NCBI GenBank assembly: GCA_963836075.1
Contig: CAWIIB010000001.1
Coordinates: forward strand, 1,152,001-1,216,000
From: an uncultured Acidobacteriota bacterium
GTDB lineage: Bacteria; Acidobacteriota; JAQAZP01
Length of the DNA stretch: 64,000 nucleotides
Direction of reading: 5' to 3'
Part shown: positions 1-64,000 of the stretch, in pieces
Position numbering within the stretch: the first letter of the stretch is position 1
Layout: each line of letters opens with the position of its first letter
Translations under genes and position numbers: made by a program
Notes under the pieces: model-generated
Told to the model about the DNA's origin: nothing
What the model saw: only the letters and a program-made list of their open reading frames with translations
Databases searched by the model: none

Positions 1-1666
1 CGACTTGCGCACGGTCTGCAGAAAGGTCTCCGCCTTTCCGGCCCAGTAGCGGGCCGCGGCACCGAGCAGTTGGTAGGTACAGGACGGCGAGCAGGGCCAG
101 CAGCAGGGCCATGAACAGCGGCTGCCAGGCGGTGAGACCGAACAGGGCCGGCAACAGGAGGGTCAGGCCGCAGAGCAACACGCTGGCCAGCAGGGACAGG
201 ATCCCGGTGAGAATCCCCACCTGGGACGGCGAGGCCATGAACGCGGCGGGATTGCGGGCCACCGGGAAGGCGATGGAGACCAGGTTGCCGCCCATGGCCA
301 GCACCAGCAGGGCGGTGGCAAAGACCAGCAGCCCGGTGGCCAGGGTGCCCGGCGCGGGCAGGGGTGACACCACTGACCAGGTGATCATCGAGATGATGAA
401 GAGCAGACCGTTGTACGCCCAGACGGCGATGTTCTTGCCCAGCAGCACGTTGCGCAGGCTCACCGGACAGAAAAAGTAGTTCTGGGCCCCGCTCCCCTCC
501 CAGGCAAAGGAATTGTTGAGGAAATTGTTGGAGAGGAACGCGATGTAGAGCAGGGTCGAGAAGAGCAGGACCCGGTCCGGGTCCACACCGGGCAGGGGGC
601 GGCGGAGCACTTCGGAGAAGATGAAGACGAACATCAGCACCAGCACCGGGGCCATCAGCAGACTGAAGCGACCCAGCACGCTGCGCAGCAGGTAGCGCAG
701 GTCCTTCAGCGCCACGGCCCTGGTCTCGGGGGGCAGAAAACGGAGCAGCGTCCCGACCCGGTGGATAGGCCGCGCAGGCATTGCCGAAGCTGAATTGTTG
801 GCCGGCGCCGGTTGTTTGCGGCCCGGGGAGCCGCCGGCCCTTTCCCGAAGGAAGAGTCCATACCCCGCGCCCAGACCGGCAACGGACCAGAGCAGCAGGT
901 AAAGCACGGCAGACCCGGAACTCCCCCCATCACCTTCCGCTGAACAAAGGCCCCGGGCGGCGATGGACGGGGGCAGGACGGCCGCGGCCCGGGCCAGCGG
1001 CGCCATGAACCCCTGCATTTCAGCCATTTTCTCAGCACCGCCGTCCGAGGCACGGTAGCGCTCCACCATGGCCGGCAGGAGGCAGACCAGAATCAGCAGG
1101 ATCATGGCGCCCAGGATGATCAGTTCGCGCAGACGCCTCCGGGCCATAAGTGCCCGCACCGCCAGGGACAGGGCATGACTCCAGGAGACCAGAACCATGA
1201 CAAAGAGGAACAGAATCACCGCACCGGTCAACGACCCGGGACCGGGCGGCAGCAGAGCCACGGCGGCCGCGGCAGCAAGCGACGGGTAGTAGAAGAAATG
1301 CGACCCGCCGAAAAAGGCGGAGCCGAGGAAAAAGCCGAAAAGCTTCGGCCGGCTCACCGGGTAGAGCAGCAGCGACTCCGGCTCCAGGCCACTCGCAGTC
1401 CCGCCGCGGAGCAGGGGCAGGAACAGGCCGAAAAAGGCACTGGACCAGAGGGCCACGTGCCAGGCAGTGCTCAGCAACTGGGAGTCGTCCTCCGCCCGGG
1501 CCTGGAAGAACAGGAAGCCGAAGCCGGTGGCCATGCCCAGAGATACCGCAGCCCCGAGGCCGATCAGCAGGGCTGCCACCACGCGGTTTGTCCACCGGGC
1601 GCTGCCGCGAAACTGGCGCACACCCAGCAGGTAACGCAGACGGATCAGGGCAAGGAGCCTGTTCAT
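1..1666 (-). CDS. ABC-2 type exporter permease (3' end runs off window)
   Basis: Not in the ORF track because there is no stop in the window. ATG at 1666 lies just after the ABC ATPase stop. Translation MNRLLALIRLRYLLGVRQF... is multi-TM hydrophobic with permease-like segments (LLLYPVS, KDLRYLLRS, PVSLRNVLLGKN). Confidence 0.8.
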   Translation of the reverse strand, partial: MNRLLALIRLRYLLGVRQFRGSARWTNRVVAALLIGLGAAVSLGMATGFGFLFFQARAEDDSQLLSTAWHVALWSSAFFGLFLPLLRGGTASGLEPESLLLYPVSRPKLFGFFLGSAFFGGSHFFYYPSLAAAAAVALLPPGPGSLTGAVILFLFVMVLVSWSHALSLAVRALMARRRLRELIILGAMILLILVCLLPAMVERYRASDGGAEKMAEMQGFMAPLARAAAVLPPSIAARGLCSAEGDGGSSGSAVLYLLLWSVAGLGAGYGLFLRERAGGSPGRKQPAPANNSASAMPARPIHRVGTLLRFLPPETRAVALKDLRYLLRSVLGRFSLLMAPVLVLMFVFIFSEVLRRPLPGVDPDRVLLFSTLLYIAFLSNNFLNNSFAWEGSGAQNYFFCPVSLRNVLLGKNIAVWAYNGLLFIISMITWSVVSPLPAPGTLATGLLVFATALLVLAMGGNLVSIAFPVARNPAAFMASPSQVGILTGILSLLASVLLCGLTLLLPALFGLTAWQPLFMALLLALLAVLYLPTARCRGPLLGRKGGDLSADRAQV

Positions 1667-1669
1667 GGT

Positions 1670-2446
1670 TCAGCCCAGCCAGGAGAGGGTCGGCTTGGGG
1701 TGTGGCTCATCCGACTCCACCAGTGAGAGGAAAAGCTCCTCGAGGGAAGCGGAGCCATGCTCCAGGGAGACCCCGCGCTGCAGCTCTGCCAGGGTCCCCT
1801 GGGCCACCAGCCGGCCCTGGTGGATGATGGCGAGGCGACTGCACAGCTTTTCCACGATCTCCAGGATATGCGAGGTGAGGAATATGGTCACCCCGGCCTT
1901 GATCAGCGCCCCCAGGAGGTCCTTGATCAGCCTCGAGGCCACCGCATCGATGCCCTCGAACGGTTCGTCAAGGAAGAGCAGTTGCGGTTCGTGAATCAGG
2001 GCCGAACAGAGCGCCAGCTTCTTCTTCATCCCGTGGCTGAAATCGACGATCTGCTTCTTCCCTTCCCCGCCGAGGTTCATCAGTTCCAGCAGTTCCTCAC
2101 TTCTCGCCCGGATCACTTTCTTTCGCATCCCGTACATCCGGCCGACAAAATCAAGATACTCCCCGGCTCTAAGCCGGTCGTAGAGCGCCAGTTCCTCGGG
2201 CAGGACGCCGATCCGCTGCTTCACTTCCACCGGTTGCCGGGCCACGTCGTATCCCAGCACCGTGGCTTCGCCTCCGCTGATTTTCAGCAGGCCGGTGAGC
2301 ATTTTGATGGTGGTGGACTTGCCGGCGCCATTGGGGCCCAGAAATCCGAAGAACGACCCGGCGTCAACGGTGAGATCCAACTGGTCCACGGCGGTGAAGT
2401 CGCCGAATGTGCGCTGCAGGCCGCTGGTGGTGATGGCGTGAATCAT
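1670..2446 (-). CDS. ABC transporter ATP-binding protein
   Basis: Walker A GPNGAGKST, signature FSHGMKKKL, Walker B LLFLDEP, H-loop TSH. Confidence 0.95.
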   Translation of the reverse strand: MIHAITTSGLQRTFGDFTAVDQLDLTVDAGSFFGFLGPNGAGKSTTIKMLTGLLKISGGEATVLGYDVARQPVEVKQRIGVLPEELALYDRLRAGEYLDFVGRMYGMRKKVIRARSEELLELMNLGGEGKKQIVDFSHGMKKKLALCSALIHEPQLLFLDEPFEGIDAVASRLIKDLLGALIKAGVTIFLTSHILEIVEKLCSRLAIIHQGRLVAQGTLAELQRGVSLEHGSASLEELFLSLVESDEPHPKPTLSWLG

Positions 2447-2505
2447 GTCTATTGATACGGCGGGTATCCGGTCCGGGTTTCGTTCATCTGCCGCTGGGGA
2501 TCAGG

Positions 2506-2706
2506 CTAGTCCCGGGAGGACTGGAAACGGGGATGGTCCGGGCTGTACCAGCAGATATCGCAGCTGCCGCCCAGTTCGCACATCCCCGTGGGCCGGAGGC
2601 AGGTGCCGTCGTAATTGCCCGGCTTCATCTGCTCGGTGTCGACCAGTGCGGGTGAGCCGCCGGCAGACGGCCGGCGGTCAGGTTCTGCTTCGGAACTTCT
2701 CGTCAT
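2506..2706 (-). CDS. small Cys-rich hypothetical protein (66 aa)
   Basis: ATG overlaps the cysC stop (ATGA at 2703-2706); C-terminal CLRPTGMCELGGSCDICW. Confidence 0.5.
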   Translation of the reverse strand: MTRSSEAEPDRRPSAGGSPALVDTEQMKPGNYDGTCLRPTGMCELGGSCDICWYSPDHPRFQSSRD

Positions 2707-3356
2707 GAGTAGGGAGACTCGATGATCCGGGGACGGCCCACCACCGGCTTGACAATGATCTGGCGCTCCTCGAGATAGGCGATCACTTTGGCCGCGCACT
2801 CCTTGATGGTCAGCTTGTCGGTCTCCACCACCAGCTCGGGATCAACCGGCTCTTCGTAGGGTGCCGAGATGCCGGTGAAGTCGGGGATGTCACCGGCCCG
2901 GGCCTTGACGTAGAGCCCTTTGGGGTCGCGGCGTTCGCACTCCTCGATGGAGCACTTGCAGTAGACCTCGGCAAACCGGCCGTCCTCTTCCATTTCGCGG
3001 GCCTTGTCCCGGTCCTTCTGGTAAGGCGAAATGAAGGCGCACATCACGATCACCCCCACGTGATTGAACAGGTGGGCCACCTCGCCGATGCGGCGGATGT
3101 TTTCCTCGCGGTCCTCCTGGGAGAAGCCGAGGTCGCTGTTCAGGCGGTGGCGGATGTTGTCGCCGTCGAGCACATAGGCGGAGAGTCCACGGTTGTAAAG
3201 CTGATCCTCCACCTCCCGGGCCACGGTGGATTTTCCCGACGCCGAGAGGCCGGTGAACCAGAGGGTGACCCCTCGGTGGCCGCGGAGCCGTTCCCGGTCA
3301 CGGGTGTCGATGCTGGACGGGTGCCAGGTGATGTTGCGATCTTCAGGTGAACTCAT
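2703..3356 (-). CDS. cysC: adenylyl-sulfate (APS) kinase
   Basis: WFTGLSASGKST P-loop, LDGDNIR, DREENIRRIGEVA, RDPKGLY, FTGISAPYE. Confidence 0.95.
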   Translation of the reverse strand: MSSPEDRNITWHPSSIDTRDRERLRGHRGVTLWFTGLSASGKSTVAREVEDQLYNRGLSAYVLDGDNIRHRLNSDLGFSQEDREENIRRIGEVAHLFNHVGVIVMCAFISPYQKDRDKAREMEEDGRFAEVYCKCSIEECERRDPKGLYVKARAGDIPDFTGISAPYEEPVDPELVVETDKLTIKECAAKVIAYLEERQIIVKPVVGRPRIIESPYS

Positions 3357-3499
3357 AATCTCCTCGCCTCCCTATCCTTAAAAGATATATCGATTTCATC
3401 AATTTTGCCCGAGGAACCTACCAGACAAACCCGGTCAAGTCAAAAGAAAATGATCGGCACGGTCCGGCCGGCACTTGAATTCGGACGACCGGGCCCGTA

Positions 3500-4786
3500 C
3501 TACCGCCGGCGCAGCACGGCCAGGGTCTCGCAGTGGGCGGTCTGGGGGAACATGTCAAAGGGCACCACCCGCTGTGCCCGGTATCCGCAGGAGACCAGTT
3601 CCTTCAGGTCGCGGGCCAGTGTGGATGGATTGCAGGAGACGTAGATCAGGGTGCCCACGCCCCGCCGCACCAGTTCCGCCACCGTCTCCGGGTCCATGCC
3701 GGCCCGGGGCGGGTCCACCAGGATCACTCCCTTCTCCGCGCCGTGGGCCGGCAGCAGTTCGTTCAGCAGTCCGGGCAGCGTCCGGGCCACCTCGCCGCGC
3801 AGGAACCGCAGATTGGTCACCCCGGCCCGCTCAGCCGTGGCCGTGGCCGCCCGGATGGCGCCCTTGTGCGACTCGATCCCCACCCCCTCCCCCACCAGGT
3901 CGGCCAGCAGGAGCAGGAAAACACCGACACCGCAATAGGCGTCCACCAGGTAGGGCAACGATCCCAGCGAATCCGCCAGCTGCTCCACCTCCGATCGCAC
4001 CACGTTGAGCAGCAGGCGGTGGGTGGCGTAATTGGTCTGGTAAAAAGCGGTGTCGGGCACCAGCACACGGCCGCCGGGCAGCAGATCTTCTGCCACGTCA
4101 AAGGTCTTTGGCGGCAGCGGTGCTTCGGGAGGCGGGGGCACCAACCAGTCCTGGTAGGCCTGCCGGCCATCGGAACGGAAAACCACCTGGTGCGGCAACC
4201 GCCCCGGCAGCTTCGACTCCCTGATATGCTTCTGCACCGCGGCCACGGCGGCGTTGATCCCCTCCTCGGCGATCAGGCACTGCTCCACCGGCAGCAGGTC
4301 CCGGCCGTGCCGGGCCCTGAAACCGAGATACCGCTCACCCTGCCGCTTGCCCATGGAATGGAGGGCGATCTTGTTGCGGTAGCCATAGGGCAAGGGGCAG
4401 GCTACGGTCGGCTCCACCGTCACGCTCTCCAGACCACCGATCCGTTCCAGGGCGTCCTGTACCTGCTTGGTCTTCAACTCCAGCTGGTGGGGATAGTCGA
4501 TGTGCTGGTAGCGGCAGCCCCCGCAGTGTCCGTAGATCGGGCAGGGCGGCTCCGCCCGGTGGACTGAATGCTCAAGCACCTCTACCAGGTCGGCCTCCAA
4601 ATGCTTCTTGCGCACCGCACTGACCTTGGCCCGCACCAGCTCGCCGTCCACCACGTCCTCGATCAGCGCAACCCGGCCGTCCTCCAGCCGGGCCACCCCC
4701 CGGCCGTCGGAAGCGATGTCGAGGATGCGCAGATCCAGTTGATCTCCTGGATTCACCTGCGCCGTATTGTGTTCAGTCGTAACCAT
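3500..4786 (-). CDS. rlmD: TRAM-domain RNA m5U methyltransferase (RlmD/TrmA family)
   Basis: N-terminal TRAM, Fe-S motif CPIYGHCGGC, FYQTN, DAYCGVG, DPPRAG, YVSCNPSTLARD, DMFPQTAHCE. Confidence 0.88.
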   Translation of the reverse strand: MVTTEHNTAQVNPGDQLDLRILDIASDGRGVARLEDGRVALIEDVVDGELVRAKVSAVRKKHLEADLVEVLEHSVHRAEPPCPIYGHCGGCRYQHIDYPHQLELKTKQVQDALERIGGLESVTVEPTVACPLPYGYRNKIALHSMGKRQGERYLGFRARHGRDLLPVEQCLIAEEGINAAVAAVQKHIRESKLPGRLPHQVVFRSDGRQAYQDWLVPPPPEAPLPPKTFDVAEDLLPGGRVLVPDTAFYQTNYATHRLLLNVVRSEVEQLADSLGSLPYLVDAYCGVGVFLLLLADLVGEGVGIESHKGAIRAATATAERAGVTNLRFLRGEVARTLPGLLNELLPAHGAEKGVILVDPPRAGMDPETVAELVRRGVGTLIYVSCNPSTLARDLKELVSCGYRAQRVVPFDMFPQTAHCETLAVLRRR

Positions 4787-4856
4787 CCCCAGCTCCTGTA
4801 AAGAGGTGAAGATACGCCATCAAGTACGGAGTTGTCCAGAATAGGGATCAAGATGG

Positions 4857-5138
4857 TTATCGCTTGAGTTGCTTGATCAGTTTATAAATCTGACCACGAA
4901 CACCGACGGCAATAATCTCAACGACGATCAGATCGTCAATGATCTCATACAAAATACGATAGCCCCCAACCCTTAACCTGTATACATCCCCGCTCGCCCC
5001 CCCAATCTTCTCGATGCCTCCAGGTCTGGGCTCTTCAGCAAGCGCATCGATGGTGTTTGCGATTCGGTGTTGGAACTCTGTGGGGATTTTGCGGAAACTC
5101 CGCTTGGCAGCGTTCCGGAATACAATTTTGTAGGGCAC
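4857..5138 (-). CDS. type II toxin, RelE/ParE family
   Basis: 93-aa basic protein with YRLRVGGYRILYEI, downstream of the antitoxin. Confidence 0.9.
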   Translation of the reverse strand: MPYKIVFRNAAKRSFRKIPTEFQHRIANTIDALAEEPRPGGIEKIGGASGDVYRLRVGGYRILYEIIDDLIVVEIIAVGVRGQIYKLIKQLKR

Positions 5139-5147
5139 CTGAACCTC

Positions 5148-5393
5148 TTACAAACCCAACTCAGTCTTAATGTCCTCCCATGGCGTGATATCGGACTCTT
5201 TCCGTGCCTTTCGAATCGCATCCATATCGAGATGATCTTCAAGCATCTGAAGCAGTTCAAGGTCCTCAACTGTAATCATCGCTGCAATTTTTTTGCCATG
5301 CCTCTCGATGGTGACACGCTCTCCCTGGTACAGCAGCCGATTCAGAATTTCTGAAAACTCGCTCCTGACCTGACTGACACTCTTGACGCACAA
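5148..5393 (-). CDS. type II antitoxin, Phd/YefM family
   Basis: SVSQVRSEFSEILNRL..GERVTIERHGKKIAAMI and C-terminal PWEDIKTELGL; likely TTG start at 5393 after GGAGG. Confidence 0.88.
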   Translation of the reverse strand: MCVKSVSQVRSEFSEILNRLLYQGERVTIERHGKKIAAMITVEDLELLQMLEDHLDMDAIRKARKESDITPWEDIKTELGL

Positions 5394-5409
5394 GATAATC
5401 CCTCCAATT

Positions 5410-5429
5410 GATGTTTTGTACAAAACATC
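5410..5429. promoter_or_regulatory. putative TA operator, perfect 20-bp palindrome
   Basis: GATGTTTTGT|ACAAAACATC with a TGTACA core, between a TTGACA-type promoter (minus strand, -35 at 5469-5474) and the antitoxin RBS. Confidence 0.7.
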
Positions 5430-5721
5430 TTTTCAGCTTTATGTATATTATTATTTTCACAACATTCATGTCAAGGGATCAAATCCCCCGATATTTAATA
5501 AAACGTCGAGTCTGGTTTCGAACAGCTGCGCCCAGGCCACTGTTGTCAAACAAAGACAGAACATCAAGGAGATGGCTCCCACCAGGCAGCTGCCTTCATC
5601 GTGAGCCCTCCAAACCATTCATGAATATAGAGATCGATACACCGAGTTCACCGATTACCGGGGGCAATCCGGGTTCGACCACACTGATCGCCAAAAATGA
5701 ATGAATTATTGAGGGGAAATT

Positions 5722-5755
5722 AAAAAAAAGGGTCAGGCGGTTTCACCTGACCCTT
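5722..5755 (-). terminator. intrinsic terminator after tRNA-Glu
   Basis: AAGGGTCAGG / CCTGACCCTT stem followed by a T run on the minus strand. Confidence 0.85.
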
Positions 5756-5765
5756 AATATTTACT

Positions 5766-5840
5766 TGGCAGGGCTACGGGGAATCGAACCCCGGTCTGAT
5801 GACTGAGAATCACCTGTCCTGACCCCTAGACGATAGCCCC
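5766..5840 (-). tRNA. tRNA-Glu(CTC)
   Basis: GGGGCTATCG...GGTGA-TT-CTC-AG-TCATC...GGTTCGATTCC...GCCA. Confidence 0.95.
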
Positions 5841-5872
5841 GAAAGATTTCAAAGATCGGCCGAAGCCGGGTA

Positions 5873-5946
5873 TGGCTGGGATGCAGGGATTCGAACCCCG
5901 ATAACATGATCCAGAGTCATGTGTCCTGCCGTTGGACGACATCCCA
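5873..5946 (-). tRNA. tRNA-Gln(CTG)
   Basis: TGGGATGTCG...CATGA-CT-CTG-GA-TCATG...GGTTCGAATCC...GCCA. Confidence 0.95.
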
Positions 5947-5987
5947 ACATACTTCTCTTATCGGATTGCTCCGCAAGAGTGGCAATT

Positions 5988-6015
5988 TTTATACCAGACT
6001 GACCTCTGATGTCAA
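5988..6015 (-). promoter_or_regulatory. sigma70-type promoter for tRNA-Gln/tRNA-Glu
   Basis: TTGACA-16 nt-TATAAA, with TG upstream of the -10. Confidence 0.7.
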
Positions 6016-6057
6016 GCAGAAGTTGCCCTGTTTCGCCCGTTTTACGGGGCTTTCCGT

Positions 6058-7512
6058 CTATTCCTCCAGTGTGGCGATAAGTCGGCGGATCCGCTGGACA
6101 GTACGGGGCTTACCGATCTTCTCCAGCACATCGAAGATGCCGGGGGAAACGGCCTGCCCCAGAACGGCCACCCGGGAGGCGTGGATCAACCAGGCGGCCT
6201 TGATGTCCAGGCGGTCGGCCACGGATCTCAGCAACTGTTCGGTCACCTCCGGGGTGAGATCATCGGTGGCGCTCTTCTCCAGTTCATCGGCCCAGACGGC
6301 CAGGTGTCCGGCCAGGCCTTCGTGCTTGAGGTGCTTTTTGCGCGCCTTGGCGTCGTAGTCGAACTCGTCGGTGAGGTAGGGCCGGGCCTGGGCCGCAAAA
6401 TCGGGCAGGCGGCGGGAACGCTCGGCCAGCAGTTCCAGCAGGCCGGCAAACCAGGTCCTTCTGTCCCCTTCCAGGTCGTCGCTCCACAACCCCTCTTCTT
6501 CCAGCACCGGCTTGACCAGCGGGATCAGCTGCTCACCGCTCATGGCGCTGAAATACTGGCCGTTCATCCACTCCAGCTTCTTCATGTCGAAGACCGCATC
6601 GGATGAGGTGACGTCCTCGAGGGCGAAGAGTTCGATGGCCTCCTTGCGGCTGAAGATCTCACGGTCCTCCCCGGGGGACCAGCAGAGCAGGGCGAGGAAG
6701 TTGAACATGGTCTCGGGCAGGAAGCCCTCGCGCTGAAACTCCAGCACCGAGGTGGCGCCGTGACGCTTGGAGAGCCGTTTGCGGTCCTCGCCGAGGATCA
6801 GCGGCAGGTGGGCGAAGACCGGGGGCTGCAGTCCGGCCGCCTGGTAGAGCAGCACCTGCTTCGAGGTGTTGGTCAGGTGGTCCACCCCGCGGATGACATG
6901 GGTCACGCCCAGGTCGGCATCGTCGGCCACCACGCTGATGTGGTAGGTGGGCGAGCCGTCGGAGCGCAGGAGGATGAAGTCCTCGATCTCCTCGTTGCTG
7001 AACCGCACCGTACCCACGATGCGGTCCTCCACCACCGTCTCCCCCTCCGGCACCTTAAAGCGCAGCACCGGCCGGATGCCCTCGGCCTTCCGCTGCTCCG
7101 CGTTGTCGGCGTTCCACTGGCGGGCGAAGCGGGCGTTGTAGGATGTGCCGGCTTTCTGGGCCGCAGCGCGCTCCTTCTCGATCAGCTCCTTCGGTGCGTA
7201 GCAGTGGTAGGCATATCCCGCCTCGAGCAGCGTGTTGGCGAACTGCTCATAGAGTTCACCCCGGTCCGACTGGAAGATCGGCCCCTCGTCGGGGTCGAGG
7301 CCCAGCCAGGCCAGGCCGTCAATGATGCCGGCAGTCATCTCGGCCGAAGAGCGCTCGCGGTCGGTGTCCTCGATGCGCAGGATAAAGGTGCCGCCATGCC
7401 TTCTGGCAAAAAGGTAGTTGAAAAGCGCGGTCCGGGCTCCCCCCACGTGCAGGTGCCCGGTGGGACTGGGGGCGAAGCGGACACGGCAGTGGCTGTTCTG
7501 GTCAGCGGTCAT
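6058..7512 (-). CDS. gltX: glutamate--tRNA ligase
   Basis: RFAPSPTGHLHVGG (HIGH), LRIEDTD, HVIRGVDH, RLSKRHG (KMSKS); ATG 7512 chosen over the upstream track start. Confidence 0.96.
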   Translation of the reverse strand: MTADQNSHCRVRFAPSPTGHLHVGGARTALFNYLFARRHGGTFILRIEDTDRERSSAEMTAGIIDGLAWLGLDPDEGPIFQSDRGELYEQFANTLLEAGYAYHCYAPKELIEKERAAAQKAGTSYNARFARQWNADNAEQRKAEGIRPVLRFKVPEGETVVEDRIVGTVRFSNEEIEDFILLRSDGSPTYHISVVADDADLGVTHVIRGVDHLTNTSKQVLLYQAAGLQPPVFAHLPLILGEDRKRLSKRHGATSVLEFQREGFLPETMFNFLALLCWSPGEDREIFSRKEAIELFALEDVTSSDAVFDMKKLEWMNGQYFSAMSGEQLIPLVKPVLEEEGLWSDDLEGDRRTWFAGLLELLAERSRRLPDFAAQARPYLTDEFDYDAKARKKHLKHEGLAGHLAVWADELEKSATDDLTPEVTEQLLRSVADRLDIKAAWLIHASRVAVLGQAVSPGIFDVLEKIGKPRTVQRIRRLIATLEE

Positions 7513-7582
7513 CTCACCCTCCCGTCGAACAATGAAAACGGCAAGCCCCGGGTCTTGAGACTTGCCGCGTGTCCGGGCCCGT

Positions 7583-7760
7583 TGGCGGGAGCCGGTATCA
7601 AAAAGACGATATCCAAAACCACCGTTACCATCCAACTAAAACCCATCAAACGACTGGCATTATACCAGACACTAGCTACAAAAGCCCAATAGCTGCGACT
7701 CCTCGGCTTAACCTACCGGGAGATCGCTGATAAATTGGAGGCGCATGAGATCACAACCGT
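7583..7760 (+). pseudogene. HTH protein remnant (probable mobile-element scar)
   Basis: AT-richer patch reading LYQTLATKAQ*LRLLGLTYREIADKL, with an in-frame TAG at 7690-7692. Confidence 0.45.
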
Positions 7761-7835
7761 GAGCTTTGCTGTGGGCGGTCACACCATCGAAGTGACCGAG
7801 GAGCGTGGCTCCGGTGTGTACGACACCGCGACCAT

Positions 7836-10499
7836 TCATTCAATGTATCCGAGGGCCCGGAGGTTTTCAGTCTCCTTATCGGAGAGTTTGGTTGGTCCCA
7901 TGTCTCCCCCACCCGGTATCCGCCAGACAAAGCAGCCGATCTTCGGATCCGACGGAACGATCGACTTGCCACTCCCCGCCAACAGTTCCGGACCAACCAA
8001 ATCCACCGGAACAGCGGGCGCGGGCTGGTTCCCCCCGCCGAGATAGATCGGCCACTCCGCGTGCTCGTCCAGGCTGTCAAGATGAAGGGTGGCACCCAAT
8101 TCTGGCCGTTCGAGGTCAAAGATAAATCCACGCGGCCATTTTTCCACACTGAACCTGAACCAGAGCCGCCGCCGATCTTCCGACAACCCGTAGGGCACGC
8201 CCTGAGAGCTGCTCAGTTTGATCCCCCGCACGGTGGTGATCGGCGTCTGGGCCACGATCTCACCTTTGACCGAAGTTTTTGTGGGATTGACGAATACCAC
8301 TCTCGTGCCACGCTCGGCCGCCTCCCGGTAAGTGGCCACACGGGCAGCCAGGGGAGCGGCCTGGGCCGCGTGTGATCCGAACAGGTTCTGTTGCTCTGCC
8401 GGGTCGGTTCCGAGATCGTAGAAAGCCTCCTCCTGCTGCGGGTCGAGCCGCAGGATATATTTGTAGTTACCGCTGGTCAGGCTGTAGAGTCTGTGCTTGT
8501 CCAGTGCCTGCTCGGCCAGAATCTCGACGGCCTCGGGATCACGCCCCGCCTCAACCGCAGCGGCGAAACTCGCTCCCGGCCCTGCCGGCCCCTCGATTTT
8601 GAGCCACTCGAGGAGTGAGGGCATCAGGTTGATCCCACTCACTGTTCCGCCCACCACGGTGCCCGCTTGCCGCTCCTCCGGCAGCCGCAGGAGCATGGGC
8701 AGTCGGAGCAGTTCCTCGTGCAGTGAATTCCCGTGACCCCAGTTCCGGTGGTCGTTGAGTTCCTCCCCGTGGTCAGAGAGAAAGAGGGTGTACGAGCTGT
8801 CATACAGCTTCAGCTTTTTCAGCATGCTGATGAAGCGGCCGAAGCAGTGGTCGCCAAAAGCAATTTCGCTGTCGTAGAGGGCCTCGAACTGCCGTTTTTC
8901 GGCTTCGGTGGCCACTCCCACCCACTGACCAGGATCACCCACCTTCTTGGTGAACCGCCCGCGGTAGACTTTATTGAACATCCGGCAGTACTCTGGCGGC
9001 GGTCGATAGGGGGAATGGGGATCGACGGTGTGGATGAAGAGAAAGAAGGGCTCATCACCAACCTCTTCAAGCCAGGGGACAAGATCGGAGAGTATTTTTA
9101 GAGTCCCGCGGCCTTCCCGGCTCCTATGGACACGGAAGGTGTATACCTCCTCGAAACCCCGGCAGATGTCCCAGCCCTTGGAGTGGAAGACGGCATTGGC
9201 GGAGAAAGCCGTGGTGCGGTATCCCGCTTCCCGCAGCACCTGGGCCAGGGTGGTCACCTGGGGCAACAATCGGTCAGTGCGGCCCACCGCGCCGTGAGCC
9301 GAGGGGTGGAGTCCGGTAAAGAGTGTGGCGATGGAGGCTTTGGTCCAAGAGCTGTTGGAGAGCATGTTCTGGAACTGGACGGCCTCCCGGGCAAAGGCGT
9401 CGGTGTGGGGCGTGGTTGCCCTCTGATAACCGTAGCAGCCCATGTGGTCCTCGCGCTGAGTGTCCACCAGCCAGACGATGAGCGACGGCTTCGACGCCTC
9501 CCCGGGGGGAGCAACTGACCGGAGCTGCGGCCGCACCCAGCCCACATTTCCAGCCAGGGGCAGACATGTCTTGCCCTTGAAAGTGGTGCCGAAGGTCAGA
9601 TCCACCCCTTCCCCGGCCAGGGCGCCCAGTTCGACCACGGCGGATTCAGCGGCCTGGGCCGGACTGTCGGGGCCCAGGATCACCTCTCTTTTGAAGAGCG
9701 ATCTCGAGAAAAATCCGCTCGAGGCGGTGACCTCGAAGACCAACTTCCCCTCTGGAACGGCAGCGGCCGGAAAGTCATACGCGGTCTCAAAGGTCAGCCG
9801 TGACGAACCGGCGGCCCGCAACCGGTAGGTCAGCCTGGTAGGCGGCGGTCCGGGGAGCAGTTGAGTCCGCCGGTTTTGGAACTGAATCATGCTGTAGGTG
9901 GGGGGGAGCACCAGCGCGCTAAGGCTGACACCAACGGCATCCAGCGTTTGGAGAGTCAGCAGGTTGGCCTGGGGCTGGAGAAGGCCCGCCGGCACCTTCA
10001 AGAAATAATTCCTTTCAGTTTCTCTGACCGACGTTTCCCCCAGGTCCTCCCCGTTGAGCATGATCCGAACCCGTCCGGACCGGGAGGCGCGCAAGGCCAT
10101 GCCGAGACGGGTGGCAGAGCGCTCCCAGGGGGAGTCGAACCGGAGCCGCACCTGGGGGGTGGAGGCCTGGGCATGAGCCGATTCAGGGCTCTTCCTGAAG
10201 CCGCTTTCCAGGAGCTGGGAGGATTTGTTGATGGCGATTGCCTGCTGGCCAAGATCCACCTCGGCTTCATTGAAAGCGGCAATAAAATCGTAGTTCTCCA
10301 CTTGCGGGAACTCCGGCCTGGTCTGGCAGCCGATGAAGAAAATGACAGGTAAGTAGATCAGGATCGTGGCCAGCTCCGCCAGGTGGAATTGGCTGCCCAG
10401 CCGTCGGCCGAATCGTTCCTCAACCTCAGCAAGTCTTCTCATCTGGAAATCTCCACACTTTCCATACCTGCGGTCTTCCTGGCCGGGAAGGGGACGCAT
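7836..10499 (-). CDS. large sulfatase-like (alkaline phosphatase superfamily) exported protein
   Basis: VDTQREDH, SSWTKASIATLFTG, HTVDPHSPY, YDSEI, SDHGEE, C-terminal LRALGYIE; hydrophobic N-region ending FFIGC (possible lipobox); start uncertain. Confidence 0.85.
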   Translation of the reverse strand: MRPLPGQEDRRYGKCGDFQMRRLAEVEERFGRRLGSQFHLAELATILIYLPVIFFIGCQTRPEFPQVENYDFIAAFNEAEVDLGQQAIAINKSSQLLESGFRKSPESAHAQASTPQVRLRFDSPWERSATRLGMALRASRSGRVRIMLNGEDLGETSVRETERNYFLKVPAGLLQPQANLLTLQTLDAVGVSLSALVLPPTYSMIQFQNRRTQLLPGPPPTRLTYRLRAAGSSRLTFETAYDFPAAAVPEGKLVFEVTASSGFFSRSLFKREVILGPDSPAQAAESAVVELGALAGEGVDLTFGTTFKGKTCLPLAGNVGWVRPQLRSVAPPGEASKPSLIVWLVDTQREDHMGCYGYQRATTPHTDAFAREAVQFQNMLSNSSWTKASIATLFTGLHPSAHGAVGRTDRLLPQVTTLAQVLREAGYRTTAFSANAVFHSKGWDICRGFEEVYTFRVHRSREGRGTLKILSDLVPWLEEVGDEPFFLFIHTVDPHSPYRPPPEYCRMFNKVYRGRFTKKVGDPGQWVGVATEAEKRQFEALYDSEIAFGDHCFGRFISMLKKLKLYDSSYTLFLSDHGEELNDHRNWGHGNSLHEELLRLPMLLRLPEERQAGTVVGGTVSGINLMPSLLEWLKIEGPAGPGASFAAAVEAGRDPEAVEILAEQALDKHRLYSLTSGNYKYILRLDPQQEEAFYDLGTDPAEQQNLFGSHAAQAAPLAARVATYREAAERGTRVVFVNPTKTSVKGEIVAQTPITTVRGIKLSSSQGVPYGLSEDRRRLWFRFSVEKWPRGFIFDLERPELGATLHLDSLDEHAEWPIYLGGGNQPAPAVPVDLVGPELLAGSGKSIVPSDPKIGCFVWRIPGGGDMGPTKLSDKETENLRALGYIE

Positions 10500-10904
10500 G
10501 ATCCTTCAGCATCCATTATCCAATCCCTGTAAATATTCCCCGCAGCGATAACGTCTTGATTCGAAAGAGAATTGTCTGAGGTTATTTACGTTTCGCAGCC
10601 GTCTCATCATATATGAATTCTTCAACGGAAAAGAGTAGGGAAGATCTTTTCCCGAGTCAATCCACTCAGGATGAACATGGGCCGTTTTACTCGTTGCCGA
10701 TTCTAAGTTTGAAGGGTTCGGGTGATTCTATATTGCCATGGAGCATACGATTGAACGCTGGAGATGAATACAACGGCGTCAGTTCTCGCGGTGAAGGATC
10801 TTTGGGGGAGTATACGGCTTTCGCCTGTGGCGGGGATTGTCAGTGTTCGCAAGGATTCAAGGGAATGGCGACCAAAACCGTTTTACATCGCCCACACGAA
10901 AGTC

Positions 10905-10940
10905 AAAACCCTCGCCCTGCTGGAAAAGCAAGGCGAGGGT
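10905..10940 (-). terminator. intrinsic terminator after tRNA-Ser(GCT)
   Basis: ACCCTCGCC...GGCGAGGGT stem followed by TTTT on the minus strand. Confidence 0.7.
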
Positions 10941-10955
10941 CCGAATTGTTGGGGC

Positions 10956-11045
<90 letters not shown>

Positions 11046-11113
11046 ATATGTCTGTTTCACGCTCCGCGGTTCAATCGTGTGGTGACGATTCCCCCCGGAT
11101 CGCGTGTCAAGGC

Positions 11114-11199
11114 TGGCGGAGGGAGTAGGATTCGAACCCACGGAACTTGCGTTCAACGGTTTTCAAGACCGCCGCCTTCGACCACTCGGCCATCCCTCC
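11114..11199 (-). tRNA. tRNA-Ser(TGA)
   Basis: GGAGGGATG...GCGGT-CT-TGA-AA-ACCGT, long variable arm, GGTTCGAATCC, CCA end. Confidence 0.95.
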
Positions 11200-11222
11200 G
11201 TGTCACGCCTCAAAACGTGGTG

Positions 11223-11251
11223 AGTCTAGGGAATGCGGTTGGGGATGTCAA
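11223..11251 (-). promoter_or_regulatory. sigma70-type promoter for the tRNA-Ser pair
   Basis: TTGACA-17 nt-TAGACT. Confidence 0.7.
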
Positions 11252-11254
11252 GGT

Positions 11255-12535
11255 TTACCGGAGGACATCCATCCCGTCCATGTAGGGCTGCAGCGCCTCG
11301 GGGATGCGCACGCTGCCGTCGGCCTGCTGGTACTGTTCCAGCAGGGCCACCATGGTGCGCCCCACTGCCAGGCCCGACCCGTTGAGGGTGTGCACGTATT
11401 CCGCCTTGCCGCCCCCCTCGGGCTTGAAGCGTATCCCGGCCCGGCGGGCCTGAAAATCCTCGAAATTGGAGCAGGACGAGATCTCGCGGTAGGTGTTCTG
11501 GCTCGGCACCCAGACCTCCAGGTCGTAGGTCTTGGCCGCTGAGAAGCCGAGGTCGCCGGTGCAGAGGCTCACCACCCGGTAGTGCAGCCCCAGCCGCTGG
11601 AGTACCGCCTCGGCGTGGCCGGTGAGCCGCTCCAGTTCGTTGTAGGATTCGTCCGGTTCCACAAAACTGACCAGTTCCACCTTGTTGAACTGGTGCTGCC
11701 GGATCAGGCCCTTGGTGTCCTTGCCCCAGGAGCCGGCCTCACTGCGGAAGCAGGGGGTGAAGGCCGTGTAGCGGATGGGCAGCTCCGCGCCCTTCAGACG
11801 TTCGCCGGCATGGATGTTGGTCACCGGCACCTCGGCGGTGGGAATCAGGTAGTAGTCCAGCCCCTCCTGCTTCTCCAGCTTGAACAGGTCCTCGGCAAAC
11901 TTCGGCAGTTGGCCGGTGGCGAAGAGGCTGCCAGCGTTGACGATATACGGCGGTATCACCTCGAGATAGCCGTGCTCCCTGGTCTGCATGTCGAGCATCA
12001 GGCTGGCCAGCCCCCGCTCCATCCGGGCCCCGTCCCCGCGGAGCAGCGCAAAGCGGCTGCCGGTCATCCGGGCCGCCCGCTTGAAGTCAACGATGCCCAG
12101 TTCCACGCCCAGGTCGTCGTGGGCTTTGACCGGGAAATCCATCAACGGCTTGTCGCCCACCACCCGTACCACCGGATTGTCTTTTTCGCTGGCGCCCAGG
12201 GGCACCGAAGCGTGCGGCAGGTTGGGGATCCGCTCGATGATCCGCTGCAGCGTGGCCTCGCACTCCTTGAGCCGCTGGTCGCTCTCCCTGATCGACTCGG
12301 AAAGCTGCCGCACCTCGGCCTGTGCTGCGGAAGCGTCCTGCCCCTGCTTGCGCAGGGCGCCGATTTCTTTGGACCGCACGTTCCGCTCCTGTTTGCGGCT
12401 CTCCACCTCCGTCAGCAGGCGGCGACGCTCGCCGTCGCACTGGATGAACTCATCCAGGTTCAATTCTTCACCGCGGGTCGCGATCTTGGCGATCAGCGCC
12501 TCGACGTTTTCGCGGACGAACGAAAGGTCATACAT
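11255..12535 (-). CDS. serS: serine--tRNA ligase
   Basis: N-terminal coiled coil, [39 protein letters not shown]. Confidence 0.97.
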
Positions 12536-12928
12536 CAAATCTCACCTGTGGGCCCGTCGCACCCGATTGCCATGCCGGCCCGGGACCGCCGGCGTGCACC
12601 GGCAACCGTCCCCGTTAAAAAAAGCGCCCCGCCGTGAGCGGCGATCTTCACCAAAACCAGACCCGAAAAAACCGCTATTGTTTGCGTATCAAGCACTTGG
12701 AATTTCAGCAGTCCCGGGTGGAGGAGCCCCAATCTATCCGAAGCGCCGGTTCTTGTCAAATCCAGCAACCACGGGGTTTTGCAGTGCATCTCATCCATGC
12801 TATGATCGGTCACGTATTCCTCCACTACGACAAAGTTGTTCGGCCCCCGGGGGAAGTGTCGGTGAATGCGATCAGGGGGGGCGTTAGAGGCGGCCTCAGC
12901 AGACGGAAATTAACGAACACAATTTCAG

Positions 12929-13897
12929 ATGACCATGCCACAAGCGGCACTGCCACAGGATACTGCCGACGAGAGGGTGGATGCTCTCTTCGGCCTGCTG
13001 CCCGACGATACCCGGCTGATCCTCCGCCGGGACAAGGGGGGCACTCTGCGGCTCTCCATCCCCGGAGTGCGGGCCCGGCTCCCCCTGGTGGTGGTGGACG
13101 GCCAGGAGCCGGACCAGGAGTCGGTGGAACAGGCGGAATCGTTCGCCCGCCGTGGCCGCTCCTTCGTGGTGTTGATCACCCCCGGCGACCCTGACCCCGA
13201 GGTGCTGTACTGGGCATACAGCCTGAAGGGGTGCCAGGTGGTGGAAGTTCCCCCCGAACGCACCCGGTCAGCCGTAAGGCGCCTGGAGTGCCTGGTCTGC
13301 CAGCGCGACCGGCGCAACCTGTCCCCGGAACCCCCGGGCCCCTCGGCAGCGCGCCAGCTGGGCCGCGGGCCGCTCTCGCGGCTCTCCTCCGGCAACCGGC
13401 CCAGGGCGGTGGCCAATATTTTTCAGCAGCTCTTCGAGGAGTGGGCCGAAGAACTGGGCATCCCGCTCAAAGCCCTCTCCCCTTCCGCGGTGGAACTACT
13501 GGTCAACCGGCTGCACAGCCGCAAGTTGACCGATTTCCGGCGACTTTCCCGTGACCTGTCCGTTCGCTGGACCCAGCCGGCCATCGACCGCCAGGCGGTC
13601 CTCGAGTTTGAGGACGGCCACCCGCGGCAGGGCGGCAGCCACGAGGAGGAGATGAACCCGCTGCGCCGGGCCCTCTTCACCCTGCTCAACGGGCAGTCAG
13701 AATCCCCTTTCACCGCGGAAGCGTTCCAGCAGGCCCCGATGGGGCTCGAGCGGGCGATCATCTCCATGGCGCTGGCCCACGCCCGCGGCACGCAGACCCG
13801 TGCCGCCAAATTGCTGGGCATCACCCGCAGTACGTTGCAGACCCGTCTCAAGCAGCTGGAGATCGACCCGAACGCGTTCAAACGCAACAATTCATAG
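12929..13897 (+). CDS. Fis-type HTH regulator with degenerate N-terminal domains
   Basis: C-terminal LERAIISMALAHARGTQTRAAKLLGITRSTLQTRLKQL; LSPSAVELL resembles the end of a sigma54-activator AAA domain, but there is no Walker A or GAFTGA. Confidence 0.7.
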   Translation: MTMPQAALPQDTADERVDALFGLLPDDTRLILRRDKGGTLRLSIPGVRARLPLVVVDGQEPDQESVEQAESFARRGRSFVVLITPGDPDPEVLYWAYSLKGCQVVEVPPERTRSAVRRLECLVCQRDRRNLSPEPPGPSAARQLGRGPLSRLSSGNRPRAVANIFQQLFEEWAEELGIPLKALSPSAVELLVNRLHSRKLTDFRRLSRDLSVRWTQPAIDRQAVLEFEDGHPRQGGSHEEEMNPLRRALFTLLNGQSESPFTAEAFQQAPMGLERAIISMALAHARGTQTRAAKLLGITRSTLQTRLKQLEIDPNAFKRNNS

Positions 13898-13938
13898 CAG
13901 CCTCGACAACGGGCAATCATGGTTCCAGGGAGGCAGGA

Positions 13939-15504
13939 ATGGCCAGCGAAAACGGTTCGGACGCCTTCAAGCTTTACTACCGTCTGGGAAGCAAAGACTA
14001 CCTCTTTCTCAACCTGATGATCGGCTTCGAACGCACGCTGCGGCTTTATGACCTGCGGGGCGACTCCAAGTATTTCGGGCCGCACTACATGCGCCGGCTG
14101 GGGCGGGCCCTGGGATCCCGCCTGGAAGAGGGCCAGTATCTGGCGGTGAGCGGCGACAACCGCGAGAGCACCGAGCCGCTGAAGAAAGCGCTGATCAAGG
14201 CGGTGAACGAGACCGGCGTCAACGTGCTCGATCTGGGCATGACCCCCACCCCGGTGACCTACCTGGCCAACTTTCTCGTGGAGGACCTGCCGGTGGCCGG
14301 GTCGGTGATGATCACCGCCTCGCACTGCGAGAAACACGAGAACGGGATGAAGATCGTGGTCAAACAGCGGCCGCTGTGCGGTGACCAGCTGAAGTCGCTG
14401 GCCATGGATGCGCTCAACGACAACTGGCGCATTTCCACCACCCCGGGCATCCGGCAACGGCACAACATCAATCCCCAGTACAACCGGATTGTCGACCGCA
14501 TGGTGGACCAGTTGCGCGGCAAAATGAATCGTGAACTGCTGGCCACGGTGGTCATCGATGGCGGGCACGGCCTGATCGGCCCCCGGGCGACCAAGGTCTA
14601 CGAGCGCGACCTCGGCCTTTACACCCACAAGCTCTACTGCTCACCGGACCGCTCCTTCTCCGCCCACTCTCCCGATCCCTCGCGGAAGCTGAACATGATC
14701 AACCTGGCCAGCACGGTCTCCTCGTACCAGGAGTCGGCGATCCTCGGCCTGGCCTTTGACGGTGACGGTGACCGCCTGAGTGTGGTGGACGGCAACGGCA
14801 GGATGTATTTCGGCCCCGAGCTGACCACGCTTTTCCTGGTGCAGCAGGTTCGGGGTGCGGGCGAGGCGCGATTCGCCGCCGACACCCAGCTGCCGCTGTC
14901 GGTCATCCGCTGGATTGCCGGCAACCTGCAGGACGGCCTCTGCATCATCCGCGAGCCCGGCAACCCGCAGTTCAAGGAAACGATCCTCGAGGAACGGCTG
15001 CTCTTCGGCGGGGAGACCTCCGGCCACTTCCTCTTCACTCCGCTGGACGAGGACCAGCGCTACCGCCACGTGGCGGTGGACGACGCCCTGCTGGCCAGCC
15101 TGCACCTGGTGCAGTCGGTCTACGCCTCGGGGAAGAACTTCCGCCAGATGGCCGAAGGGATCCTGAACGAGGTGGACGACGGGTCGACAAAGGTCTGGTC
15201 CAAGCGGTTCGCCTTGCCCGAAGAGCACCGGGTGGCCCTGCTGCGCGAGGTGTCGTCGAGGTTCAAGACCAGTATCCCCGATCTGGGACCCAGGTTGCAG
15301 TTCCGCTGCAGCGAGTCGATAAAGCACTTCTCGAAGAAAATGGACGAAGTGCTCACCATCCGTCCCTCGCAGACCGAGCCGATCCTCAAGGTGCAGTGGG
15401 AAGGGCCCGAGGGATCGAAATCGAAAGCCACGGCCGGACTGAAGAACGAGCTGATCGAATGCTACCGCAGGGCCGGTGCCCCGCTGCCCCGGAACCTGTC
15501 CTGA
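13939..15504 (+). CDS. alpha-D-phosphohexomutase (PMM/PGM-like), divergent
   Basis: YDLRG, PTP, ITASHC (phosphoserine loop), FDGDGDR, GETSGH, RPSQTEP. Confidence 0.85.
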   Translation: MASENGSDAFKLYYRLGSKDYLFLNLMIGFERTLRLYDLRGDSKYFGPHYMRRLGRALGSRLEEGQYLAVSGDNRESTEPLKKALIKAVNETGVNVLDLGMTPTPVTYLANFLVEDLPVAGSVMITASHCEKHENGMKIVVKQRPLCGDQLKSLAMDALNDNWRISTTPGIRQRHNINPQYNRIVDRMVDQLRGKMNRELLATVVIDGGHGLIGPRATKVYERDLGLYTHKLYCSPDRSFSAHSPDPSRKLNMINLASTVSSYQESAILGLAFDGDGDRLSVVDGNGRMYFGPELTTLFLVQQVRGAGEARFAADTQLPLSVIRWIAGNLQDGLCIIREPGNPQFKETILEERLLFGGETSGHFLFTPLDEDQRYRHVAVDDALLASLHLVQSVYASGKNFRQMAEGILNEVDDGSTKVWSKRFALPEEHRVALLREVSSRFKTSIPDLGPRLQFRCSESIKHFSKKMDEVLTIRPSQTEPILKVQWEGPEGSKSKATAGLKNELIECYRRAGAPLPRNLS

Positions 15505-15545
15505 TCGTGAGGTCCGATCACGCCGGCCTCGCACCACCCCCCTCT

Positions 15546-15573
15546 TTGGCCGCCTTCACCGGTCGGGTATAAT
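15546..15573 (+). promoter_or_regulatory. putative sigma70 promoter of the TRAP operon
   Basis: TTGGCC-16 nt-TATAAT about 55 nt upstream of the TatT gene. Confidence 0.5.
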
Positions 15574-15627
15574 GATCCGGACCGTCAATTTGGAAACCAT
15601 TACACTGGTCAGAGAAAGGGAACAGGG

Positions 15628-16542
15628 ATGATCAGACCTCGTCCGGCCGCCGGCAGGAGCAGAATCGAGCGGTGTGCGGCAGTTGCCCTGCTGATCTGCC
15701 TGGCCGTTCTGCCGCTCACCGGCTGCGGCCTGACAAAGAAACTGCCGGCAAAGATGATGGGCTCCACTTTTGACGGACTGAGCGACGCCATTGCCAGCCA
15801 GCCCGATGTGCGGATGGTGCAGGATGCGCTGCCGGCCTACATGCTGCTGATGGACGGGCTGCTGATCTCTTCACCCGACGACGTGGCCCTGCTGCGCACC
15901 GCTGCCCGTTCCTATTCCTCCTATGCCTCGGCCTTTGTCCCCGAGGAAGAGCCGGAGCGGCTGGTCCACCTCTATTCCCGCGCCAGGAGCTACAGCCTGC
16001 GCCTGCTGGACCAGACCCGGCCGGAAATCGCTGCCGCCCTGCGCGGTCCCAGTCGGGATTTCGAGGGGATTCTCCCCACCATCGTCAGGGAGGACGTCCC
16101 CGATGTATTTCTTGCCGGAAGCTGCCTTGCCGGCTGGATTACAGCCAACAAGGATTCAATGGCCGCCATCGCCGAACAGCCGAAGCTGGTGGCCTTGATG
16201 GAGCGGCTGCTGGAACTTGACGAGGGGCACTTCTACGGCGGCCCGCACCTCTTCTTCGGGATCTATTACGGAGTCAAGCCCGAGGCCTTCGGTGGCAAAC
16301 CGGAGCAGTCGCGAGCCCACTTCGAGCGGGCGCTGGAGTTCAGCGGGGAGAAATTCCTAATGACCAGAGTGCTCTACGCCGAGTATTACGCCCGGCAGGT
16401 GTTCGACCAGGAACTATACGAATCGCTGCTCCGCCAGGTTCTGGATGCGCCGGTGGAGGATTACCCGGAGAGCCGGCTGATGAACGAGGTGGCCCGGATC
16501 AAGGCCCGGACGCTGCTGGAGCTGTCCGAAGACTATTTCTGA
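15628..16542 (+). CDS. TRAP transporter TatT component (TPR-like lipoprotein)
   Basis: Lipobox LTGC; LELDEGHFYGGPH..FGGKPEQSRAHFERAL; first gene of the DctP/Q/M operon. Confidence 0.85.
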   Translation: MIRPRPAAGRSRIERCAAVALLICLAVLPLTGCGLTKKLPAKMMGSTFDGLSDAIASQPDVRMVQDALPAYMLLMDGLLISSPDDVALLRTAARSYSSYASAFVPEEEPERLVHLYSRARSYSLRLLDQTRPEIAAALRGPSRDFEGILPTIVREDVPDVFLAGSCLAGWITANKDSMAAIAEQPKLVALMERLLELDEGHFYGGPHLFFGIYYGVKPEAFGGKPEQSRAHFERALEFSGEKFLMTRVLYAEYYARQVFDQELYESLLRQVLDAPVEDYPESRLMNEVARIKARTLLELSEDYF

Positions 16543-16601
16543 CAACCAGTCCGCACCTGCCCTGCCTGAATCAGAGCAGGTTTTCTTAGGGAGGTTTGCA
16601 C

Positions 16602-17660
16602 ATGACCAGGCAAGGCAGGTGGCCGGTCTTCAATTTGACCCTGATCGCCGTTTTCGCCCTCACCGTCCTGCTGGCCGGGACCCGGGCCAGCGCAGCGACA
16701 AAACGGTTGGGCAAAGCCACACACACGATCAAGGTGGCCACCCTCGCCCCGGACGGCAGCACCTGGATGGACATCTTCCACGAGATGAATGCCGAGGTCT
16801 ACGAAAAGACCGGGCAGCAGGTGAAGTTCAAGGTCTACCCCGGAGGCGTGCTGGGCAGCGAGTCGGATGTGATCCGCAAGATCCGGGTGGGCCAGGTCCA
16901 CGGCAGCGCTTTCACCGGCACCGGTCTGACCGAGATTTACCCCGACCTGCGGGCCATGGGGTTGCCGCTGCTCTTCCGGAGCCACCAGGAGTTCAACTAC
17001 GTTCTGGACAAGCTCCAGCCGCGGCTGGAGCAGGAATTCGGCAAGAAGGGCTACGTGATCCTCGGCTGGCCCCAGCTCGGTTTCACCTACTGCTTCTCGC
17101 GCAGGGAGATCCGCAGCGTGGAGGACCTGCGCCAGGCCAAGCCCTGGATGTGGGGCAACGACCCGATCATGAGCACCATCTTCAGTGAGGCCCGGGTCAA
17201 CCCGGTGAGCGTCGATGTGGGCGACGTGCTCACCGGTCTGCAGACCGGATTGCTGGATACGGCATTCAATACCCCCCTGGGCGTTATCGCCCTGCAGTGG
17301 TTCACCCGGCTGGAAACGATGACCGACCTGCCGCTGACCTACTCCACCGGCGGCCTGCTGGTGACGAAAAAGAGCTTCGGCAGCCTGCCGCCCGGCCTGC
17401 AGCAGACGGTCAATGACATCTGCAGGAAGCACATCGACCGACTGTCCAGAGAAACGCGCAAGGAGAACAAGGAGGCGGTGGAGGTCTTCAAGAAAGAAGG
17501 CATCCGCGTGGTCCAGCCCACCAAGGAAGGGCTGCGGCAGTTCAGGGAACTCAGCAGCCAGGTGGAAGCCAGGCTCAAGGGAAATGGCTACTCAGCCGAA
17601 TTCCACGCCCTGGTCACGGGCTACCTGGAAGAGTTTCGCCAGGCGCAGGGAGGCGAATGA
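16602..17660 (+). CDS. dctP: TRAP substrate-binding protein DctP (TatP type)
   Basis: IKVATLAPDGSTW, YPGGVLGSE, LQTGLLD, ALQW; signal peptide. Confidence 0.9.
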   Translation: MTRQGRWPVFNLTLIAVFALTVLLAGTRASAATKRLGKATHTIKVATLAPDGSTWMDIFHEMNAEVYEKTGQQVKFKVYPGGVLGSESDVIRKIRVGQVHGSAFTGTGLTEIYPDLRAMGLPLLFRSHQEFNYVLDKLQPRLEQEFGKKGYVILGWPQLGFTYCFSRREIRSVEDLRQAKPWMWGNDPIMSTIFSEARVNPVSVDVGDVLTGLQTGLLDTAFNTPLGVIALQWFTRLETMTDLPLTYSTGGLLVTKKSFGSLPPGLQQTVNDICRKHIDRLSRETRKENKEAVEVFKKEGIRVVQPTKEGLRQFRELSSQVEARLKGNGYSAEFHALVTGYLEEFRQAQGGE

Positions 17661-18187
17661 GCGAGCGCGGAACAACCGGCCGGGGCGTGATCCGGACCCT
17701 GCACCAGTTGGAGTCCGGTCTGATGACCACTCTCATGGTGGCCATGATCCTGATGGCCTTTGGCCAGATTGTCCTGCGCAACATCTTCGAGGTCAGCATT
17801 CTCTGGGCCGATCCGTTCCTGCGCCACCTGGTGCTCTGGACCGGCATGCTCGGCGCCGCCATGGCCACCCGTGACGGCCGGCACATCAAGATGGACGTCC
17901 TGCCCCAGTTGCTGCCGCCCCGCGGGAAGGCGATTCTCTCCGCGCTGACCAACCTCTTCTCTGCCGGTATCTGTTGCATCCTGTCCTGGGCGGCGGTGCG
18001 GTTCGTCCGGGACGAGCTGGAGTTCGGCGGAACCGCGTTCCTCGACATCCCCACCTGGATCGTCCAGCTGATCCTGCCCGCCGCATTCGTCATCATCACT
18101 GTCCGTTTTTTCATCTTTGCCATCACCTCGGCGCGCAGCGCCTGGCGGAACGATGCGGACGAGACCTTCGGGGAGGATGCGGCATGA
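17657..18187 (+). CDS. dctQ: TRAP small permease DctQ
   Basis: Four TM segments, GAAMATRDGRHIKMD; ATGA overlap with dctP. Confidence 0.9.
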   Translation: MSERGTTGRGVIRTLHQLESGLMTTLMVAMILMAFGQIVLRNIFEVSILWADPFLRHLVLWTGMLGAAMATRDGRHIKMDVLPQLLPPRGKAILSALTNLFSAGICCILSWAAVRFVRDELEFGGTAFLDIPTWIVQLILPAAFVIITVRFFIFAITSARSAWRNDADETFGEDAA

Positions 18188-19443
18188 CCATCCTCCTCGG
18201 TATCCTGGTGGTGCTGCTGGCCATCGCCGGCGTGCCGCTCTTCGTGGTCATCGCCACCAGCGCACTGGCCAGCTTTGCCATGGTGGAGTTGGACTCTTCG
18301 CTGGTGATCATCGAGATGTACCGCATGGCAAACATGCCGATCCTGATCAGCATCCCGCTCTTCGCCTTTTCCGGATACCTGATGGCCGAAAGCGGCAGCC
18401 CCAAACGGCTGCTGCGTGTCTCGCGGGCGCTGATGGGCTGGATGCCGGGCGGCCTGGCCCTGGTGGCCCTGGTCACCTGCGCCGCCTTCACCGCCCTCAC
18501 CGGCGCCTCGGGGGTGACCATAATCGCCCTCGGCGGCCTGCTCTACCCGGCCCTGATCGCCGAACGCTACAGCGAAAGGTTCTCCCTGGGCCTGATTACC
18601 ACCTCGGGCAGCCGGGGCCTGCTCTTCCCCCCCAGCATCCCGCTTATTCTCTACGCCATCGTCGCTTCGGTCAGTGTGGACGACATGTTTCGCGGCGGCC
18701 TGGTGCCCGGCATTCTGATGGTGGCCCTGATCGGGGTCTACGGCGTGTTCACCGGCGCCCGCGGCCGCACCGAGCGGACACCCTTCAACTGGAAGGAGGC
18801 CGGGGAAGCAATCTGGGAGGCCAAGTGGGAACTGCCCCTGCCGGTGATCGTGCTGGGCAGCATCTTCAGCGGCTGGCTGGCGGTGAGCGAGGCGGCGGCC
18901 CTCACCGCCTTTCTCGTCCTGCTGGTGGAGGTGGTGCTCTACCGTGACGTGAAATTGCGCGACCTGCCGCGCATCGTCCGCGAATGCATGGTGCTGGTGG
19001 GCGGGATCCTGATCATCCTCGGCGCAGCCCTGGCCTACACCAACTACCTCATCGACGCCGAAGTGCCCTTCCAGATCCTGGAAAGCATGCAGTCCCACGT
19101 CTCGGGGAAGATCATGTTCCTGCTGGTGCTCAACATCTTCCTGCTCGTCGTGGGGGCCATGCTCGACATCTTCTCCGCACTGGTCGTGGTGGTGCCGCTG
19201 ATCGCGCCCATCGCCCTGGAATATGGCGTCAACCCGGTGCACCTGGGAGTGATCTTTCTCACCAACCTGGAGATCGGCTACTCCACCCCCCCGGTGGGGC
19301 TGAACCTCTTCATCTCCAGTTTCCGCTTCAAGAAGCCCATCGTCCGCCTCTACCTCGCCGCCCTGCCCTTCCTCATCATTTCCATCCTCGGCCTGATCCT
19401 CATCACCTACTTCCCCCAGCTGACCCTCTGGCTGGTGGAATAA
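18184..19443 (+). CDS. dctM: TRAP large permease DctM
   Basis: IPLF, PPSIPLILY, TPPVGLNLF; ATG 18184 overlaps the dctQ stop. Confidence 0.92.
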   Translation: MTILLGILVVLLAIAGVPLFVVIATSALASFAMVELDSSLVIIEMYRMANMPILISIPLFAFSGYLMAESGSPKRLLRVSRALMGWMPGGLALVALVTCAAFTALTGASGVTIIALGGLLYPALIAERYSERFSLGLITTSGSRGLLFPPSIPLILYAIVASVSVDDMFRGGLVPGILMVALIGVYGVFTGARGRTERTPFNWKEAGEAIWEAKWELPLPVIVLGSIFSGWLAVSEAAALTAFLVLLVEVVLYRDVKLRDLPRIVRECMVLVGGILIILGAALAYTNYLIDAEVPFQILESMQSHVSGKIMFLLVLNIFLLVVGAMLDIFSALVVVVPLIAPIALEYGVNPVHLGVIFLTNLEIGYSTPPVGLNLFISSFRFKKPIVRLYLAALPFLIISILGLILITYFPQLTLWLVE

Positions 19444-19479
19444 GTAAAAGGAGGGACAGACACCTGTCCCCATAATTCG

Positions 19480-20853
19480 TTACTTTTCTTCCGGGAATTC
19501 GGGGGGGGTGCCGTTCTTGTCCGCCTCACGGACCAGGAGTTTCCTGAGGATCTGCTTGGCCCGATCGTATCGGACAAGACCTTCCTTCTCCATCTCCTTG
19601 GCCACCTTGATCGCCATCTCGCCCAGGGCACCGGCAAAGACGGCCACGTTGCGGGCATGGAGGGTCATGTGGCCACGCTGGATGCCCTCGGTGGCCAGGG
19701 ACCAGAGGGCGGCGAAGTTCTGCAGCAGACCGGCGCTGGCCGCCAGCTGGGCCAGTTCGCGGGAGGAGGAGACGTTGAGAATCTTGAGCAGGATTTCCAC
19801 GCCAGGATGGATACCGGTGACCCCACCAATGATGCCGACAGCCAGGGGGATCTCCAGTTCGCCGATCAGCTTGCCCTTGCCATCGAGGAAATATTTGCTC
19901 ACCGGCTTGTAGGTTCCGCTGCGGGCGGCATAGGCGTGCACCCCGGCTTCCACCGCCCGCCAGTCGTTGCCGGTGGCGATGAGCACTCCATCGATGCCGT
20001 TCATCACCCCCTTGTTGTGGGTGGCGGCACGGTACGGGTCGGCATCGGCGAAATGGTAGGCCTTGACGATGCGCTCGGCGGCCTCCTGGCCGCTGTACTT
20101 GCCGCGGGCCAGGGCATCGACGTTGATCGCCATTCGCGCCCGGGCCATCCGGCGGTCCGAGAGGTTGGAGACGATGCGGCAGACCGCTTCCCCGCCGGCC
20201 AGCTCGGCCACGATGGGCTCGAGCGTTTCGGCCATGGTGTTGACCACGTTGGCCCCCATGGCGTCGCGGGTATCCACCAGCAGGTGGACGATCACCATCG
20301 GCCCGCTGAGCGAATCGATGATCCGCACCTCGATGTCCCGCGCCCCGCCGTTCAGCCCCACCAGCACCGGGTCGTTGCTGTTGGCCAGCGAGAGCAGGTC
20401 GTCCTTTTTGTCCAGGATGGCCGCCTTCGCCGCTTCGGGGTCCGGGATGTCTACGATCTGGATCTGGGCGATCATCACCGGATCGCTGGCTTCGGCGGTC
20501 AGTTTCCCCTGGTCGCGGATCAGACGGGCGGCATTGCTCGCAGCGGCGATCACCGAGGTCTCCTCGATGGCCATGGGAACGATGTAGTCCTTGTCGTTGA
20601 TCTGGAAATTGACCGCCAGTCCCAGGGGCAGGCCGAAGACCCCCACCGCATTTTCGACCATCAGGTCCGCCAGCTCGGGAGTGAGGGTCTCCTGCTTGAG
20701 CATCCACTTCTGCTTGGCGGTGAGAGTGGTCCACTTGTCGAGGGCGTCGAGGCGGTCGGTGACATTGAGCTTGAAAAAGCCCGGGTAGCGCGAGCACTTA
20801 CCGTTTTTCCTCGCTTCGCCAAACGCAGGATCTTTTTTGTGTACGGCACTCAT
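19480..20853 (-). CDS. mvaA: class II HMG-CoA reductase
   Basis: MVENAVG, PMAIEETSVIAAAS, DAMGAN, ATHNKGVMNG, TGNDWRA, EGIQRGHMTLH. Confidence 0.93.
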   Translation of the reverse strand: MSAVHKKDPAFGEARKNGKCSRYPGFFKLNVTDRLDALDKWTTLTAKQKWMLKQETLTPELADLMVENAVGVFGLPLGLAVNFQINDKDYIVPMAIEETSVIAAASNAARLIRDQGKLTAEASDPVMIAQIQIVDIPDPEAAKAAILDKKDDLLSLANSNDPVLVGLNGGARDIEVRIIDSLSGPMVIVHLLVDTRDAMGANVVNTMAETLEPIVAELAGGEAVCRIVSNLSDRRMARARMAINVDALARGKYSGQEAAERIVKAYHFADADPYRAATHNKGVMNGIDGVLIATGNDWRAVEAGVHAYAARSGTYKPVSKYFLDGKGKLIGELEIPLAVGIIGGVTGIHPGVEILLKILNVSSSRELAQLAASAGLLQNFAALWSLATEGIQRGHMTLHARNVAVFAGALGEMAIKVAKEMEKEGLVRYDRAKQILRKLLVREADKNGTPPEFPEEK

Positions 20854-20951
20854 CGGACCTGGTTTTCCTCTTTGTAACAGTGATGGATCAGGATAGGGTT
20901 TTCACCGGTCGGCGTCAAGAAGAAGGAGCCCAACATCCAAACAAGTGTCTT

Positions 20952-21665
20952 TTATTCAACAGCTTGTTCGGCCGGCCCAGGGTGGCCGTTCCGCTCCAGG
21001 AGGTCAAGGATGGCAGGAAAACCGCCCGAATCACAGACCAGATCGGCCCTCTCCGCCAGCTCCTCGTGGCGCGGGTTGACGGCCACGGCAAGACCGGCGC
21101 GGCCAAAGAGATCGAGGTCGTCCCGGCTGTCGCCCACCGCCATTGTCTCTTCCGGCTGGACGCGGTACCGCTCCTGGATCAACTGGAGCACCCGCCCCTT
21201 GCCGCCGATGGGCACCACCACGTCCACCTGCCCGGTGATCAACCCGTCGCGGATCACCAGCCGGTTGGCAAAGACCTGATCGACGCCAAGTTCCAGGCGC
21301 GCCCGGTCGGTCATCACCGTGAGGCCCGACGAGATCACCGCCAGCCGCAGCCCCAGCTCCTCCTTCATCCGCCTCAGGCACTCCGCTACGCCGGGCAGGA
21401 AATTGACCTCGGCGGTGATCTGCTGGAGACGTTCCAGCGACATGCCGGCCCAGTGGCCGGCATCGAGGCGGGCAAACTCCTCATAGCTGATCTCTCCACG
21501 GCGAAACTGCTCCTGGTGCACCGAGGCCTCGCCCTCCCAGATGCCCAGACGCTCGTGGTAGTATTGCCAGCTGCTGACGCAGTCGGTCAGAGTGCCGTCC
21601 ATGTCGAAAACGGCCAGTTTATATGTCGGAGGCGCCGCTTCGGCCTCCACGCCGGATGTCCGCAT
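20952..21665 (-). CDS. HAD-IB phosphatase (phosphoserine phosphatase-like)
   Basis: FDMDGTL, ISSG, K, VGDSRDD; real start MRTSG at 21665 (the track ORF is over-extended). Confidence 0.88.
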   Translation of the reverse strand: MRTSGVEAEAAPPTYKLAVFDMDGTLTDCVSSWQYYHERLGIWEGEASVHQEQFRRGEISYEEFARLDAGHWAGMSLERLQQITAEVNFLPGVAECLRRMKEELGLRLAVISSGLTVMTDRARLELGVDQVFANRLVIRDGLITGQVDVVVPIGGKGRVLQLIQERYRVQPEETMAVGDSRDDLDLFGRAGLAVAVNPRHEELAERADLVCDSGGFPAILDLLERNGHPGPAEQAVE

Positions 21666-21779
21666 CTCTTTGCGCCCTCCCCGGGGCCTGGGATAAAATC
21701 GCTCGATTTCAAGCACCGGAGTATACCTGCTGACCGAGTTTTCCGCCATAGTGACCGAACCGATCCGAGGAACCCGGCC

Positions 21780-24215
21780 GTGACACTGCGCCTGGACAGC
21801 GAGGCCCGCACCCTGGAAGTGAGTGTGGGTGATCTGGTGCTGGGGGACCCCCTGCTCCGCACCCGCGGGGCGGCCGGCCGCACTCTGCCGGACCGCATGG
21901 CCATGGGCAGTCGGGCACACCAGAACGTGCAGCAGACGCGGGCCGGGCGAATCCCGGGATACGAGAGCGAGATCCAGGTGCGGCGGGAATTCAAGGTCTC
22001 CGGCTGGACGGTGACCGTCCAGGGCCGGGTGGACGGCCGTCACCGCGACGAAAACGGGTTCCAGGTGGTGGAGGAGATCAAATCGGTGACCTTCCCCCCG
22101 TCCCGGTTCACTGTTGACGGGATAAAGCCCAGAAGCGATCACCTGTTGCAGCTGGAAATTTACTGTGCCCTGCTGTCCGAGGGGGACGAGGAGGTACGGG
22201 GACTGCTGATCCTCTACAACCTCGCCGACGGAGCCACCCTGGAGCTGCCGGTGGATCAGGACATGGCGGAGACCGGGAGCCGGCTGGAAGCCCGTCTGGA
22301 AGGGCTGCTCCACCGGGTGGTGGAACAGCGGCAACGGCTGGAAGACCGCACGACCTGGGCCGGCCGCCTTGTCTTCCCCTTCCCGGCCATGCGCCCGGGC
22401 CAGGACGAGCTGTCCGCGGCAATGACCGGCGCCTGGGAAAAGGGCCACGACATCCTCGCTGCGGCGCCGGCGGGCACTGGCAAAACCGCTGCCGCCATCT
22501 GGGCTGCCCTGCAGCACGCCCTGGCCAACCGGCTGGGACTCTTCTTCGTCACCGCCAAGACCACCCAGCAGAAGCTGGCGGCCGAGACCCTCGAAAAGGT
22601 GGCCGCCTCCTCGAATATCCCGCTGCGCAGCCTGGTGTTGCGGGCCAAGGACGCCATGTGTCTGTGCGAGACGCGGATCTGCCACGAGGAGGTCTGCCCC
22701 CACATTCGCGACTACCCGGAGAAGGCGGCACGGAGCGACATCTATCGCCGCCTGCTGGACCGGCCGCTGGCCGAGCCGGACCGCATCCGGGAACTGGCCT
22801 CCGCGGCCGGCATCTGCCCCTTCGAGGTCTCTCTCGATTTGTGCGGGATGGTGGATGCGGTGGTCTGCGACTACAACTACGTCTTCGACCCGGCGGTGGC
22901 CCTGCGGCAGTTCAGCGAAGGGGCGAACCGGGAGACGCTGCTGGTGATCGACGAGGCCCACAACCTCCTGGAGCGGGGTCGCGACTACTATTCCCCGTCC
23001 CTCGAACGGAACGATCTGGCCGCCCTGTTTCCCTTCCTCGCCGCGGGCGGCAGCCGCTCGCACCGCCGTCTGGAAAGCCTTTTTGCCGAACTGGAAGCCC
23101 TGGTGGAGGACGTGAGCCGCAACGCGGGGGACGATAACAGCGGCCCATTGGAGACCCTGGTGCAATTCGACCCGGCGCCCTTCGCCGCGCTCCGGGAACG
23201 GCTGGACAGTGCCCTGGTGCTCTACCTGCTGGAGAACCAGTCCCGGGGCGGAACCGCGCCGGACGACCCGGTGTTACGCTTTTCCGCCGACTTCGGACGC
23301 TTTGCCGGCGCCGCCCTGCTGGATGGCGATGAGCTGGTGAACATCTTCCGCCGGCGCGAGGACCAGAGTGAGGAACTGAAGATCCTCTGCCTCGACCCGG
23401 GTCGGCAACTGGGCCGCCGCATCCGCAGTTTCGGCGGCACCGCGGCCATGTCCGCCACGCTCCAGCCGGCGTCCTACTACCGCCAGGTGCTGGGTTTCCG
23501 CAAAACAAAAACCGACACCGCCTCCTTCCCTTCCCCGTTCCCCGCCCAGAACCGGCTGGCCCTGGTTGTACCATCGGTATCCACCCTCTACCGCGACCGT
23601 CCCGCCAACTACGACCCCATCGCCAGGATCATCGAGCGGGCGGTGCGCCTGCACCCCTCGAACCACCTGGTCTTCTTCCCCAGTTTCGCCTTTCTCCGCC
23701 AGGTGGCGCGGCGTCTCGACACCTCGGGGTTCACGGTGATCCGGCAGGAGCCGGAAATGAACCTCCGCCAGCGGGCGGAGGTCCTCGACGCGCTGGCCGC
23801 GGGGGGTGCGCCGCACCTGGTGCTGGCGGTGCAGGGGGGGATCTTTGCCGAGGGGGTGGACTATCCGGGCGAGATGGCCGCCGGCGTGATCGTGGTGGGA
23901 CCGGGCCTGCCCCAGGTCTGCTTCGAGCGCGAACTGATCAAGCGGCACTTCCAGCAGACCGATGGCAAGGGCTTCGAGTTCGCCTACCTCTACCCGGGTA
24001 TGAACCGCGCCGTCCAGGCCGCGGGCCGGCTGATCCGCACTCCCGAGGACCGGGGGGTGATCCTGCTGCTGGGCCGCCGCTTCGCTTCGGCCCGTTACGC
24101 GGATCTCTTTCCCGCCCACTGGTTTGACATTTCCCCCCGGGAGATGATCCAGAGGGACTGGCCACGACTGATTGAACATTTCTGGGCCGACCCCCATCTC
24201 GATTTCGGGGAATAA
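21780..24215 (+). CDS. PD-(D/E)xK nuclease-fused DinG/Rad3 Fe-S helicase
   Basis: GRVDG..EEIKS..QLEIY nuclease motifs; APAGTGKT, four Cys (CLC..C..CPH..CPF), DEAHNL, SATL, EGVD, QAAGRLIR; GTG start after GAGG. Confidence 0.88.
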   Translation: MTLRLDSEARTLEVSVGDLVLGDPLLRTRGAAGRTLPDRMAMGSRAHQNVQQTRAGRIPGYESEIQVRREFKVSGWTVTVQGRVDGRHRDENGFQVVEEIKSVTFPPSRFTVDGIKPRSDHLLQLEIYCALLSEGDEEVRGLLILYNLADGATLELPVDQDMAETGSRLEARLEGLLHRVVEQRQRLEDRTTWAGRLVFPFPAMRPGQDELSAAMTGAWEKGHDILAAAPAGTGKTAAAIWAALQHALANRLGLFFVTAKTTQQKLAAETLEKVAASSNIPLRSLVLRAKDAMCLCETRICHEEVCPHIRDYPEKAARSDIYRRLLDRPLAEPDRIRELASAAGICPFEVSLDLCGMVDAVVCDYNYVFDPAVALRQFSEGANRETLLVIDEAHNLLERGRDYYSPSLERNDLAALFPFLAAGGSRSHRRLESLFAELEALVEDVSRNAGDDNSGPLETLVQFDPAPFAALRERLDSALVLYLLENQSRGGTAPDDPVLRFSADFGRFAGAALLDGDELVNIFRRREDQSEELKILCLDPGRQLGRRIRSFGGTAAMSATLQPASYYRQVLGFRKTKTDTASFPSPFPAQNRLALVVPSVSTLYRDRPANYDPIARIIERAVRLHPSNHLVFFPSFAFLRQVARRLDTSGFTVIRQEPEMNLRQRAEVLDALAAGGAPHLVLAVQGGIFAEGVDYPGEMAAGVIVVGPGLPQVCFERELIKRHFQQTDGKGFEFAYLYPGMNRAVQAAGRLIRTPEDRGVILLLGRRFASARYADLFPAHWFDISPREMIQRDWPRLIEHFWADPHLDFGE

Positions 24216-24272
24216 ACAAAATCTTCATTTGCCTGGCACTTCTTTTCAGTCTATATTTCAAGTAGTGGATAT

Positions 24273-24803
24273 GTGGCAATGGAACGGACCGGCCGCAGGA
24301 GAGTGACCGTGCGAAGACAACTGCTATTTCCTCTGATCGTCCTGACACTGGTGCTGTTCTGCCCGGCCGACAGTCCGGCCCAGGATTCGGAAGCCACCTA
24401 TGAGAAGCGGGTGCTCTTCGAGCCGCTGCAAGTCCCATCGGCTGCATCCCGCGACGATGGCCCGACCCTCTTTGCCCCGGCCCTCTTCCGGCCGCCGGTA
24501 CCCTGGCTCAAGCTCGACGACCGCTACGAGAGTTTTGTCGGGAACGTGGAAATCCAGACGGAACTGGAGGAAATGGAAAAACTCTTCCTCAATCCCTACG
24601 CCGGCCTGGGAACTGAACTGACCACGGGCATCCAGACCGAGATCGGTGCCCATGGCGAGGTGTTTCGCTACTACGAATTTGCCGGGGGGAAATTCGAGTT
24701 CTCCACTTCGGCCGGTCCTTACGGCCAGCCGGGGACCTGGGCCGGCGGCTACGACTACGACTCCTGGCTCGGCAACACCAACCGCGGAACCGACGACCGC
24801 TGA
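24273..24803 (+). CDS. hypothetical secreted protein
   Basis: Signal-like LLFPLIVLTLVLFCPADSPAQ, acidic mature part; fills the gap between genes. Confidence 0.6.
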   Translation: MAMERTGRRRVTVRRQLLFPLIVLTLVLFCPADSPAQDSEATYEKRVLFEPLQVPSAASRDDGPTLFAPALFRPPVPWLKLDDRYESFVGNVEIQTELEEMEKLFLNPYAGLGTELTTGIQTEIGAHGEVFRYYEFAGGKFEFSTSAGPYGQPGTWAGGYDYDSWLGNTNRGTDDR

Positions 24804-24811
24804 GCGCCCGC

Positions 24812-26086
24812 TCACCGGCCCTCCCCGGTCAACACCCCGTCCCGCCGCTTTCGTTCCTCGCCTTCCCGCCCGGCCAACAGGTCACGCAACCGGTTCAGCA
24901 TATCCACCGGGGCAGCAGAAAAACCGCCGGCGGCCACCACGGCCTCCACCGCTGACGCTGCTTCGGGCGCGTACCAGCGGACGCCCTCCAGCAGTCGCTC
25001 CTCGTCACTCTCCGCCCGTTCCTTCTGTCGCAGGCGGAGGAAGCGGAGCAGGCGCAGCCCGTCGAACCGTTCATGGCAGGCACGGACAAAGGACGTTTCC
25101 GTGGGATGGTTGGCCCGCAGCGGCGCCCAGGGGTCCTCATCGCCGAAAAGTTCAGCACAATAGGGCGTCAGGGTCGTCTGCACGGTTTCCCGGTGCATTT
25201 CGGGAAAGCGCTCGACCGTTTGGGCCGCCTCGCGGAAGGACTCCGCGGCGTAAATCGGGTAGCGGTGCCATTGCCCCTGACGCCCGGCGATCATCGCCGG
25301 CCCGGTGCCGAAGAGCACCCGGTCCGAGTAGCGGGCCGCCGGCCGCACCGGGCTCTCGCACCAGAGAAGCAACGGACCGAACTTGCGCAGTTTCTGCAGG
25401 AAGTAAAAATCCTCCCCGCTGGCCCGGGGGCTCATCCCGCCCACCCGGCGGCAGGCGCCCACCGGTACGGCCAGGGCCGAGCCCAGCGCGGTGTAGGCCC
25501 AGGGGGATCCGGTGCGCAGCAGGCAGAGCAGGTAGTGGCGCAAGTAGAACTCGTAGCGCAGGATGTCCCGTGACGGGTCCGCACCGGACAGCGTTTCAGT
25601 GGTGTGCCGTTCCGGGCCGGATCGCGGTATCGGGTGGTAGTAGGGAGCGGAGAGGCCCACCGCACCGCGGGCCAGGGAAAGACGCCGGCGAACAGACTGG
25701 AGGTAGTCGGGCTCCACCAGGGTATCGGCGTCGAGGCTGACCAGCAGGTCCCGGTCATCCGCCGAGGCGAGAACGTGGTCGAAAAGGATCTTGCGCGCCC
25801 AGCCCACTCCCCCCCGGCCTTCCGGCCAGCCCATGCCGGGGCTGCTGCGGTCGATGATGGTGAGACGGGGTTCGTCCAGCGTTGCCAACCAGGTGAGGGT
25901 GGCCTGATTCCGCTGGAACACCGGGTGCCGCTCGGGATCGTCACGCCAGGCCTCGGGCTGGTTGACGCAGACCCAGACCCGGATATCAGTGACCGTCTGG
26001 GCACCCAGGTTTTCAAAGCAGGCCGGCAGCCGCCGCAGTTCGTCGATCACCGGGATGGCGACGTGGATGACGGGGGCAGCCATCAC
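24812..26086 (-). CDS. GT-A fold (family 2-like) glycosyltransferase
   Basis: VAIPV, GVGWARK, SLDADT (DxD), GEDFYFLQKL. Confidence 0.75.
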   Translation of the reverse strand: MMAAPVIHVAIPVIDELRRLPACFENLGAQTVTDIRVWVCVNQPEAWRDDPERHPVFQRNQATLTWLATLDEPRLTIIDRSSPGMGWPEGRGGVGWARKILFDHVLASADDRDLLVSLDADTLVEPDYLQSVRRRLSLARGAVGLSAPYYHPIPRSGPERHTTETLSGADPSRDILRYEFYLRHYLLCLLRTGSPWAYTALGSALAVPVGACRRVGGMSPRASGEDFYFLQKLRKFGPLLLWCESPVRPAARYSDRVLFGTGPAMIAGRQGQWHRYPIYAAESFREAAQTVERFPEMHRETVQTTLTPYCAELFGDEDPWAPLRANHPTETSFVRACHERFDGLRLLRFLRLRQKERAESDEERLLEGVRWYAPEAASAVEAVVAAGGFSAAPVDMLNRLRDLLAGREGEERKRRDGVLTGEGR

Positions 26087-26953
26087 GGCCTCTCGGCAAT
26101 GTTCACGCTGATTTTTATTTGCCCTCCCGTCAGCTGGACCAGCCCGAAGCGGCCGGCATAATCGCGGAACACCAGGCGGTTCCCCTCCCGCCGCAGCAGA
26201 TCCAGTGTCGGGTCGAGCAGTTCAGCCAGGTGGGCGTATGCCGCGGCCGCCTCCTTCACCGTCGGATAGTCGACCCGGATCCGGGTCACGGGGTACTTGC
26301 CCTCCTCGGTCCGGTAGTCCGCGGCCACGCCGAAGAGCTCTCCCCCCAACTGCAGCACGTCCCCCGGGCCGAAGGTGAACAGCGTCTGCAGCGAATATTC
26401 GCCGCGGATCAATCGCTCGGAACCGGCCACCCGCCCCTCGGCGGGCAGCGCGGCGAAGGGGTCCCCGGTAGTCTGCGCCCGGGATAACCTCCAGCAATTT
26501 GCCGGCCAGGCCGGCCATGGTCGGGCGCAGCGTCCGGTCGCCGCTGAAACTATTGACCAGCACGAAGCAGTCCCCGCGCAGCACGGTGGCCTGGAACCGG
26601 TTGGATGAGTTCCGCGTGAGAATCTCCGTCCAGGGGGTCTCCTCACCGCACTTGAAGAGGTAGATGGCCAGGGCGGCCCGGGGGCTCTCCATGCGGTAGA
26701 CCTCGACGGCGATCTCCCGCTCGCCGTTGCGATAGGGCTGGACCAGCAACTCCTTGAATCCCAGTTCAAGGAACAGTTCGGCGCCGCCGTTGATGTGGCC
26801 GTAGAGATCGGCGGCGGTGAACCGGCGCAGCGCACCCTCCCGCTCCCATCCGGGAACGGCGCCGCTTTCAGGCATGATCGAATTGGCGGCGCCCACAGGG
26901 ATGGACAGGGCCAGCACCAGTAAAAGGACGGCGGCCAGGGAACGCTTGATCAT
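26083..26953 (-). pseudogene. secreted DUF6599-like protein split by a +1 frameshift near 26470
   Basis: Signal peptide plus LYGHINGGAELFLELGF..VEVYRM in one frame; protein-like continuation GDPFAALPAEGRVAGSERLIRG in the next frame, ending in a stop that overlaps the next start. Confidence 0.7.
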
Positions 26954-26955
26954 CT

Positions 26956-28182
26956 TCAGGCCTTCAGATGCTCGATCTTCCCCGGATCGGCCACGCCAAG
27001 CCCCAGCTTTTCACCGTAGCGCAGATACTCGGTGTACTTGGGGTGCTCGTTGACCTTGACCTTCATCGCCTTCCGTTTCTCCACCAGCAGGTCGTGGCAG
27101 ACCAGGTCGAGGGCAAAGGGGTCGGTGGCCATGAACAGCCGGTCATACTGCCAGGTGAACTTGGCCGCCGGCATGGGCCCGCCGTCATACTGGCCGCGCA
27201 GCCCGTCGGTGATGTTGAGCACCAGCTTGTCCCGGATGGCCGGGAAGGCCAGCACCTCGGTGCAGACGTCGAAGAACAGGGGCTGGTGCAGGCGGCCGGT
27301 GTTGCACACCGCGCCATAGCCGAGATTCTTGGTCGCCATGGAGATCCCGTTTCCGGTGTTCTTGAACACCGGGACGTTGATGATCTTGGTCAGCTTTCTG
27401 GTCAACAGGGTTCCGAAGTAGGAGTGCTTGTCGTTGACCACGTGCTGGTTGAGATACATCTCGTCCTTCGGCCCGTCCACGTCGGCCCAGTAAAAGACCT
27501 TGTCGTCGAAGTTGCCACGGCTGAGATGACGGCCCTTCTTGTCCAGCCACTTGCCGCTGTCCCCTTTTTCGGGGTCGTACGACTCGTCCATGGTCTGCAG
27601 CCCCTCCAGGCCCAGCCCGGGGTAGCGCTCGGGGGTGAACCCGGCGTCGGCCAGCATGTAGTCGAAACGGTCCCAGATGATGATGTTCTTCGGTTTGATG
27701 CCACCGGCCTTGAGCCAGGCCACCACCGCGTCCACCACCTCGAGGCGGGTGCTGATCAAACCCGGTCCCACCGGGTTGACCTTGATCCCCACCACGTCAG
27801 AGGCTTCGAAGAAGAGGGGGAAACTCGCCTTGAGGTCCTTGCCGGTGAGGCCCTTGATCCCCCTTTCGAACATCGCCTGCACCACGACCGGCACCGGCTG
27901 GTCCTCGGCCATCGATTTCGTGTCGTGCACTTCCACAACTTTACCGGGGAAGCGGCCGGGCAGCGAGTGCTCCGTCCGCGGGATCTTCATCGCGTCATCG
28001 ATATTCGTTTTTGTCCGCGGCGGCGGTGTCCGTTCGGCCTTCTTCTCTTCCTCGGCCCAGACCGGGGGCCGCCCGAGAACAAGCCCTGCCCCGAGAACCG
28101 CCCCCATGCCGCCCAGGCGGAAGAAGTCACGGCGGCTAACCTGATCTCTCGATTCCATTGACCGATATGCCCTGAATTTCAT
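26956..28182 (-). CDS. Tat-exported DUF362 domain protein
   Basis: SRRDFFR twin-arginine signal, VGIKVN, INVPVFK, ATKNL, TDPFALD. Confidence 0.8.
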   Translation of the reverse strand: MKFRAYRSMESRDQVSRRDFFRLGGMGAVLGAGLVLGRPPVWAEEEKKAERTPPPRTKTNIDDAMKIPRTEHSLPGRFPGKVVEVHDTKSMAEDQPVPVVVQAMFERGIKGLTGKDLKASFPLFFEASDVVGIKVNPVGPGLISTRLEVVDAVVAWLKAGGIKPKNIIIWDRFDYMLADAGFTPERYPGLGLEGLQTMDESYDPEKGDSGKWLDKKGRHLSRGNFDDKVFYWADVDGPKDEMYLNQHVVNDKHSYFGTLLTRKLTKIINVPVFKNTGNGISMATKNLGYGAVCNTGRLHQPLFFDVCTEVLAFPAIRDKLVLNITDGLRGQYDGGPMPAAKFTWQYDRLFMATDPFALDLVCHDLLVEKRKAMKVKVNEHPKYTEYLRYGEKLGLGVADPGKIEHLKA

Positions 28183-28309
28183 GACCCGCTCCTCGCTAAT
28201 CTCGGTGTGAACTCCAGTTTCGGGAAAAGTATACACCAAGTATGCAGCCGCCCGTCCGGGCATTCAGCCATCGGCCCCGGCATGATAAGATCGGAGACGG
28301 GAGGTCACG

Positions 28310-29071
28310 ATGAGAGTTAAAAAGCTGAAATTCCCCGGGAGTCTCGATAATCTCCGGCTGGGCGCCCAGCTGGATCTTCCCCGAGAGGGTGCGCCCCGGG
28401 CCTACGCACTCTTTGCCCACTGCTTCACCTGCACCAAAGACCTCAAGGCGGTCTACCACATCGACCAGGCCCTCACCGGTGAGGGGATCGCCGTATTCCG
28501 TTTTGACTTCACCGGCCTCGGGGAGAGCGAGGGTGATTTCTCGGCCACCACCTTCTCGTCCAACGTGGGCGATCTGGTGGCCGCAGCCCGGTATATGGAG
28601 GAAACCCTGGAAGCCCCCCGGGTGCTCATCGGGCATTCGCTGGGCGGGGCCGCCGTGCTCAAGGCCGCCCTGGAGGTCCCCTCCTGCCGTGCGGTGGCCA
28701 CCATCGCCGCGCCGGCCGAACCGGGGCAGGTCAGCCGGCGGCTGGTCACCGCCCGGGAGGAGGCGGACCGCACCGGTGAAGCCGCGATCACGCTGGGGGG
28801 AAGGACCTTCCGTATCCGCAAGGAGTTCTTCGACGACCTGGAGGAGAGCCGGATGGAGCAGACACTCCGCGAGCTGGACCGGGCGCTGCTGGTCTTCCAC
28901 TCGCCGCTGGACGACGTGGTGGGGATCGACAGTGCGGCGAAGATCTTCACCATGGCCCGGCACCCCAAGAGTTTCATCTCCCTTGACCGGGCAGACCACC
29001 TGCTGACCGACGAAGCGGATGCCAGGTATGTGGGGGCCATGGTGGCCACCTGGGCCGGAAAATATATCTGA
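28310..29071 (+). CDS. alpha/beta hydrolase (type often fused to OsmC)
   Basis: AHCFTC, RFDFTGLGESEG, GHSLGG, HSPLDD, ADHLL. Confidence 0.9.
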   Translation: MRVKKLKFPGSLDNLRLGAQLDLPREGAPRAYALFAHCFTCTKDLKAVYHIDQALTGEGIAVFRFDFTGLGESEGDFSATTFSSNVGDLVAAARYMEETLEAPRVLIGHSLGGAAVLKAALEVPSCRAVATIAAPAEPGQVSRRLVTAREEADRTGEAAITLGGRTFRIRKEFFDDLEESRMEQTLRELDRALLVFHSPLDDVVGIDSAAKIFTMARHPKSFISLDRADHLLTDEADARYVGAMVATWAGKYI

Positions 29072-29110
29072 AGCCGCCGCTGGATCCAACACCAAAATAA
29101 TGGCTGAACT

Positions 29111-29467
29111 GACAAGGTCAAGGGGCGGCTGATGGGTACCGCCACGCCGGCGGTGGAGACCGACGGTTCGGGTCAACTGGGCTACAGCATTTTCCAGCAG
29201 GGCGCAGGCCTGATCAACGCCTACGAGGGGATTCACGGTTCCGGCTTCTTCACCGCCAACGAGGGCCTGGACGTCAGCCTCGACCTGGACGGCGTGCAGC
29301 ACTACGGCGGCCTGGCCAACTGCACCGAAGACGGTGTCTACTACATCATGGGGCTGGAAGGCGAGGCCTTCGAGTGGGACAGCAGCAGTTCCTGGTCCAC
29401 CGGCTACATGTGGAGCGACGGTCTCAGCGAAACCATGTCGATCAACTCCTGGGTCTGGCAGGAATAG
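29111..29467 (+). pseudogene. orphan C-terminal fragment of an S8 subtilase
   Basis: DKVKGRLMGTA...QQGAGLINAY is the post-catalytic subtilase segment; in-frame TGA at 29105-29107; no D/H/S catalytic region upstream. Confidence 0.6.
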
Positions 29468-29491
29468 GGATTTCTGAAACTCGACGGCACT

Positions 29492-29518
29492 ATCGGGGGC
29501 AGTCAGACTGCCCCCGAT
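29492..29518. repeat. perfect inverted repeat between convergent genes
   Basis: ATCGGGGGCAGTC-A-GACTGCCCCCGAT. Confidence 0.7.
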
Positions 29519-29604
29519 CCTTGTACTCTCGCAGGCACATAACACACCCGTCTATGCCACGGAGGGTTTCCTCCATGCGCACGCGCGGTTCGGAGCTGGA
29601 ACCG

Positions 29605-30345
29605 TCATTGCCGGAGTCGTTCTCGCAGCAGGCTGTACTTGATGAAGACGCTGTTGGCCGACTGACGGGCCATCTGCCAGCCGATGACGCCGGAGCAGAT
29701 CCAGCCGTGCAGCAGGTAGTCGCGGAGGAAGGCCGCGCCCGGGCGTAGCAACAGGTCCGGCAGTCTCGCCCGCCGGCCCCGGGCCTCGGCCTGCCCGGCC
29801 CACAGTTCGGCGTAGCGGATCTGGCGTGTAAACATGTCGTGCCAGTCACGGTAAGAGTCATGGCGCAGTCGTCCGGGCAGGCGGCCGACGCGATCGGCCT
29901 GCACTGACTCGTGAATGCTGCCGTCGCTGAACCCGGCACGGCGACGGTCGTAGAGCCGCACCTGCCACTCGCGCGCCCATGGCCAGTGATGTAGGGGTTT
30001 GCCCTGAATGAAGTTTTCACGCCACACGGCATAGGCCGGGTGCGGCAGCTCAGCGGGCAGGTTCTGCACTGCAGCAGCGAGCACCGGATCCACCCGCTCG
30101 TCGGCATCGATGTTGAGAATCAGGTCATTGCGGGCCAGTTCTGCGGCCCGGTTCTTCTGCGACCCGTAGCCGAGCCATTCCTGTTGCACCACCCGGGCAC
30201 CGGCGCGCCCGGCAGCGGCAACGGTGTCGTCATCAGAACCAGAGTCCACCACCAGCACCTCGTCGGCCCAGTGGACGGCCGCCAGTGTTTCGGCGATACG
30301 GTCGGCCTCGTTGAGCGTGATGATGGTGACGGTGACGGCTGCCAT
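29605..30345 (-). CDS. GT2 glycosyltransferase (LPS-core beta-1,4-glucosyltransferase-like)
   Basis: IITLNE, VVDSGSDDDT, GYGSQKN, IDADE, IHE. Confidence 0.88.
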   Translation of the reverse strand: MAAVTVTIITLNEADRIAETLAAVHWADEVLVVDSGSDDDTVAAAGRAGARVVQQEWLGYGSQKNRAAELARNDLILNIDADERVDPVLAAAVQNLPAELPHPAYAVWRENFIQGKPLHHWPWAREWQVRLYDRRRAGFSDGSIHESVQADRVGRLPGRLRHDSYRDWHDMFTRQIRYAELWAGQAEARGRRARLPDLLLRPGAAFLRDYLLHGWICSGVIGWQMARQSANSVFIKYSLLRERLRQ

Positions 30346-30348
30346 GAC

Positions 30349-31431
30349 TCACGCTCCCAGGGTTTTGCGGTAGCAGACGCGGTGGGCGGCCACCAGGCGG
30401 TCGATATGATACCGTTCGCGGGCAACGGCCCGGGCTCGTTTACCGGCCTGCGCACGCCACTGTGCATCGCCGACCGCACGGACCAGGCCGGCAGCCAGGG
30501 CTTCGGCATCACCGGACGGAACCACCAGGCCGGTCTTGCCGTCGTCCACCAGTTCGGGCAGGCCGCCGGCATCGCTGACCACGCAGGGCAACCCGCTCCA
30601 GAGGGCCACCTGGGCGGCCGAACCCAGACCTTCACTCAGTGAAGGCTGAACCGCAAGCTCCACGGCGTTCACCAGGTCGGGCAGATCGTTGCGGTGGCCG
30701 AGAAACGAGCATCGCGGGGGTGCATCGGCCTCGAAAGAGGCGCGGAGGCCCCCCTCACCGGCCAGCAGCAGGTGAGCCTGGGGAACGATCTCAGCCACCC
30801 GGCGCCAGGCCTCAAGCAGGACGGCATGTCCTTTCTCGGCAGTGAACGCGGCCATACAGAGCACGGCGATGGTGTCATCGGCCAGGCCGAACTCTGTGCG
30901 GATGGCGTCGCGGTCCCGGGTGGGTGCCAGGCCCCCGGGGTCCACACCGTCGGGGATCACATCAATGCGATCGGCATTCACCCCACCATCGACCAGGACC
31001 TGGCGCACAGCACGTGAAACAGCGATGAAGCGGGCCACCCGTAATCCGTATTTGCGCCGGGCCCACCAGCCGCGGCCGATGGTGAATGTGACCTTGCGGC
31101 TGACCACCACCGGCACCGCCAGGCCCAGGGTGGCGATCAATCCGGCACTATGGGTATTGGGGGTGTGGGCGTGAACCAGGTCGACATCGCGGCGGGCGGC
31201 ACGGCGGATGGCGCGAATGAGCCGCGGGTCAAGACCGCCGGAACAGTGTACCGCCAGGTGCGGCAGACCGTCCGCGGCCGCGCGCCGGTGCAGGTCACCG
31301 TCGGCACGGCAAAGCACCGTGCACCGGACATCGCTGTCGCGCAGACCTCGCGCCAGCAGAAGCAGTTGGTGCTCGCCGCCGCGCCAGCCACGCTCGGTGT
31401 TGCAGGCCAGAATGTGAATGGGCTCGCTCAT
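30349..31431 (-). CDS. GT4 glycosyltransferase
   Basis: WRGGEHQ, EKGH, PSLSEGLG, GGLPELV. Confidence 0.9.
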   Translation of the reverse strand: MSEPIHILACNTERGWRGGEHQLLLLARGLRDSDVRCTVLCRADGDLHRRAAADGLPHLAVHCSGGLDPRLIRAIRRAARRDVDLVHAHTPNTHSAGLIATLGLAVPVVVSRKVTFTIGRGWWARRKYGLRVARFIAVSRAVRQVLVDGGVNADRIDVIPDGVDPGGLAPTRDRDAIRTEFGLADDTIAVLCMAAFTAEKGHAVLLEAWRRVAEIVPQAHLLLAGEGGLRASFEADAPPRCSFLGHRNDLPDLVNAVELAVQPSLSEGLGSAAQVALWSGLPCVVSDAGGLPELVDDGKTGLVVPSGDAEALAAGLVRAVGDAQWRAQAGKRARAVARERYHIDRLVAAHRVCYRKTLGA

Positions 31432-31458
31432 GGGCCTCTGTCTCACCGTCAGCGGTGC

Positions 31459-34225
31459 TCAGTCGCTCAGGGCCGGTGAATAACAACCGGTGACTGACTC
31501 ACCGCCACCTTCGAGCCACTTGAAGCGCACCTGCTGCTCCTCGCTCACCGGCAGGCCGTCGGCGTTGAGGATCCGCAGGAGCAGGACATACGCCTCCCCT
31601 CCTTCCATCTCCTCGACGGCGGGCAGGGGCACGTCATAGTCAGTACCGCGCCGTCATGAACGGTGTTTCCTGCACCGCCGTTGGCTCACCCAGCGAAAAC
31701 CGGGTAAAACCGACGGTCTCGTCGGCCTTGATCCCGCCGTCTTGCCGGAGATCAGCACGCAGCATAAGGCCCTCGGTGTATTGAAGGTCGCTGTACAGAC
31801 GCAACATCCAGCATGGCAGCGGTGGGGCGCCGGGCGCCGGCTCGGCCCCGGTGTTGACCAACAGGTCACCGCCCTTGAGCCGGGAGCTGGAGGGCTCGAC
31901 GAAATTGTCGCCCTTCCACTGCCGGCCGGCCCTGACATGTTCCTGCTCGAGGTCACTCCGGTCCTCCGCCTTGCCGCGGGTTTCCGACAGCGCAGCCTCC
32001 ATGGCATCGATGATGCCCAACGGGGATGGGTGCTCGTAGACGATTCCATTGGTCACCGTGACCGGCCGCAGCATCTCGTCGATGAACAGTTCGTAGTGGT
32101 AGCCAACCTCCGCTCCGACGTCCTGCCGGCCGATCCGCACCATCAGGGCCTGTATCAGGGCGATGTCCTTCCAGGAGTCGAAGCTCCTGGTCAGGGACCT
32201 CAGGCTGTTGCCTCCCAGGGCCAGGGCCTGCAGATATTTGAACCTCTTCACCTCGCGGCGGGCCAGCCGGTATCGCTCCCCGGGGGAGAGGGGCTTTCCC
32301 TTCAACGTAAGGTCCACAAACACCGGTTGCTCGTCCGCTGAGCGACGGTTTTTCCTGACCTGCCGCTTCCATGCTTTGCGTTTCGCCTCGCTGCTCCAGG
32401 CGTCACGATGCTCGGCACCCAGCAGGATGTGGGCCAGTTCGGTCCATACGTCATCCTCGGTGGCGGCGGCCATTCGTTCGATGTGTTCGCCGTCGAAGGA
32501 GAGACGAAGGTTGAGGACGAAACGGGTGCTCAGATCCTCGTCCACCCGGGCCAGTTCATCGAGCACCGGGTGGGGTTCCCAGTCAATCACACGGGACAGG
32601 AGCCCGGATGTCCGCCGGACCTGCCTGCCGCCGGCGAAGTCGTCCCGTACACTGGTCAGCAGTGTCACAGCGGTGATCCCCTCCTTGCCCCCGATTTCAA
32701 GGGGATCTCCTTCCATGGCAATCAGAGTCTTTCCTTCCTGATCGAATGTATTGGACTGGGAACGAGCGAGAAATTGCAGGTGGCTTTTCTTCCTCTTCCC
32801 GAAATTCTTTCGATAGTATCGGTTGCGGCTGCGGACGACTTCCAGTCTCGCCTCGCCCCCGGTGTTGACGACGTCAGTGGAGGCGGTTCGCAGATCGATT
32901 TTCTTAAACCATTGAAAAAAGCGCGTGCGGTTGTAGCTGGTGCGATCTTTCCCCCGTCGTGCCTCGGTGCGCAGGACCTCCGCGCCCTCCCGCTGCACCG
33001 CCGCTTCGGCCAGCGGCCGCATTTTCACTCGAGTGCCCTCGCCCAGCAGCGCCTTGAAACAGGCCATGCCCCGTTCATCGTTGAGGTCGATACGGTAGGC
33101 GATATCGTAGGTGGGCCCCCGGGCATTGCCGTAAATCTGTTCGAAAAAGGTGTAGCCGAGCTTCAGGATGCCGAGGATGCGGACCTCCGGCCGGATCTTC
33201 AACGGGGTGAACTCGTTACCCCTGGACAGGGCGGTGCGCACCTGCACCGTCACGTGGCCATTGGCCTCCTTGACGATGGTGGTTTCGCGAAACAACCGGT
33301 AGTAGAAACTGTAGGTGGACTTTATACCGTATTTTTCCACGCCGATGGCGAGCGGTGTCAAACCGAGGAAGGTGACCTGGCGCACCAGGTCGCCGGGCCC
33401 CATCCGCGTGTCACCGGCGATGAACAGTGCCGAATCCACCGGGATTTCCAGGTCGATGAACAGGGTCATGGGGTCGGCGTAGTGCTCGAAAAAGATGGCC
33501 GACTGCTCGGTGTCCACCACCTTCCGGCCAACGCTGTCCGAGATCCAGCGGATCAACCCGGCCAGTCCCTCCACGCTGAGCCGCACCAGGCTGCGGTCAC
33601 TATCCTCCGGCCTGGCCCGTCTGATGGACTCCAGATCGCACTTCGGGTCGTCCAGGACTTCCGCCAGAGGCCTGTCACCGATCTGCAGCGGATGGTGGAT
33701 GCGGCCCAGGGTGAGGCTGGTGCCGCCTTCCACGCGCACACCGATGCCGCCCAGATCTTCGAAAAAACCGGGCACATAGTTGTAACTCATGCGGCCGCGG
33801 GAGATCAGCGTCTGCAGATCGAGGTAGCGGGACAGGTCATCGCCGGTGACCGTGCCGCCACGCGGGACTTCACGGTGCAGCGGCAGTACGCGGCGGTAGA
33901 AACTGTTGTCCCAGTCCAGTTCGACGTTGTCGGTGCTGTAGCCCAGCCCCAGGGTGATATCGCCCAGGTCGCGGTAGAGGGCGCCGCCGGCCTCCTGCTC
34001 GAAGAGTGCATCGTTGACCCGCTGCCAGAGACGCGAACTGGTGGACCCCTTGAAGCTGCCGATCCGCTCCCAGCCCTCTTCAAAAACCGTATCGCGATCG
34101 AGCTCGTCGTACACACCTTGTGCGGCGGCCGGGGACAGAACGAAGAGGAGGGTGAACAGAGTCAGAACAAGGACAGCCAGAAAGACCCTGATCCCCAATT
34201 CCAACTCATTTTTAAATTGCATCAT
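31459..34225 (-). CDS. large secreted hypothetical protein, apparent +1 frameshift at ~31642
   Basis: Signal peptide (..LSPAAAQ). The 861-aa ORF stops at 31640, but the +1 frame continues DYDVPLPAVEEMEGGEAYVLLLRILNADGLPVSEEQQVRFKW to TGA at 31459. Confidence 0.7.
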
Positions 34226-34361
34226 GTGAATGTATTTCAGTCCACCGAGGCCCTGATCCCGGGTTCTTCATACTCCAGCGGGAGTGCGGTCTGGTCTAGG
34301 GAAAATGCCATTTTTCAGGATCGGTGTATCTGAAGAAGTATATGGATTGCCTGCTGTATCG

Positions 34362-35477
34362 TCAATCTTGCGCAGATGCCGAGACAGCCGCCATCGGGGT
34401 CTGGTACCCTTGTTCTTCGCCGCTGGAGGCACAGAGATGGTCCAAACGGTTTTCCGGGGCCAGACGCAGGCCGATGGCCGCGTACCGTTCACCCAGTTCC
34501 TCATCCTCCGGCGAGACCCAGAGGTTGGGGTCCAGGAGGTAGACGCTGCAATACTCCTCGAGCTTGGCGTGCATAACGCGCTCCAGGGTGGGGTTCCAGT
34601 AGGACGGATTGAGCGCCTCGTCCCAGTAGTCGTTGACATGATCGGCCCAGGTAAAGGGGCGGACGACCTCGGCACGCCCGTCCCTGAACCGGACGATTCG
34701 TGATTTTCCGGGGATGATGCCGTCCTCGAACAGGCTGCGGTAGAAGAGATACCCCTCCCAGTTGGCCACCAGGTCGGCATTGGAGTAGACCGAAGTGGTC
34801 AACCGGCCAAAAATCCAGCGCTCGTTGAACCGGCCCCGGTTGGCGATCCGCTCCTCGCTCCAGCCCTTCAGATGACTGCGAAAGTATTTGAACCCCTGGG
34901 AAAAAAAATGACCGAGCTTGTCGGTGCCGGTGAGGCTGCCGGCGAGTTTTATCGTCCGGGCGACGCCAAAGAGGAAGATGACCGGTGATGCCCTGAAGGG
35001 CGCATCGGAGTAAATGTTTTCCCGCTTCGTCTGGGGCAGTCTTTCGATGTCGGGAGACTCCATGGCCAGCCGTTCGATACGGTCGACCCAGTGAGCGCCG
35101 CCCAGCGTGCGCCACACTTCAGTGGCAAACCGCCGCCGGTCCTCGGGCCCGTCCCATTCGGAGGCGATGCGAAGGATCGCCTCGTTCACCGCATTGTCGA
35201 GAACAACGATGGAATCCGAGATGGGTACCAGCCGGTTGGAATACTGGTCACTCTCAAAGGCCCGGGACAGCGATACCGGCCAGAGCAACGCCGGGAGGAG
35301 TGCAAAAATCAGCAGCCGTGCGCACCGCCGGAACAGCGGACCCGGGCATCGGATCCGCGGCAAAGCCTCGCTGACCACCATCGACTTTCGCTGCCCCTGC
35401 ACGGACATCGATGCCACCCCATTATGTTCGGTCCCATAACGCAGCTCTCCGAAAGTCTGCCCATAAACTGATACCAT
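34362..35477 (-). CDS. secreted hypothetical protein
   Basis: Signal-like RRCARLLIFALLPALLWPVSLSRA; enzyme-like motifs GTDKLGHFFSQG and YSNADLVANWEG; start uncertain. Confidence 0.75.
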   Translation of the reverse strand: MVSVYGQTFGELRYGTEHNGVASMSVQGQRKSMVVSEALPRIRCPGPLFRRCARLLIFALLPALLWPVSLSRAFESDQYSNRLVPISDSIVVLDNAVNEAILRIASEWDGPEDRRRFATEVWRTLGGAHWVDRIERLAMESPDIERLPQTKRENIYSDAPFRASPVIFLFGVARTIKLAGSLTGTDKLGHFFSQGFKYFRSHLKGWSEERIANRGRFNERWIFGRLTTSVYSNADLVANWEGYLFYRSLFEDGIIPGKSRIVRFRDGRAEVVRPFTWADHVNDYWDEALNPSYWNPTLERVMHAKLEEYCSVYLLDPNLWVSPEDEELGERYAAIGLRLAPENRLDHLCASSGEEQGYQTPMAAVSASAQD

Positions 35478-35708
35478 AGCATATCAGTGTTCCAAGACAT
35501 TCTGTTCTCTGAAATCAATGCGGCAGAAAGCCTCACGGCGGCGCACCGGCACGTGTCACGACCTCAGTGAACGAGGACCGGACACGGAGAACTATTTACA
35601 GTGAGTTCCAGTTATTATGAAATACGCATAAAGAATGATATAAGCGACCCATCACGATTGCCGGCACGGGTGCGCCGGCCCGTCGGACCTTCTCGAGAGA
35701 GCTTGACC

Positions 35709-36668
35709 ATGCGCAGCACAACACTGGCCGTGACCGGGGCAGGGGGTTTCATCGGTACCTCGCTGGTCCGCGTGCTGGCTGGACACGGCCGGTCCGTTCG
35801 GGCCCTGCTGGGGCCTCCGGGCTCCGGCAGTGAGCCCGCACTCCAGGGGGTGGAAACATGCCGCGCCGAGATCGATGATCCCCGGGCGATGGGCAAGCTG
35901 GTGGACGGTGCCGGTGTGGTGGTTCACCTGGCTGGACTTCCCTCGGTGGCCGATTCGTTCCGGCGCCCGGCCGAACACGCGAGGGTTCATGTGGTGGGCA
36001 CGGCGACACTCCTCGAGGCGTGCCGCAATGCCGGGGTGCAGCGGTTCATCTACATCTCATCGGCGGAGGTCTACGGCCAACCGGAAGCCGATCAGGTTTC
36101 CGAATCACATCGCCTGCAGGCCCGGTCGCCATATGCCGCGGCGAAGATCTGCGCGGAGCAGTTCATCCGGGCCCATGTGAGGAGCGGTGCGGGGGAGGCC
36201 GTGGTGCTGCGACCTTTTTCGGTCTACGGTCCGGGGCAGGCGGCGGGGAGTCTTCTGGACACCATCATTTACCAGGCCGGGAGCGCAGACCGCGTGTGCC
36301 TCTTCGATCTGGGGCCCGTGCGCGACTATTGCCATGTGGGTGACGTGTGCGACGCCATTCATCGCGCCGTCTCGGCACCGATTCCGAATCCATTCAGGGT
36401 ATACAACATCGGTTCCGGCCGCGGCGTTTCGGTCAGGGAACTGGCTGAACTGACCCTGGAAGCCCTTGGCCTGACCCGCGAGATCGTCGATCAGGGTAAG
36501 CACGACCGGCCGGCCGGAGCAGATATCCGGCGGCTCGTCGCCGATCCCGGGCGGGCGGCCCGCGAACTGAACTGGCGCAGCGGCACCAGTCTCCGCCAGG
36601 GGCTTCAAGCGACCATAGGACAACTGAACCCGGCAAATCAGGACAGCGGTTCCGGAGGCACCCTATGA
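35709..36668 (+). CDS. NAD-dependent epimerase/dehydratase (extended SDR)
   Basis: TGAGGFIG, HLAG, SSAEVYG, YAAAK, YGPGQ, RDYCHV. Confidence 0.92.
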   Translation: MRSTTLAVTGAGGFIGTSLVRVLAGHGRSVRALLGPPGSGSEPALQGVETCRAEIDDPRAMGKLVDGAGVVVHLAGLPSVADSFRRPAEHARVHVVGTATLLEACRNAGVQRFIYISSAEVYGQPEADQVSESHRLQARSPYAAAKICAEQFIRAHVRSGAGEAVVLRPFSVYGPGQAAGSLLDTIIYQAGSADRVCLFDLGPVRDYCHVGDVCDAIHRAVSAPIPNPFRVYNIGSGRGVSVRELAELTLEALGLTREIVDQGKHDRPAGADIRRLVADPGRAARELNWRSGTSLRQGLQATIGQLNPANQDSGSGGTL

Positions 36669-38839
36669 ACACTCGCATTCTGATCACCGGCGGTCAGGGT
36701 TTTATCGGCAGATACCTTGCGGCACACTGGCTCGAAGAGGATCAGCAGGCGCTGGTGATGTGCCTCGGCCGTTCAGGGCGAATGGACGACCGCTTCACCC
36801 ACCGGGTAAACCGGGGGGACATCTCCGTGCCCGCCCCGCTGCCCGCCGATTTATGCGCGGCCTTGAGCACCAACCGCTACCGCTACACCGCCCTGGACCT
36901 GCTGGACTCGCCGGCACTGAAACAGCTGAACAAGGAGTTCCGGCCCACGGTGGTCATCCATCTGGCCGGTGCCCTTCGCGATGACCCGCCGGACAGGCTC
37001 TTCCGCACCAACGTGGAAGCCACTGTTTCGCTGATCGAGTCCGTGGTGGGCTCCGGCATTTCACAACCGCTGATGATCTTCGGCTCCTCGGGCGGCGTAT
37101 ACGGAACTCCGGCGGAAGACGATCTGCCCCTCGTGGAGACGGGAACCGGCCAGCCGGTGGACCTCTATTCGGCCAGCAAGCTCGCCGCGGAACATGTTTC
37201 CCGCATTCTGTGCCAACGCTACCGGCTTCCCGCCATCTGGGCCCGGATATTCAACGTTGTGGGTCCCGGTCAGGAGGAGCGACACTTTTGCGGGCGGGTG
37301 GCGGCCCAGGCGGCGGCCATCGCCGCCGGGGTGATGAACAGCGTTCTGGAGGTTGGCACCCTGGATACAACCCGTGACTTCATCGACGTTCGGGATGTGG
37401 CCCGGGCCCTGACCTGTCTGGCGGAAAAAGGGACACCGGGCGACGTGTACAACCTCGCCAGCGGTGAGGAGACACCAATCGAGCGGGTGCTGAGGGATAC
37501 CCTGCGGCTGGCCGGTCTGGAGGGACGCGTGGACATCCGGACCCTGCCCGGCCGGCCGGCTGACATTCCCAGACATTTTGGATCGATCCAGCGGATTCGG
37601 GCCCTGGGGTATTCGCCCCGGCACCCCCTTGCAGGCAGCCTGCAGGATGTCCTCGATTACTACCGCCACGATGTCCGGTCAGCAGCCCGCCGGTCCAGTG
37701 AAGCCGGCCCCGAGGACCGCCGGTCGCTGGAGGTGTGCGTCTCAGCGAAACACACCTGTCCGGTGGCCATCGAGCCGGGGCTGATGGCTGAGCTGCCCCG
37801 GCGCCTGATCAATCGTTTTCCCTGCGCCCGTATGGTGGTGCTCACCGACACCCGGGTTGGTGGTCTCTATGCTGAGGACCTGGCGCAGCGGATGGAGTCC
37901 GCGGGGATTAACACCGGCCTGGTGATTCTGCCCGAGGGGGAGGCCTCAAAAACCTTTGAGCAGTTTCATCGCCTTATCGCCGAACTCCACGACCTCGATT
38001 TCGACCGCCGTGCCGTGCTGGTCAACGTGGGCGGCGGGGTGGTCACCGATACCGGCGGTTTCGTTGCCGCAACCTATATGCGCGGTGTGGCCTACGTCAA
38101 TGTGCCCACCACCCTGCTGGCCCAGCACGATGCGGCCGTGGGGGGCAAGGTGGCGGTGAACACGGACTGGGCCAAGAACTTTTGCGGCGCGTTCCATCAA
38201 CCGTGCGCCGTGTTCGCCGACCCGTGCGTCCTGAGCTCCCTCGAGGACCGCGAGATCTCAGCCGGTGTGGCCGAAGCGATCAAGGTCGCCATCACCGGTG
38301 AACCGGCGCTGTTCGAACTGCTGGAGCGCTCGTCCCGGAGCATCCGGGCCGAGCGTGACCCGGAGGTGCTGGCCCGAATGCTCCGGCTTGCCGTGTCCCG
38401 CAAGATCGCATTGCTCCAGCCGGATCCATACGAAGTCGATCTTCGGCGCGTGCTGAACCTCGGACACACCTTCGGGCACCCGCTGGAAACCGAACTGACC
38501 TATTGCGGGATCCGGCACGGCGAGGCCGTCGGTTTCGGCATCGCCGTGGCCACCGAGGTGGCCACGGCCCGGGGGGTGTGCGAAGGGATGGCCGCCCGCC
38601 GGATTCTCCAACTCCTGAAAACGTATGATCTCCCGCCACACGTGCCCCGTTCCCGGTTGATGGCGGCATGCCGCCGTCTGAGGGAGATCCGGCTGGTCCG
38701 CGGCGGCAAGCTGCTTTTCGTCCTTCCCACCGGGATATCCTCGGTGCAGATCGTGGATGAGGTGGGTGATGATGAAATTCTGGCGGCCATCGAACGACTG
38801 GCCGTCGATCCGCTGCTCGCCTGCTGCGTCGAGGGCTGA
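36665..38839 (+). CDS. fusion: extended SDR + sugar-phosphate cyclase (DHQS-fold, probably sedoheptulose-7-P cyclase)
   Basis: N-half TGGQGFIG, YSASK, RIFNVVGPGQ, RDFIDVRD. C-half GEASK, GGGVVTD, RGVAYVNVPTTLLAQHDAAVGGK, KN, EAIK, LNLGHTFGH, HGEAV. Confidence 0.88.
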   Translation: MNTRILITGGQGFIGRYLAAHWLEEDQQALVMCLGRSGRMDDRFTHRVNRGDISVPAPLPADLCAALSTNRYRYTALDLLDSPALKQLNKEFRPTVVIHLAGALRDDPPDRLFRTNVEATVSLIESVVGSGISQPLMIFGSSGGVYGTPAEDDLPLVETGTGQPVDLYSASKLAAEHVSRILCQRYRLPAIWARIFNVVGPGQEERHFCGRVAAQAAAIAAGVMNSVLEVGTLDTTRDFIDVRDVARALTCLAEKGTPGDVYNLASGEETPIERVLRDTLRLAGLEGRVDIRTLPGRPADIPRHFGSIQRIRALGYSPRHPLAGSLQDVLDYYRHDVRSAARRSSEAGPEDRRSLEVCVSAKHTCPVAIEPGLMAELPRRLINRFPCARMVVLTDTRVGGLYAEDLAQRMESAGINTGLVILPEGEASKTFEQFHRLIAELHDLDFDRRAVLVNVGGGVVTDTGGFVAATYMRGVAYVNVPTTLLAQHDAAVGGKVAVNTDWAKNFCGAFHQPCAVFADPCVLSSLEDREISAGVAEAIKVAITGEPALFELLERSSRSIRAERDPEVLARMLRLAVSRKIALLQPDPYEVDLRRVLNLGHTFGHPLETELTYCGIRHGEAVGFGIAVATEVATARGVCEGMAARRILQLLKTYDLPPHVPRSRLMAACRRLREIRLVRGGKLLFVLPTGISSVQIVDEVGDDEILAAIERLAVDPLLACCVEG

Positions 38840-38899
38840 CCGCTGTCCGGTTCCACCGGGCCGAACGATTTCCGAACCACTGATAACGAGGACCCCATT

Positions 38900-39463
38900 A
38901 TGGTAAAACCACCCTTCGGCACAGCAGAAGAGAAAAAATGGCAGGTCATGGATCAGAAGGCGGTCACCCGAAACCCGTGGTACAGAGTGCTGGAGAGCCG
39001 GGTGCAGATGCCCGATGGCCGCACAACCACCTACCACATCCTCGACTTTCTCAAGTCAGCGGTGGGTGTGGTGGCCCGCCGCGACAACGAGATTCTGCTC
39101 ATCCGCCAATACCGCTTCATCATCGACCAGTTCGTCTGGGCCATCCCCTCCGGCGGCAGTGAGGGGAATGAGGACCCCCGGGTGGCCGCCGAACGGGAAC
39201 TGGAGGAGGAAACCGGATACCGGGCAGAGCAATTGACGAGGATCCACAGCTACTTCCCCTCGTATGGCTGCGGGAACCAGGTGTTTCACCTGTTCCTGGC
39301 CGAGGGGATACACTCCTCGCCGCAACGGTTCGACCGCAACGAGGTGCTGGAGGTGCGCTGGTTCCCGATCCGGGAAATCAAAGAGATGATCCTCGCCGGA
39401 CATATGGTGGACGGGCTTTCCCTCACTCCGCTGCTCTTCCTCTTCGCCCGTGAGGGTTGGTAG
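38900..39463 (+). CDS. Nudix hydrolase (ADP-ribose/NDP-sugar pyrophosphatase-like)
   Basis: GGSEGNEDPRVAAERELEEETG; RQYR. Confidence 0.9.
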   Translation: MVKPPFGTAEEKKWQVMDQKAVTRNPWYRVLESRVQMPDGRTTTYHILDFLKSAVGVVARRDNEILLIRQYRFIIDQFVWAIPSGGSEGNEDPRVAAERELEEETGYRAEQLTRIHSYFPSYGCGNQVFHLFLAEGIHSSPQRFDRNEVLEVRWFPIREIKEMILAGHMVDGLSLTPLLFLFAREGW

Positions 39464-39491
39464 CCGGGCTGAGGGTCCTGCTCAGCCCGGC
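39463..39491. terminator. hairpin at the junction of the two convergent operons
   Basis: GCCGGGCTGAG-N7-CTCAGCCCGGC overlapping both Nudix stop codons. Confidence 0.55.
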
Positions 39492-39955
39492 AGCCAGCCC
39501 TTGTCCAGAACATCCCGCAGCGCACTGCCGGTCAGGGGGTTGAGCCGCTCGAGCCGCAGGGCCTCTTCGTAGCGCACCCAACGGTTGACCCTTCCTTCAC
39601 GCTGGACCATCTCCCCATCCCACGACTCGACGATGTAAACGAAGTGGCGGTAAAAGATTCCGCTCACCGGTTCCAGGTCATCCTGGACGGCAGCGAGGAA
39701 GAACCTCCGGGGGATGATGGACAGCTCTTCCTCCATTTCCCGCAGCAGGGCGAGCTCCGGCGTCTCCCCATGCTCCACGTGGCCCCCGGGAAAATCCCAG
39801 ACGCCGGCATAGACCCTGGCGTCGTCGGGCCGCCGCTCCAGCAGCAGTTTCCCCTGCCGGGTCAGCAGCGCCCCGGCCGTGCAGCGCTGCGGCACGTGCC
39901 CGTCAACCGGTCGGATTTCAGCAGGACGATAGGTGCGGGGGCCATGATCGTTCAT
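39482..39955 (-). CDS. Nudix hydrolase (MutT-like)
   Basis: WDFPGGHVEHGETPELALLREMEEEL. Confidence 0.9.
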   Translation of the reverse strand: MNDHGPRTYRPAEIRPVDGHVPQRCTAGALLTRQGKLLLERRPDDARVYAGVWDFPGGHVEHGETPELALLREMEEELSIIPRRFFLAAVQDDLEPVSGIFYRHFVYIVESWDGEMVQREGRVNRWVRYEEALRLERLNPLTGSALRDVLDKGWLPG

Positions 39956-39959
39956 CGGG

Positions 39960-40478
39960 TCAACCTGTCTCCTCGATATGTATCCACCTGTTTCTCCGCG
40001 CGGCGGCGTCCATGGCATCGAGATAGGCCCGGGGTTCAAAACCCACGCCGCCGAGCACTCTCCGGGCCTCGTTCACCAGGACGATCTCCGGCCGGCGGGC
40101 ATAGAACGTCCTTTCGGCGGGGGGAAAGAGTGCCATGATCTCCCGGGCGCCGTGGACCGCCAGGCCCGACGCCGCAAAAAGAGACGCCGGCCAGAAGGGC
40201 AGGACGATGACCTTCACCATCCCCGCCCCGTGACAGTGGGCCTGTTCACGCATCCGCTCCAGCAGCTCGTAGGTGTAGAGATGAAGAAAGACCTCGTCAG
40301 GTACGCGGCAACCCGCCGGACCGCCGGGCCCCGACTCCGCCAGGCGGCGGAGAGCCACGCAATACTCGCCGGTATCCGGCATCAGTGGCGCTCGCCGGTC
40401 ATCAACGCCGGGAAGCTCCGCCACCAGGCCGCCGCCGAAACCGGCATCGATCAACCGGATAAACCCGTTTGCGTTCAT
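39960..40478 (-). CDS. degenerate NMP-kinase-like protein (putative pseudokinase)
   Basis: AREIMALFPPAERTFY and ARRN match the adjacent kinase domain; no GxxGxGK. Confidence 0.55.
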   Translation of the reverse strand: MNANGFIRLIDAGFGGGLVAELPGVDDRRAPLMPDTGEYCVALRRLAESGPGGPAGCRVPDEVFLHLYTYELLERMREQAHCHGAGMVKVIVLPFWPASLFAASGLAVHGAREIMALFPPAERTFYARRPEIVLVNEARRVLGGVGFEPRAYLDAMDAAARRNRWIHIEETG

Positions 40479-40491
40479 TCGACCTGGTCTT

Positions 40492-41805
40492 TCATGGTGT
40501 CCCGCTCCGCAAATCCACCAGCCGGGCCGCATCCTCGATGATAATCCGCGAATTCTCCTCGAAGCTCTTCCGGCCATCCAGGACGAGGAAACCGTTCCGT
40601 CGGGCCAGGTCGAGAAAGGCGTGCCGGTATCGAGACAGCATATACGGGTTCTCGTCCACCGTTTTTTGATCCCGGGTCCCGATCCGGCGCAGAGCCTCCC
40701 CGGCCGGCAGATCCAGCAGGTAGATCCGGTGGGCTGGAGGAAACACCGCCAGCAGCTCCCTGGTGAAGGGATCGTGGTGGTAACGGCCCATACCGGCGGC
40801 ATGGTGGGTGAAGACATACCTGTCGAAAATCACCGCATCACAGGCGCCCAGCTGCTCCTCCACCGTGGAGTAATAGTATTTGACCGAATCGAAAGCCTTG
40901 GCCAAGCGCTGTATTCGCCATAGATGCAGGTTGCGTCCGCCGGCGCACTGCCGCGTCAGTTCGGTCACGGTGTCGTGGAACAGACCGTGACGGTAGATCT
41001 TCTGTACCGAGGTGCGGAACCCCCGCCCGGTGAGATATGTTTCCAGGGCTGCCACGTGGCTCGACTTCCCCGAACCGTCGATGCCGCACACGCCGATGAT
41101 CAGCGGCGTGTGCTCCGCACTGCGGCGGCCCGGCACCTCCGGTGTTCCGGGTTCAGCGGTTGGCGCTTGCACCTCGAAGCGGTCCATCAGGCATTCCTCG
41201 TGCAGATCGATGCCGGCCAGCGCATAGTTTTCCAGGGCCATGAAGAGAGGCATCCGGTCGGGATAGAGCAGCCCGACCAGTTGCCGGTACAGCTCCCGCA
41301 GCGTCGGGGGATACGAATCGCCGGGAAGTATGCCCCACCATGAGGGGAGAAGACGTGTCTCCACGGGGCCCGGCAGAGCCTGCGGATCAGCATCCTCCAC
41401 ACGCTCTGCGGACCCGGCCGGCGGCGCCGTCACGAAATAGGGGATGATGCCGCAGAGGCGGAACAGCATGTTGGGCCCCGAGAGCGCTTGCAGCGCCATG
41501 TTCAGCCGCTGTTCCAGCCCGCGACCCGGATGGAGCGGCAGCAGCGGCTGGGCAGCGGGGTCCTGGGCGCGGTCCAGCAGCCGGGAAGGGGCTTCCGGAC
41601 TGCTGAGGCTGTGGCTTTCGAACTGCCAGGCGCCGGAGGAGTCTTGCGTGACCAGCACTACCTCCCCCGACCCGGCCCGGCCGGCGGCCTCGGTGAGCAG
41701 GGATTCCAGCGGCCGAGACGAAAACCGGGCCAGTTCTGGAAACAGCCAGGCCAGTGGCCCCGGAGACGCTGTGCTGAATGTGGCGCTACCTGTTTGTTGT
41801 GTCAT
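40492..41805 (-). CDS. unknown N-terminal domain + thymidylate-kinase-like P-loop domain
   Basis: GIDGSGKSS, VIFDRY, LLDLP..ALRRI. Confidence 0.8.
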   Translation of the reverse strand: MTQQTGSATFSTASPGPLAWLFPELARFSSRPLESLLTEAAGRAGSGEVVLVTQDSSGAWQFESHSLSSPEAPSRLLDRAQDPAAQPLLPLHPGRGLEQRLNMALQALSGPNMLFRLCGIIPYFVTAPPAGSAERVEDADPQALPGPVETRLLPSWWGILPGDSYPPTLRELYRQLVGLLYPDRMPLFMALENYALAGIDLHEECLMDRFEVQAPTAEPGTPEVPGRRSAEHTPLIIGVCGIDGSGKSSHVAALETYLTGRGFRTSVQKIYRHGLFHDTVTELTRQCAGGRNLHLWRIQRLAKAFDSVKYYYSTVEEQLGACDAVIFDRYVFTHHAAGMGRYHHDPFTRELLAVFPPAHRIYLLDLPAGEALRRIGTRDQKTVDENPYMLSRYRHAFLDLARRNGFLVLDGRKSFEENSRIIIEDAARLVDLRSGTP

Positions 41806-42809
41806 GGGACGATGTTTTCGATCAGTTGGGCGTTGCGGTCAGCAAGGCTGTTGCCGGCATACATTTCTTCCAACGGGTCGGTACCGATTTCATACAGTCC
41901 GATCACCGTGTGCAGCAGGCTTAGCCACCGGGGCAGGCAACCGCGAACCAGTTCGAGCAGCGCCTCCCTCAGGGGCGGGTGGTGGATGCCGTAGCGGGCC
42001 GCCCAGGCCGGCCCGTGCGGTCCAGTCTCCAACAGGGGGCCTGGGTCCGCGCAGACCAGGCGGCACCGGTGGGGACCGGCCCGCTCGATGAAAGCCATGG
42101 AACAGCGCAGCCAGTCCTTGTGGAGGCTCTCCACTCCCTGTTCACCGGCGGGCAGAGTGAGACCGTAGATCACCGTCCCGTCATCGCCGGCCAGACCGTC
42201 CGTCTCCGGCTCGGAATCCGCAGCCCCGGGCTGGAACACCTCGATACGCCCGACCCAGGGGGGAACCGACCCGGCGCGCCCCCGGGACCGGCGCCGAAAA
42301 CCGCGACCCACTGCTTCAAAGGTCACGCCCAGGTCCGGTGGCCGCTCCCCGGCGTCAGCGATCAGCAGCACCGGAAAGGGGTGTTGAACTGCCGGGTCCG
42401 GCCCCGGAAGGAGTTCTGCGGGCCGCGGCAGTTTCTCCACGGCCCGCCGCAATTGAGGGATGATGTCCGATCCATCCGCGCTGGAGAGAAGCGGGGCCGG
42501 GCAGTTGATGCCGGACCGGACCAGGGCGCAGCGGAGGATGTCCGCCCCGGTGCGGTCGTGATCTCCTCCGACCACCAGGGCCCGGGCAACACCTTCGCCG
42601 GCCAGCAGTGATGCGCTCTGCCCTGCCGTAGACCCCGAAGATCCGAGGTCCAGCTGAACCGGATACCCCCGGCGGCGCCACCGGGCCACGGCCGACGCCA
42701 GGCGGGACGCCAGGCGGGCCCGCCCCAGGTCGGGGAGGAACAGGCCGCCCAGATAGTCGAACTCGGGAGGCATGATCACCCGCAGTCTGCTGTCGCCCAG
42801 TTCGGCCAT
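41802..42809 (-). CDS. hypothetical protein (N-terminus reminiscent of B12-binding domains)
   Basis: In-operon ORF with ATGA coupling; RVIMPP...PDLGRARLASRL...GYPVQLD; no CxxxCxxC. Confidence 0.65.
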   Translation of the reverse strand: MAELGDSRLRVIMPPEFDYLGGLFLPDLGRARLASRLASAVARWRRRGYPVQLDLGSSGSTAGQSASLLAGEGVARALVVGGDHDRTGADILRCALVRSGINCPAPLLSSADGSDIIPQLRRAVEKLPRPAELLPGPDPAVQHPFPVLLIADAGERPPDLGVTFEAVGRGFRRRSRGRAGSVPPWVGRIEVFQPGAADSEPETDGLAGDDGTVIYGLTLPAGEQGVESLHKDWLRCSMAFIERAGPHRCRLVCADPGPLLETGPHGPAWAARYGIHHPPLREALLELVRGCLPRWLSLLHTVIGLYEIGTDPLEEMYAGNSLADRNAQLIENIVP

Positions 42810-42813
42810 GAGA

Positions 42814-43770
42814 TCACCACCACCGGGATTCCCGCCCGCCCTCCGGCAACAGCGGCCTGAGTTCGGACACCGCTTTCTTCAGCCCGTCCCGGGGACCGAA
42901 GACCGGGTCCTCGTTCTCCACCGCCAGGTAGCCGCCATACCCGCTGAGTTGGAGTTCACTGATCAGCCGCTTCCAGGGCACGTCCCCCCATCCCGGGATC
43001 CGGAACCGGAATCCGCGATCCGGGCGATCCCAGGCACCGCGGGCCAGCAGGCCCGAGCGAGCGGCGTTGTGGGGCACAACCTCACCGTCCTTGGCGTGGA
43101 CATGGAAGATTCGCCCTTCCAGTTCCCGGACAAAGAGCACCGGGTCCACTCCGGCCAGCAGCAGGTTGGCCGGGTCCAGATTGAAGCCCCACCGCTGGTG
43201 GCCGCCCAGAATGCTCACACTTTCCAGCGCGGTTTCGGTGTTGTAGACCATCTGTTTCGGATGGGGCTCCTGGGCAAAGCGCACACCCAGCGAATCGAAC
43301 TGCTCCAGCAGGCGGCCCACCCGCTCCTGGAAGACGGGAATCATTTTCTCCCACCCCTGCGGGTCGGGCCAGGGGTAGAACCGCGAGTAGTCCTCGCAAC
43401 CCAGGAAACCCACCACCAGCCCCACGTCGAGGTCCGCGGCCAGACGGGCCGTCTGGAGCAGCCGAGCCGCGGCATGGGCGATTTTTTCGGCGGGCGACCC
43501 GGGGTGGACGGCATCGGTATCCCGGTGGTGGGGCCCCAGCAGGAGCTGCCCCTCCTGGTGGTTGGAAATGGCCGAGATCTCCAGCCCGAAACCGGCAATG
43601 CGTTTCTTCAGTCCTGCAGCGCCGCCGGAGAGCAACGGTTCCAGATCGACCCATGGGCTGCGGCCGTCCACCGGCAGTTCAAGAGCGCTCACCCCCAGGT
43701 CGGCCATGAAACGGAGCCCCTCATCCAGGGTCATGGAATAGAGGGGTTGCGGGCACATGGACAGTTTCAT
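42814..43770 (-). CDS. xylose-isomerase-like TIM barrel (sugar phosphate isomerase/epimerase, IolE-like)
   Basis: EPHP, GFNLDPANL, FHVHAKD, FRIPGWGDVPW, VENED. Confidence 0.9.
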   Translation of the reverse strand: MKLSMCPQPLYSMTLDEGLRFMADLGVSALELPVDGRSPWVDLEPLLSGGAAGLKKRIAGFGLEISAISNHQEGQLLLGPHHRDTDAVHPGSPAEKIAHAAARLLQTARLAADLDVGLVVGFLGCEDYSRFYPWPDPQGWEKMIPVFQERVGRLLEQFDSLGVRFAQEPHPKQMVYNTETALESVSILGGHQRWGFNLDPANLLLAGVDPVLFVRELEGRIFHVHAKDGEVVPHNAARSGLLARGAWDRPDRGFRFRIPGWGDVPWKRLISELQLSGYGGYLAVENEDPVFGPRDGLKKAVSELRPLLPEGGRESRWW

Positions 43771-44789
43771 CACTTCACACCTCCCACCACTCCCGGCGTT
43801 GCACCGGGCGCTCGGATGAGGGACGGATAATCACACGCCGCGCAGGGGAATTCCCGAGGATGTTCGTCCTTCAGCAGGGCGCGCCGGATCTCCATCATAC
43901 GCGGACCGGTCCACAGATCCTCCAGGCTCGAACGGTTTACGTTCCCGATCACGGTGCTGCGCATCCAGTCGCAATTGCAGAGCACCATGTCACCGTTGTA
44001 CAGCACGTAAGCTTTGACGAACGGCCGCTGGCACACCCGGCGCGGCCCGGCCGCTTCCCCGGCAGTTGTCCAGCGGCTGGTCCTGATCAGTCCCGCACGG
44101 TTGGTCACCGGTTTCAGGAACACGTCAAATCCTGTCTCCTCACGGAAGCGATCACTGGCCTCCCGCACCCCGGGCAGGTCCAGACTGACCACCCTGATGC
44201 GCATCGTTCCCAGGTGCCCACAGCGAACCAGCCGTCCCACCCGGCGAAGATTTTCCATCACCCGGTGAAAGTCGACGCCCTGCATGACCCGGTCATGCTG
44301 CCGCCGGTCGAACCCGTTGATCGACACGTTGACCTCGTCCAGCCCGGCCTCGGCAAGCCCGCGGGCCCGCCGCTCCGACAGCAGAAGGCCGTTGGTGTAC
44401 AGCAGGGCCGCGGTGTCCGGGTCCCGGCCCTTGAGCTGGGCGGTGAAACGCTCGATCCGCCGGTCCAGCAACGGCTCGTTCATCAGGAAGAGACTGGTCC
44501 GTTCCACGCCCCGGCCCGCCATCTGGTCAACAATGGTGTCGAAAGTGTGGTCGGACATCTCACCCTGGGGCAACTGCCGGCGAACCGCGGGGTAGGGGCA
44601 GGTCAGACATTGGCCATTGCACCGGCTGGTGGTCTGGATCTGGATCTTGACGAAAAAGGGCAGAGCGTGCGCTTCGATATTGTCCACGGTCACGGCACCG
44701 CGACGGAGCTTGCAGACAAGTCCCCGCTCGCGTTGCCCTTCGGTGATCCTGTCAAAAACGGTGCTCATTTCAGTGTCCGCATCCACCAT
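43770..44789 (-). CDS. radical SAM protein with SPASM/twitch domain
   Basis: CNGQCLTC, NEPLL, TNG, CQRPF..GDMVLCNCD..IGNV..CAAC. Confidence 0.92.
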   Translation of the reverse strand: MVDADTEMSTVFDRITEGQRERGLVCKLRRGAVTVDNIEAHALPFFVKIQIQTTSRCNGQCLTCPYPAVRRQLPQGEMSDHTFDTIVDQMAGRGVERTSLFLMNEPLLDRRIERFTAQLKGRDPDTAALLYTNGLLLSERRARGLAEAGLDEVNVSINGFDRRQHDRVMQGVDFHRVMENLRRVGRLVRCGHLGTMRIRVVSLDLPGVREASDRFREETGFDVFLKPVTNRAGLIRTSRWTTAGEAAGPRRVCQRPFVKAYVLYNGDMVLCNCDWMRSTVIGNVNRSSLEDLWTGPRMMEIRRALLKDEHPREFPCAACDYPSLIRAPGATPGVVGGVK

Positions 44790-46054
44790 CAATCGGCCAC
44801 CTGCCGCAGGACCAGCGGCGTCATGGCCCGTGCGTTCTGTTCATCGATGCCCAGCGGGTGCGCGCGCAGTGCGGCGGTGATACTGACCGGGTGCCGATCC
44901 AGTGCCGCCTGCAGCGCAGCCGCCTCGTAGCGGGCCAGCTTTCCGAGCATCTGCAAAAAGGGATCGAGCCTTCCCCCGGACACGGGTTGCGGTCCGGTGA
45001 ATGGTATCATGCGCCCACCGGCCGGGCCGAGGATGGAGCGCTTTTCCACGATGGCCCCGGGGGGAAGACCCGGGATGTCCGACCCGTTGGCCTCGGAGAG
45101 GTAGAGGCACCGCTCCCCTCCCCCCAGCAGGGCGGAAATGGCTGGGACCAGAGCCAGTTCGAACCACCGCAGGTCACGCTGGTCCATGAAACCGGGCAGG
45201 CCGGGCTCTCCCGACCTGCCGTACCATTCGAAAAGCCTGGCGGAGAGTTCGCTCAGCGTCTCCCCCCGGCTCTGGCTTTTCCTGGCCAGCATCTGCGCCT
45301 CACGGGCCGTGTGGTAATAGAGGCGCATGTAAGGCAGCGGCAGGGCGTGGACCCGCTTCATCACCTGCGGGTCCACCCGAAAGAAGTCGTCCCCCGTACA
45401 GGATGTGATCCGGTCAAAGAGTTCGGGCAACAGGTCGCGACCCTGCCCGACCAGGCGCACGAACCACCCCTGGTGATTCAGGCCCAGATAGTCCGCGTCC
45501 AGCTGGTCCGTCCGCAATCCGATCAACCGGGCGGCCCTGTGCAATACGCAGCCCGGGAGCTCGCAGATTCCGAAAGACCGCAGTTCCGGCACGCGTTTCA
45601 GGGCGGCCAGCAGAATTCCCACGGGATTGGTCATGTTGATGAACCAGGCCCCGGGAGCTACCCGAGCCGCCTGTCTCGCCGCCTCCAGCACCACCGGTAC
45701 ACCGCGCACCGCCGAAGCCAGCCCGCCGGGGCCGATGGTTTCATCCCCCGGCAGACCGTAAGCAAGGGGAAACCGTTCGTCGTGGCTGCGGCCTGGCCAA
45801 CCGCCGATGCGCATCTGGTTGATGATGATCGCGGCACCCTCGGCCGCGGCACTGATGGAGGTGACGGCCGAGTAGTGCTGCGGCTGGTGGCGTCCAGCGG
45901 CCTGGCGGTTACAGACCCGGGTCACGGCAGCCAGCCGCTCCGCGTTCCGGCCGTGAAGCCGCACCTCCAGCGGGGGCAGTCTGTCCGCGGCGTCGGCCAG
46001 CGCTCTGGCCAGGGCGGGCGTGAAGGCGCTGGATCCGCCAAGCACAGCCACCAC
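44789..46054 (-). CDS. family 4 glycoside hydrolase (6-phospho-beta-glucosidase-like, NAD+/Mn2+)
   Basis: LGGSSAFTP, QMRIGG..RSHDERFPL, ETIGPGG, NMTNP, GICELP, GLNHQGW; start uncertain. Confidence 0.88.
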   Translation of the reverse strand: MVAVLGGSSAFTPALARALADAADRLPPLEVRLHGRNAERLAAVTRVCNRQAAGRHQPQHYSAVTSISAAAEGAAIIINQMRIGGWPGRSHDERFPLAYGLPGDETIGPGGLASAVRGVPVVLEAARQAARVAPGAWFINMTNPVGILLAALKRVPELRSFGICELPGCVLHRAARLIGLRTDQLDADYLGLNHQGWFVRLVGQGRDLLPELFDRITSCTGDDFFRVDPQVMKRVHALPLPYMRLYYHTAREAQMLARKSQSRGETLSELSARLFEWYGRSGEPGLPGFMDQRDLRWFELALVPAISALLGGGERCLYLSEANGSDIPGLPPGAIVEKRSILGPAGGRMIPFTGPQPVSGGRLDPFLQMLGKLARYEAAALQAALDRHPVSITAALRAHPLGIDEQNARAMTPLVLRQVAD

Positions 46055-46073
46055 GGCCCCGCCCGGCGTTGTC

Positions 46074-47198
46074 TCACTCCCCGAAAAAAAGTCTGACCTG
46101 CTCGCAGACATACTCCACCTGGGTGTTGGTGATCTCCGGCGCAACGGGAAGCGACAGGACCGTGCGGCAGCACTCCTCGGTGATCGGGAAGTCGCCCTCC
46201 CGGTATCCAAGGTCCAGATCCAGTTGCTGCAGATGAGGCGGAATGGGGTAGTGCAGTCCGGCGTTGATTCCCGCGGATTTGAGGTGACTGCGCAGTTCAT
46301 CGCGCCGGGCCGAGCGGACGACGTAGAGGTGATAGACATGACTGAGATCACCCGGGTCGTGGGGCAACCGGAGGTCGCCCACTCCCGCCAGCAGTTCCCG
46401 GTACAGAGCGGCGATCTCCCGCCGGCGGCGGTTCCACCCGTCCAGGCGTCTCAGCTTGTGCCGCAGGATCACCGCCTGGATCGTGTCCAGCTTGGTGTTG
46501 GGCGCCGCGCAGCCGACATCGTACTTGGTTGTCTTGCCCAGATTACGCATCACCCGGAGCATCTCCGCCAATCGGGTGTCCGAGGTGGTAATCATCCCCC
46601 CGTCGCCAAAGGCGCCAAGGTTTTTGCTGGGGTGGAAACTGAAGCACCCCATGGCACCGTATGCGCCCACCGCGCGGCCATCCCCGCCGACGGCCCCGTG
46701 GGCCTGGGCCGCATCTTCAACCACCGCCACCTGCCGGCCCTGACAGAGGGCACAGATATCCTCCAGGGGAGCCACCGCGCCATAGAGGTGAACCGGTATC
46801 ACCGCGGCCGTCCTGCGGGTCAGGCCCTGCTCCAGACCCCGGGCCGTGATATTCATCGTCTCAGGATCAGGCTCCACCAGAACCGGCCTGGCTCCAGCCA
46901 TGATGATGGCACTCACCGTGGCGATGAAGGTGTTGGCCGCGGTGACCACCTCGTCCCCGGGCCCGATCCCCAGGGCCCGCAAGGCGAGGAGCAACGCGTC
47001 GGTCCCCGAATTGAGGCCGACGGCCTGGCTGGTGCCGGCCAGCGCGGCGAACTCCTGTTCAAAGGTTTCCACCGGTTTCCCGAGAACGGGATTCTCCTCC
47101 AGTAGAGCCCGCCGGAGCGCGGGGAGGAGCTCCGGGAGCAGTTCGCGGTACTGCAGGGCATAATCCTTGGAGGGGACCTTGTATTTTTTGCCGTCCAT
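46074..47198 (-). CDS. DegT/DnrJ/EryC1/StrS PLP aminotransferase
   Basis: NSGTDAL, PVHLYG, EDAAQAHG, SFHPSKNLGAFGDGG. Confidence 0.95.
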   Translation of the reverse strand: MDGKKYKVPSKDYALQYRELLPELLPALRRALLEENPVLGKPVETFEQEFAALAGTSQAVGLNSGTDALLLALRALGIGPGDEVVTAANTFIATVSAIIMAGARPVLVEPDPETMNITARGLEQGLTRRTAAVIPVHLYGAVAPLEDICALCQGRQVAVVEDAAQAHGAVGGDGRAVGAYGAMGCFSFHPSKNLGAFGDGGMITTSDTRLAEMLRVMRNLGKTTKYDVGCAAPNTKLDTIQAVILRHKLRRLDGWNRRRREIAALYRELLAGVGDLRLPHDPGDLSHVYHLYVVRSARRDELRSHLKSAGINAGLHYPIPPHLQQLDLDLGYREGDFPITEECCRTVLSLPVAPEITNTQVEYVCEQVRLFFGE

Positions 47199-47204
47199 CA
47201 GCGT

Positions 47205-48125
47205 TCACCCGTTGCGCACGTGATCCCTGATCAGGCCCGCTGCTCCGAACGCACCAACCTGCGGGCCGAGGGCCGACGTCTCGATGAGAGCATGACCCGC
47301 CGATTCGTTGAAGGCGCGGCGCCGGACTTCGTCGCGCACCGTCTGCAGATAGTTGTGACCGATCAGGGGTACACCACCGGTCAGCACCACCAGGTCAGGA
47401 TTGAAGATGTTGATGATGTTGGCCACCCCGGCCCCCAGGGCCCGGGCGCCCTCCTCGACGGCCTGGGCGGCGGCCTTGTCGCCGCTCCGCGCTGCCGCGG
47501 CAACGCTCTCCACGGTGACCGGCGCGGGAAGATCCTTGACTCCCAGTTCCAGGGCCCGTCGGGAGATGGCGCTTCCCGAAGCCAGGGTGTTCAGGCACCC
47601 CCGATTGCCGCACCAGCAGCTCCGGCCCTGCCACTGGATGGTGGTGTTGCCGAACTCGGCGGACGTTCCGGTGGACCCGCGGTAGAGCCGACCGTCGATG
47701 ATGATCGCCCCGCCGATGCCCGTGCCCACGGTGAGCAGGATCATGTTCAATCCCGGCGGGGAGCCGCGGGCCAGCCACTCGCCGTAACCGGCGGCGGTGG
47801 CGTCGTTGTCCACCAGGCAGGGCAGGCCGTCCAGCCCCCGGGAGAGCATGGCGGCCAGGTGGACCTGGTCCCATCCGGGAAGGATCACCGAACTGAGAAC
47901 CAGTCCCTGCCGCATGTCCACCAGACCGGCGAACCCGACACCCACACCGCGCGGGGTCCCGTGCCGGCCCGCAAGATCGCGGCCCACACCGATGGCACGT
48001 TCGATGACCCGCTGCGGTCCGTCCTCGCGCCCCGTGGCAATCTTCAGCGTGTCCAGGACACGGAGGTCCTCCGATACGGCGGCGCCCAGGATCTTTGTCC
48101 CCCCGATGTCGAGGCCCAGATACAT
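47205..48125 (-). CDS. ROK family kinase with altered sugar-binding residues
   Basis: DIGGTK, NDATAA, GTGIGG, EFGN, CWCGNRGCLN. Confidence 0.9.
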   Translation of the reverse strand: MYLGLDIGGTKILGAAVSEDLRVLDTLKIATGREDGPQRVIERAIGVGRDLAGRHGTPRGVGVGFAGLVDMRQGLVLSSVILPGWDQVHLAAMLSRGLDGLPCLVDNDATAAGYGEWLARGSPPGLNMILLTVGTGIGGAIIIDGRLYRGSTGTSAEFGNTTIQWQGRSCWCGNRGCLNTLASGSAISRRALELGVKDLPAPVTVESVAAAARSGDKAAAQAVEEGARALGAGVANIINIFNPDLVVLTGGVPLIGHNYLQTVRDEVRRRAFNESAGHALIETSALGPQVGAFGAAGLIRDHVRNG

Positions 48126-48159
48126 CGTCTTGCCTCCACCCGCACGACCGGTCCGAGAA

Positions 48160-48918
48160 TCAGCCGGGGGGATCCTCAAACCCGCCAAGCTCGTCGGGAT
48201 CCAGCCCGAAAGCGGCCGGATCCCTGGCCACCATGGCATAACCGGTGTTCAGGTCATCCTCGTCGTTGATATCGATCCATGGTTCCTGGTGATGATGCTC
48301 CATGACGACCATCCCGGCAGCCAGGGCCCGCTGTACCAGATCAGGAAAGGGGAGTACTTCGCCACGCTTCAGAAGGGCGATGAGCCGCGGTTCGATACAG
48401 TAGATTCCGGAAGATATCCGGTATTCCTTCACTGGCTTTTCCACGTAACCGGTCACCCGGTTTCCCGTGTCACTGAAGACCTCTCCCAGCTTCAGACGGA
48501 CCCGCTCCGTGTGGGTGGGGATGGTCATGTCGGCCCCGGCCCCGCGGTGGAAAGCCAGCAGAGCCCTGAGGTCGATTCCCGAAAGCAGATCACCGTTGGC
48601 CGTCAACACGGTGCGGCCCAGATTCCTCAGTTCCACCAGGGCGCCGATGGTGCCCTGGGGACGGGGTTCAACAATGAAGTGCAGGGCCGAACGGCGGAAG
48701 AGGCAACTCCGTTTCAGGTGGTCCATGATCTCGTCGGCCCGATGATGGAGGGCGACGTGAATGTCCTGGACGCCCGCGGCGATGAGCTGCCGGACGGTGA
48801 TCTCGATGAGCGGGATACCGCCCAGTTTGACCAGCGGCTTGGGCACGGTGGGCCTGGTCCGGGCCATGCGCCGCCCTTCGCCGCCGGCCATGATCACTGC
48901 CGATACGTTCTGGGGCAT
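48160..48918 (-). CDS. sugar-phosphate nucleotidyltransferase
   Basis: IMAGGEGRRM..PKPL, EPRPQGT, NGDLL, EKP, WIDI. Confidence 0.9.
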   Translation of the reverse strand: MPQNVSAVIMAGGEGRRMARTRPTVPKPLVKLGGIPLIEITVRQLIAAGVQDIHVALHHRADEIMDHLKRSCLFRRSALHFIVEPRPQGTIGALVELRNLGRTVLTANGDLLSGIDLRALLAFHRGAGADMTIPTHTERVRLKLGEVFSDTGNRVTGYVEKPVKEYRISSGIYCIEPRLIALLKRGEVLPFPDLVQRALAAGMVVMEHHHQEPWIDINDEDDLNTGYAMVARDPAAFGLDPDELGGFEDPPG

Positions 48919-48930
48919 CTGTCCCGTCCT

Positions 48931-49302
48931 TCAGACCCTGACCTCGATCACGAACAGTTTCAGCGGGTCTTTGCCGTCATTGCACAGCCCATGGGTACCG
49001 CCGGGCCGATTGAGAACCACGCTCCCCGGCCTGACGCGGAATTCCCGTCCATCGAGGTGCATCAGCCCCTCACCCTCCAATACGAGATACAACTCCTCGC
49101 TCGCGCCGTGGGTGTGCCTGCCGATGGAACTTCCCGGCGGCAGGACGGCATAGTCGATAAAATTCCACGGCCCGCTGAAGTCTCCCGCCTCCCGGGCCCT
49201 GTTGAAGAGAATCTTCCCCGCACCGCCATGGGCCTGCACCTCATCCAGGGGCAACTGGTCCAGATTGAACACCTGCCGGTAGTGGCTTTCCGGACTGTTC
49301 AT
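48931..49302 (-). CDS. cupin domain protein
   Basis: PGSSIGRHTH..EELYLVLEGEG..PGGTHGL. Confidence 0.9.
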   Translation of the reverse strand: MNSPESHYRQVFNLDQLPLDEVQAHGGAGKILFNRAREAGDFSGPWNFIDYAVLPPGSSIGRHTHGASEELYLVLEGEGLMHLDGREFRVRPGSVVLNRPGGTHGLCNDGKDPLKLFVIEVRV

Positions 49303-49312
49303 TATCGCACCA

Positions 49313-50353
49313 TCAATCCCGCTGCCGCAGCACGTGCCTCCGCAGCAGCCAGTAACACGGCGTGAGCTGGAACCTCAACTGGTCGGTGTCGAGGTGCTGG
49401 CCCACGCCGATCCGGCGCAGTTCGAGGGCCGGGGCCCGCCCGATGACATTGGCGCCCCACACGGTGGTGAACGCGGCCAGGAATCCGTTTTCCTCCAGCA
49501 CCCGGCGGGTGGTGGCGTTGAACGTACCGCGCCGGCCGTTGGGATAGCAGAAGACGGGATGGTCCTGTCCCACCTGCTCCCGGATCAGCCGGCGACTGGT
49601 CCGCACCTCGGTGACCATCTCCGGCTCCGGGAGCCGGGCCATTATCGGGTGGGTGTGGGTGTGGGGAGCGATGTCCAGGCCCTCACCGGCCAGCCGGCGC
49701 AGATCGTCCCAGTTGAGCAGGCTGTCCTCACGCCGCGGAGTGACATCCAACTGCTGCTGCAACCGGTCGAGACGGTCCAGGCGCTGCTGGTTGGGGAGTT
49801 CGATGAGCACGTCGATGATCCTTACAGTGGCTTCCCGTCGCGCCCGGTGCCCGTCCAACCCCACCGGCTCCATATTGTCCAGACTGACCTCCCCCGCTCT
49901 GGTCCGGCTGATCATCTGGTGCACCGCATCCCACCAGAAAACACGCGTTTCATCTCCGGGGTAGGCCGTGGGGACAAACAGCAGGGCCGGAAGGCCCATC
50001 TCCCTGAGCAGGGGCCAGGCGTGCTCGGCAAAGTCGCCGTAGCCATCGTCGAAGGTCAACAGCACAGCGCGCGGAGGAAGCGGCCGGCCTTCCCGGACGG
50101 CTTCGACTAACTGCCGCACCGGGATGATGCTGTATCGTCGCTGAAGGAAGCGGACCTGCTCGGCGAAATCCTCGGGCGAAGCACAGCAGAGATCGGGATC
50201 GAGGGAATCACCCTCCCGCTCCGGCCGGCCGATACGGTGAAAGGTGATCACCCGGAGCGTGTTCCGCGGCTGGCGGTCCAGGCGCTCCAGCGCGCCCAGC
50301 ACACCGGAGAACCGGAACGACTTCCCGATGGCTGATTTCAGACTGTGGGGCAT
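49313..50353 (-). CDS. polysaccharide deacetylase (CE4/NodB-like)
   Basis: FHRI, LTFDDGY, HTHTHP, FCYPNG. Confidence 0.9.
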   Translation of the reverse strand: MPHSLKSAIGKSFRFSGVLGALERLDRQPRNTLRVITFHRIGRPEREGDSLDPDLCCASPEDFAEQVRFLQRRYSIIPVRQLVEAVREGRPLPPRAVLLTFDDGYGDFAEHAWPLLREMGLPALLFVPTAYPGDETRVFWWDAVHQMISRTRAGEVSLDNMEPVGLDGHRARREATVRIIDVLIELPNQQRLDRLDRLQQQLDVTPRREDSLLNWDDLRRLAGEGLDIAPHTHTHPIMARLPEPEMVTEVRTSRRLIREQVGQDHPVFCYPNGRRGTFNATTRRVLEENGFLAAFTTVWGANVIGRAPALELRRIGVGQHLDTDQLRFQLTPCYWLLRRHVLRQRD

Positions 50354-50751
50354 GGACCGCTCATCCTTGTTTGGGTGTCGCAACTCCTATCGGCGCAAAT
50401 TGTACAACACCGTGAGGGGATTTGCCCATTGATGACATGCGGGACACCACTACTCTTCCGCCGAGGGTGATACCAGCATCGGACCGGGCAGGGGCCCACC
50501 CGGCCCCCGATCCCCTCGGTGAGCGTCCCCCGGGCAGATGCGCCTGATCAGTCAAAACCGTTGCCGCCTGAACGGGGAGTGTTGCCTCAACTGGAGAAAA
50601 GGGCAGGGTACAATCAGGAACGCCGGAGCTTCGACCCCAGACCATCCGATGTGGCTCTTTGAGTTCCTGGGGCCTGGTCCAGGCAGTTGCTATCGACCAT
50701 TGTGGGGCAGACGCAGTTACTCCGCTACAAATGAGCTTGCCAGCCGGTTCA

Positions 50752-53700
50752 TCATGGAGCGCCGAGGAGGATGAAGGCCGCCCAGTAGTGGGGATCCGAG
50801 TATGGATGGGATGGGGGAGCCGCAGCCTGTGCGGCTCCTTCTTGCGGGGAGCGAACGATCTCATCGTCATCTCCTGATTCAGGCTGATGGAGCTGATGCA
50901 GTTTTTGAAAAGTCAATTCCCGTAACCATTTCTTTGCCTCATGAAGCGCCTCGGCCCTGGGCATCGGCAACCCAGGGTCGTAAGTATGAACTCCCACGTG
51001 CCGTATATCGCTAAAAGCCCCAAGGCAGTTCTCATAGAAGCGGGACATCAGCAGCCGGGTGGCCCGGTCGTCCACCGGCCAGAGGCTGAGCAGCAGGCTG
51101 CGAGCCCCGGCGACGAACAGTGCCTGGGAGAACCCCAGATACCCCTCCCCTCCCGATTCCACACCGAGGGCCGTATCACAGCCGCTGAACACCACCAGGT
51201 CTGCGTTGAGCCTCCAGGTCCGTACGATCTGCTCACCGGTCAATCGCCCATCGTATACTTCCTTTTGCTGAAGCACCCGCTCGGTGGAATCGGGCAGCTG
51301 ATCCCGGGACAGGATCAGTGCCGACCGCATGGCCATGCGGTCGTCCATCACAGCGTGGGTGGCGAAGTGGAGGTAATTGAATTTTCGAAGTTCTCCCGAG
51401 GACGCCAGCCGCTCCAACCGTTGTTCACTTGCCTCGGATCCGAGCAGGATCAGCTGAGAATTGTCATTATCAGTGGTCTTGAATAGGCGACCGATGGCCT
51501 GCACTTCGTGACGGCTCTGGGGCAGCGGGCAATAGGACGGCCCCCTGATCCGACCGGCGATCTCTTCAAGTGCCGATTCACCTCCTGCCAACGGGGAAGA
51601 ATCTCTTGTTCCGCCCCCCTTCCTGAACACCGGATCCCCCAGCGCGAGCAGCGATGTGGCCCGTTTTCGCTCCGACGGATCACCCGGGTGTCCACCCCGC
51701 GTGCCAAGCCAGGCAAACATGGTCCCTGAGGGTGCGTAGCTCACCGTATAACCAGCAGCGAGGGTTTCCACCGGGACCCCGGCCATCTGGCCGGCCGGCA
51801 GTACGACAAGTTGCCGAACATCGCGCAGCAATTTCTCGACGGGCTGAAAACGCTGGAGATAGAGACGCTGGCAGAGTGCCGCACGCCCCCGGTCCGATCC
51901 GCCGAGAGCCCGGGTTCGCAGAGTTTCCCTGACACGGCCGGCCAGATCACGATCCGCCGCTGTCCAGGCGCCCCCCTCTCCGGTGCCGGGCAGTTCAATC
52001 CAAACGGGTTCTCCCCCGCTTCTGACAACACAGGCCCAGTGGGATTCCAGCGGCTGTCCCAGAGGCTCTGTTTCCACATCCAGCCATCCCACGATGGCGG
52101 CATCGGGCTCCAGGTGCGACTGGATCCGCGGCAGGCTGAGCACGTCGCCGGCGGCCACACCGTATTTCCTGGAGATTTCAACTTCGAACGAGGCCAGATC
52201 CACTTGCAGGGCAACCCGTTCCCTTGACAATCGTGACAATTCGGTGGAGTCTCCCTCCGCGCCGTCCAGTGCACGGCGCAGTGCGCTCATCTGCTCGTCA
52301 ATTCCGATGAGCCGGGAGTTGAGTTCGGTCTCCTGCTGACGTTCACCGGACGTCAACGGCCGGACGTGCCGGGCGGACAGCGTGTCGAGAAGCCCGCGCG
52401 CCAGATTTGTTTCCATCTGCTGCCAGGCCTCGCACGGCCGCCCGGCCCCGGCCAGACAGGCGGCCAGTGCCGGGAGCGGGGACCGCCGGGCCGTGAAGTG
52501 GACCCGGTCCAGCCCGCCGAGGCCGGCTCGCAGACGTGCGGAATCAAAACCCGCCGCAGCGTCACGCCAGAACGTCTCGGCTTCGGTCTTTTGTCCCAGG
52601 AGCGTTTTGATCAGGGCCAGCGCGCTGAGGCTGTCCACAACATCCGGATGCTGGGGCCCGAGAATCCGTCGCTGTCCCTCCAGCGCCCGACGGTACATGG
52701 TCTCCGCCTCGGCCAGCCGGCCCTGCCCCAGACGCAGTCGGCCCAGCCGGGCCACCGTCTGCAAGGCTTCGCGGTTACCTTTCAACGGCGACGCATCATA
52801 GTGGTCTCGTGTTTCGAGCAGCAGCGTTTCAGCCTCGGCATATCTTGCCTGCTTCATCAGCAGCTCAGCCAGGCCGCTGGCAACCCTCAGCGTCTTCTGG
52901 CTGTCCGCGCCCATCAGGGGTTCGATCCCGGCCAGAGCTTCGCGAAAAAGCGTTTCCGACTGGTCGAACCGGCCCAGTTCCAACATCAATCTGGCCAGGT
53001 AGAAGCTGTAATAGTGGGCGTATACGTCGTCCGGACCGATGGTTTGGATGAATTCCTGGCGACCCTCCCTCAGGAGTTCCTCGGCTTCGATTAGCCGTCC
53101 TTGACGATAAAGCATGTCGCACACGTCGAATAGGGCGAAATGCATGAAGTAATTCATCGTGGATTTACCACTGGTGGCGCTGCCACCGGCCGCCTGTACC
53201 CGGCGGAAGCACTCGAATTCATCCAGCAGGAGGACCTCGGCCTCGGCCAGCCGGCCCTGGTCCAGGAGCACCATTCCCAGCCAGGCCATGATGTAATGTG
53301 TCTCCCAGTGGTCGGCGCCGAGGAGCTGACGAGTCGCTTCGAGACAGGTGCGGCCGATACGCTCCGCCTCATCGAGCCGGCCCATGTCCCTGAGCAGCGC
53401 GATCAGACGGGTTACGTTCCACTGTGTGTCTGAGTGGTCGTCACCAAGGACGCGACGCAGCCCGTCCTGCGCCTGCCGCAGGCACTGTTCGGCTTCCTCC
53501 ATGTAGCCGTAGTACCATAACGTGTTCCCCAGGTCGCTCCGGGCAAGCAGAGTCAGGAAGTGGTCGTCGCCGAGGATCCGCCGGTATATCTCGCATACCA
53601 TTCGTTCCCGGTCCAGTCGTGTGCTGTCCCTCCAGATGTGTTTCACACCCCGTTCCGATGCTATGGCATATGCCTCGGCCAATTCGTCCTGCTGATGCTG

Positions 53701-54063
53701 CGGCAAAGCGGCAGCGAAACGGAAATAGGCGAGACGTTTCTCGGCGTAGCGGGTTTTCCAATGAGCAGAACCCTGAACACGCTGACGGATGGCGAGGATC
53801 TCTTCGGCCGGCCGGATGGCGTCCCCGTGCACTCCCTCGAGACGCGCTGACCGGATCAATTTGGACAACTCATCGATTCGCGCCAGATCTTCTTCAGACA
53901 AGGTGGGTTCCACCCGGGAAGTGTCTTCCTCGTTGTGCGTGTCTTCTATGGCTGCCGGCACCTGTGCCGATACTTTCTCGACAGGAGCAGGAGAGACGGA
54001 CAACAACAGAGCCGAGAGGATTACCGGCGTCAAGCGAAACAATGATCGTATGATGGTGCTCAT
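50752..54063 (-). CDS. signal peptide + TPR repeats + CHAT (caspase-like) protease
   Basis: Kinesin-light-chain-type TPRs (ILGDDHFLT, LLGADHWET, ILGPQHPDV), LALGDP, LPQSRHEV, LHFATH, FSGCDT, SLWPVDD, HYWAAF. Confidence 0.92.
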   Translation of the reverse strand: MSTIIRSLFRLTPVILSALLLSVSPAPVEKVSAQVPAAIEDTHNEEDTSRVEPTLSEEDLARIDELSKLIRSARLEGVHGDAIRPAEEILAIRQRVQGSAHWKTRYAEKRLAYFRFAAALPQHQQDELAEAYAIASERGVKHIWRDSTRLDRERMVCEIYRRILGDDHFLTLLARSDLGNTLWYYGYMEEAEQCLRQAQDGLRRVLGDDHSDTQWNVTRLIALLRDMGRLDEAERIGRTCLEATRQLLGADHWETHYIMAWLGMVLLDQGRLAEAEVLLLDEFECFRRVQAAGGSATSGKSTMNYFMHFALFDVCDMLYRQGRLIEAEELLREGRQEFIQTIGPDDVYAHYYSFYLARLMLELGRFDQSETLFREALAGIEPLMGADSQKTLRVASGLAELLMKQARYAEAETLLLETRDHYDASPLKGNREALQTVARLGRLRLGQGRLAEAETMYRRALEGQRRILGPQHPDVVDSLSALALIKTLLGQKTEAETFWRDAAAGFDSARLRAGLGGLDRVHFTARRSPLPALAACLAGAGRPCEAWQQMETNLARGLLDTLSARHVRPLTSGERQQETELNSRLIGIDEQMSALRRALDGAEGDSTELSRLSRERVALQVDLASFEVEISRKYGVAAGDVLSLPRIQSHLEPDAAIVGWLDVETEPLGQPLESHWACVVRSGGEPVWIELPGTGEGGAWTAADRDLAGRVRETLRTRALGGSDRGRAALCQRLYLQRFQPVEKLLRDVRQLVVLPAGQMAGVPVETLAAGYTVSYAPSGTMFAWLGTRGGHPGDPSERKRATSLLALGDPVFRKGGGTRDSSPLAGGESALEEIAGRIRGPSYCPLPQSRHEVQAIGRLFKTTDNDNSQLILLGSEASEQRLERLASSGELRKFNYLHFATHAVMDDRMAMRSALILSRDQLPDSTERVLQQKEVYDGRLTGEQIVRTWRLNADLVVFSGCDTALGVESGGEGYLGFSQALFVAGARSLLLSLWPVDDRATRLLMSRFYENCLGAFSDIRHVGVHTYDPGLPMPRAEALHEAKKWLRELTFQKLHQLHQPESGDDDEIVRSPQEGAAQAAAPPSHPYSDPHYWAAFILLGAP

Positions 54064-54830
54064 GGGTTTTGAGGAACATTCCTGACGTCAAGCTTACACG
54101 TGCCGAAAGGTGGATCGCCTCTCTTCCGGTGGAGCTGCAGGAAATACATGCCGGGCTCCGAAAATCTGAGCGGCAACAGCAGGCTCAGGTCAGGTCCGAT
54201 GACCGCATCGAGCACTTCTGGCTGCCCCTGCCCGTCTGTCACAACACAATGAACATTGTCGCCGGGAAGGAACTCGGGATCGTCCAGGCGGTAGTCGATG
54301 ATGACCACCTCGCCAACCTGCAATCGTTCGACCGCCCCATCTTCCCCGGCGGAACGGCTCACCGACTGCTCAAACCCGATGAACCGCGCCGTTCCCAGCA
54401 GCTCGATCGGCGGTTCCGTCGTCACCCGGCCGGCATAGACCACCAGCATCAGCAGTGCGATTCCGGCGGCCAACGGCACATAGAGGGGAACATTCACCTG
54501 CCAGAGCCAGTCGAGCATCTTGATGGGACCCGCGCGCCCGGCACTTCTCTCAAATCCCAGCCGCCGGGCCACATCATCGACCTCCTTCACCTGCCGGCGG
54601 CGGTAGGCAACACTTAAACCACTCACCTCCTCTGATTCCGCCAGCCGTTCCAGAACCATGGCGCAGCTCGGGCAGTTGTGCAGGTGCAGTTCGAGAAGCC
54701 GCGAATCCTCCCCGCTCAGCTCACCGTCCAGGTGACCCGCCAGTTCCTCCGGGGAAGGACAGTCCCGTCGTGCACTGCGGATTCGCCGAATCTCCTCGTC
54801 GATCTCGTGGTGACTGTTGTTCATGCTCAC
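54060..54830 (-). CDS. zinc-binding (ZAS) membrane anti-sigma factor
   Basis: CPSPEELAGHLDGEL..HLHNCPSC, one TM (LYVPLAAGIALLMLVVYA), beta-rich C-terminal domain. Confidence 0.85.
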   Translation of the reverse strand: MSMNNSHHEIDEEIRRIRSARRDCPSPEELAGHLDGELSGEDSRLLELHLHNCPSCAMVLERLAESEEVSGLSVAYRRRQVKEVDDVARRLGFERSAGRAGPIKMLDWLWQVNVPLYVPLAAGIALLMLVVYAGRVTTEPPIELLGTARFIGFEQSVSRSAGEDGAVERLQVGEVVIIDYRLDDPEFLPGDNVHCVVTDGQGQPEVLDAVIGPDLSLLLPLRFSEPGMYFLQLHRKRGDPPFGTCKLDVRNVPQNP

Positions 54831-55381
54831 CCTTTTTTTCGCGAGAAATATGCCTTTACTTCACTTCTGCTGAGCCCCTGGCTCCCCGTCAGGATTTCAG
54901 TCAATATCTTGCGGGACTTGTTCAGACAGTAACGAACCGTACTGATCTTCAGCGCGAACAGCTCGGCAATTTCCTCGTCTTTTTTGCCCTCGAAGTAGGC
55001 CAACTCGAAGATCCCCCGGTCAGGATCAGGCAGCGGCAGCTTCCGATCCATCGACCGTTTGCGGACCAGGTCATCCTCCTGGTGGGCCGCCGTGGACACT
55101 TCCTGCTTCTCCAGTGCCGACGGATTGGCGTACTTCCACTTCACATCCCGCTGGATGTAATCGATCAGCAGATTTCGGAACGCCCGGTACAGATATTTTT
55201 CGGCCTCCTCACGACTGCCCAGTTGTCGGTCCTTTTCCAGCAACCGGGTGAACAACTCCTGGAGCAGGTCGGGGACCTTGTTCCGGTCGAACAGCGCTCC
55301 GCTGGCCCTCCGGTGGAGGGTGGATGCATGCTCGTGGTAGAGCCACTCCACGGTCTTCTTCCAGTTCATATAACCGGCCAT
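54827..55381 (-). CDS. ECF sigma-70 factor
   Basis: DLLQELF, YLYRAFRNLLIDY (region 2); LPDPDRGIFELAYFEG..EIAELF..STVRYCL (region 4); start uncertain. Confidence 0.85.
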   Translation of the reverse strand: MAGYMNWKKTVEWLYHEHASTLHRRASGALFDRNKVPDLLQELFTRLLEKDRQLGSREEAEKYLYRAFRNLLIDYIQRDVKWKYANPSALEKQEVSTAAHQEDDLVRKRSMDRKLPLPDPDRGIFELAYFEGKKDEEIAELFALKISTVRYCLNKSRKILTEILTGSQGLSRSEVKAYFSRKKG

Positions 55382-55561
55382 CGGCAAAAAATGTGAAATA
55401 TGTGGTTGCTGGGGGATTCCACCACCCACTCTAGCAAAATTTCTTCCAATTTTCACAATTTTTCATTCTTCACGGTTATACCCCACGGCGGGGGAAGTGC
55501 TGCAGCCTCCCCTTACGGCTTTTTTCCCTCAATCTCTTTTGACTCTAAGGAGGAAGCTGAC

Positions 55562-57292
55562 ATGAAATCTCAAATGTTTATTTTTGTGATTGCCCTCTGC
55601 CTAGCTGTCACCACAGCCACCGCCACCGAGGTGGGTCCCGGTCCGGTCTCCGGTGAGTGGGACGCTTTGGGAAACCCTTACAACATAAACGGGCAAATCA
55701 CCGTGCCTGCAGGCGAATGCCTGACCATCGACGAGGGTGTTGAGGTTATTTTCCAGGGACACCACAAGCTGATCGTCTATGGCTGCATGGAGGCGGTGGG
55801 AACGGAAGCCTCGCCCATTCTGTTCACTGCAGCGAACACCCTTGATGGCTGGCACGGCATCCGGTTCATCGACGCTTCGGACAACAGCCATCTGGCACAC
55901 TGCATCATCGAGTACGGCCGTGGCCTGGGGATAGATATCAATGATCCCGACGGCTGGGGCGGCGGCCTCCTTTGCGATAACACCAGCCCGGTGATCAAAC
56001 ACTGCACGTTCAGAGATAATTCCACCAACTGGATCGGTGGCGGGATCATGTGTCATGCCTCGAGCTCTCCGACAATCGAGCATTGCCACATCAGCGGAAA
56101 TTTCGCCGGCAACTGGGGCGGGGGTGTGGCCGGTCTTGCCGCGGGTCATCTGATCGTCCGCAACTGTACAATATCTGGAAATACCGCGGGGGAAGATGGC
56201 GGGGGGATCGCCGGTGAACAAATTACCCTGACTATCACGGACAACGACATCTCAGGCAATAAGGCCCTGAACAACAATGGCGGGGGGATCTGCTCCTACG
56301 GCGGCTGCACGGGCTCGATCAAGGACAATGTCATTTTGGGGAATCATGCTGAGGTGGGTGGTGGTGGGATGATAATCTGGTACTGGAGTTCATTCGACCT
56401 GACGAACAATCTCGTTTACAAGAACACTGCCGGCGGTTACGGCGCTGGGATCTGTTGTTTCGATCATGCCTCCGCGACCATCACCAACTCAACCGTTTGC
56501 GGAAACATATCCAACGATCTGGGTGGCGGGCTCTCCTGCGAAACCAATTCGTCCATGACTGTCGTTAACTCAATCCTGTGGAACAATACGGCAGACACGT
56601 CATCCGACGAGATTCTGGTCGGCTACACGGTGAATCCATCCACGGTCACCATCAGCTACTCTGACGTGAGGGGGGGGCAGACCCATGTGGATGTCTGGCC
56701 CGGGAGCACACTCAATTGGGGCAGTGGCATGATCGATGAGGACCCTCTTTTCTTTGATCCGAACGTTGGAGATTATCACCTCTGCCAGGATCCCTGCCAG
56801 CCGGGAGTAGTCAACCCGTGTGTGGACGCAGGCGATCCGGTGAGTTCGATCATCGATTGGACAACGCGCACCGACTGTCATGCCGATGAGGCTGATGTTG
56901 ACATGGGGTATCACTATCCATTCCCGGAAACCGTCATCGCGGACCTGAACTGCGTCCCGGATGCGGGCGTTTTGCCCTTCACCTCAATGTTCAGCGTAGT
57001 GCTGGGCAATTCCCTGGCGCACCACCGGACAGTGGCTGGTCGAATAGACGTGAGTCTTGCCGGCGGGGCAAACTTTGCCAACTGGCGCGCGGGCTTCTCG
57101 AACCTCGGGCCCGGCGAGACGTTCACCACATCCTGGCAGCAGGTGCTTCCTGCGCTGGATCGCCTGGTGGGATTGAACCTCTTCGAACTTCATGCCGAGG
57201 ACGTTACACCGCCACCGTACAACCAGCCGCCCTACCTGCCCTCGGGAGCAACAGTCACCGCAGCCTGCTCGGTAACGGGTCTGGCACCATAA
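55562..57292 (+). CDS. secreted right-handed parallel beta-helix protein with conserved C-terminal domain
   Basis: AGGAGG RBS, signal peptide, repeated N..GGG(I/L) and ISGN repeats, DPLF..DYHL..PCVDAG. Confidence 0.85.
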   Translation: MKSQMFIFVIALCLAVTTATATEVGPGPVSGEWDALGNPYNINGQITVPAGECLTIDEGVEVIFQGHHKLIVYGCMEAVGTEASPILFTAANTLDGWHGIRFIDASDNSHLAHCIIEYGRGLGIDINDPDGWGGGLLCDNTSPVIKHCTFRDNSTNWIGGGIMCHASSSPTIEHCHISGNFAGNWGGGVAGLAAGHLIVRNCTISGNTAGEDGGGIAGEQITLTITDNDISGNKALNNNGGGICSYGGCTGSIKDNVILGNHAEVGGGGMIIWYWSSFDLTNNLVYKNTAGGYGAGICCFDHASATITNSTVCGNISNDLGGGLSCETNSSMTVVNSILWNNTADTSSDEILVGYTVNPSTVTISYSDVRGGQTHVDVWPGSTLNWGSGMIDEDPLFFDPNVGDYHLCQDPCQPGVVNPCVDAGDPVSSIIDWTTRTDCHADEADVDMGYHYPFPETVIADLNCVPDAGVLPFTSMFSVVLGNSLAHHRTVAGRIDVSLAGGANFANWRAGFSNLGPGETFTTSWQQVLPALDRLVGLNLFELHAEDVTPPPYNQPPYLPSGATVTAACSVTGLAP

Positions 57293-57309
57293 ATCAAATC
57301 TGACATATC

Positions 57310-57341
57310 TGGGTGAGCGGCCGTTTGGAGTCGCTCACCCA
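57310..57341. terminator. hairpin downstream of the beta-helix gene
   Basis: TGGGTGAGCG...CGCTCACCCA; no clear U-tract. Confidence 0.5.
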
Positions 57342-57485
57342 CGCCTTCCACCTAAATTTCTGCACTCATCCCGGTGCTGACAATCGGTGGTGAACCCCAA
57401 TCCTGACTTCATGGTATACATCCAGTGGCAGGCCCAGCGGAGCTATTTCTTCGGAGTGAAGATCAAGTTCTGACCTGAGTGGGGC

Positions 57486-58100
57486 TCACACCCGCATGGC
57501 AATGGTCAGCCCGTCCAGTTCCGGTGAGTGGAGCGGGAGCCGTGCCAGGAGATGCACGGCCCGCCAGGCGTCCGATGCCTCAACCGCATCGATGAAGGTC
57601 TCGGCGCCGGCAAAGCCCGTGTTGTCGGCCACCAGCAGGCCGCCGGGGGCCAGCAGGCGCTCGCAATGGGGAAGGGCCCGCACGTAGTCCTCCTTCTCGA
57701 TGTCGAGGAAGACCATGCGGCAGTGTTTGTCCAGCCCGGCGAGGATCTCGAAGGCGTCGCCGGTCAGCACCTCGGCATGGTTCGCCGCCCCGGAGCGCCG
57801 CAGCGTCTCCCGGGCCCGCTCGGCCAGGGCCGGGTCAAACTCCAGGGTCAGCAACCGGCCGCCGGTTTCGGCACAGGCCCGGGCGAGATAGACAGCCGAG
57901 TATCCGGTGGCCGTGCCCAGTTCCACCACCAGTCCGGGGCCGGCCAGCCGGGCCAGGATGCCCAGCAACTCGCCCACCACCGGACCGACAATGGGCACAT
58001 TGTCCCGCTCGGCCTCGGCTTCCAGCTCGAGCAGCAGATCGTCCCGCGGCGGCAGCAGCCGTCGGAAGTGCTCTTCCAGGTTGGGAATCATGTTTGACAT
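57486..58100 (-). CDS. SAM-dependent O-methyltransferase (COMT/CCoAOMT-like)
   Basis: VPIVGP, ELGTATGYS, FLDIEKEDY, GGLLVADN. Confidence 0.9.
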   Translation of the reverse strand: MSNMIPNLEEHFRRLLPPRDDLLLELEAEAERDNVPIVGPVVGELLGILARLAGPGLVVELGTATGYSAVYLARACAETGGRLLTLEFDPALAERARETLRRSGAANHAEVLTGDAFEILAGLDKHCRMVFLDIEKEDYVRALPHCERLLAPGGLLVADNTGFAGAETFIDAVEASDAWRAVHLLARLPLHSPELDGLTIAMRV

Positions 58101-58121
58101 CTATTGAGCACAACATCCGTT

Positions 58122-58151
58122 CAACGGCCCGGGCATCTGCCCGGGCCGTTG
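58122..58151. terminator. GC-rich hairpin after the S8 gene
   Basis: CAACGGCCCGGGCA-TC-TGCCCGGGCCGTTG. Confidence 0.6.
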
Positions 58152-58169
58152 TTTATCGCCGGTGAACCC

Positions 58170-61100
58170 TTATGGCGTCAGACCCACAACCGTGAAGCTG
58201 TCGCTGTCGCTATCGCCCGAGGGGGCGTACGGCGGCTGGTTGAACGGCGCCGGGGTCACGTCCTGGCCGATAAGGGTGAAGACGTTGGAACCCACCAGCG
58301 TGCCCAGGCCGGGCAGACTCTGATTCCAGACCTTGGTAAACACCTCTGCGGGGCTGAGGTTGGTCCAACCGGCCCGCCAGTTGCCGTACGGCGTGCCGTT
58401 GGCGATCACCACGTCGATCCGGGCGGCGGCCCGGCGGTTCTCGCTGGTCAGGTTAATCAACTGTGTCGTGAACTGGGTGACGAACGGGAGTGTGCCGGTG
58501 TCGGGCGCAGCGTTGATGGCCACCTGCACCGTGTCCGGGGACGCTGCAGTGAGCCCGAAGAAGTCGACGTAGGCCTGCATCAGCTCCAGCTTCGTGCTGG
58601 GCGACACGCCGTCGTTGAGACCTCCAAACTCGTAGGAGGCGCCGATGGCACGCCAGGTGCCGGCATCGTGGGCAATACCGCAGCCATACGCATCACTGGG
58701 ATTGATGAAGATCTCGAAAGCCGGGCTGGTGGCGCCAATCTGGTCGATCCAGGAGTTCTCACCACTGTAGGTAAAGCTCATCCCGTCGGTGAAGGATCCG
58801 GCCACACCGGTGGCGGTGGAGAGGTCGGCGCCGCCGTCCCCCTCGTCGATGAAGTTGAAGTAGCTGCGCAGGGTTGCCGGATTGCTGTCGAAGCACCAGA
58901 CATCGCCGCCCTCGAGGTAGAGGTTGCCGCCGTTGTCGAGGTACTCCACCAGGGCGGCCTCTTCGGCGCTGCCCGAAGAGAAGGTGTAGTTGTTGGAGTA
59001 GATGCCCACCAGGACAAAGATGGCGTCATAGTCGGTGAGCGGGTTGGGGTAGGCAAAGAGGTCGGATGTGGTGATCGAGCTCCAGCCGAGGGCGGTCAGG
59101 GCACCCTGCATCGCCGCGCCGCTGATCGGCGTCGGATCGGGCTCCCAGATCAGGATCTTGTACCAGTCGGGCAGGGTCACGTTGCGGGTGGTGATCCCGC
59201 CCCCGGTCACCGGGACGCCCAGCTCGGTGGCCGAGGCGTACCCCGACAGGGAGTAGCGCAGGTCATAGCTCGATCCGCCGGGCAGGTCGACGGTGTAGAA
59301 ACCGGAACCGCTGGTGAGCACCGGGGATATCGGCGTATCCAGCACCTCCACCTGCACCCCGGCCAGCGGGCTGCCGCCCGAATCGGTCACCGTGCCCTGG
59401 ATCGTGCCGTACACTGACGGCGCCAGAACCAGGTTCCGGGTGGTGATCGTGTCGGTGATGATGGCGACGTTGTTCACGGTGTCGGACACGTAGCCGAAAG
59501 CCGAGGCGGTGACGTCGTAGAGGTCCTCCACGAGATTCATCGTGTACTGGCCGGTGCCCGGATCCGAGGTTACCGTGGAGGTGGACCCCGTCCCCTGGCG
59601 CACGGCCTGGACCACGGCTTCCACCGCTGCACCGCTTCCCTGCTCGGTCACGGTCCCTTCCAGGGTGCCCAGGTCGGCGATGAATTCCAGGGCCAGGTGA
59701 GTGTCGATGCGGCCCCAGCCGGTCTCATTGTCGAAACCGGGAGCAGCCAGGTCGGTGGCTGTGGACTCCAGAACCAGCTGCACCTGTGCGGGGGTGAGCG
59801 ACGAGTCCACGGAGAGCATCAGCGCGGCCACGCCGGCCACGTGAGGACAGGCGCTGGAAGTGCCGTTGAACGTCTCGGTATACCCCCCGCCCATGGAGGT
59901 GGTGTGGATCAGCACGCCCGGGGCGCAGATGTCGAGGGTGGGGCCGTAGCTCGAACCCCAGCTCTCACCGTCACAGCTGGAACTGCTCTTCCGCTCGTCG
60001 CAGGGGCTCACCGCGCCCACGCAGATGCAGAAGGGGCTGTCCGCCGGGACCTCCACCGGTTGTACGTTCTCGTTTCCGGCGGCGAAGCAGACCACACAGC
60101 CGGCGTTGTGGGCGTTCTCGATGGCGTCATACACCGCGGTGTAGGTTCCCGACGACATGCGCCAGCTGTTGGAGAGGGCCAACCCGTCGAAATCGCCAGC
60201 CCGGCTCGCCGCGTAATTGAGCGCATCGGCGCGGTTCTGGTTCATACCGGAAGTGAGGTCGACCCGCAGGGGCATGATGCGGCAGCTGGAAGCGATGCCG
60301 GCCACACCGATCCCGTTGTTGCTCACCCCGGCGGCGATACCGGCACAGGAGGTGCCGTGCCCCGATTCGTCCTCGGGGACATCGTCCCCGGGATCGGCGA
60401 AGTCCCAGTCTTCCGTGCCCCGGGGCAGGATGTTGGCCGCCAGGTCGGGGTGGTCGAGGTCCACGCCGGTGTCGATGATGGCCACCACCACGTTGGGGTT
60501 GCCGGTGGTGATGTCCCAGGCGGCCTCGGCATTGATGTCGTGATCGCTGTACGGCGTGCAGCCGGAACAGGAGGTGACCTGGCCCGTGTTGTTCAGGTTC
60601 TGCTGGTTGGGGTAGTCGGGGTCGTTGGGCACGGCGAGCATGTCATCATAGCCCACGCTGCTGAACTCGGCGAAACGGACCTCTTTCATCCGGTTGAAAG
60701 CACGGATGGCCTGGAAGAGGGTCAGCTCCTCGGGGACGGTGATCGTGTAGTAGCCCGGTGTCCAGTGGTCCTGGACCACGCGGCTGCCCAGGGAGGAGAT
60801 GAGGTCACGGCAACGACCATCGTCCAATCCCGCGGCAAAACGGACGGTCAGTTCGTGACCCACCACATATTTGCGAAAGCCATCTTGATCCACCAGCACC
60901 GGGAAGGCGCTGACCACCTCGCTGCGCGCCGCAGCCTGCCGGGCCAGCTGAAGCTGATCCACCTGGCCCGGAATCCGGTAATGGGCGTGATGGTAGTATT
61001 GCTGCCGCGGGTGGAGGATGGACAGCCCGAGGGCAGTTTCCGCCGCAGTAACGGTATCCGGTGTGGCGGCCTCCTCGTAGCGGATCATGATCTCATCATC

Positions 61101-61268
61101 CAGGAGGCGAAACGTCAACTGGCGCTGAAAGTACTTGTCGAAGTAGTAGGCGTCCTCGAGCAGGGCTTCCCGCTGCAGCAGCTGCGCCGCCAGGGCGTTC
61201 TGGCCCATCGGGAGTCCGATGGCCAGCAGGGTCAGCACGATTGCTGCCTTGATTCCAATGGCTCTCAT
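58170..61268 (-). CDS. secreted S8 subtilase with carboxypeptidase-regulatory-like repeats and conserved C-terminal domain
   Basis: Signal peptide; catalytic IIDTG, GHGTSCAG, GTSSACP; oxyanion AAGN; two G(T/I)xGTVT beta-sandwich repeats. Confidence 0.93.
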   Translation of the reverse strand: MRAIGIKAAIVLTLLAIGLPMGQNALAAQLLQREALLEDAYYFDKYFQRQLTFRLLDDEIMIRYEEAATPDTVTAAETALGLSILHPRQQYYHHAHYRIPGQVDQLQLARQAAARSEVVSAFPVLVDQDGFRKYVVGHELTVRFAAGLDDGRCRDLISSLGSRVVQDHWTPGYYTITVPEELTLFQAIRAFNRMKEVRFAEFSSVGYDDMLAVPNDPDYPNQQNLNNTGQVTSCSGCTPYSDHDINAEAAWDITTGNPNVVVAIIDTGVDLDHPDLAANILPRGTEDWDFADPGDDVPEDESGHGTSCAGIAAGVSNNGIGVAGIASSCRIMPLRVDLTSGMNQNRADALNYAASRAGDFDGLALSNSWRMSSGTYTAVYDAIENAHNAGCVVCFAAGNENVQPVEVPADSPFCICVGAVSPCDERKSSSSCDGESWGSSYGPTLDICAPGVLIHTTSMGGGYTETFNGTSSACPHVAGVAALMLSVDSSLTPAQVQLVLESTATDLAAPGFDNETGWGRIDTHLALEFIADLGTLEGTVTEQGSGAAVEAVVQAVRQGTGSTSTVTSDPGTGQYTMNLVEDLYDVTASAFGYVSDTVNNVAIITDTITTRNLVLAPSVYGTIQGTVTDSGGSPLAGVQVEVLDTPISPVLTSGSGFYTVDLPGGSSYDLRYSLSGYASATELGVPVTGGGITTRNVTLPDWYKILIWEPDPTPISGAAMQGALTALGWSSITTSDLFAYPNPLTDYDAIFVLVGIYSNNYTFSSGSAEEAALVEYLDNGGNLYLEGGDVWCFDSNPATLRSYFNFIDEGDGGADLSTATGVAGSFTDGMSFTYSGENSWIDQIGATSPAFEIFINPSDAYGCGIAHDAGTWRAIGASYEFGGLNDGVSPSTKLELMQAYVDFFGLTAASPDTVQVAINAAPDTGTLPFVTQFTTQLINLTSENRRAAARIDVVIANGTPYGNWRAGWTNLSPAEVFTKVWNQSLPGLGTLVGSNVFTLIGQDVTPAPFNQPPYAPSGDSDSDSFTVVGLTP

Positions 61269-61374
61269 TGTATTCCCTTTCAGTTGTGGAGGTCGGGTTG
61301 GCGAGAATCCGGTCTGTTGACAACAGACTAGTGGAAAAACGGGTAAGGATCAACTCGTTCAGGCCGGCTGGTCG

Positions 61375-64000
61375 CTACCCGTCCCAGCCGTCGGGATCGG
61401 CCACCGGGACCGGGACTGCTTTATTCCCCCGGACCATGCGGCGGAAGAGCGCGGCCACCACGGCGGAGCGCAGGTCGTCGAGCAGGGTGTAGACCACCGG
61501 CACCACCAGCAGGGTGAAGAGGGTGGACGAGATCAGCCCGCCGATGAGGGTCAGACCGAAGCTGGTGTAGCTGAGGCCGATGGAGGAGGTGCCGCTCATG
61601 GTCACCGGGATCAGGCCGCAGATGGTGGTCAGGGTGGTCATCATGATCGGGCGAAAACGCCGCTCGGTGGCCATCAGCAGCGCCTCGCGCCGTTCCAGGC
61701 CCTGCTTGCGCAGCCGGTTGACGTAGTCGATGAGCACGATGCCGTTGTTCACCACCACCCCCACCAGCAGCACGCAACCCACCACGCCGAGGAAATCGAT
61801 GTCGAAGCCGGTGGCGTAGTGGATCCAGCTCACCCCGATGGGGGCGAGAATGATGCTGAAAATGATCGAGAGCGGCAGCATGAAACTCTCGAAGAGGAAG
61901 CCCATCAGCAGGTAGATGAAGATCACCGAGAGCATCAGGGCGAAATAGAGGGATTGCAGGTCCTCGTCCACCTCCTCGCCCCGCTGTTCGCCGAACCGCA
62001 CGCCCTCGGGCAGGTCGATGGTCGACTGCAGTGCAAGGAGTCTTTTCCGGGTCTCCTCCTCCTCGCCCTCTTCCAGCTCGAGGGTCAGGTAGCGGGTGGT
62101 CCGTTTGTCCCGGCGCACGATCCGCTCAGCCGAGGCCAGCTCTTTTACATCGGTCACCGATGAGATGGGGACGAAACCGCCGCTGGCCGTGGGGATGTAA
62201 AACCCCATGAGCTTGTCGAGGGTCTCCCGGTCCTCCTCCTTGTAGCGCACCCGTACCGGGATCTCCTTGCCCTCCCGGTGGTAGTAAGGCAGCTGTTGGC
62301 CGCGGAGGGAATAACCGACCACCCCGGCCACCACCTGGGGATTGATCCCCTGCTGCTGGGCGCGCCCGCGGTCCACCACCAGCCCCAGTTCGTTGGGCGC
62401 CGGGTCACCGCTGGATTTCAGGCCCAGCACCCCGGGCACCGCGATGAACCGGGGTTCGATCTCCCTGGCCACCCGGTCCAGCACCCGGAAGTCCTCGCCG
62501 AACAACTCAACCACGAAAACCTGCTGTCCCTCTTCCTCCTCCGACTCGCTCTCCTGCCCGGTGTAGTATTCGGCGCCCGGCTTTTTTGGTAACAGTTTCA
62601 TCAATCGCTCGGTCACTTCGCGGGGTGAAATGTCGTTGGTCCGCGGCCGCTTGAACCAGCCCTCCAGCTCGCCGTAGGTGGCGGTGTGGAAGTGGAACTG
62701 CCCGTCCAGGTCCAGTTCCTCCATGTGCTCTTCGACCACCTGCTCCAGGGTGCGGAAATAGACTTCCGTCTCCTCCAGCGTGGTGCCCCGCGGCATTTCG
62801 ATGTCGATCTCGAACCCTGACCGTTCCTCCTCCTGCACCTCGACGAATTTGACGTTCTTGAAAGCGAAGGCCCCGGTCACCGCATAGAGCAGCACCAGCA
62901 GGAGCACCAGGTCGAGACGGCGATTGAGAAAGACGCCCAGCAGGCCGGTGTAGCCGCGGTTCATCGGCAGCATCGTGACGTTGTAGATCCGCTCCACGAA
63001 CCCGGTGAACCGTTCGTAGGCCCCGCGCAGCCGGGTTGTTTGCTTCACCCCGTTGGCCAGGGTGAGGTAGACGCAGAGGGGGACGAAAACACCGGCCACC
63101 ACCAGCGAGGCCAGCAGGGCCATGGAGATGGGCAGGGACAGGCGAAGCAGGAAGAACTGCCCCTGCCCTTCCACCAGCGACACCGGGAGAAAGACGACGA
63201 TGGTGGTCAGGGTGGCCATCAGGATGGCCAGGGCGATCTCCCCCACGCCCTTGATCGCCGCATCGCGCCGGGGCATCCCCTCCTTGTGCAGCCGGTGGAC
63301 GTTCTCCGCAACCACCACCGAGTTGTCCACCAGCAGGCCCACCGAGATCATCAGCCCCAGCAGGGAGAGGATGTTCAGCGACTCGTTGGCGAAATACATC
63401 ACGGTGAGCGAGATCAGCAGGCTGAGCGGAATGGAGAGGGTGATAATCAGGGTCAGCCGCAGCCGGCGCAGGAAGAAGAAGAGCACCACGATGGCGAACA
63501 GGGCGCCGATGCGGCCGCTGTCCAGCAGGGTCTTCAGCGACTCCTCGATCACCTGCCCCTGGTCGAAGAGCGGGAAGATGCCGATGTCCTGCAGCCGGGG
63601 TTCCCCCTCCAGCCGCTCCAGTTCGGCCCGCATGGCCCGGGCCACCTCGAGGGTGTTGGCCTGCCCCTCCTTGAGCACGATCAGCGCCACCGCCGGCTGG
63701 GAGTTGGCCCGCACCCGGTAGGTCTGCTCCGGTTCCTTCCAGCTCACCTCGGCCACGTCCTGCAGCCGGATCGAGGGAGCCACCAGTCGCTGGCGCAGCG
63801 CTTCCAGGTCTTTGTAGCGGGCCACCGAGCGCAGCAGCAGCTTCTTGCCGCCGAAACGCACGTCACCGGAGGCGAGGGTGAAGTTGTCGTCGGCCAGCTC
63901 GCCGGCCAGCTGGTAGATGTTCAGCCCGCTGGCCTCGGTGCGCTCGCGGTCCAGCTCGATGAAGATCTCCTTCTCCATCAGGCCCTGGACTTCCACCGTG
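61375..64000 (-). CDS. RND (AcrB/AcrD/AcrF family) permease, 5' truncated by window
   Basis: GLLVDNSVVVAEN, TLTTIVVFLP, GVVVNNGIVLID, RFRPIMMTTLTT. Confidence 0.93.
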   Translation of the reverse strand, partial: TVEVQGLMEKEIFIELDRERTEASGLNIYQLAGELADDNFTLASGDVRFGGKKLLLRSVARYKDLEALRQRLVAPSIRLQDVAEVSWKEPEQTYRVRANSQPAVALIVLKEGQANTLEVARAMRAELERLEGEPRLQDIGIFPLFDQGQVIEESLKTLLDSGRIGALFAIVVLFFFLRRLRLTLIITLSIPLSLLISLTVMYFANESLNILSLLGLMISVGLLVDNSVVVAENVHRLHKEGMPRRDAAIKGVGEIALAILMATLTTIVVFLPVSLVEGQGQFFLLRLSLPISMALLASLVVAGVFVPLCVYLTLANGVKQTTRLRGAYERFTGFVERIYNVTMLPMNRGYTGLLGVFLNRRLDLVLLLVLLYAVTGAFAFKNVKFVEVQEEERSGFEIDIEMPRGTTLEETEVYFRTLEQVVEEHMEELDLDGQFHFHTATYGELEGWFKRPRTNDISPREVTERLMKLLPKKPGAEYYTGQESESEEEEGQQVFVVELFGEDFRVLDRVAREIEPRFIAVPGVLGLKSSGDPAPNELGLVVDRGRAQQQGINPQVVAGVVGYSLRGQQLPYYHREGKEIPVRVRYKEEDRETLDKLMGFYIPTASGGFVPISSVTDVKELASAERIVRRDKRTTRYLTLELEEGEEEETRKRLLALQSTIDLPEGVRFGEQRGEEVDEDLQSLYFALMLSVIFIYLLMGFLFESFMLPLSIIFSIILAPIGVSWIHYATGFDIDFLGVVGCVLLVGVVVNNGIVLIDYVNRLRKQGLERREALLMATERRFRPIMMTTLTTICGLIPVTMSGTSSIGLSYTSFGLTLIGGLISSTLFTLLVVPVVYTLLDDLRSAVVAALFRRMVRGNKAVPVPVADPDGWDG

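Follow-up and report, generated by a model that had tools for sequence, protein, structure and literature searches.

The locus examined here raises the question of what a bacterium builds with a cyclase of the 3-dehydroquinate synthase (DHQS) fold that is joined, in one protein, to an SDR reductase, and whether that cyclase is AroB. It lies in a window of 64,000 nucleotides, the whole stretch analyzed, from an uncultured Acidobacteriota bacterium, and all positions are counted within it unless a contig is named. The best explanation, which we hold with somewhat better than even confidence, is a bifunctional enzyme of an EVS-type (2-epi-valiolone synthase) C7-cyclitol pathway, at whose end would stand a pseudosugar that is NDP-activated, aminated, or both.

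The fusion ORF (P0001; 36665 to 38839, + strand) starts with ATG and encodes 724 aa uninterrupted by stops; its start shares 4 bases with the stop of a second SDR gene (35601 to 36668), a case of translational coupling. The original prediction that a single ORF joins an SDR to a DHQS-fold domain was confirmed by an ORF check and by Pfam, which placed Epimerase (PF01370) at residues 5 to 265, DHQ_synthase at 420 to 532, and DHQS_C at 534 to 661. An extended-SDR domain (about residues 1 to 340; 36665 to 37684, + strand; Pfam PF01370 and PF16363) is followed by a variable linker (about residues 341 to 360; 37685 to 37744, + strand), which is unconserved in the homolog alignment and carries insertions of 10 to 70 aa in some homologs, and then by a DHQS-fold sugar-phosphate cyclase domain (37745 to 38836, + strand) of predicted EVS type (Pfam, TIGR01357 score, and trees). 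The fusion is genuine and no assembly artifact, because at least 120 full-length homologs exist (47 to 60% identity, 664 to 782 aa), each with both Pfam domains. Of 20 related loci in independent assemblies, 14 share the junction and carry the identical fusion, one more breaks off at the end of its contig, and the other five have a truly unfused cyclase. The reading frame is unbroken, and the N terminus starting at 36665 is conserved among homologs. A database protein (P0155) is a read-through chimera of a cyclase and ROK, and unfused cyclases occur within the same clade; nonetheless, given the homologs, an assembly or frameshift artifact of two neighboring genes is here extremely improbable.

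The cyclase domain has the pattern K..DPYE.DLRR.LN.GH..GH, with [IV]-R-x-[IV]-R where DHQS has DKK, the AroB motif with the phosphate-binding Lys. The string K...R..N..H...H had been said to be kept, and it was located as KIALLQPDPYEVDLRRVLNLGHTFGH at residues 580 to 605; the corresponding fingerprint, K580...D587-P-Y-E590...R594-R595..N598..H601...H605 (38402 to 38479, + strand), is invariant in all 20 aligned fusions. The predicted loss of the C-terminal DKK in favor of REIRLVRGG (residues 673 to 681) agrees with a HMMER alignment to the Vibrio DHQS 3okf, in which R-D-K-K-V of DHQS stands opposite E-I-R-L-V. E674-I-R-L-V-R679 (38684 to 38701, + strand; HMMER alignment and clade comparison) thus lies in place of D-K-K, with I-R-L at 675 to 677 occupying the DKK position itself. 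At position 676, all 59 DKK-type AroB-like rows have K, and the fusion family with its allies (27 rows) has R or K. Fixed positions of the fusion family's own are R449, N479, V496, A503, and P588-Y589.

Other cyclase types were compared and rejected at positions 580, 594, 598, and 605, where the fusion cyclase retains the DHQS-type K580, R594, N598, and H605 and where EEVS-type SH7P (sedoheptulose-7-phosphate) cyclases, EboD, and DOIS have each lost at least one. The EEVS/DDGS type has M580, D598, and P605, seen in all three PGAP-named SH7P cyclases and absent here, in line with the earlier statement that EEVS-type residues are lacking. These SH7P cyclases (ValA 4p53, DDGS 5tpr, and plasmid L088 to L090) fall in the same DKK-less clade (100/99), share R679, and have ROK, cupin, TIM barrel, and DegT among the neighbors at their loci, but are only 30 to 32% identical to the fusion cyclase. 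DOIS (BtrC type) has A/G594 and E598 instead of R594 and N598. The butirosin 2-deoxystreptamine module (BtrC/BtrS/BtrN) and our cluster combine the same three families, namely DHQS-fold cyclases, DegT-family aminotransferases, and BtrN-like radical SAM enzymes, and the radical SAM/SPASM gene of the fusion cluster has a counterpart with 27% identity in a plasmid DOIS cluster; however, the fusion cyclase is not of the DOIS type, and the radical SAM match is limited to the N-terminal core (residues 42 to 157). EboD/DEI synthase has H580 and D598 instead of K580 and N598, and no UbiA or EboA/B/F homolog was found among the fusion-locus neighbors, in contrast to ebo loci (EboE, UbiA prenyltransferase). 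Aminodehydroquinate synthase (RifG type), which is marked by a retained DKK and an AHBA-pathway context, was rejected since its references (L093 and L094) keep DKK and are far from the fusion family; both group with an actinomycete AroB.

A maximum-likelihood tree (IQ-TREE, 57 rows, DOIS rows as the outgroup) united all DKK-less rows except DOIS in a 28-row clade (100/99), as the prediction of a non-AroB cyclase implied. This clade holds the fusion family (14 rows, 96/96), the three PGAP-named SH7P cyclases, four EboD, and an actinomycete clade, with weakly supported branching among them (53/30, 70/61, and 86/44). Excluded from it are four AroB with shikimate (aroK/aroC) neighbors, the AroB of this genome, and both rows of aminoDHQS context. 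Amir_2000 of Actinosynnema mirum and Staur_3140 of Stigmatella aurantiaca are experimentally assigned 2-epi-valiolone synthases, listed as EVS and printed with two more EVS-labeled sequences (PMC4426668 supplement, eLife 2015). Compared by eye and not by computed alignment, all four have K..DP[YF]E.DLRR.LN.GH..GH and [IVA]-R-[LQ]-[IV]-R at the DKK site of DHQS, and the fusion cyclase, likewise by eye, shows the motif pattern of Amir_2000 and Staur_3140. In the trees, EVS was represented not by these two assayed proteins but by the proxies P0202 and P0240 (which closely resemble Amir_2000 by eye), so putative membership in the EVS clade is judged from by-eye motifs and from these proxies. The proxies are 44% identical to the fusion cyclase domain and sit in the actinomycete clade (100), within the DKK-less clade (99) and beside the fusion family's own clade. 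The fusion cyclase therefore appears to be EVS-type by its likeness to Amir_2000 and Staur_3140 (DHQS fold, shared fingerprint, replaced DKK) and to the two proxies, and differs in forming a clade beside that of the proxies and in being joined to an extended SDR. To this extent the original prediction of a 2-epi-valiolone-synthase-like or new cyclase was borne out. According to a passage of PMC5133447, members of the confirmed EVS clade would be taken for DHQS.

By these sequence features, the fusion cyclase is a second, non-AroB enzyme of the DHQS fold, distinct from the housekeeping AroB. It resembles AroB (TIGR01357) in fold and in its motifs for metal and NAD, and it is about 35% identical to the AroB of its own genome, of Klebsiella, and of Sinorhizobium, but differs in D-K-K to I-R-L, E-R to P-Y at 588 to 589, and Q to N at 479. 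TIGR01357, whose cut-off is 305 bits, scored it at 298.3 bits, or at 301 when the whole genome was scanned. A separate aroB was found elsewhere in the genome (contig C1, 165286 to 166233; DKK present; 321.8 bits), so the genome has more than one DHQS, and the cyclase does not group with AroB; on neither of these two counts was the prediction refuted. The claim that shikimate genes are absent nearby also stands, as no shikimate-pathway Pfam domain was detected in the 20 neighboring ORFs scanned (24812 to 50383); the genome carries two DAHP_synth_1 genes, about 440 and 600 kb from the fusion locus. AroB identity was rejected on all of these grounds: score, replaced DKK, tree position, separate aroB, and context.

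The fusion gene anchors a conserved cluster (35601 to 49302) that is common to several bacterial phyla. Twenty related loci were compared, and the neighbor counts given here are lower bounds because many contigs are short. The second extended SDR (35601 to 36668, + strand; Pfam; best PDB matches MoeE5 and GalE-type epimerases) is adjacent in 11/20 loci, and the fusion gene is followed by two NUDIX hydrolases, one NudE-like (38900 to 39463, + strand; 2/20 loci) and one MutT-like (39482 to 40039, − strand; 5/20). The remaining genes, all on the − strand, encode a P-loop kinase with a thymidylate-kinase-like C-terminal half (40492 to 41805; 8/20), a 335-aa ORF with no family match (41802 to 42809; 0/20), a xylose-isomerase-like TIM barrel (42814 to 43773; 15/20) that is the most conserved neighbor (52 to 65% identity), a BtrN-like radical SAM/SPASM enzyme (43770 to 44792; 7/20), a GH4-family NAD/Mn enzyme (44789 to 46351; 10/20), a DegT/DnrJ/EryC1 aminotransferase (46074 to 47198; 6/20), a ROK-family kinase of uncertain start that overlaps the NTP-transferase ORF (47205 to 48239; 18/20), a sugar-1-phosphate nucleotidyltransferase (48160 to 48918; 17/20), and a small cupin of 123 aa (48931 to 49302; 16/20). 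The GH4 ORF overlaps the DegT gene, so the real start codon of GH4 probably lies downstream of 46351. DegT, radical SAM, and NUDIX genes recur in only 2 to 7 of the 20 loci. ROK is usually directly downstream of the cyclase in related loci, and ROK genes adjoin the cyclase in 3/3 PGAP-named SH7P-cyclase clusters fetched.

PDB matches of the TIM barrel were 2zds (3e-30) and 8ro4, a 2-hydroxy-3-keto-glucal hydratase (5e-20), and the best match of the radical SAM enzyme was BtrN (4m7t, 2.6e-17; runner-up, 2e-5). The DegT protein is 44% identical to the DegT of a Streptomyces clavuligerus SH7P-cyclase cluster, and the cupin is 38% identical to one adjoining an SH7P cyclase on a Bacillus plasmid; the best NCBIfam match of the nucleotidyltransferase, mannose-1-P guanylyltransferase, was below cut-off. 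In the actinomycete EVS-like clade, a kinase, TIM barrel, NTP-transferase, and SDR adjoin the cyclase, with a kinase::TIM-barrel fusion at one locus. One relative's cluster contains PGM/PMM and an old-yellow-enzyme reductase.

The fused SDR has a TGGQGFIG Rossmann motif, an NADPH-type G35-R36-S37 motif, and S141, Y168, and K172; among 20 homologs, T8-G9..G12..G15, S141, and K172 never vary, and Y168 is kept in at least 90%. By its GxxGxxG and Ser-Tyr-Lys motifs it is an extended SDR, of predicted RMD-like (NDP-sugar 4-ketoreductase) type, with all NCBIfam SDR equivalogs far under their cut-offs. We infer, as the original prediction did, that it reduces the ketone product of the cyclase or a later NDP-cyclitol. 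In five unfused related clusters, neither SDR is present in the stretch of DNA that was fetched, so the fused SDR would be dispensable for the core pathway and could equally serve a nucleotide-sugar branch. It is a real if lesser possibility that the cyclase is EVS-type while the SDR acts off the cyclitol, on an NDP-6-deoxy- or 4-amino-4,6-dideoxy-hexose; the SDRs, nucleotidyltransferase, and DegT would then make a hexose that is later joined to the cyclitol, and the fusion would reflect partnership and not consecutive steps. This would fit the closest structures of the SDR, the RMD reductases 2pk3 (3e-37) and 6x3b (2e-29), which are GDP-6-deoxy-D-lyxo-4-hexulose and GDP-6-deoxy-D-mannose reductases, as well as the coupling of the two SDR genes (together in 11/14 fused loci), the sub-cut-off NCBIfam matches of the nucleotidyltransferase and of the upstream SDR (LegB), and the five SDR-less clusters that have cyclase, ROK, TIM barrel, and cupin. 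There is also the acarbose precedent, described in a section of PMC9200736, in which dTDP-4-amino-4,6-dideoxyglucose is joined to the cyclitol. However, the upstream SDR is closest to 4-epimerases (MoeE5 and GalE) and not to 4,6-dehydratases, and DegT occurs in only 3/14 fused loci (L003, L006, and L016). An unrelated RmlD-like SDR, with no BLASTP match to the fusion at an E value of 1e-3, adjoins the actinomycete EVS-like cyclase, which suggests that the cyclase itself has gained a reductase partner more than once.

The cyclase might also be an EVS-like clade member that takes another sugar phosphate or forms another ring, a new specificity in the fashion of EboD, which, according to a passage of PMC5133447, was a predicted SH7P user and, according to a review (PMC12904256), uses mannose 6-phosphate. 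The separation of the fusion family from the actinomycete Amir_2000-like clade, its own fixed residues, and the likeness of the cluster's cupin to small mannose-6-phosphate isomerases all point that way, but we consider it unlikely: all 22 fingerprint positions compared are shared or conservatively varied between the fusion family and the actinomycete clade, and the Staur_3140 motifs (by eye) are very near the fusion family consensus. More improbable still is a true 3-dehydroquinate or aminodehydroquinate synthase paralog serving a quinate-like or aminoshikimate-type branch, with the SDR as a dehydroquinate reductase. The TIGR01357 score is barely below cut-off, the closest solved structures are DHQS (3okf, 2.5e-61), ahead of DDGS, ValA, and DOIS, and the combination of ROK, DegT, and an NAD-dependent oxidizing enzyme recalls the RifN/RifK/RifL logic of a Streptomyces parvulus ansamycin-like locus. 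A DAHP-like substrate may thus be used, as the four DHQS-type residues are kept and the aroB model cut-off is nearly reached. Those residues are, however, also kept in the EVS-labeled sequences, whereas DKK, present in all 59 AroB-like and both aminoDHQS-context rows, is lost here; the tree separates the cyclase from both groups, the genome has its own aroB, and the cluster contains no DAHP synthase, aminoDAHP synthase, or dehydroquinase.

On the preferred reading, an EVS-type cyclitol pathway, the cluster probably builds a seven-carbon sugar mimic. The analysis shows how the domains are arranged, the fingerprint, the clade, the second aroB, and the conservation of the cluster; from these we infer the substrate, the product, all downstream steps, and the step of the fused SDR. 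The cyclase domain, NAD+ and metal dependent, would most likely convert SH7P to a C7 keto-cyclitol (2-epi-valiolone or one of its close stereoisomers) by the mechanism expected from its family (transient oxidation, phosphate elimination, reduction, and then intramolecular aldol), and the fused domain would be an NADPH-type extended SDR ketoreductase. The ROK kinase would place a phosphate on the cyclitol, the TIM barrel and cupin would dehydrate or epimerize beside the ketone, an SDR would reduce the ketone, the P-loop kinase (or the PGM/PMM mutase that one relative has) would bring phosphate to C1, and the nucleotidyltransferase would yield a pseudosugar activated with NDP, probably GDP. An amino group would be installed by DegT together with the BtrN-like radical SAM or GH4 enzyme, and a GT4 would transfer the unit. 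The analogy is with acarbose and validamycin (AcbC/M/O/L/N/U/J/R/S; ValC, VldB), whose shared logic, by the acarbose steps set out in part of PMC9200736, is a cyclase, ROK-like cyclitol kinase, epimerase/dehydratase, reductase, second kinase, GDP-pseudosugar nucleotidyltransferase, aminotransferase, and glycosyltransferase. Here, by comparison, the cyclase is EVS-like and not EEVS, and several of the roles, predicted from the genes, would be filled by other enzyme families: a xylose-isomerase-like TIM barrel, cupin, thymidylate-kinase-like kinase, NUDIX, GH4, and radical SAM.

A wider reading, that the cluster supplies the downstream steps so far missing for the orphan EVS enzymes, is tentative, and we doubt that all its parts hold jointly. 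SH7P would become a GDP-activated (2-epi-)valienol-type carbasugar plus an aminocyclitol partner; GT4 would join or transfer the units into an N-linked pseudo-oligosaccharide or envelope glycoconjugate; the TIM barrel would be a new valiolone dehydratase/epimerase and the thymidylate-kinase-like protein a new cyclitol-phosphate kinase; and horizontal transfer would have carried the genes into Myxococcota, Gemmatimonadota, Planctomycetota, Actinomycetota, and candidate phyla.

Of the SH7P cyclases, EVS is the one about which least is understood. Its product is described, in a passage of PMC5133447, as a precursor of uncharacterized final metabolites, and part of bioRxiv 2022.09.27.509721 names EEVS as the sole cyclase known to feed C7N-aminocyclitols. 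Most of the full-length homologs listed bear the source-given name "3-dehydroquinate synthase" or "iron-containing alcohol dehydrogenase," so a simple sequence rule for relabeling database entries (K/R/N/H retained, and [IV]-R-x-[IV]-R at the site of DKK) matters. New pseudosugar scaffolds are of practical interest because C7-cyclitol products include acarbose and validamycin, and the cluster supplies candidate new families of pseudosugar-modifying enzymes. A conserved, multi-phylum cluster around an EVS-type cyclase offers a concrete, testable gene set for the missing EVS pathway.

The fusion ORF (36665-38839, forward strand) was recovered as originally predicted. It begins with ATG and runs for 724 codons without an internal stop, and its start overlaps the stop of the upstream SDR gene (35601-36668) by 4 bases. 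Pfam assigned a NAD-dependent epimerase/dehydratase domain to residues 5-265 and the two halves of a dehydroquinate-synthase fold to residues 420-532 and 534-661; both strings quoted in the original prediction were found in the translation (residues 580-605 and 673-681). At least 120 full-length fusion relatives (664-782 aa, 47-60% identity), all with both Pfam domains, were drawn from a collection of 5.8 billion proteins, and those listed carried the source names Gemmatimonadales, Myxococcales/Kofleriaceae, Polarisedimenticolia, and Microthrixaceae. Among species-representative genomes, the 20 closest loci comprise 14 with the same fusion, one interrupted by a contig end, and five with a stand-alone cyclase (all or mostly Planctomycetota). 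The fusion is no assembly accident. Across 20 aligned fusions, the SDR keeps the Rossmann motif, S141, Y168, K172, and G-R-S after the second strand, the last being typical of NADPH-using SDR reductases, and the linker (approximately residues 341-360) varies in length and sequence.

The raw similarity of the cyclase domain looks AroB-like, because the ranking of solved structures puts dehydroquinate synthases (DHQS) first (3okf, 2.5e-61), with matches to DDGS 5tpr and ValA 4p53 at about 1e-38 and to the DOIS 2d2x at 1.7e-28. On the aroB equivalog TIGR01357, the domain scored 298.3 bits against a cut-off of 305. The C-terminal DKK motif of AroB is missing, as had been claimed, with I-R-L and then V-R in its place; in an alignment of 97 cyclase sequences, position 676 was K in all 59 DKK-type rows and R in 90% of the 20 rows of the cyclase clade of the fusion ORF (here, the family). 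A search for a separate aroB returned a second DHQS-family gene in the same genome (contig C1, 165286-166233), which scored 321.8 bits, above the cut-off, and retains DKK. None of its neighbors are shikimate genes, so its housekeeping role is read from score and motif only; within the surrounding locus (C1:163786-167733), it lies between a SLOG/LOG-like gene and a TPR protein gene, not next to aroK or aroC.

In a maximum likelihood tree (57 rows, LG+C20+F+G4) with two plasmid-borne DOIS genes as the root, the cyclase domain was placed by branch supports. References were plasmid genes labeled by context or by PGAP, standing in for ValA, BtrC, RifG, and Amir_2000. All DKK-less rows except DOIS formed one 28-row clade (support, 100/99), which contained the family (14 rows, 96/96), including an 11-row subclade (100/99) that holds the fused forms and one unfused cyclase, together with three plasmid PGAP-named sedoheptulose 7-phosphate (SH7P) cyclases, four EboD genes from ebo operons, an actinomycete clade, and two single rows. 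Outside it fell the AroB of the genome itself, four reference AroB genes that neighbor aroK or aroC, and two genes from an aminoDHQS context; one of these two comes from an ansamycin-like locus with RifI/K/L/M/N-like neighbors. The domain therefore neither groups with AroB nor is the only DHQS of its genome, given the second gene, the lost DKK, and the tree position, and the non-AroB claim stands. Two proxies that closely resemble Amir_2000 by eye, P0202 from Micromonospora and P0240 from Streptacidiphilus (each with 44% identity to the domain in the window), were placed in the actinomycete clade (100) within the DKK-less group (99). Within that group, the family stands as a clade of its own, the tree leaving the branching order among subclades unsettled.

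At K580, R594, N598, H601, and H605, the residues of the family are still of DHQS type. At positions 580, 594, 598, and 605, where the family has K, R, N, and H, the PGAP-named SH7P cyclases have M, a variable residue, D, and P; EboD has H, A/S, D, and H; and DOIS has K, A/G, E, and H. The family differs from AroB at R449, N479 (Q in AroB), V496 (T), A503 (G), P588-Y589 (E-R), and R676 (K); EboD likewise has P588 followed by an aromatic residue, and the SH7P cyclases also have R679. Files 1 and 2 of the supplement to Osborn et al. 2015 (PMC4426668) print the sequences of the 2-epi-valiolone synthases (EVS) Amir_2000 and Staur_3140, and the same supplement holds two further EVS-labeled sequences, from Cystobacter fuscus and Solirubrobacter soli. 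Inspected by eye, each of these four sequences has K..DP[YF]E.DLRR.LN.GH..GH, with I-R-Q-I-R, A-R-L-V-R, or V-R-L-I-R at the DKK site, and the motifs of Staur_3140 give the visual impression of lying nearer the family consensus than the actinomycete type. According to Yurchenko et al. 2016 (PMC5133447), the clade of confirmed EVS enzymes would pass for DHQS were it not for the biochemical data.

Two other readings of the cyclase were weighed. The argument that the retained K580, R594, and N598 imply a DAHP-like or carboxylate substrate was dropped because the EVS-labeled sequences share these residues. A Rif-type kanosamine/aminoDHQ route was rejected, since DKK is retained in the aminoDHQS-context references, which fall elsewhere in the tree; the cluster also has no aminoDAHP synthase. 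The tree, the DKK loss, the second aroB, and the by-eye EVS motif match bear out the earlier claim, and, on these sequence features, the cyclase is EVS-like and not an AroB.

The surrounding cluster occupies two convergent operons (35601-49302). Window proteins were searched against the 20 closest loci, many of them on short contigs, so that all counts are lower bounds. A ROK kinase, usually immediately after the cyclase, was present in at least 18 loci, a nucleotidyltransferase in at least 17, and a 123-aa cupin, immediately upstream of the nucleotidyltransferase, in at least 16. The best-conserved neighbor was a xylose-isomerase-like TIM barrel (at least 15 loci; 52-65% identity), followed by the upstream SDR and a GT4-like glycosyltransferase (at least 11 each), a GH4-family enzyme (at least 10), a thymidylate-kinase-like P-loop kinase (at least 8), a radical SAM/SPASM enzyme (at least 7), a DegT aminotransferase (at least 6), and NUDIX hydrolases of the 39482 type (at least 5) and the 38900 type (at least 2). 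Counterparts of a 335-aa ORF (41802-42809) and of the flanking deacetylase and GT2 genes were found in none of the 20. The best solved relative of the radical SAM enzyme was BtrN, a 2-deoxy-scyllo-inosamine dehydrogenase (2.6e-17; next match, 2e-5); those of the TIM barrel were 2zds and a 2-hydroxy-3-keto-glucal hydratase (8ro4), and those of the GH4 protein were 6-phospho-beta-glucosidases. No cluster protein reached a curated cut-off in an NCBIfam scan, and a literature search on the name of the 8ro4 enzyme gave no match. A full-text search on the gene combination, whose coverage excluded the original EVS papers, returned the acarbose paper only.

To the observed architecture, fingerprint, clade, second aroB, and cluster conservation, we add a pathway inferred by analogy with acarbose, as set out in parts of Tsunoda et al. 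2022 (PMC9200736), which also supply the Acb, ValC, and VldB comparisons. The cyclase would convert SH7P to 2-epi-valiolone or a stereoisomer, and the ROK kinase would phosphorylate the primary hydroxyl (compare AcbM and ValC). The TIM barrel and/or the cupin might then catalyze epimerization or dehydration beside the ketone (taking the parts of AcbO and AcbL), and an SDR would reduce the ketone (the role of AcbN). A C1 phosphate could come from the P-loop kinase, or from a mutase in one relative (the roles of AcbU and AcbJ), after which the nucleotidyltransferase would form an NDP-pseudosugar (compare AcbR and VldB). A hydroxyl may be oxidized by the BtrN-like enzyme or GH4 and then aminated by DegT, and a GT4 would join or transfer the units. 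Because its best solved relatives are GDP-4-keto-6-deoxyhexose reductases and five clusters have no SDR nearby, the fused SDR could instead serve a nucleotide-sugar branch, a serious rival, though one we hold to be somewhat unlikely.

Other cyclases have comparable surroundings. The ROK gene adjoins the cyclase in all three PGAP-named SH7P-cyclase clusters, along with a TIM barrel, cupin, or DegT; the window's cupin and DegT are 38% and 44% identical to theirs. On an Actinoallomurus chromosome, an RmlD-like SDR, an EVS-like cyclase, and a nucleotidyltransferase accompany a 660-aa single ORF directly 3' of the cyclase (L030:11011-12993), made up of a BadF/BadG-type kinase and a xylose-isomerase-like TIM barrel. 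As a second domain fusion, this ORF links the step of the kinase with that of the TIM barrel. Cyclase, kinase, and TIM barrel also co-occur in Actinoplanes, and a Thermoleophilaceae locus has cyclase, VOC protein, Gfo/Idh/MocA oxidoreductase, and DegT. In an unfused relative (L020:5427-9463), a PGM/PMM mutase and an old-yellow-enzyme flavin reductase replace the P-loop kinase and SDRs, which may point to an enone as an intermediate and to a 1-phosphate made by way of the mutase. On the plasmid of Streptomyces sp. NBC_01456 (L083, 10370-19746), a TPP-dependent enzyme and a BadF/BadG kinase flank a DKK-less DHQS-family cyclase. Genes for an NDP-sugar synthase, an inositol-monophosphatase-family protein, a NUDIX hydrolase, and the condensation and adenylation functions of an NRPS are close by, and the region may be a cyclitol-peptide hybrid cluster. 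Database entry P0155, annotated with ROK and DHQS domains around an Arg/Ala-rich nonsense middle, was rejected as a Rosetta stone, being a frameshift read-through of adjacent cyclase and ROK genes.

Elsewhere in the window, an HMG-CoA reductase gene (19480-20853, reverse strand; PF00368, 1.6e-104) points to a mevalonate pathway in the source bacterium. A long ORF (20880-24215, forward strand) carries DEAD_2, HBB, and Helicase_C_2 in its C-terminal half, as in a DinG/XPD-like helicase; its true start may lie further downstream, because the first ~500 residues have no matches. Genes for a 1,103-aa TPR and CHAT-domain protein, a zf-HC2 anti-sigma-like protein, and an ECF-type sigma factor (50752-55456, reverse strand) are likely a signaling module adjoining the cluster.

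The fusion was not found (E, 1e-60) in the 40 related genomes searched, including two of the same genus, yet is present in several phyla, a pattern consistent with an accessory cluster that moves horizontally; at the 2-kb scale, composition showed no anomaly. The fusion ORF is a new architecture of a known, poorly understood kind of enzyme, within a conserved cluster.
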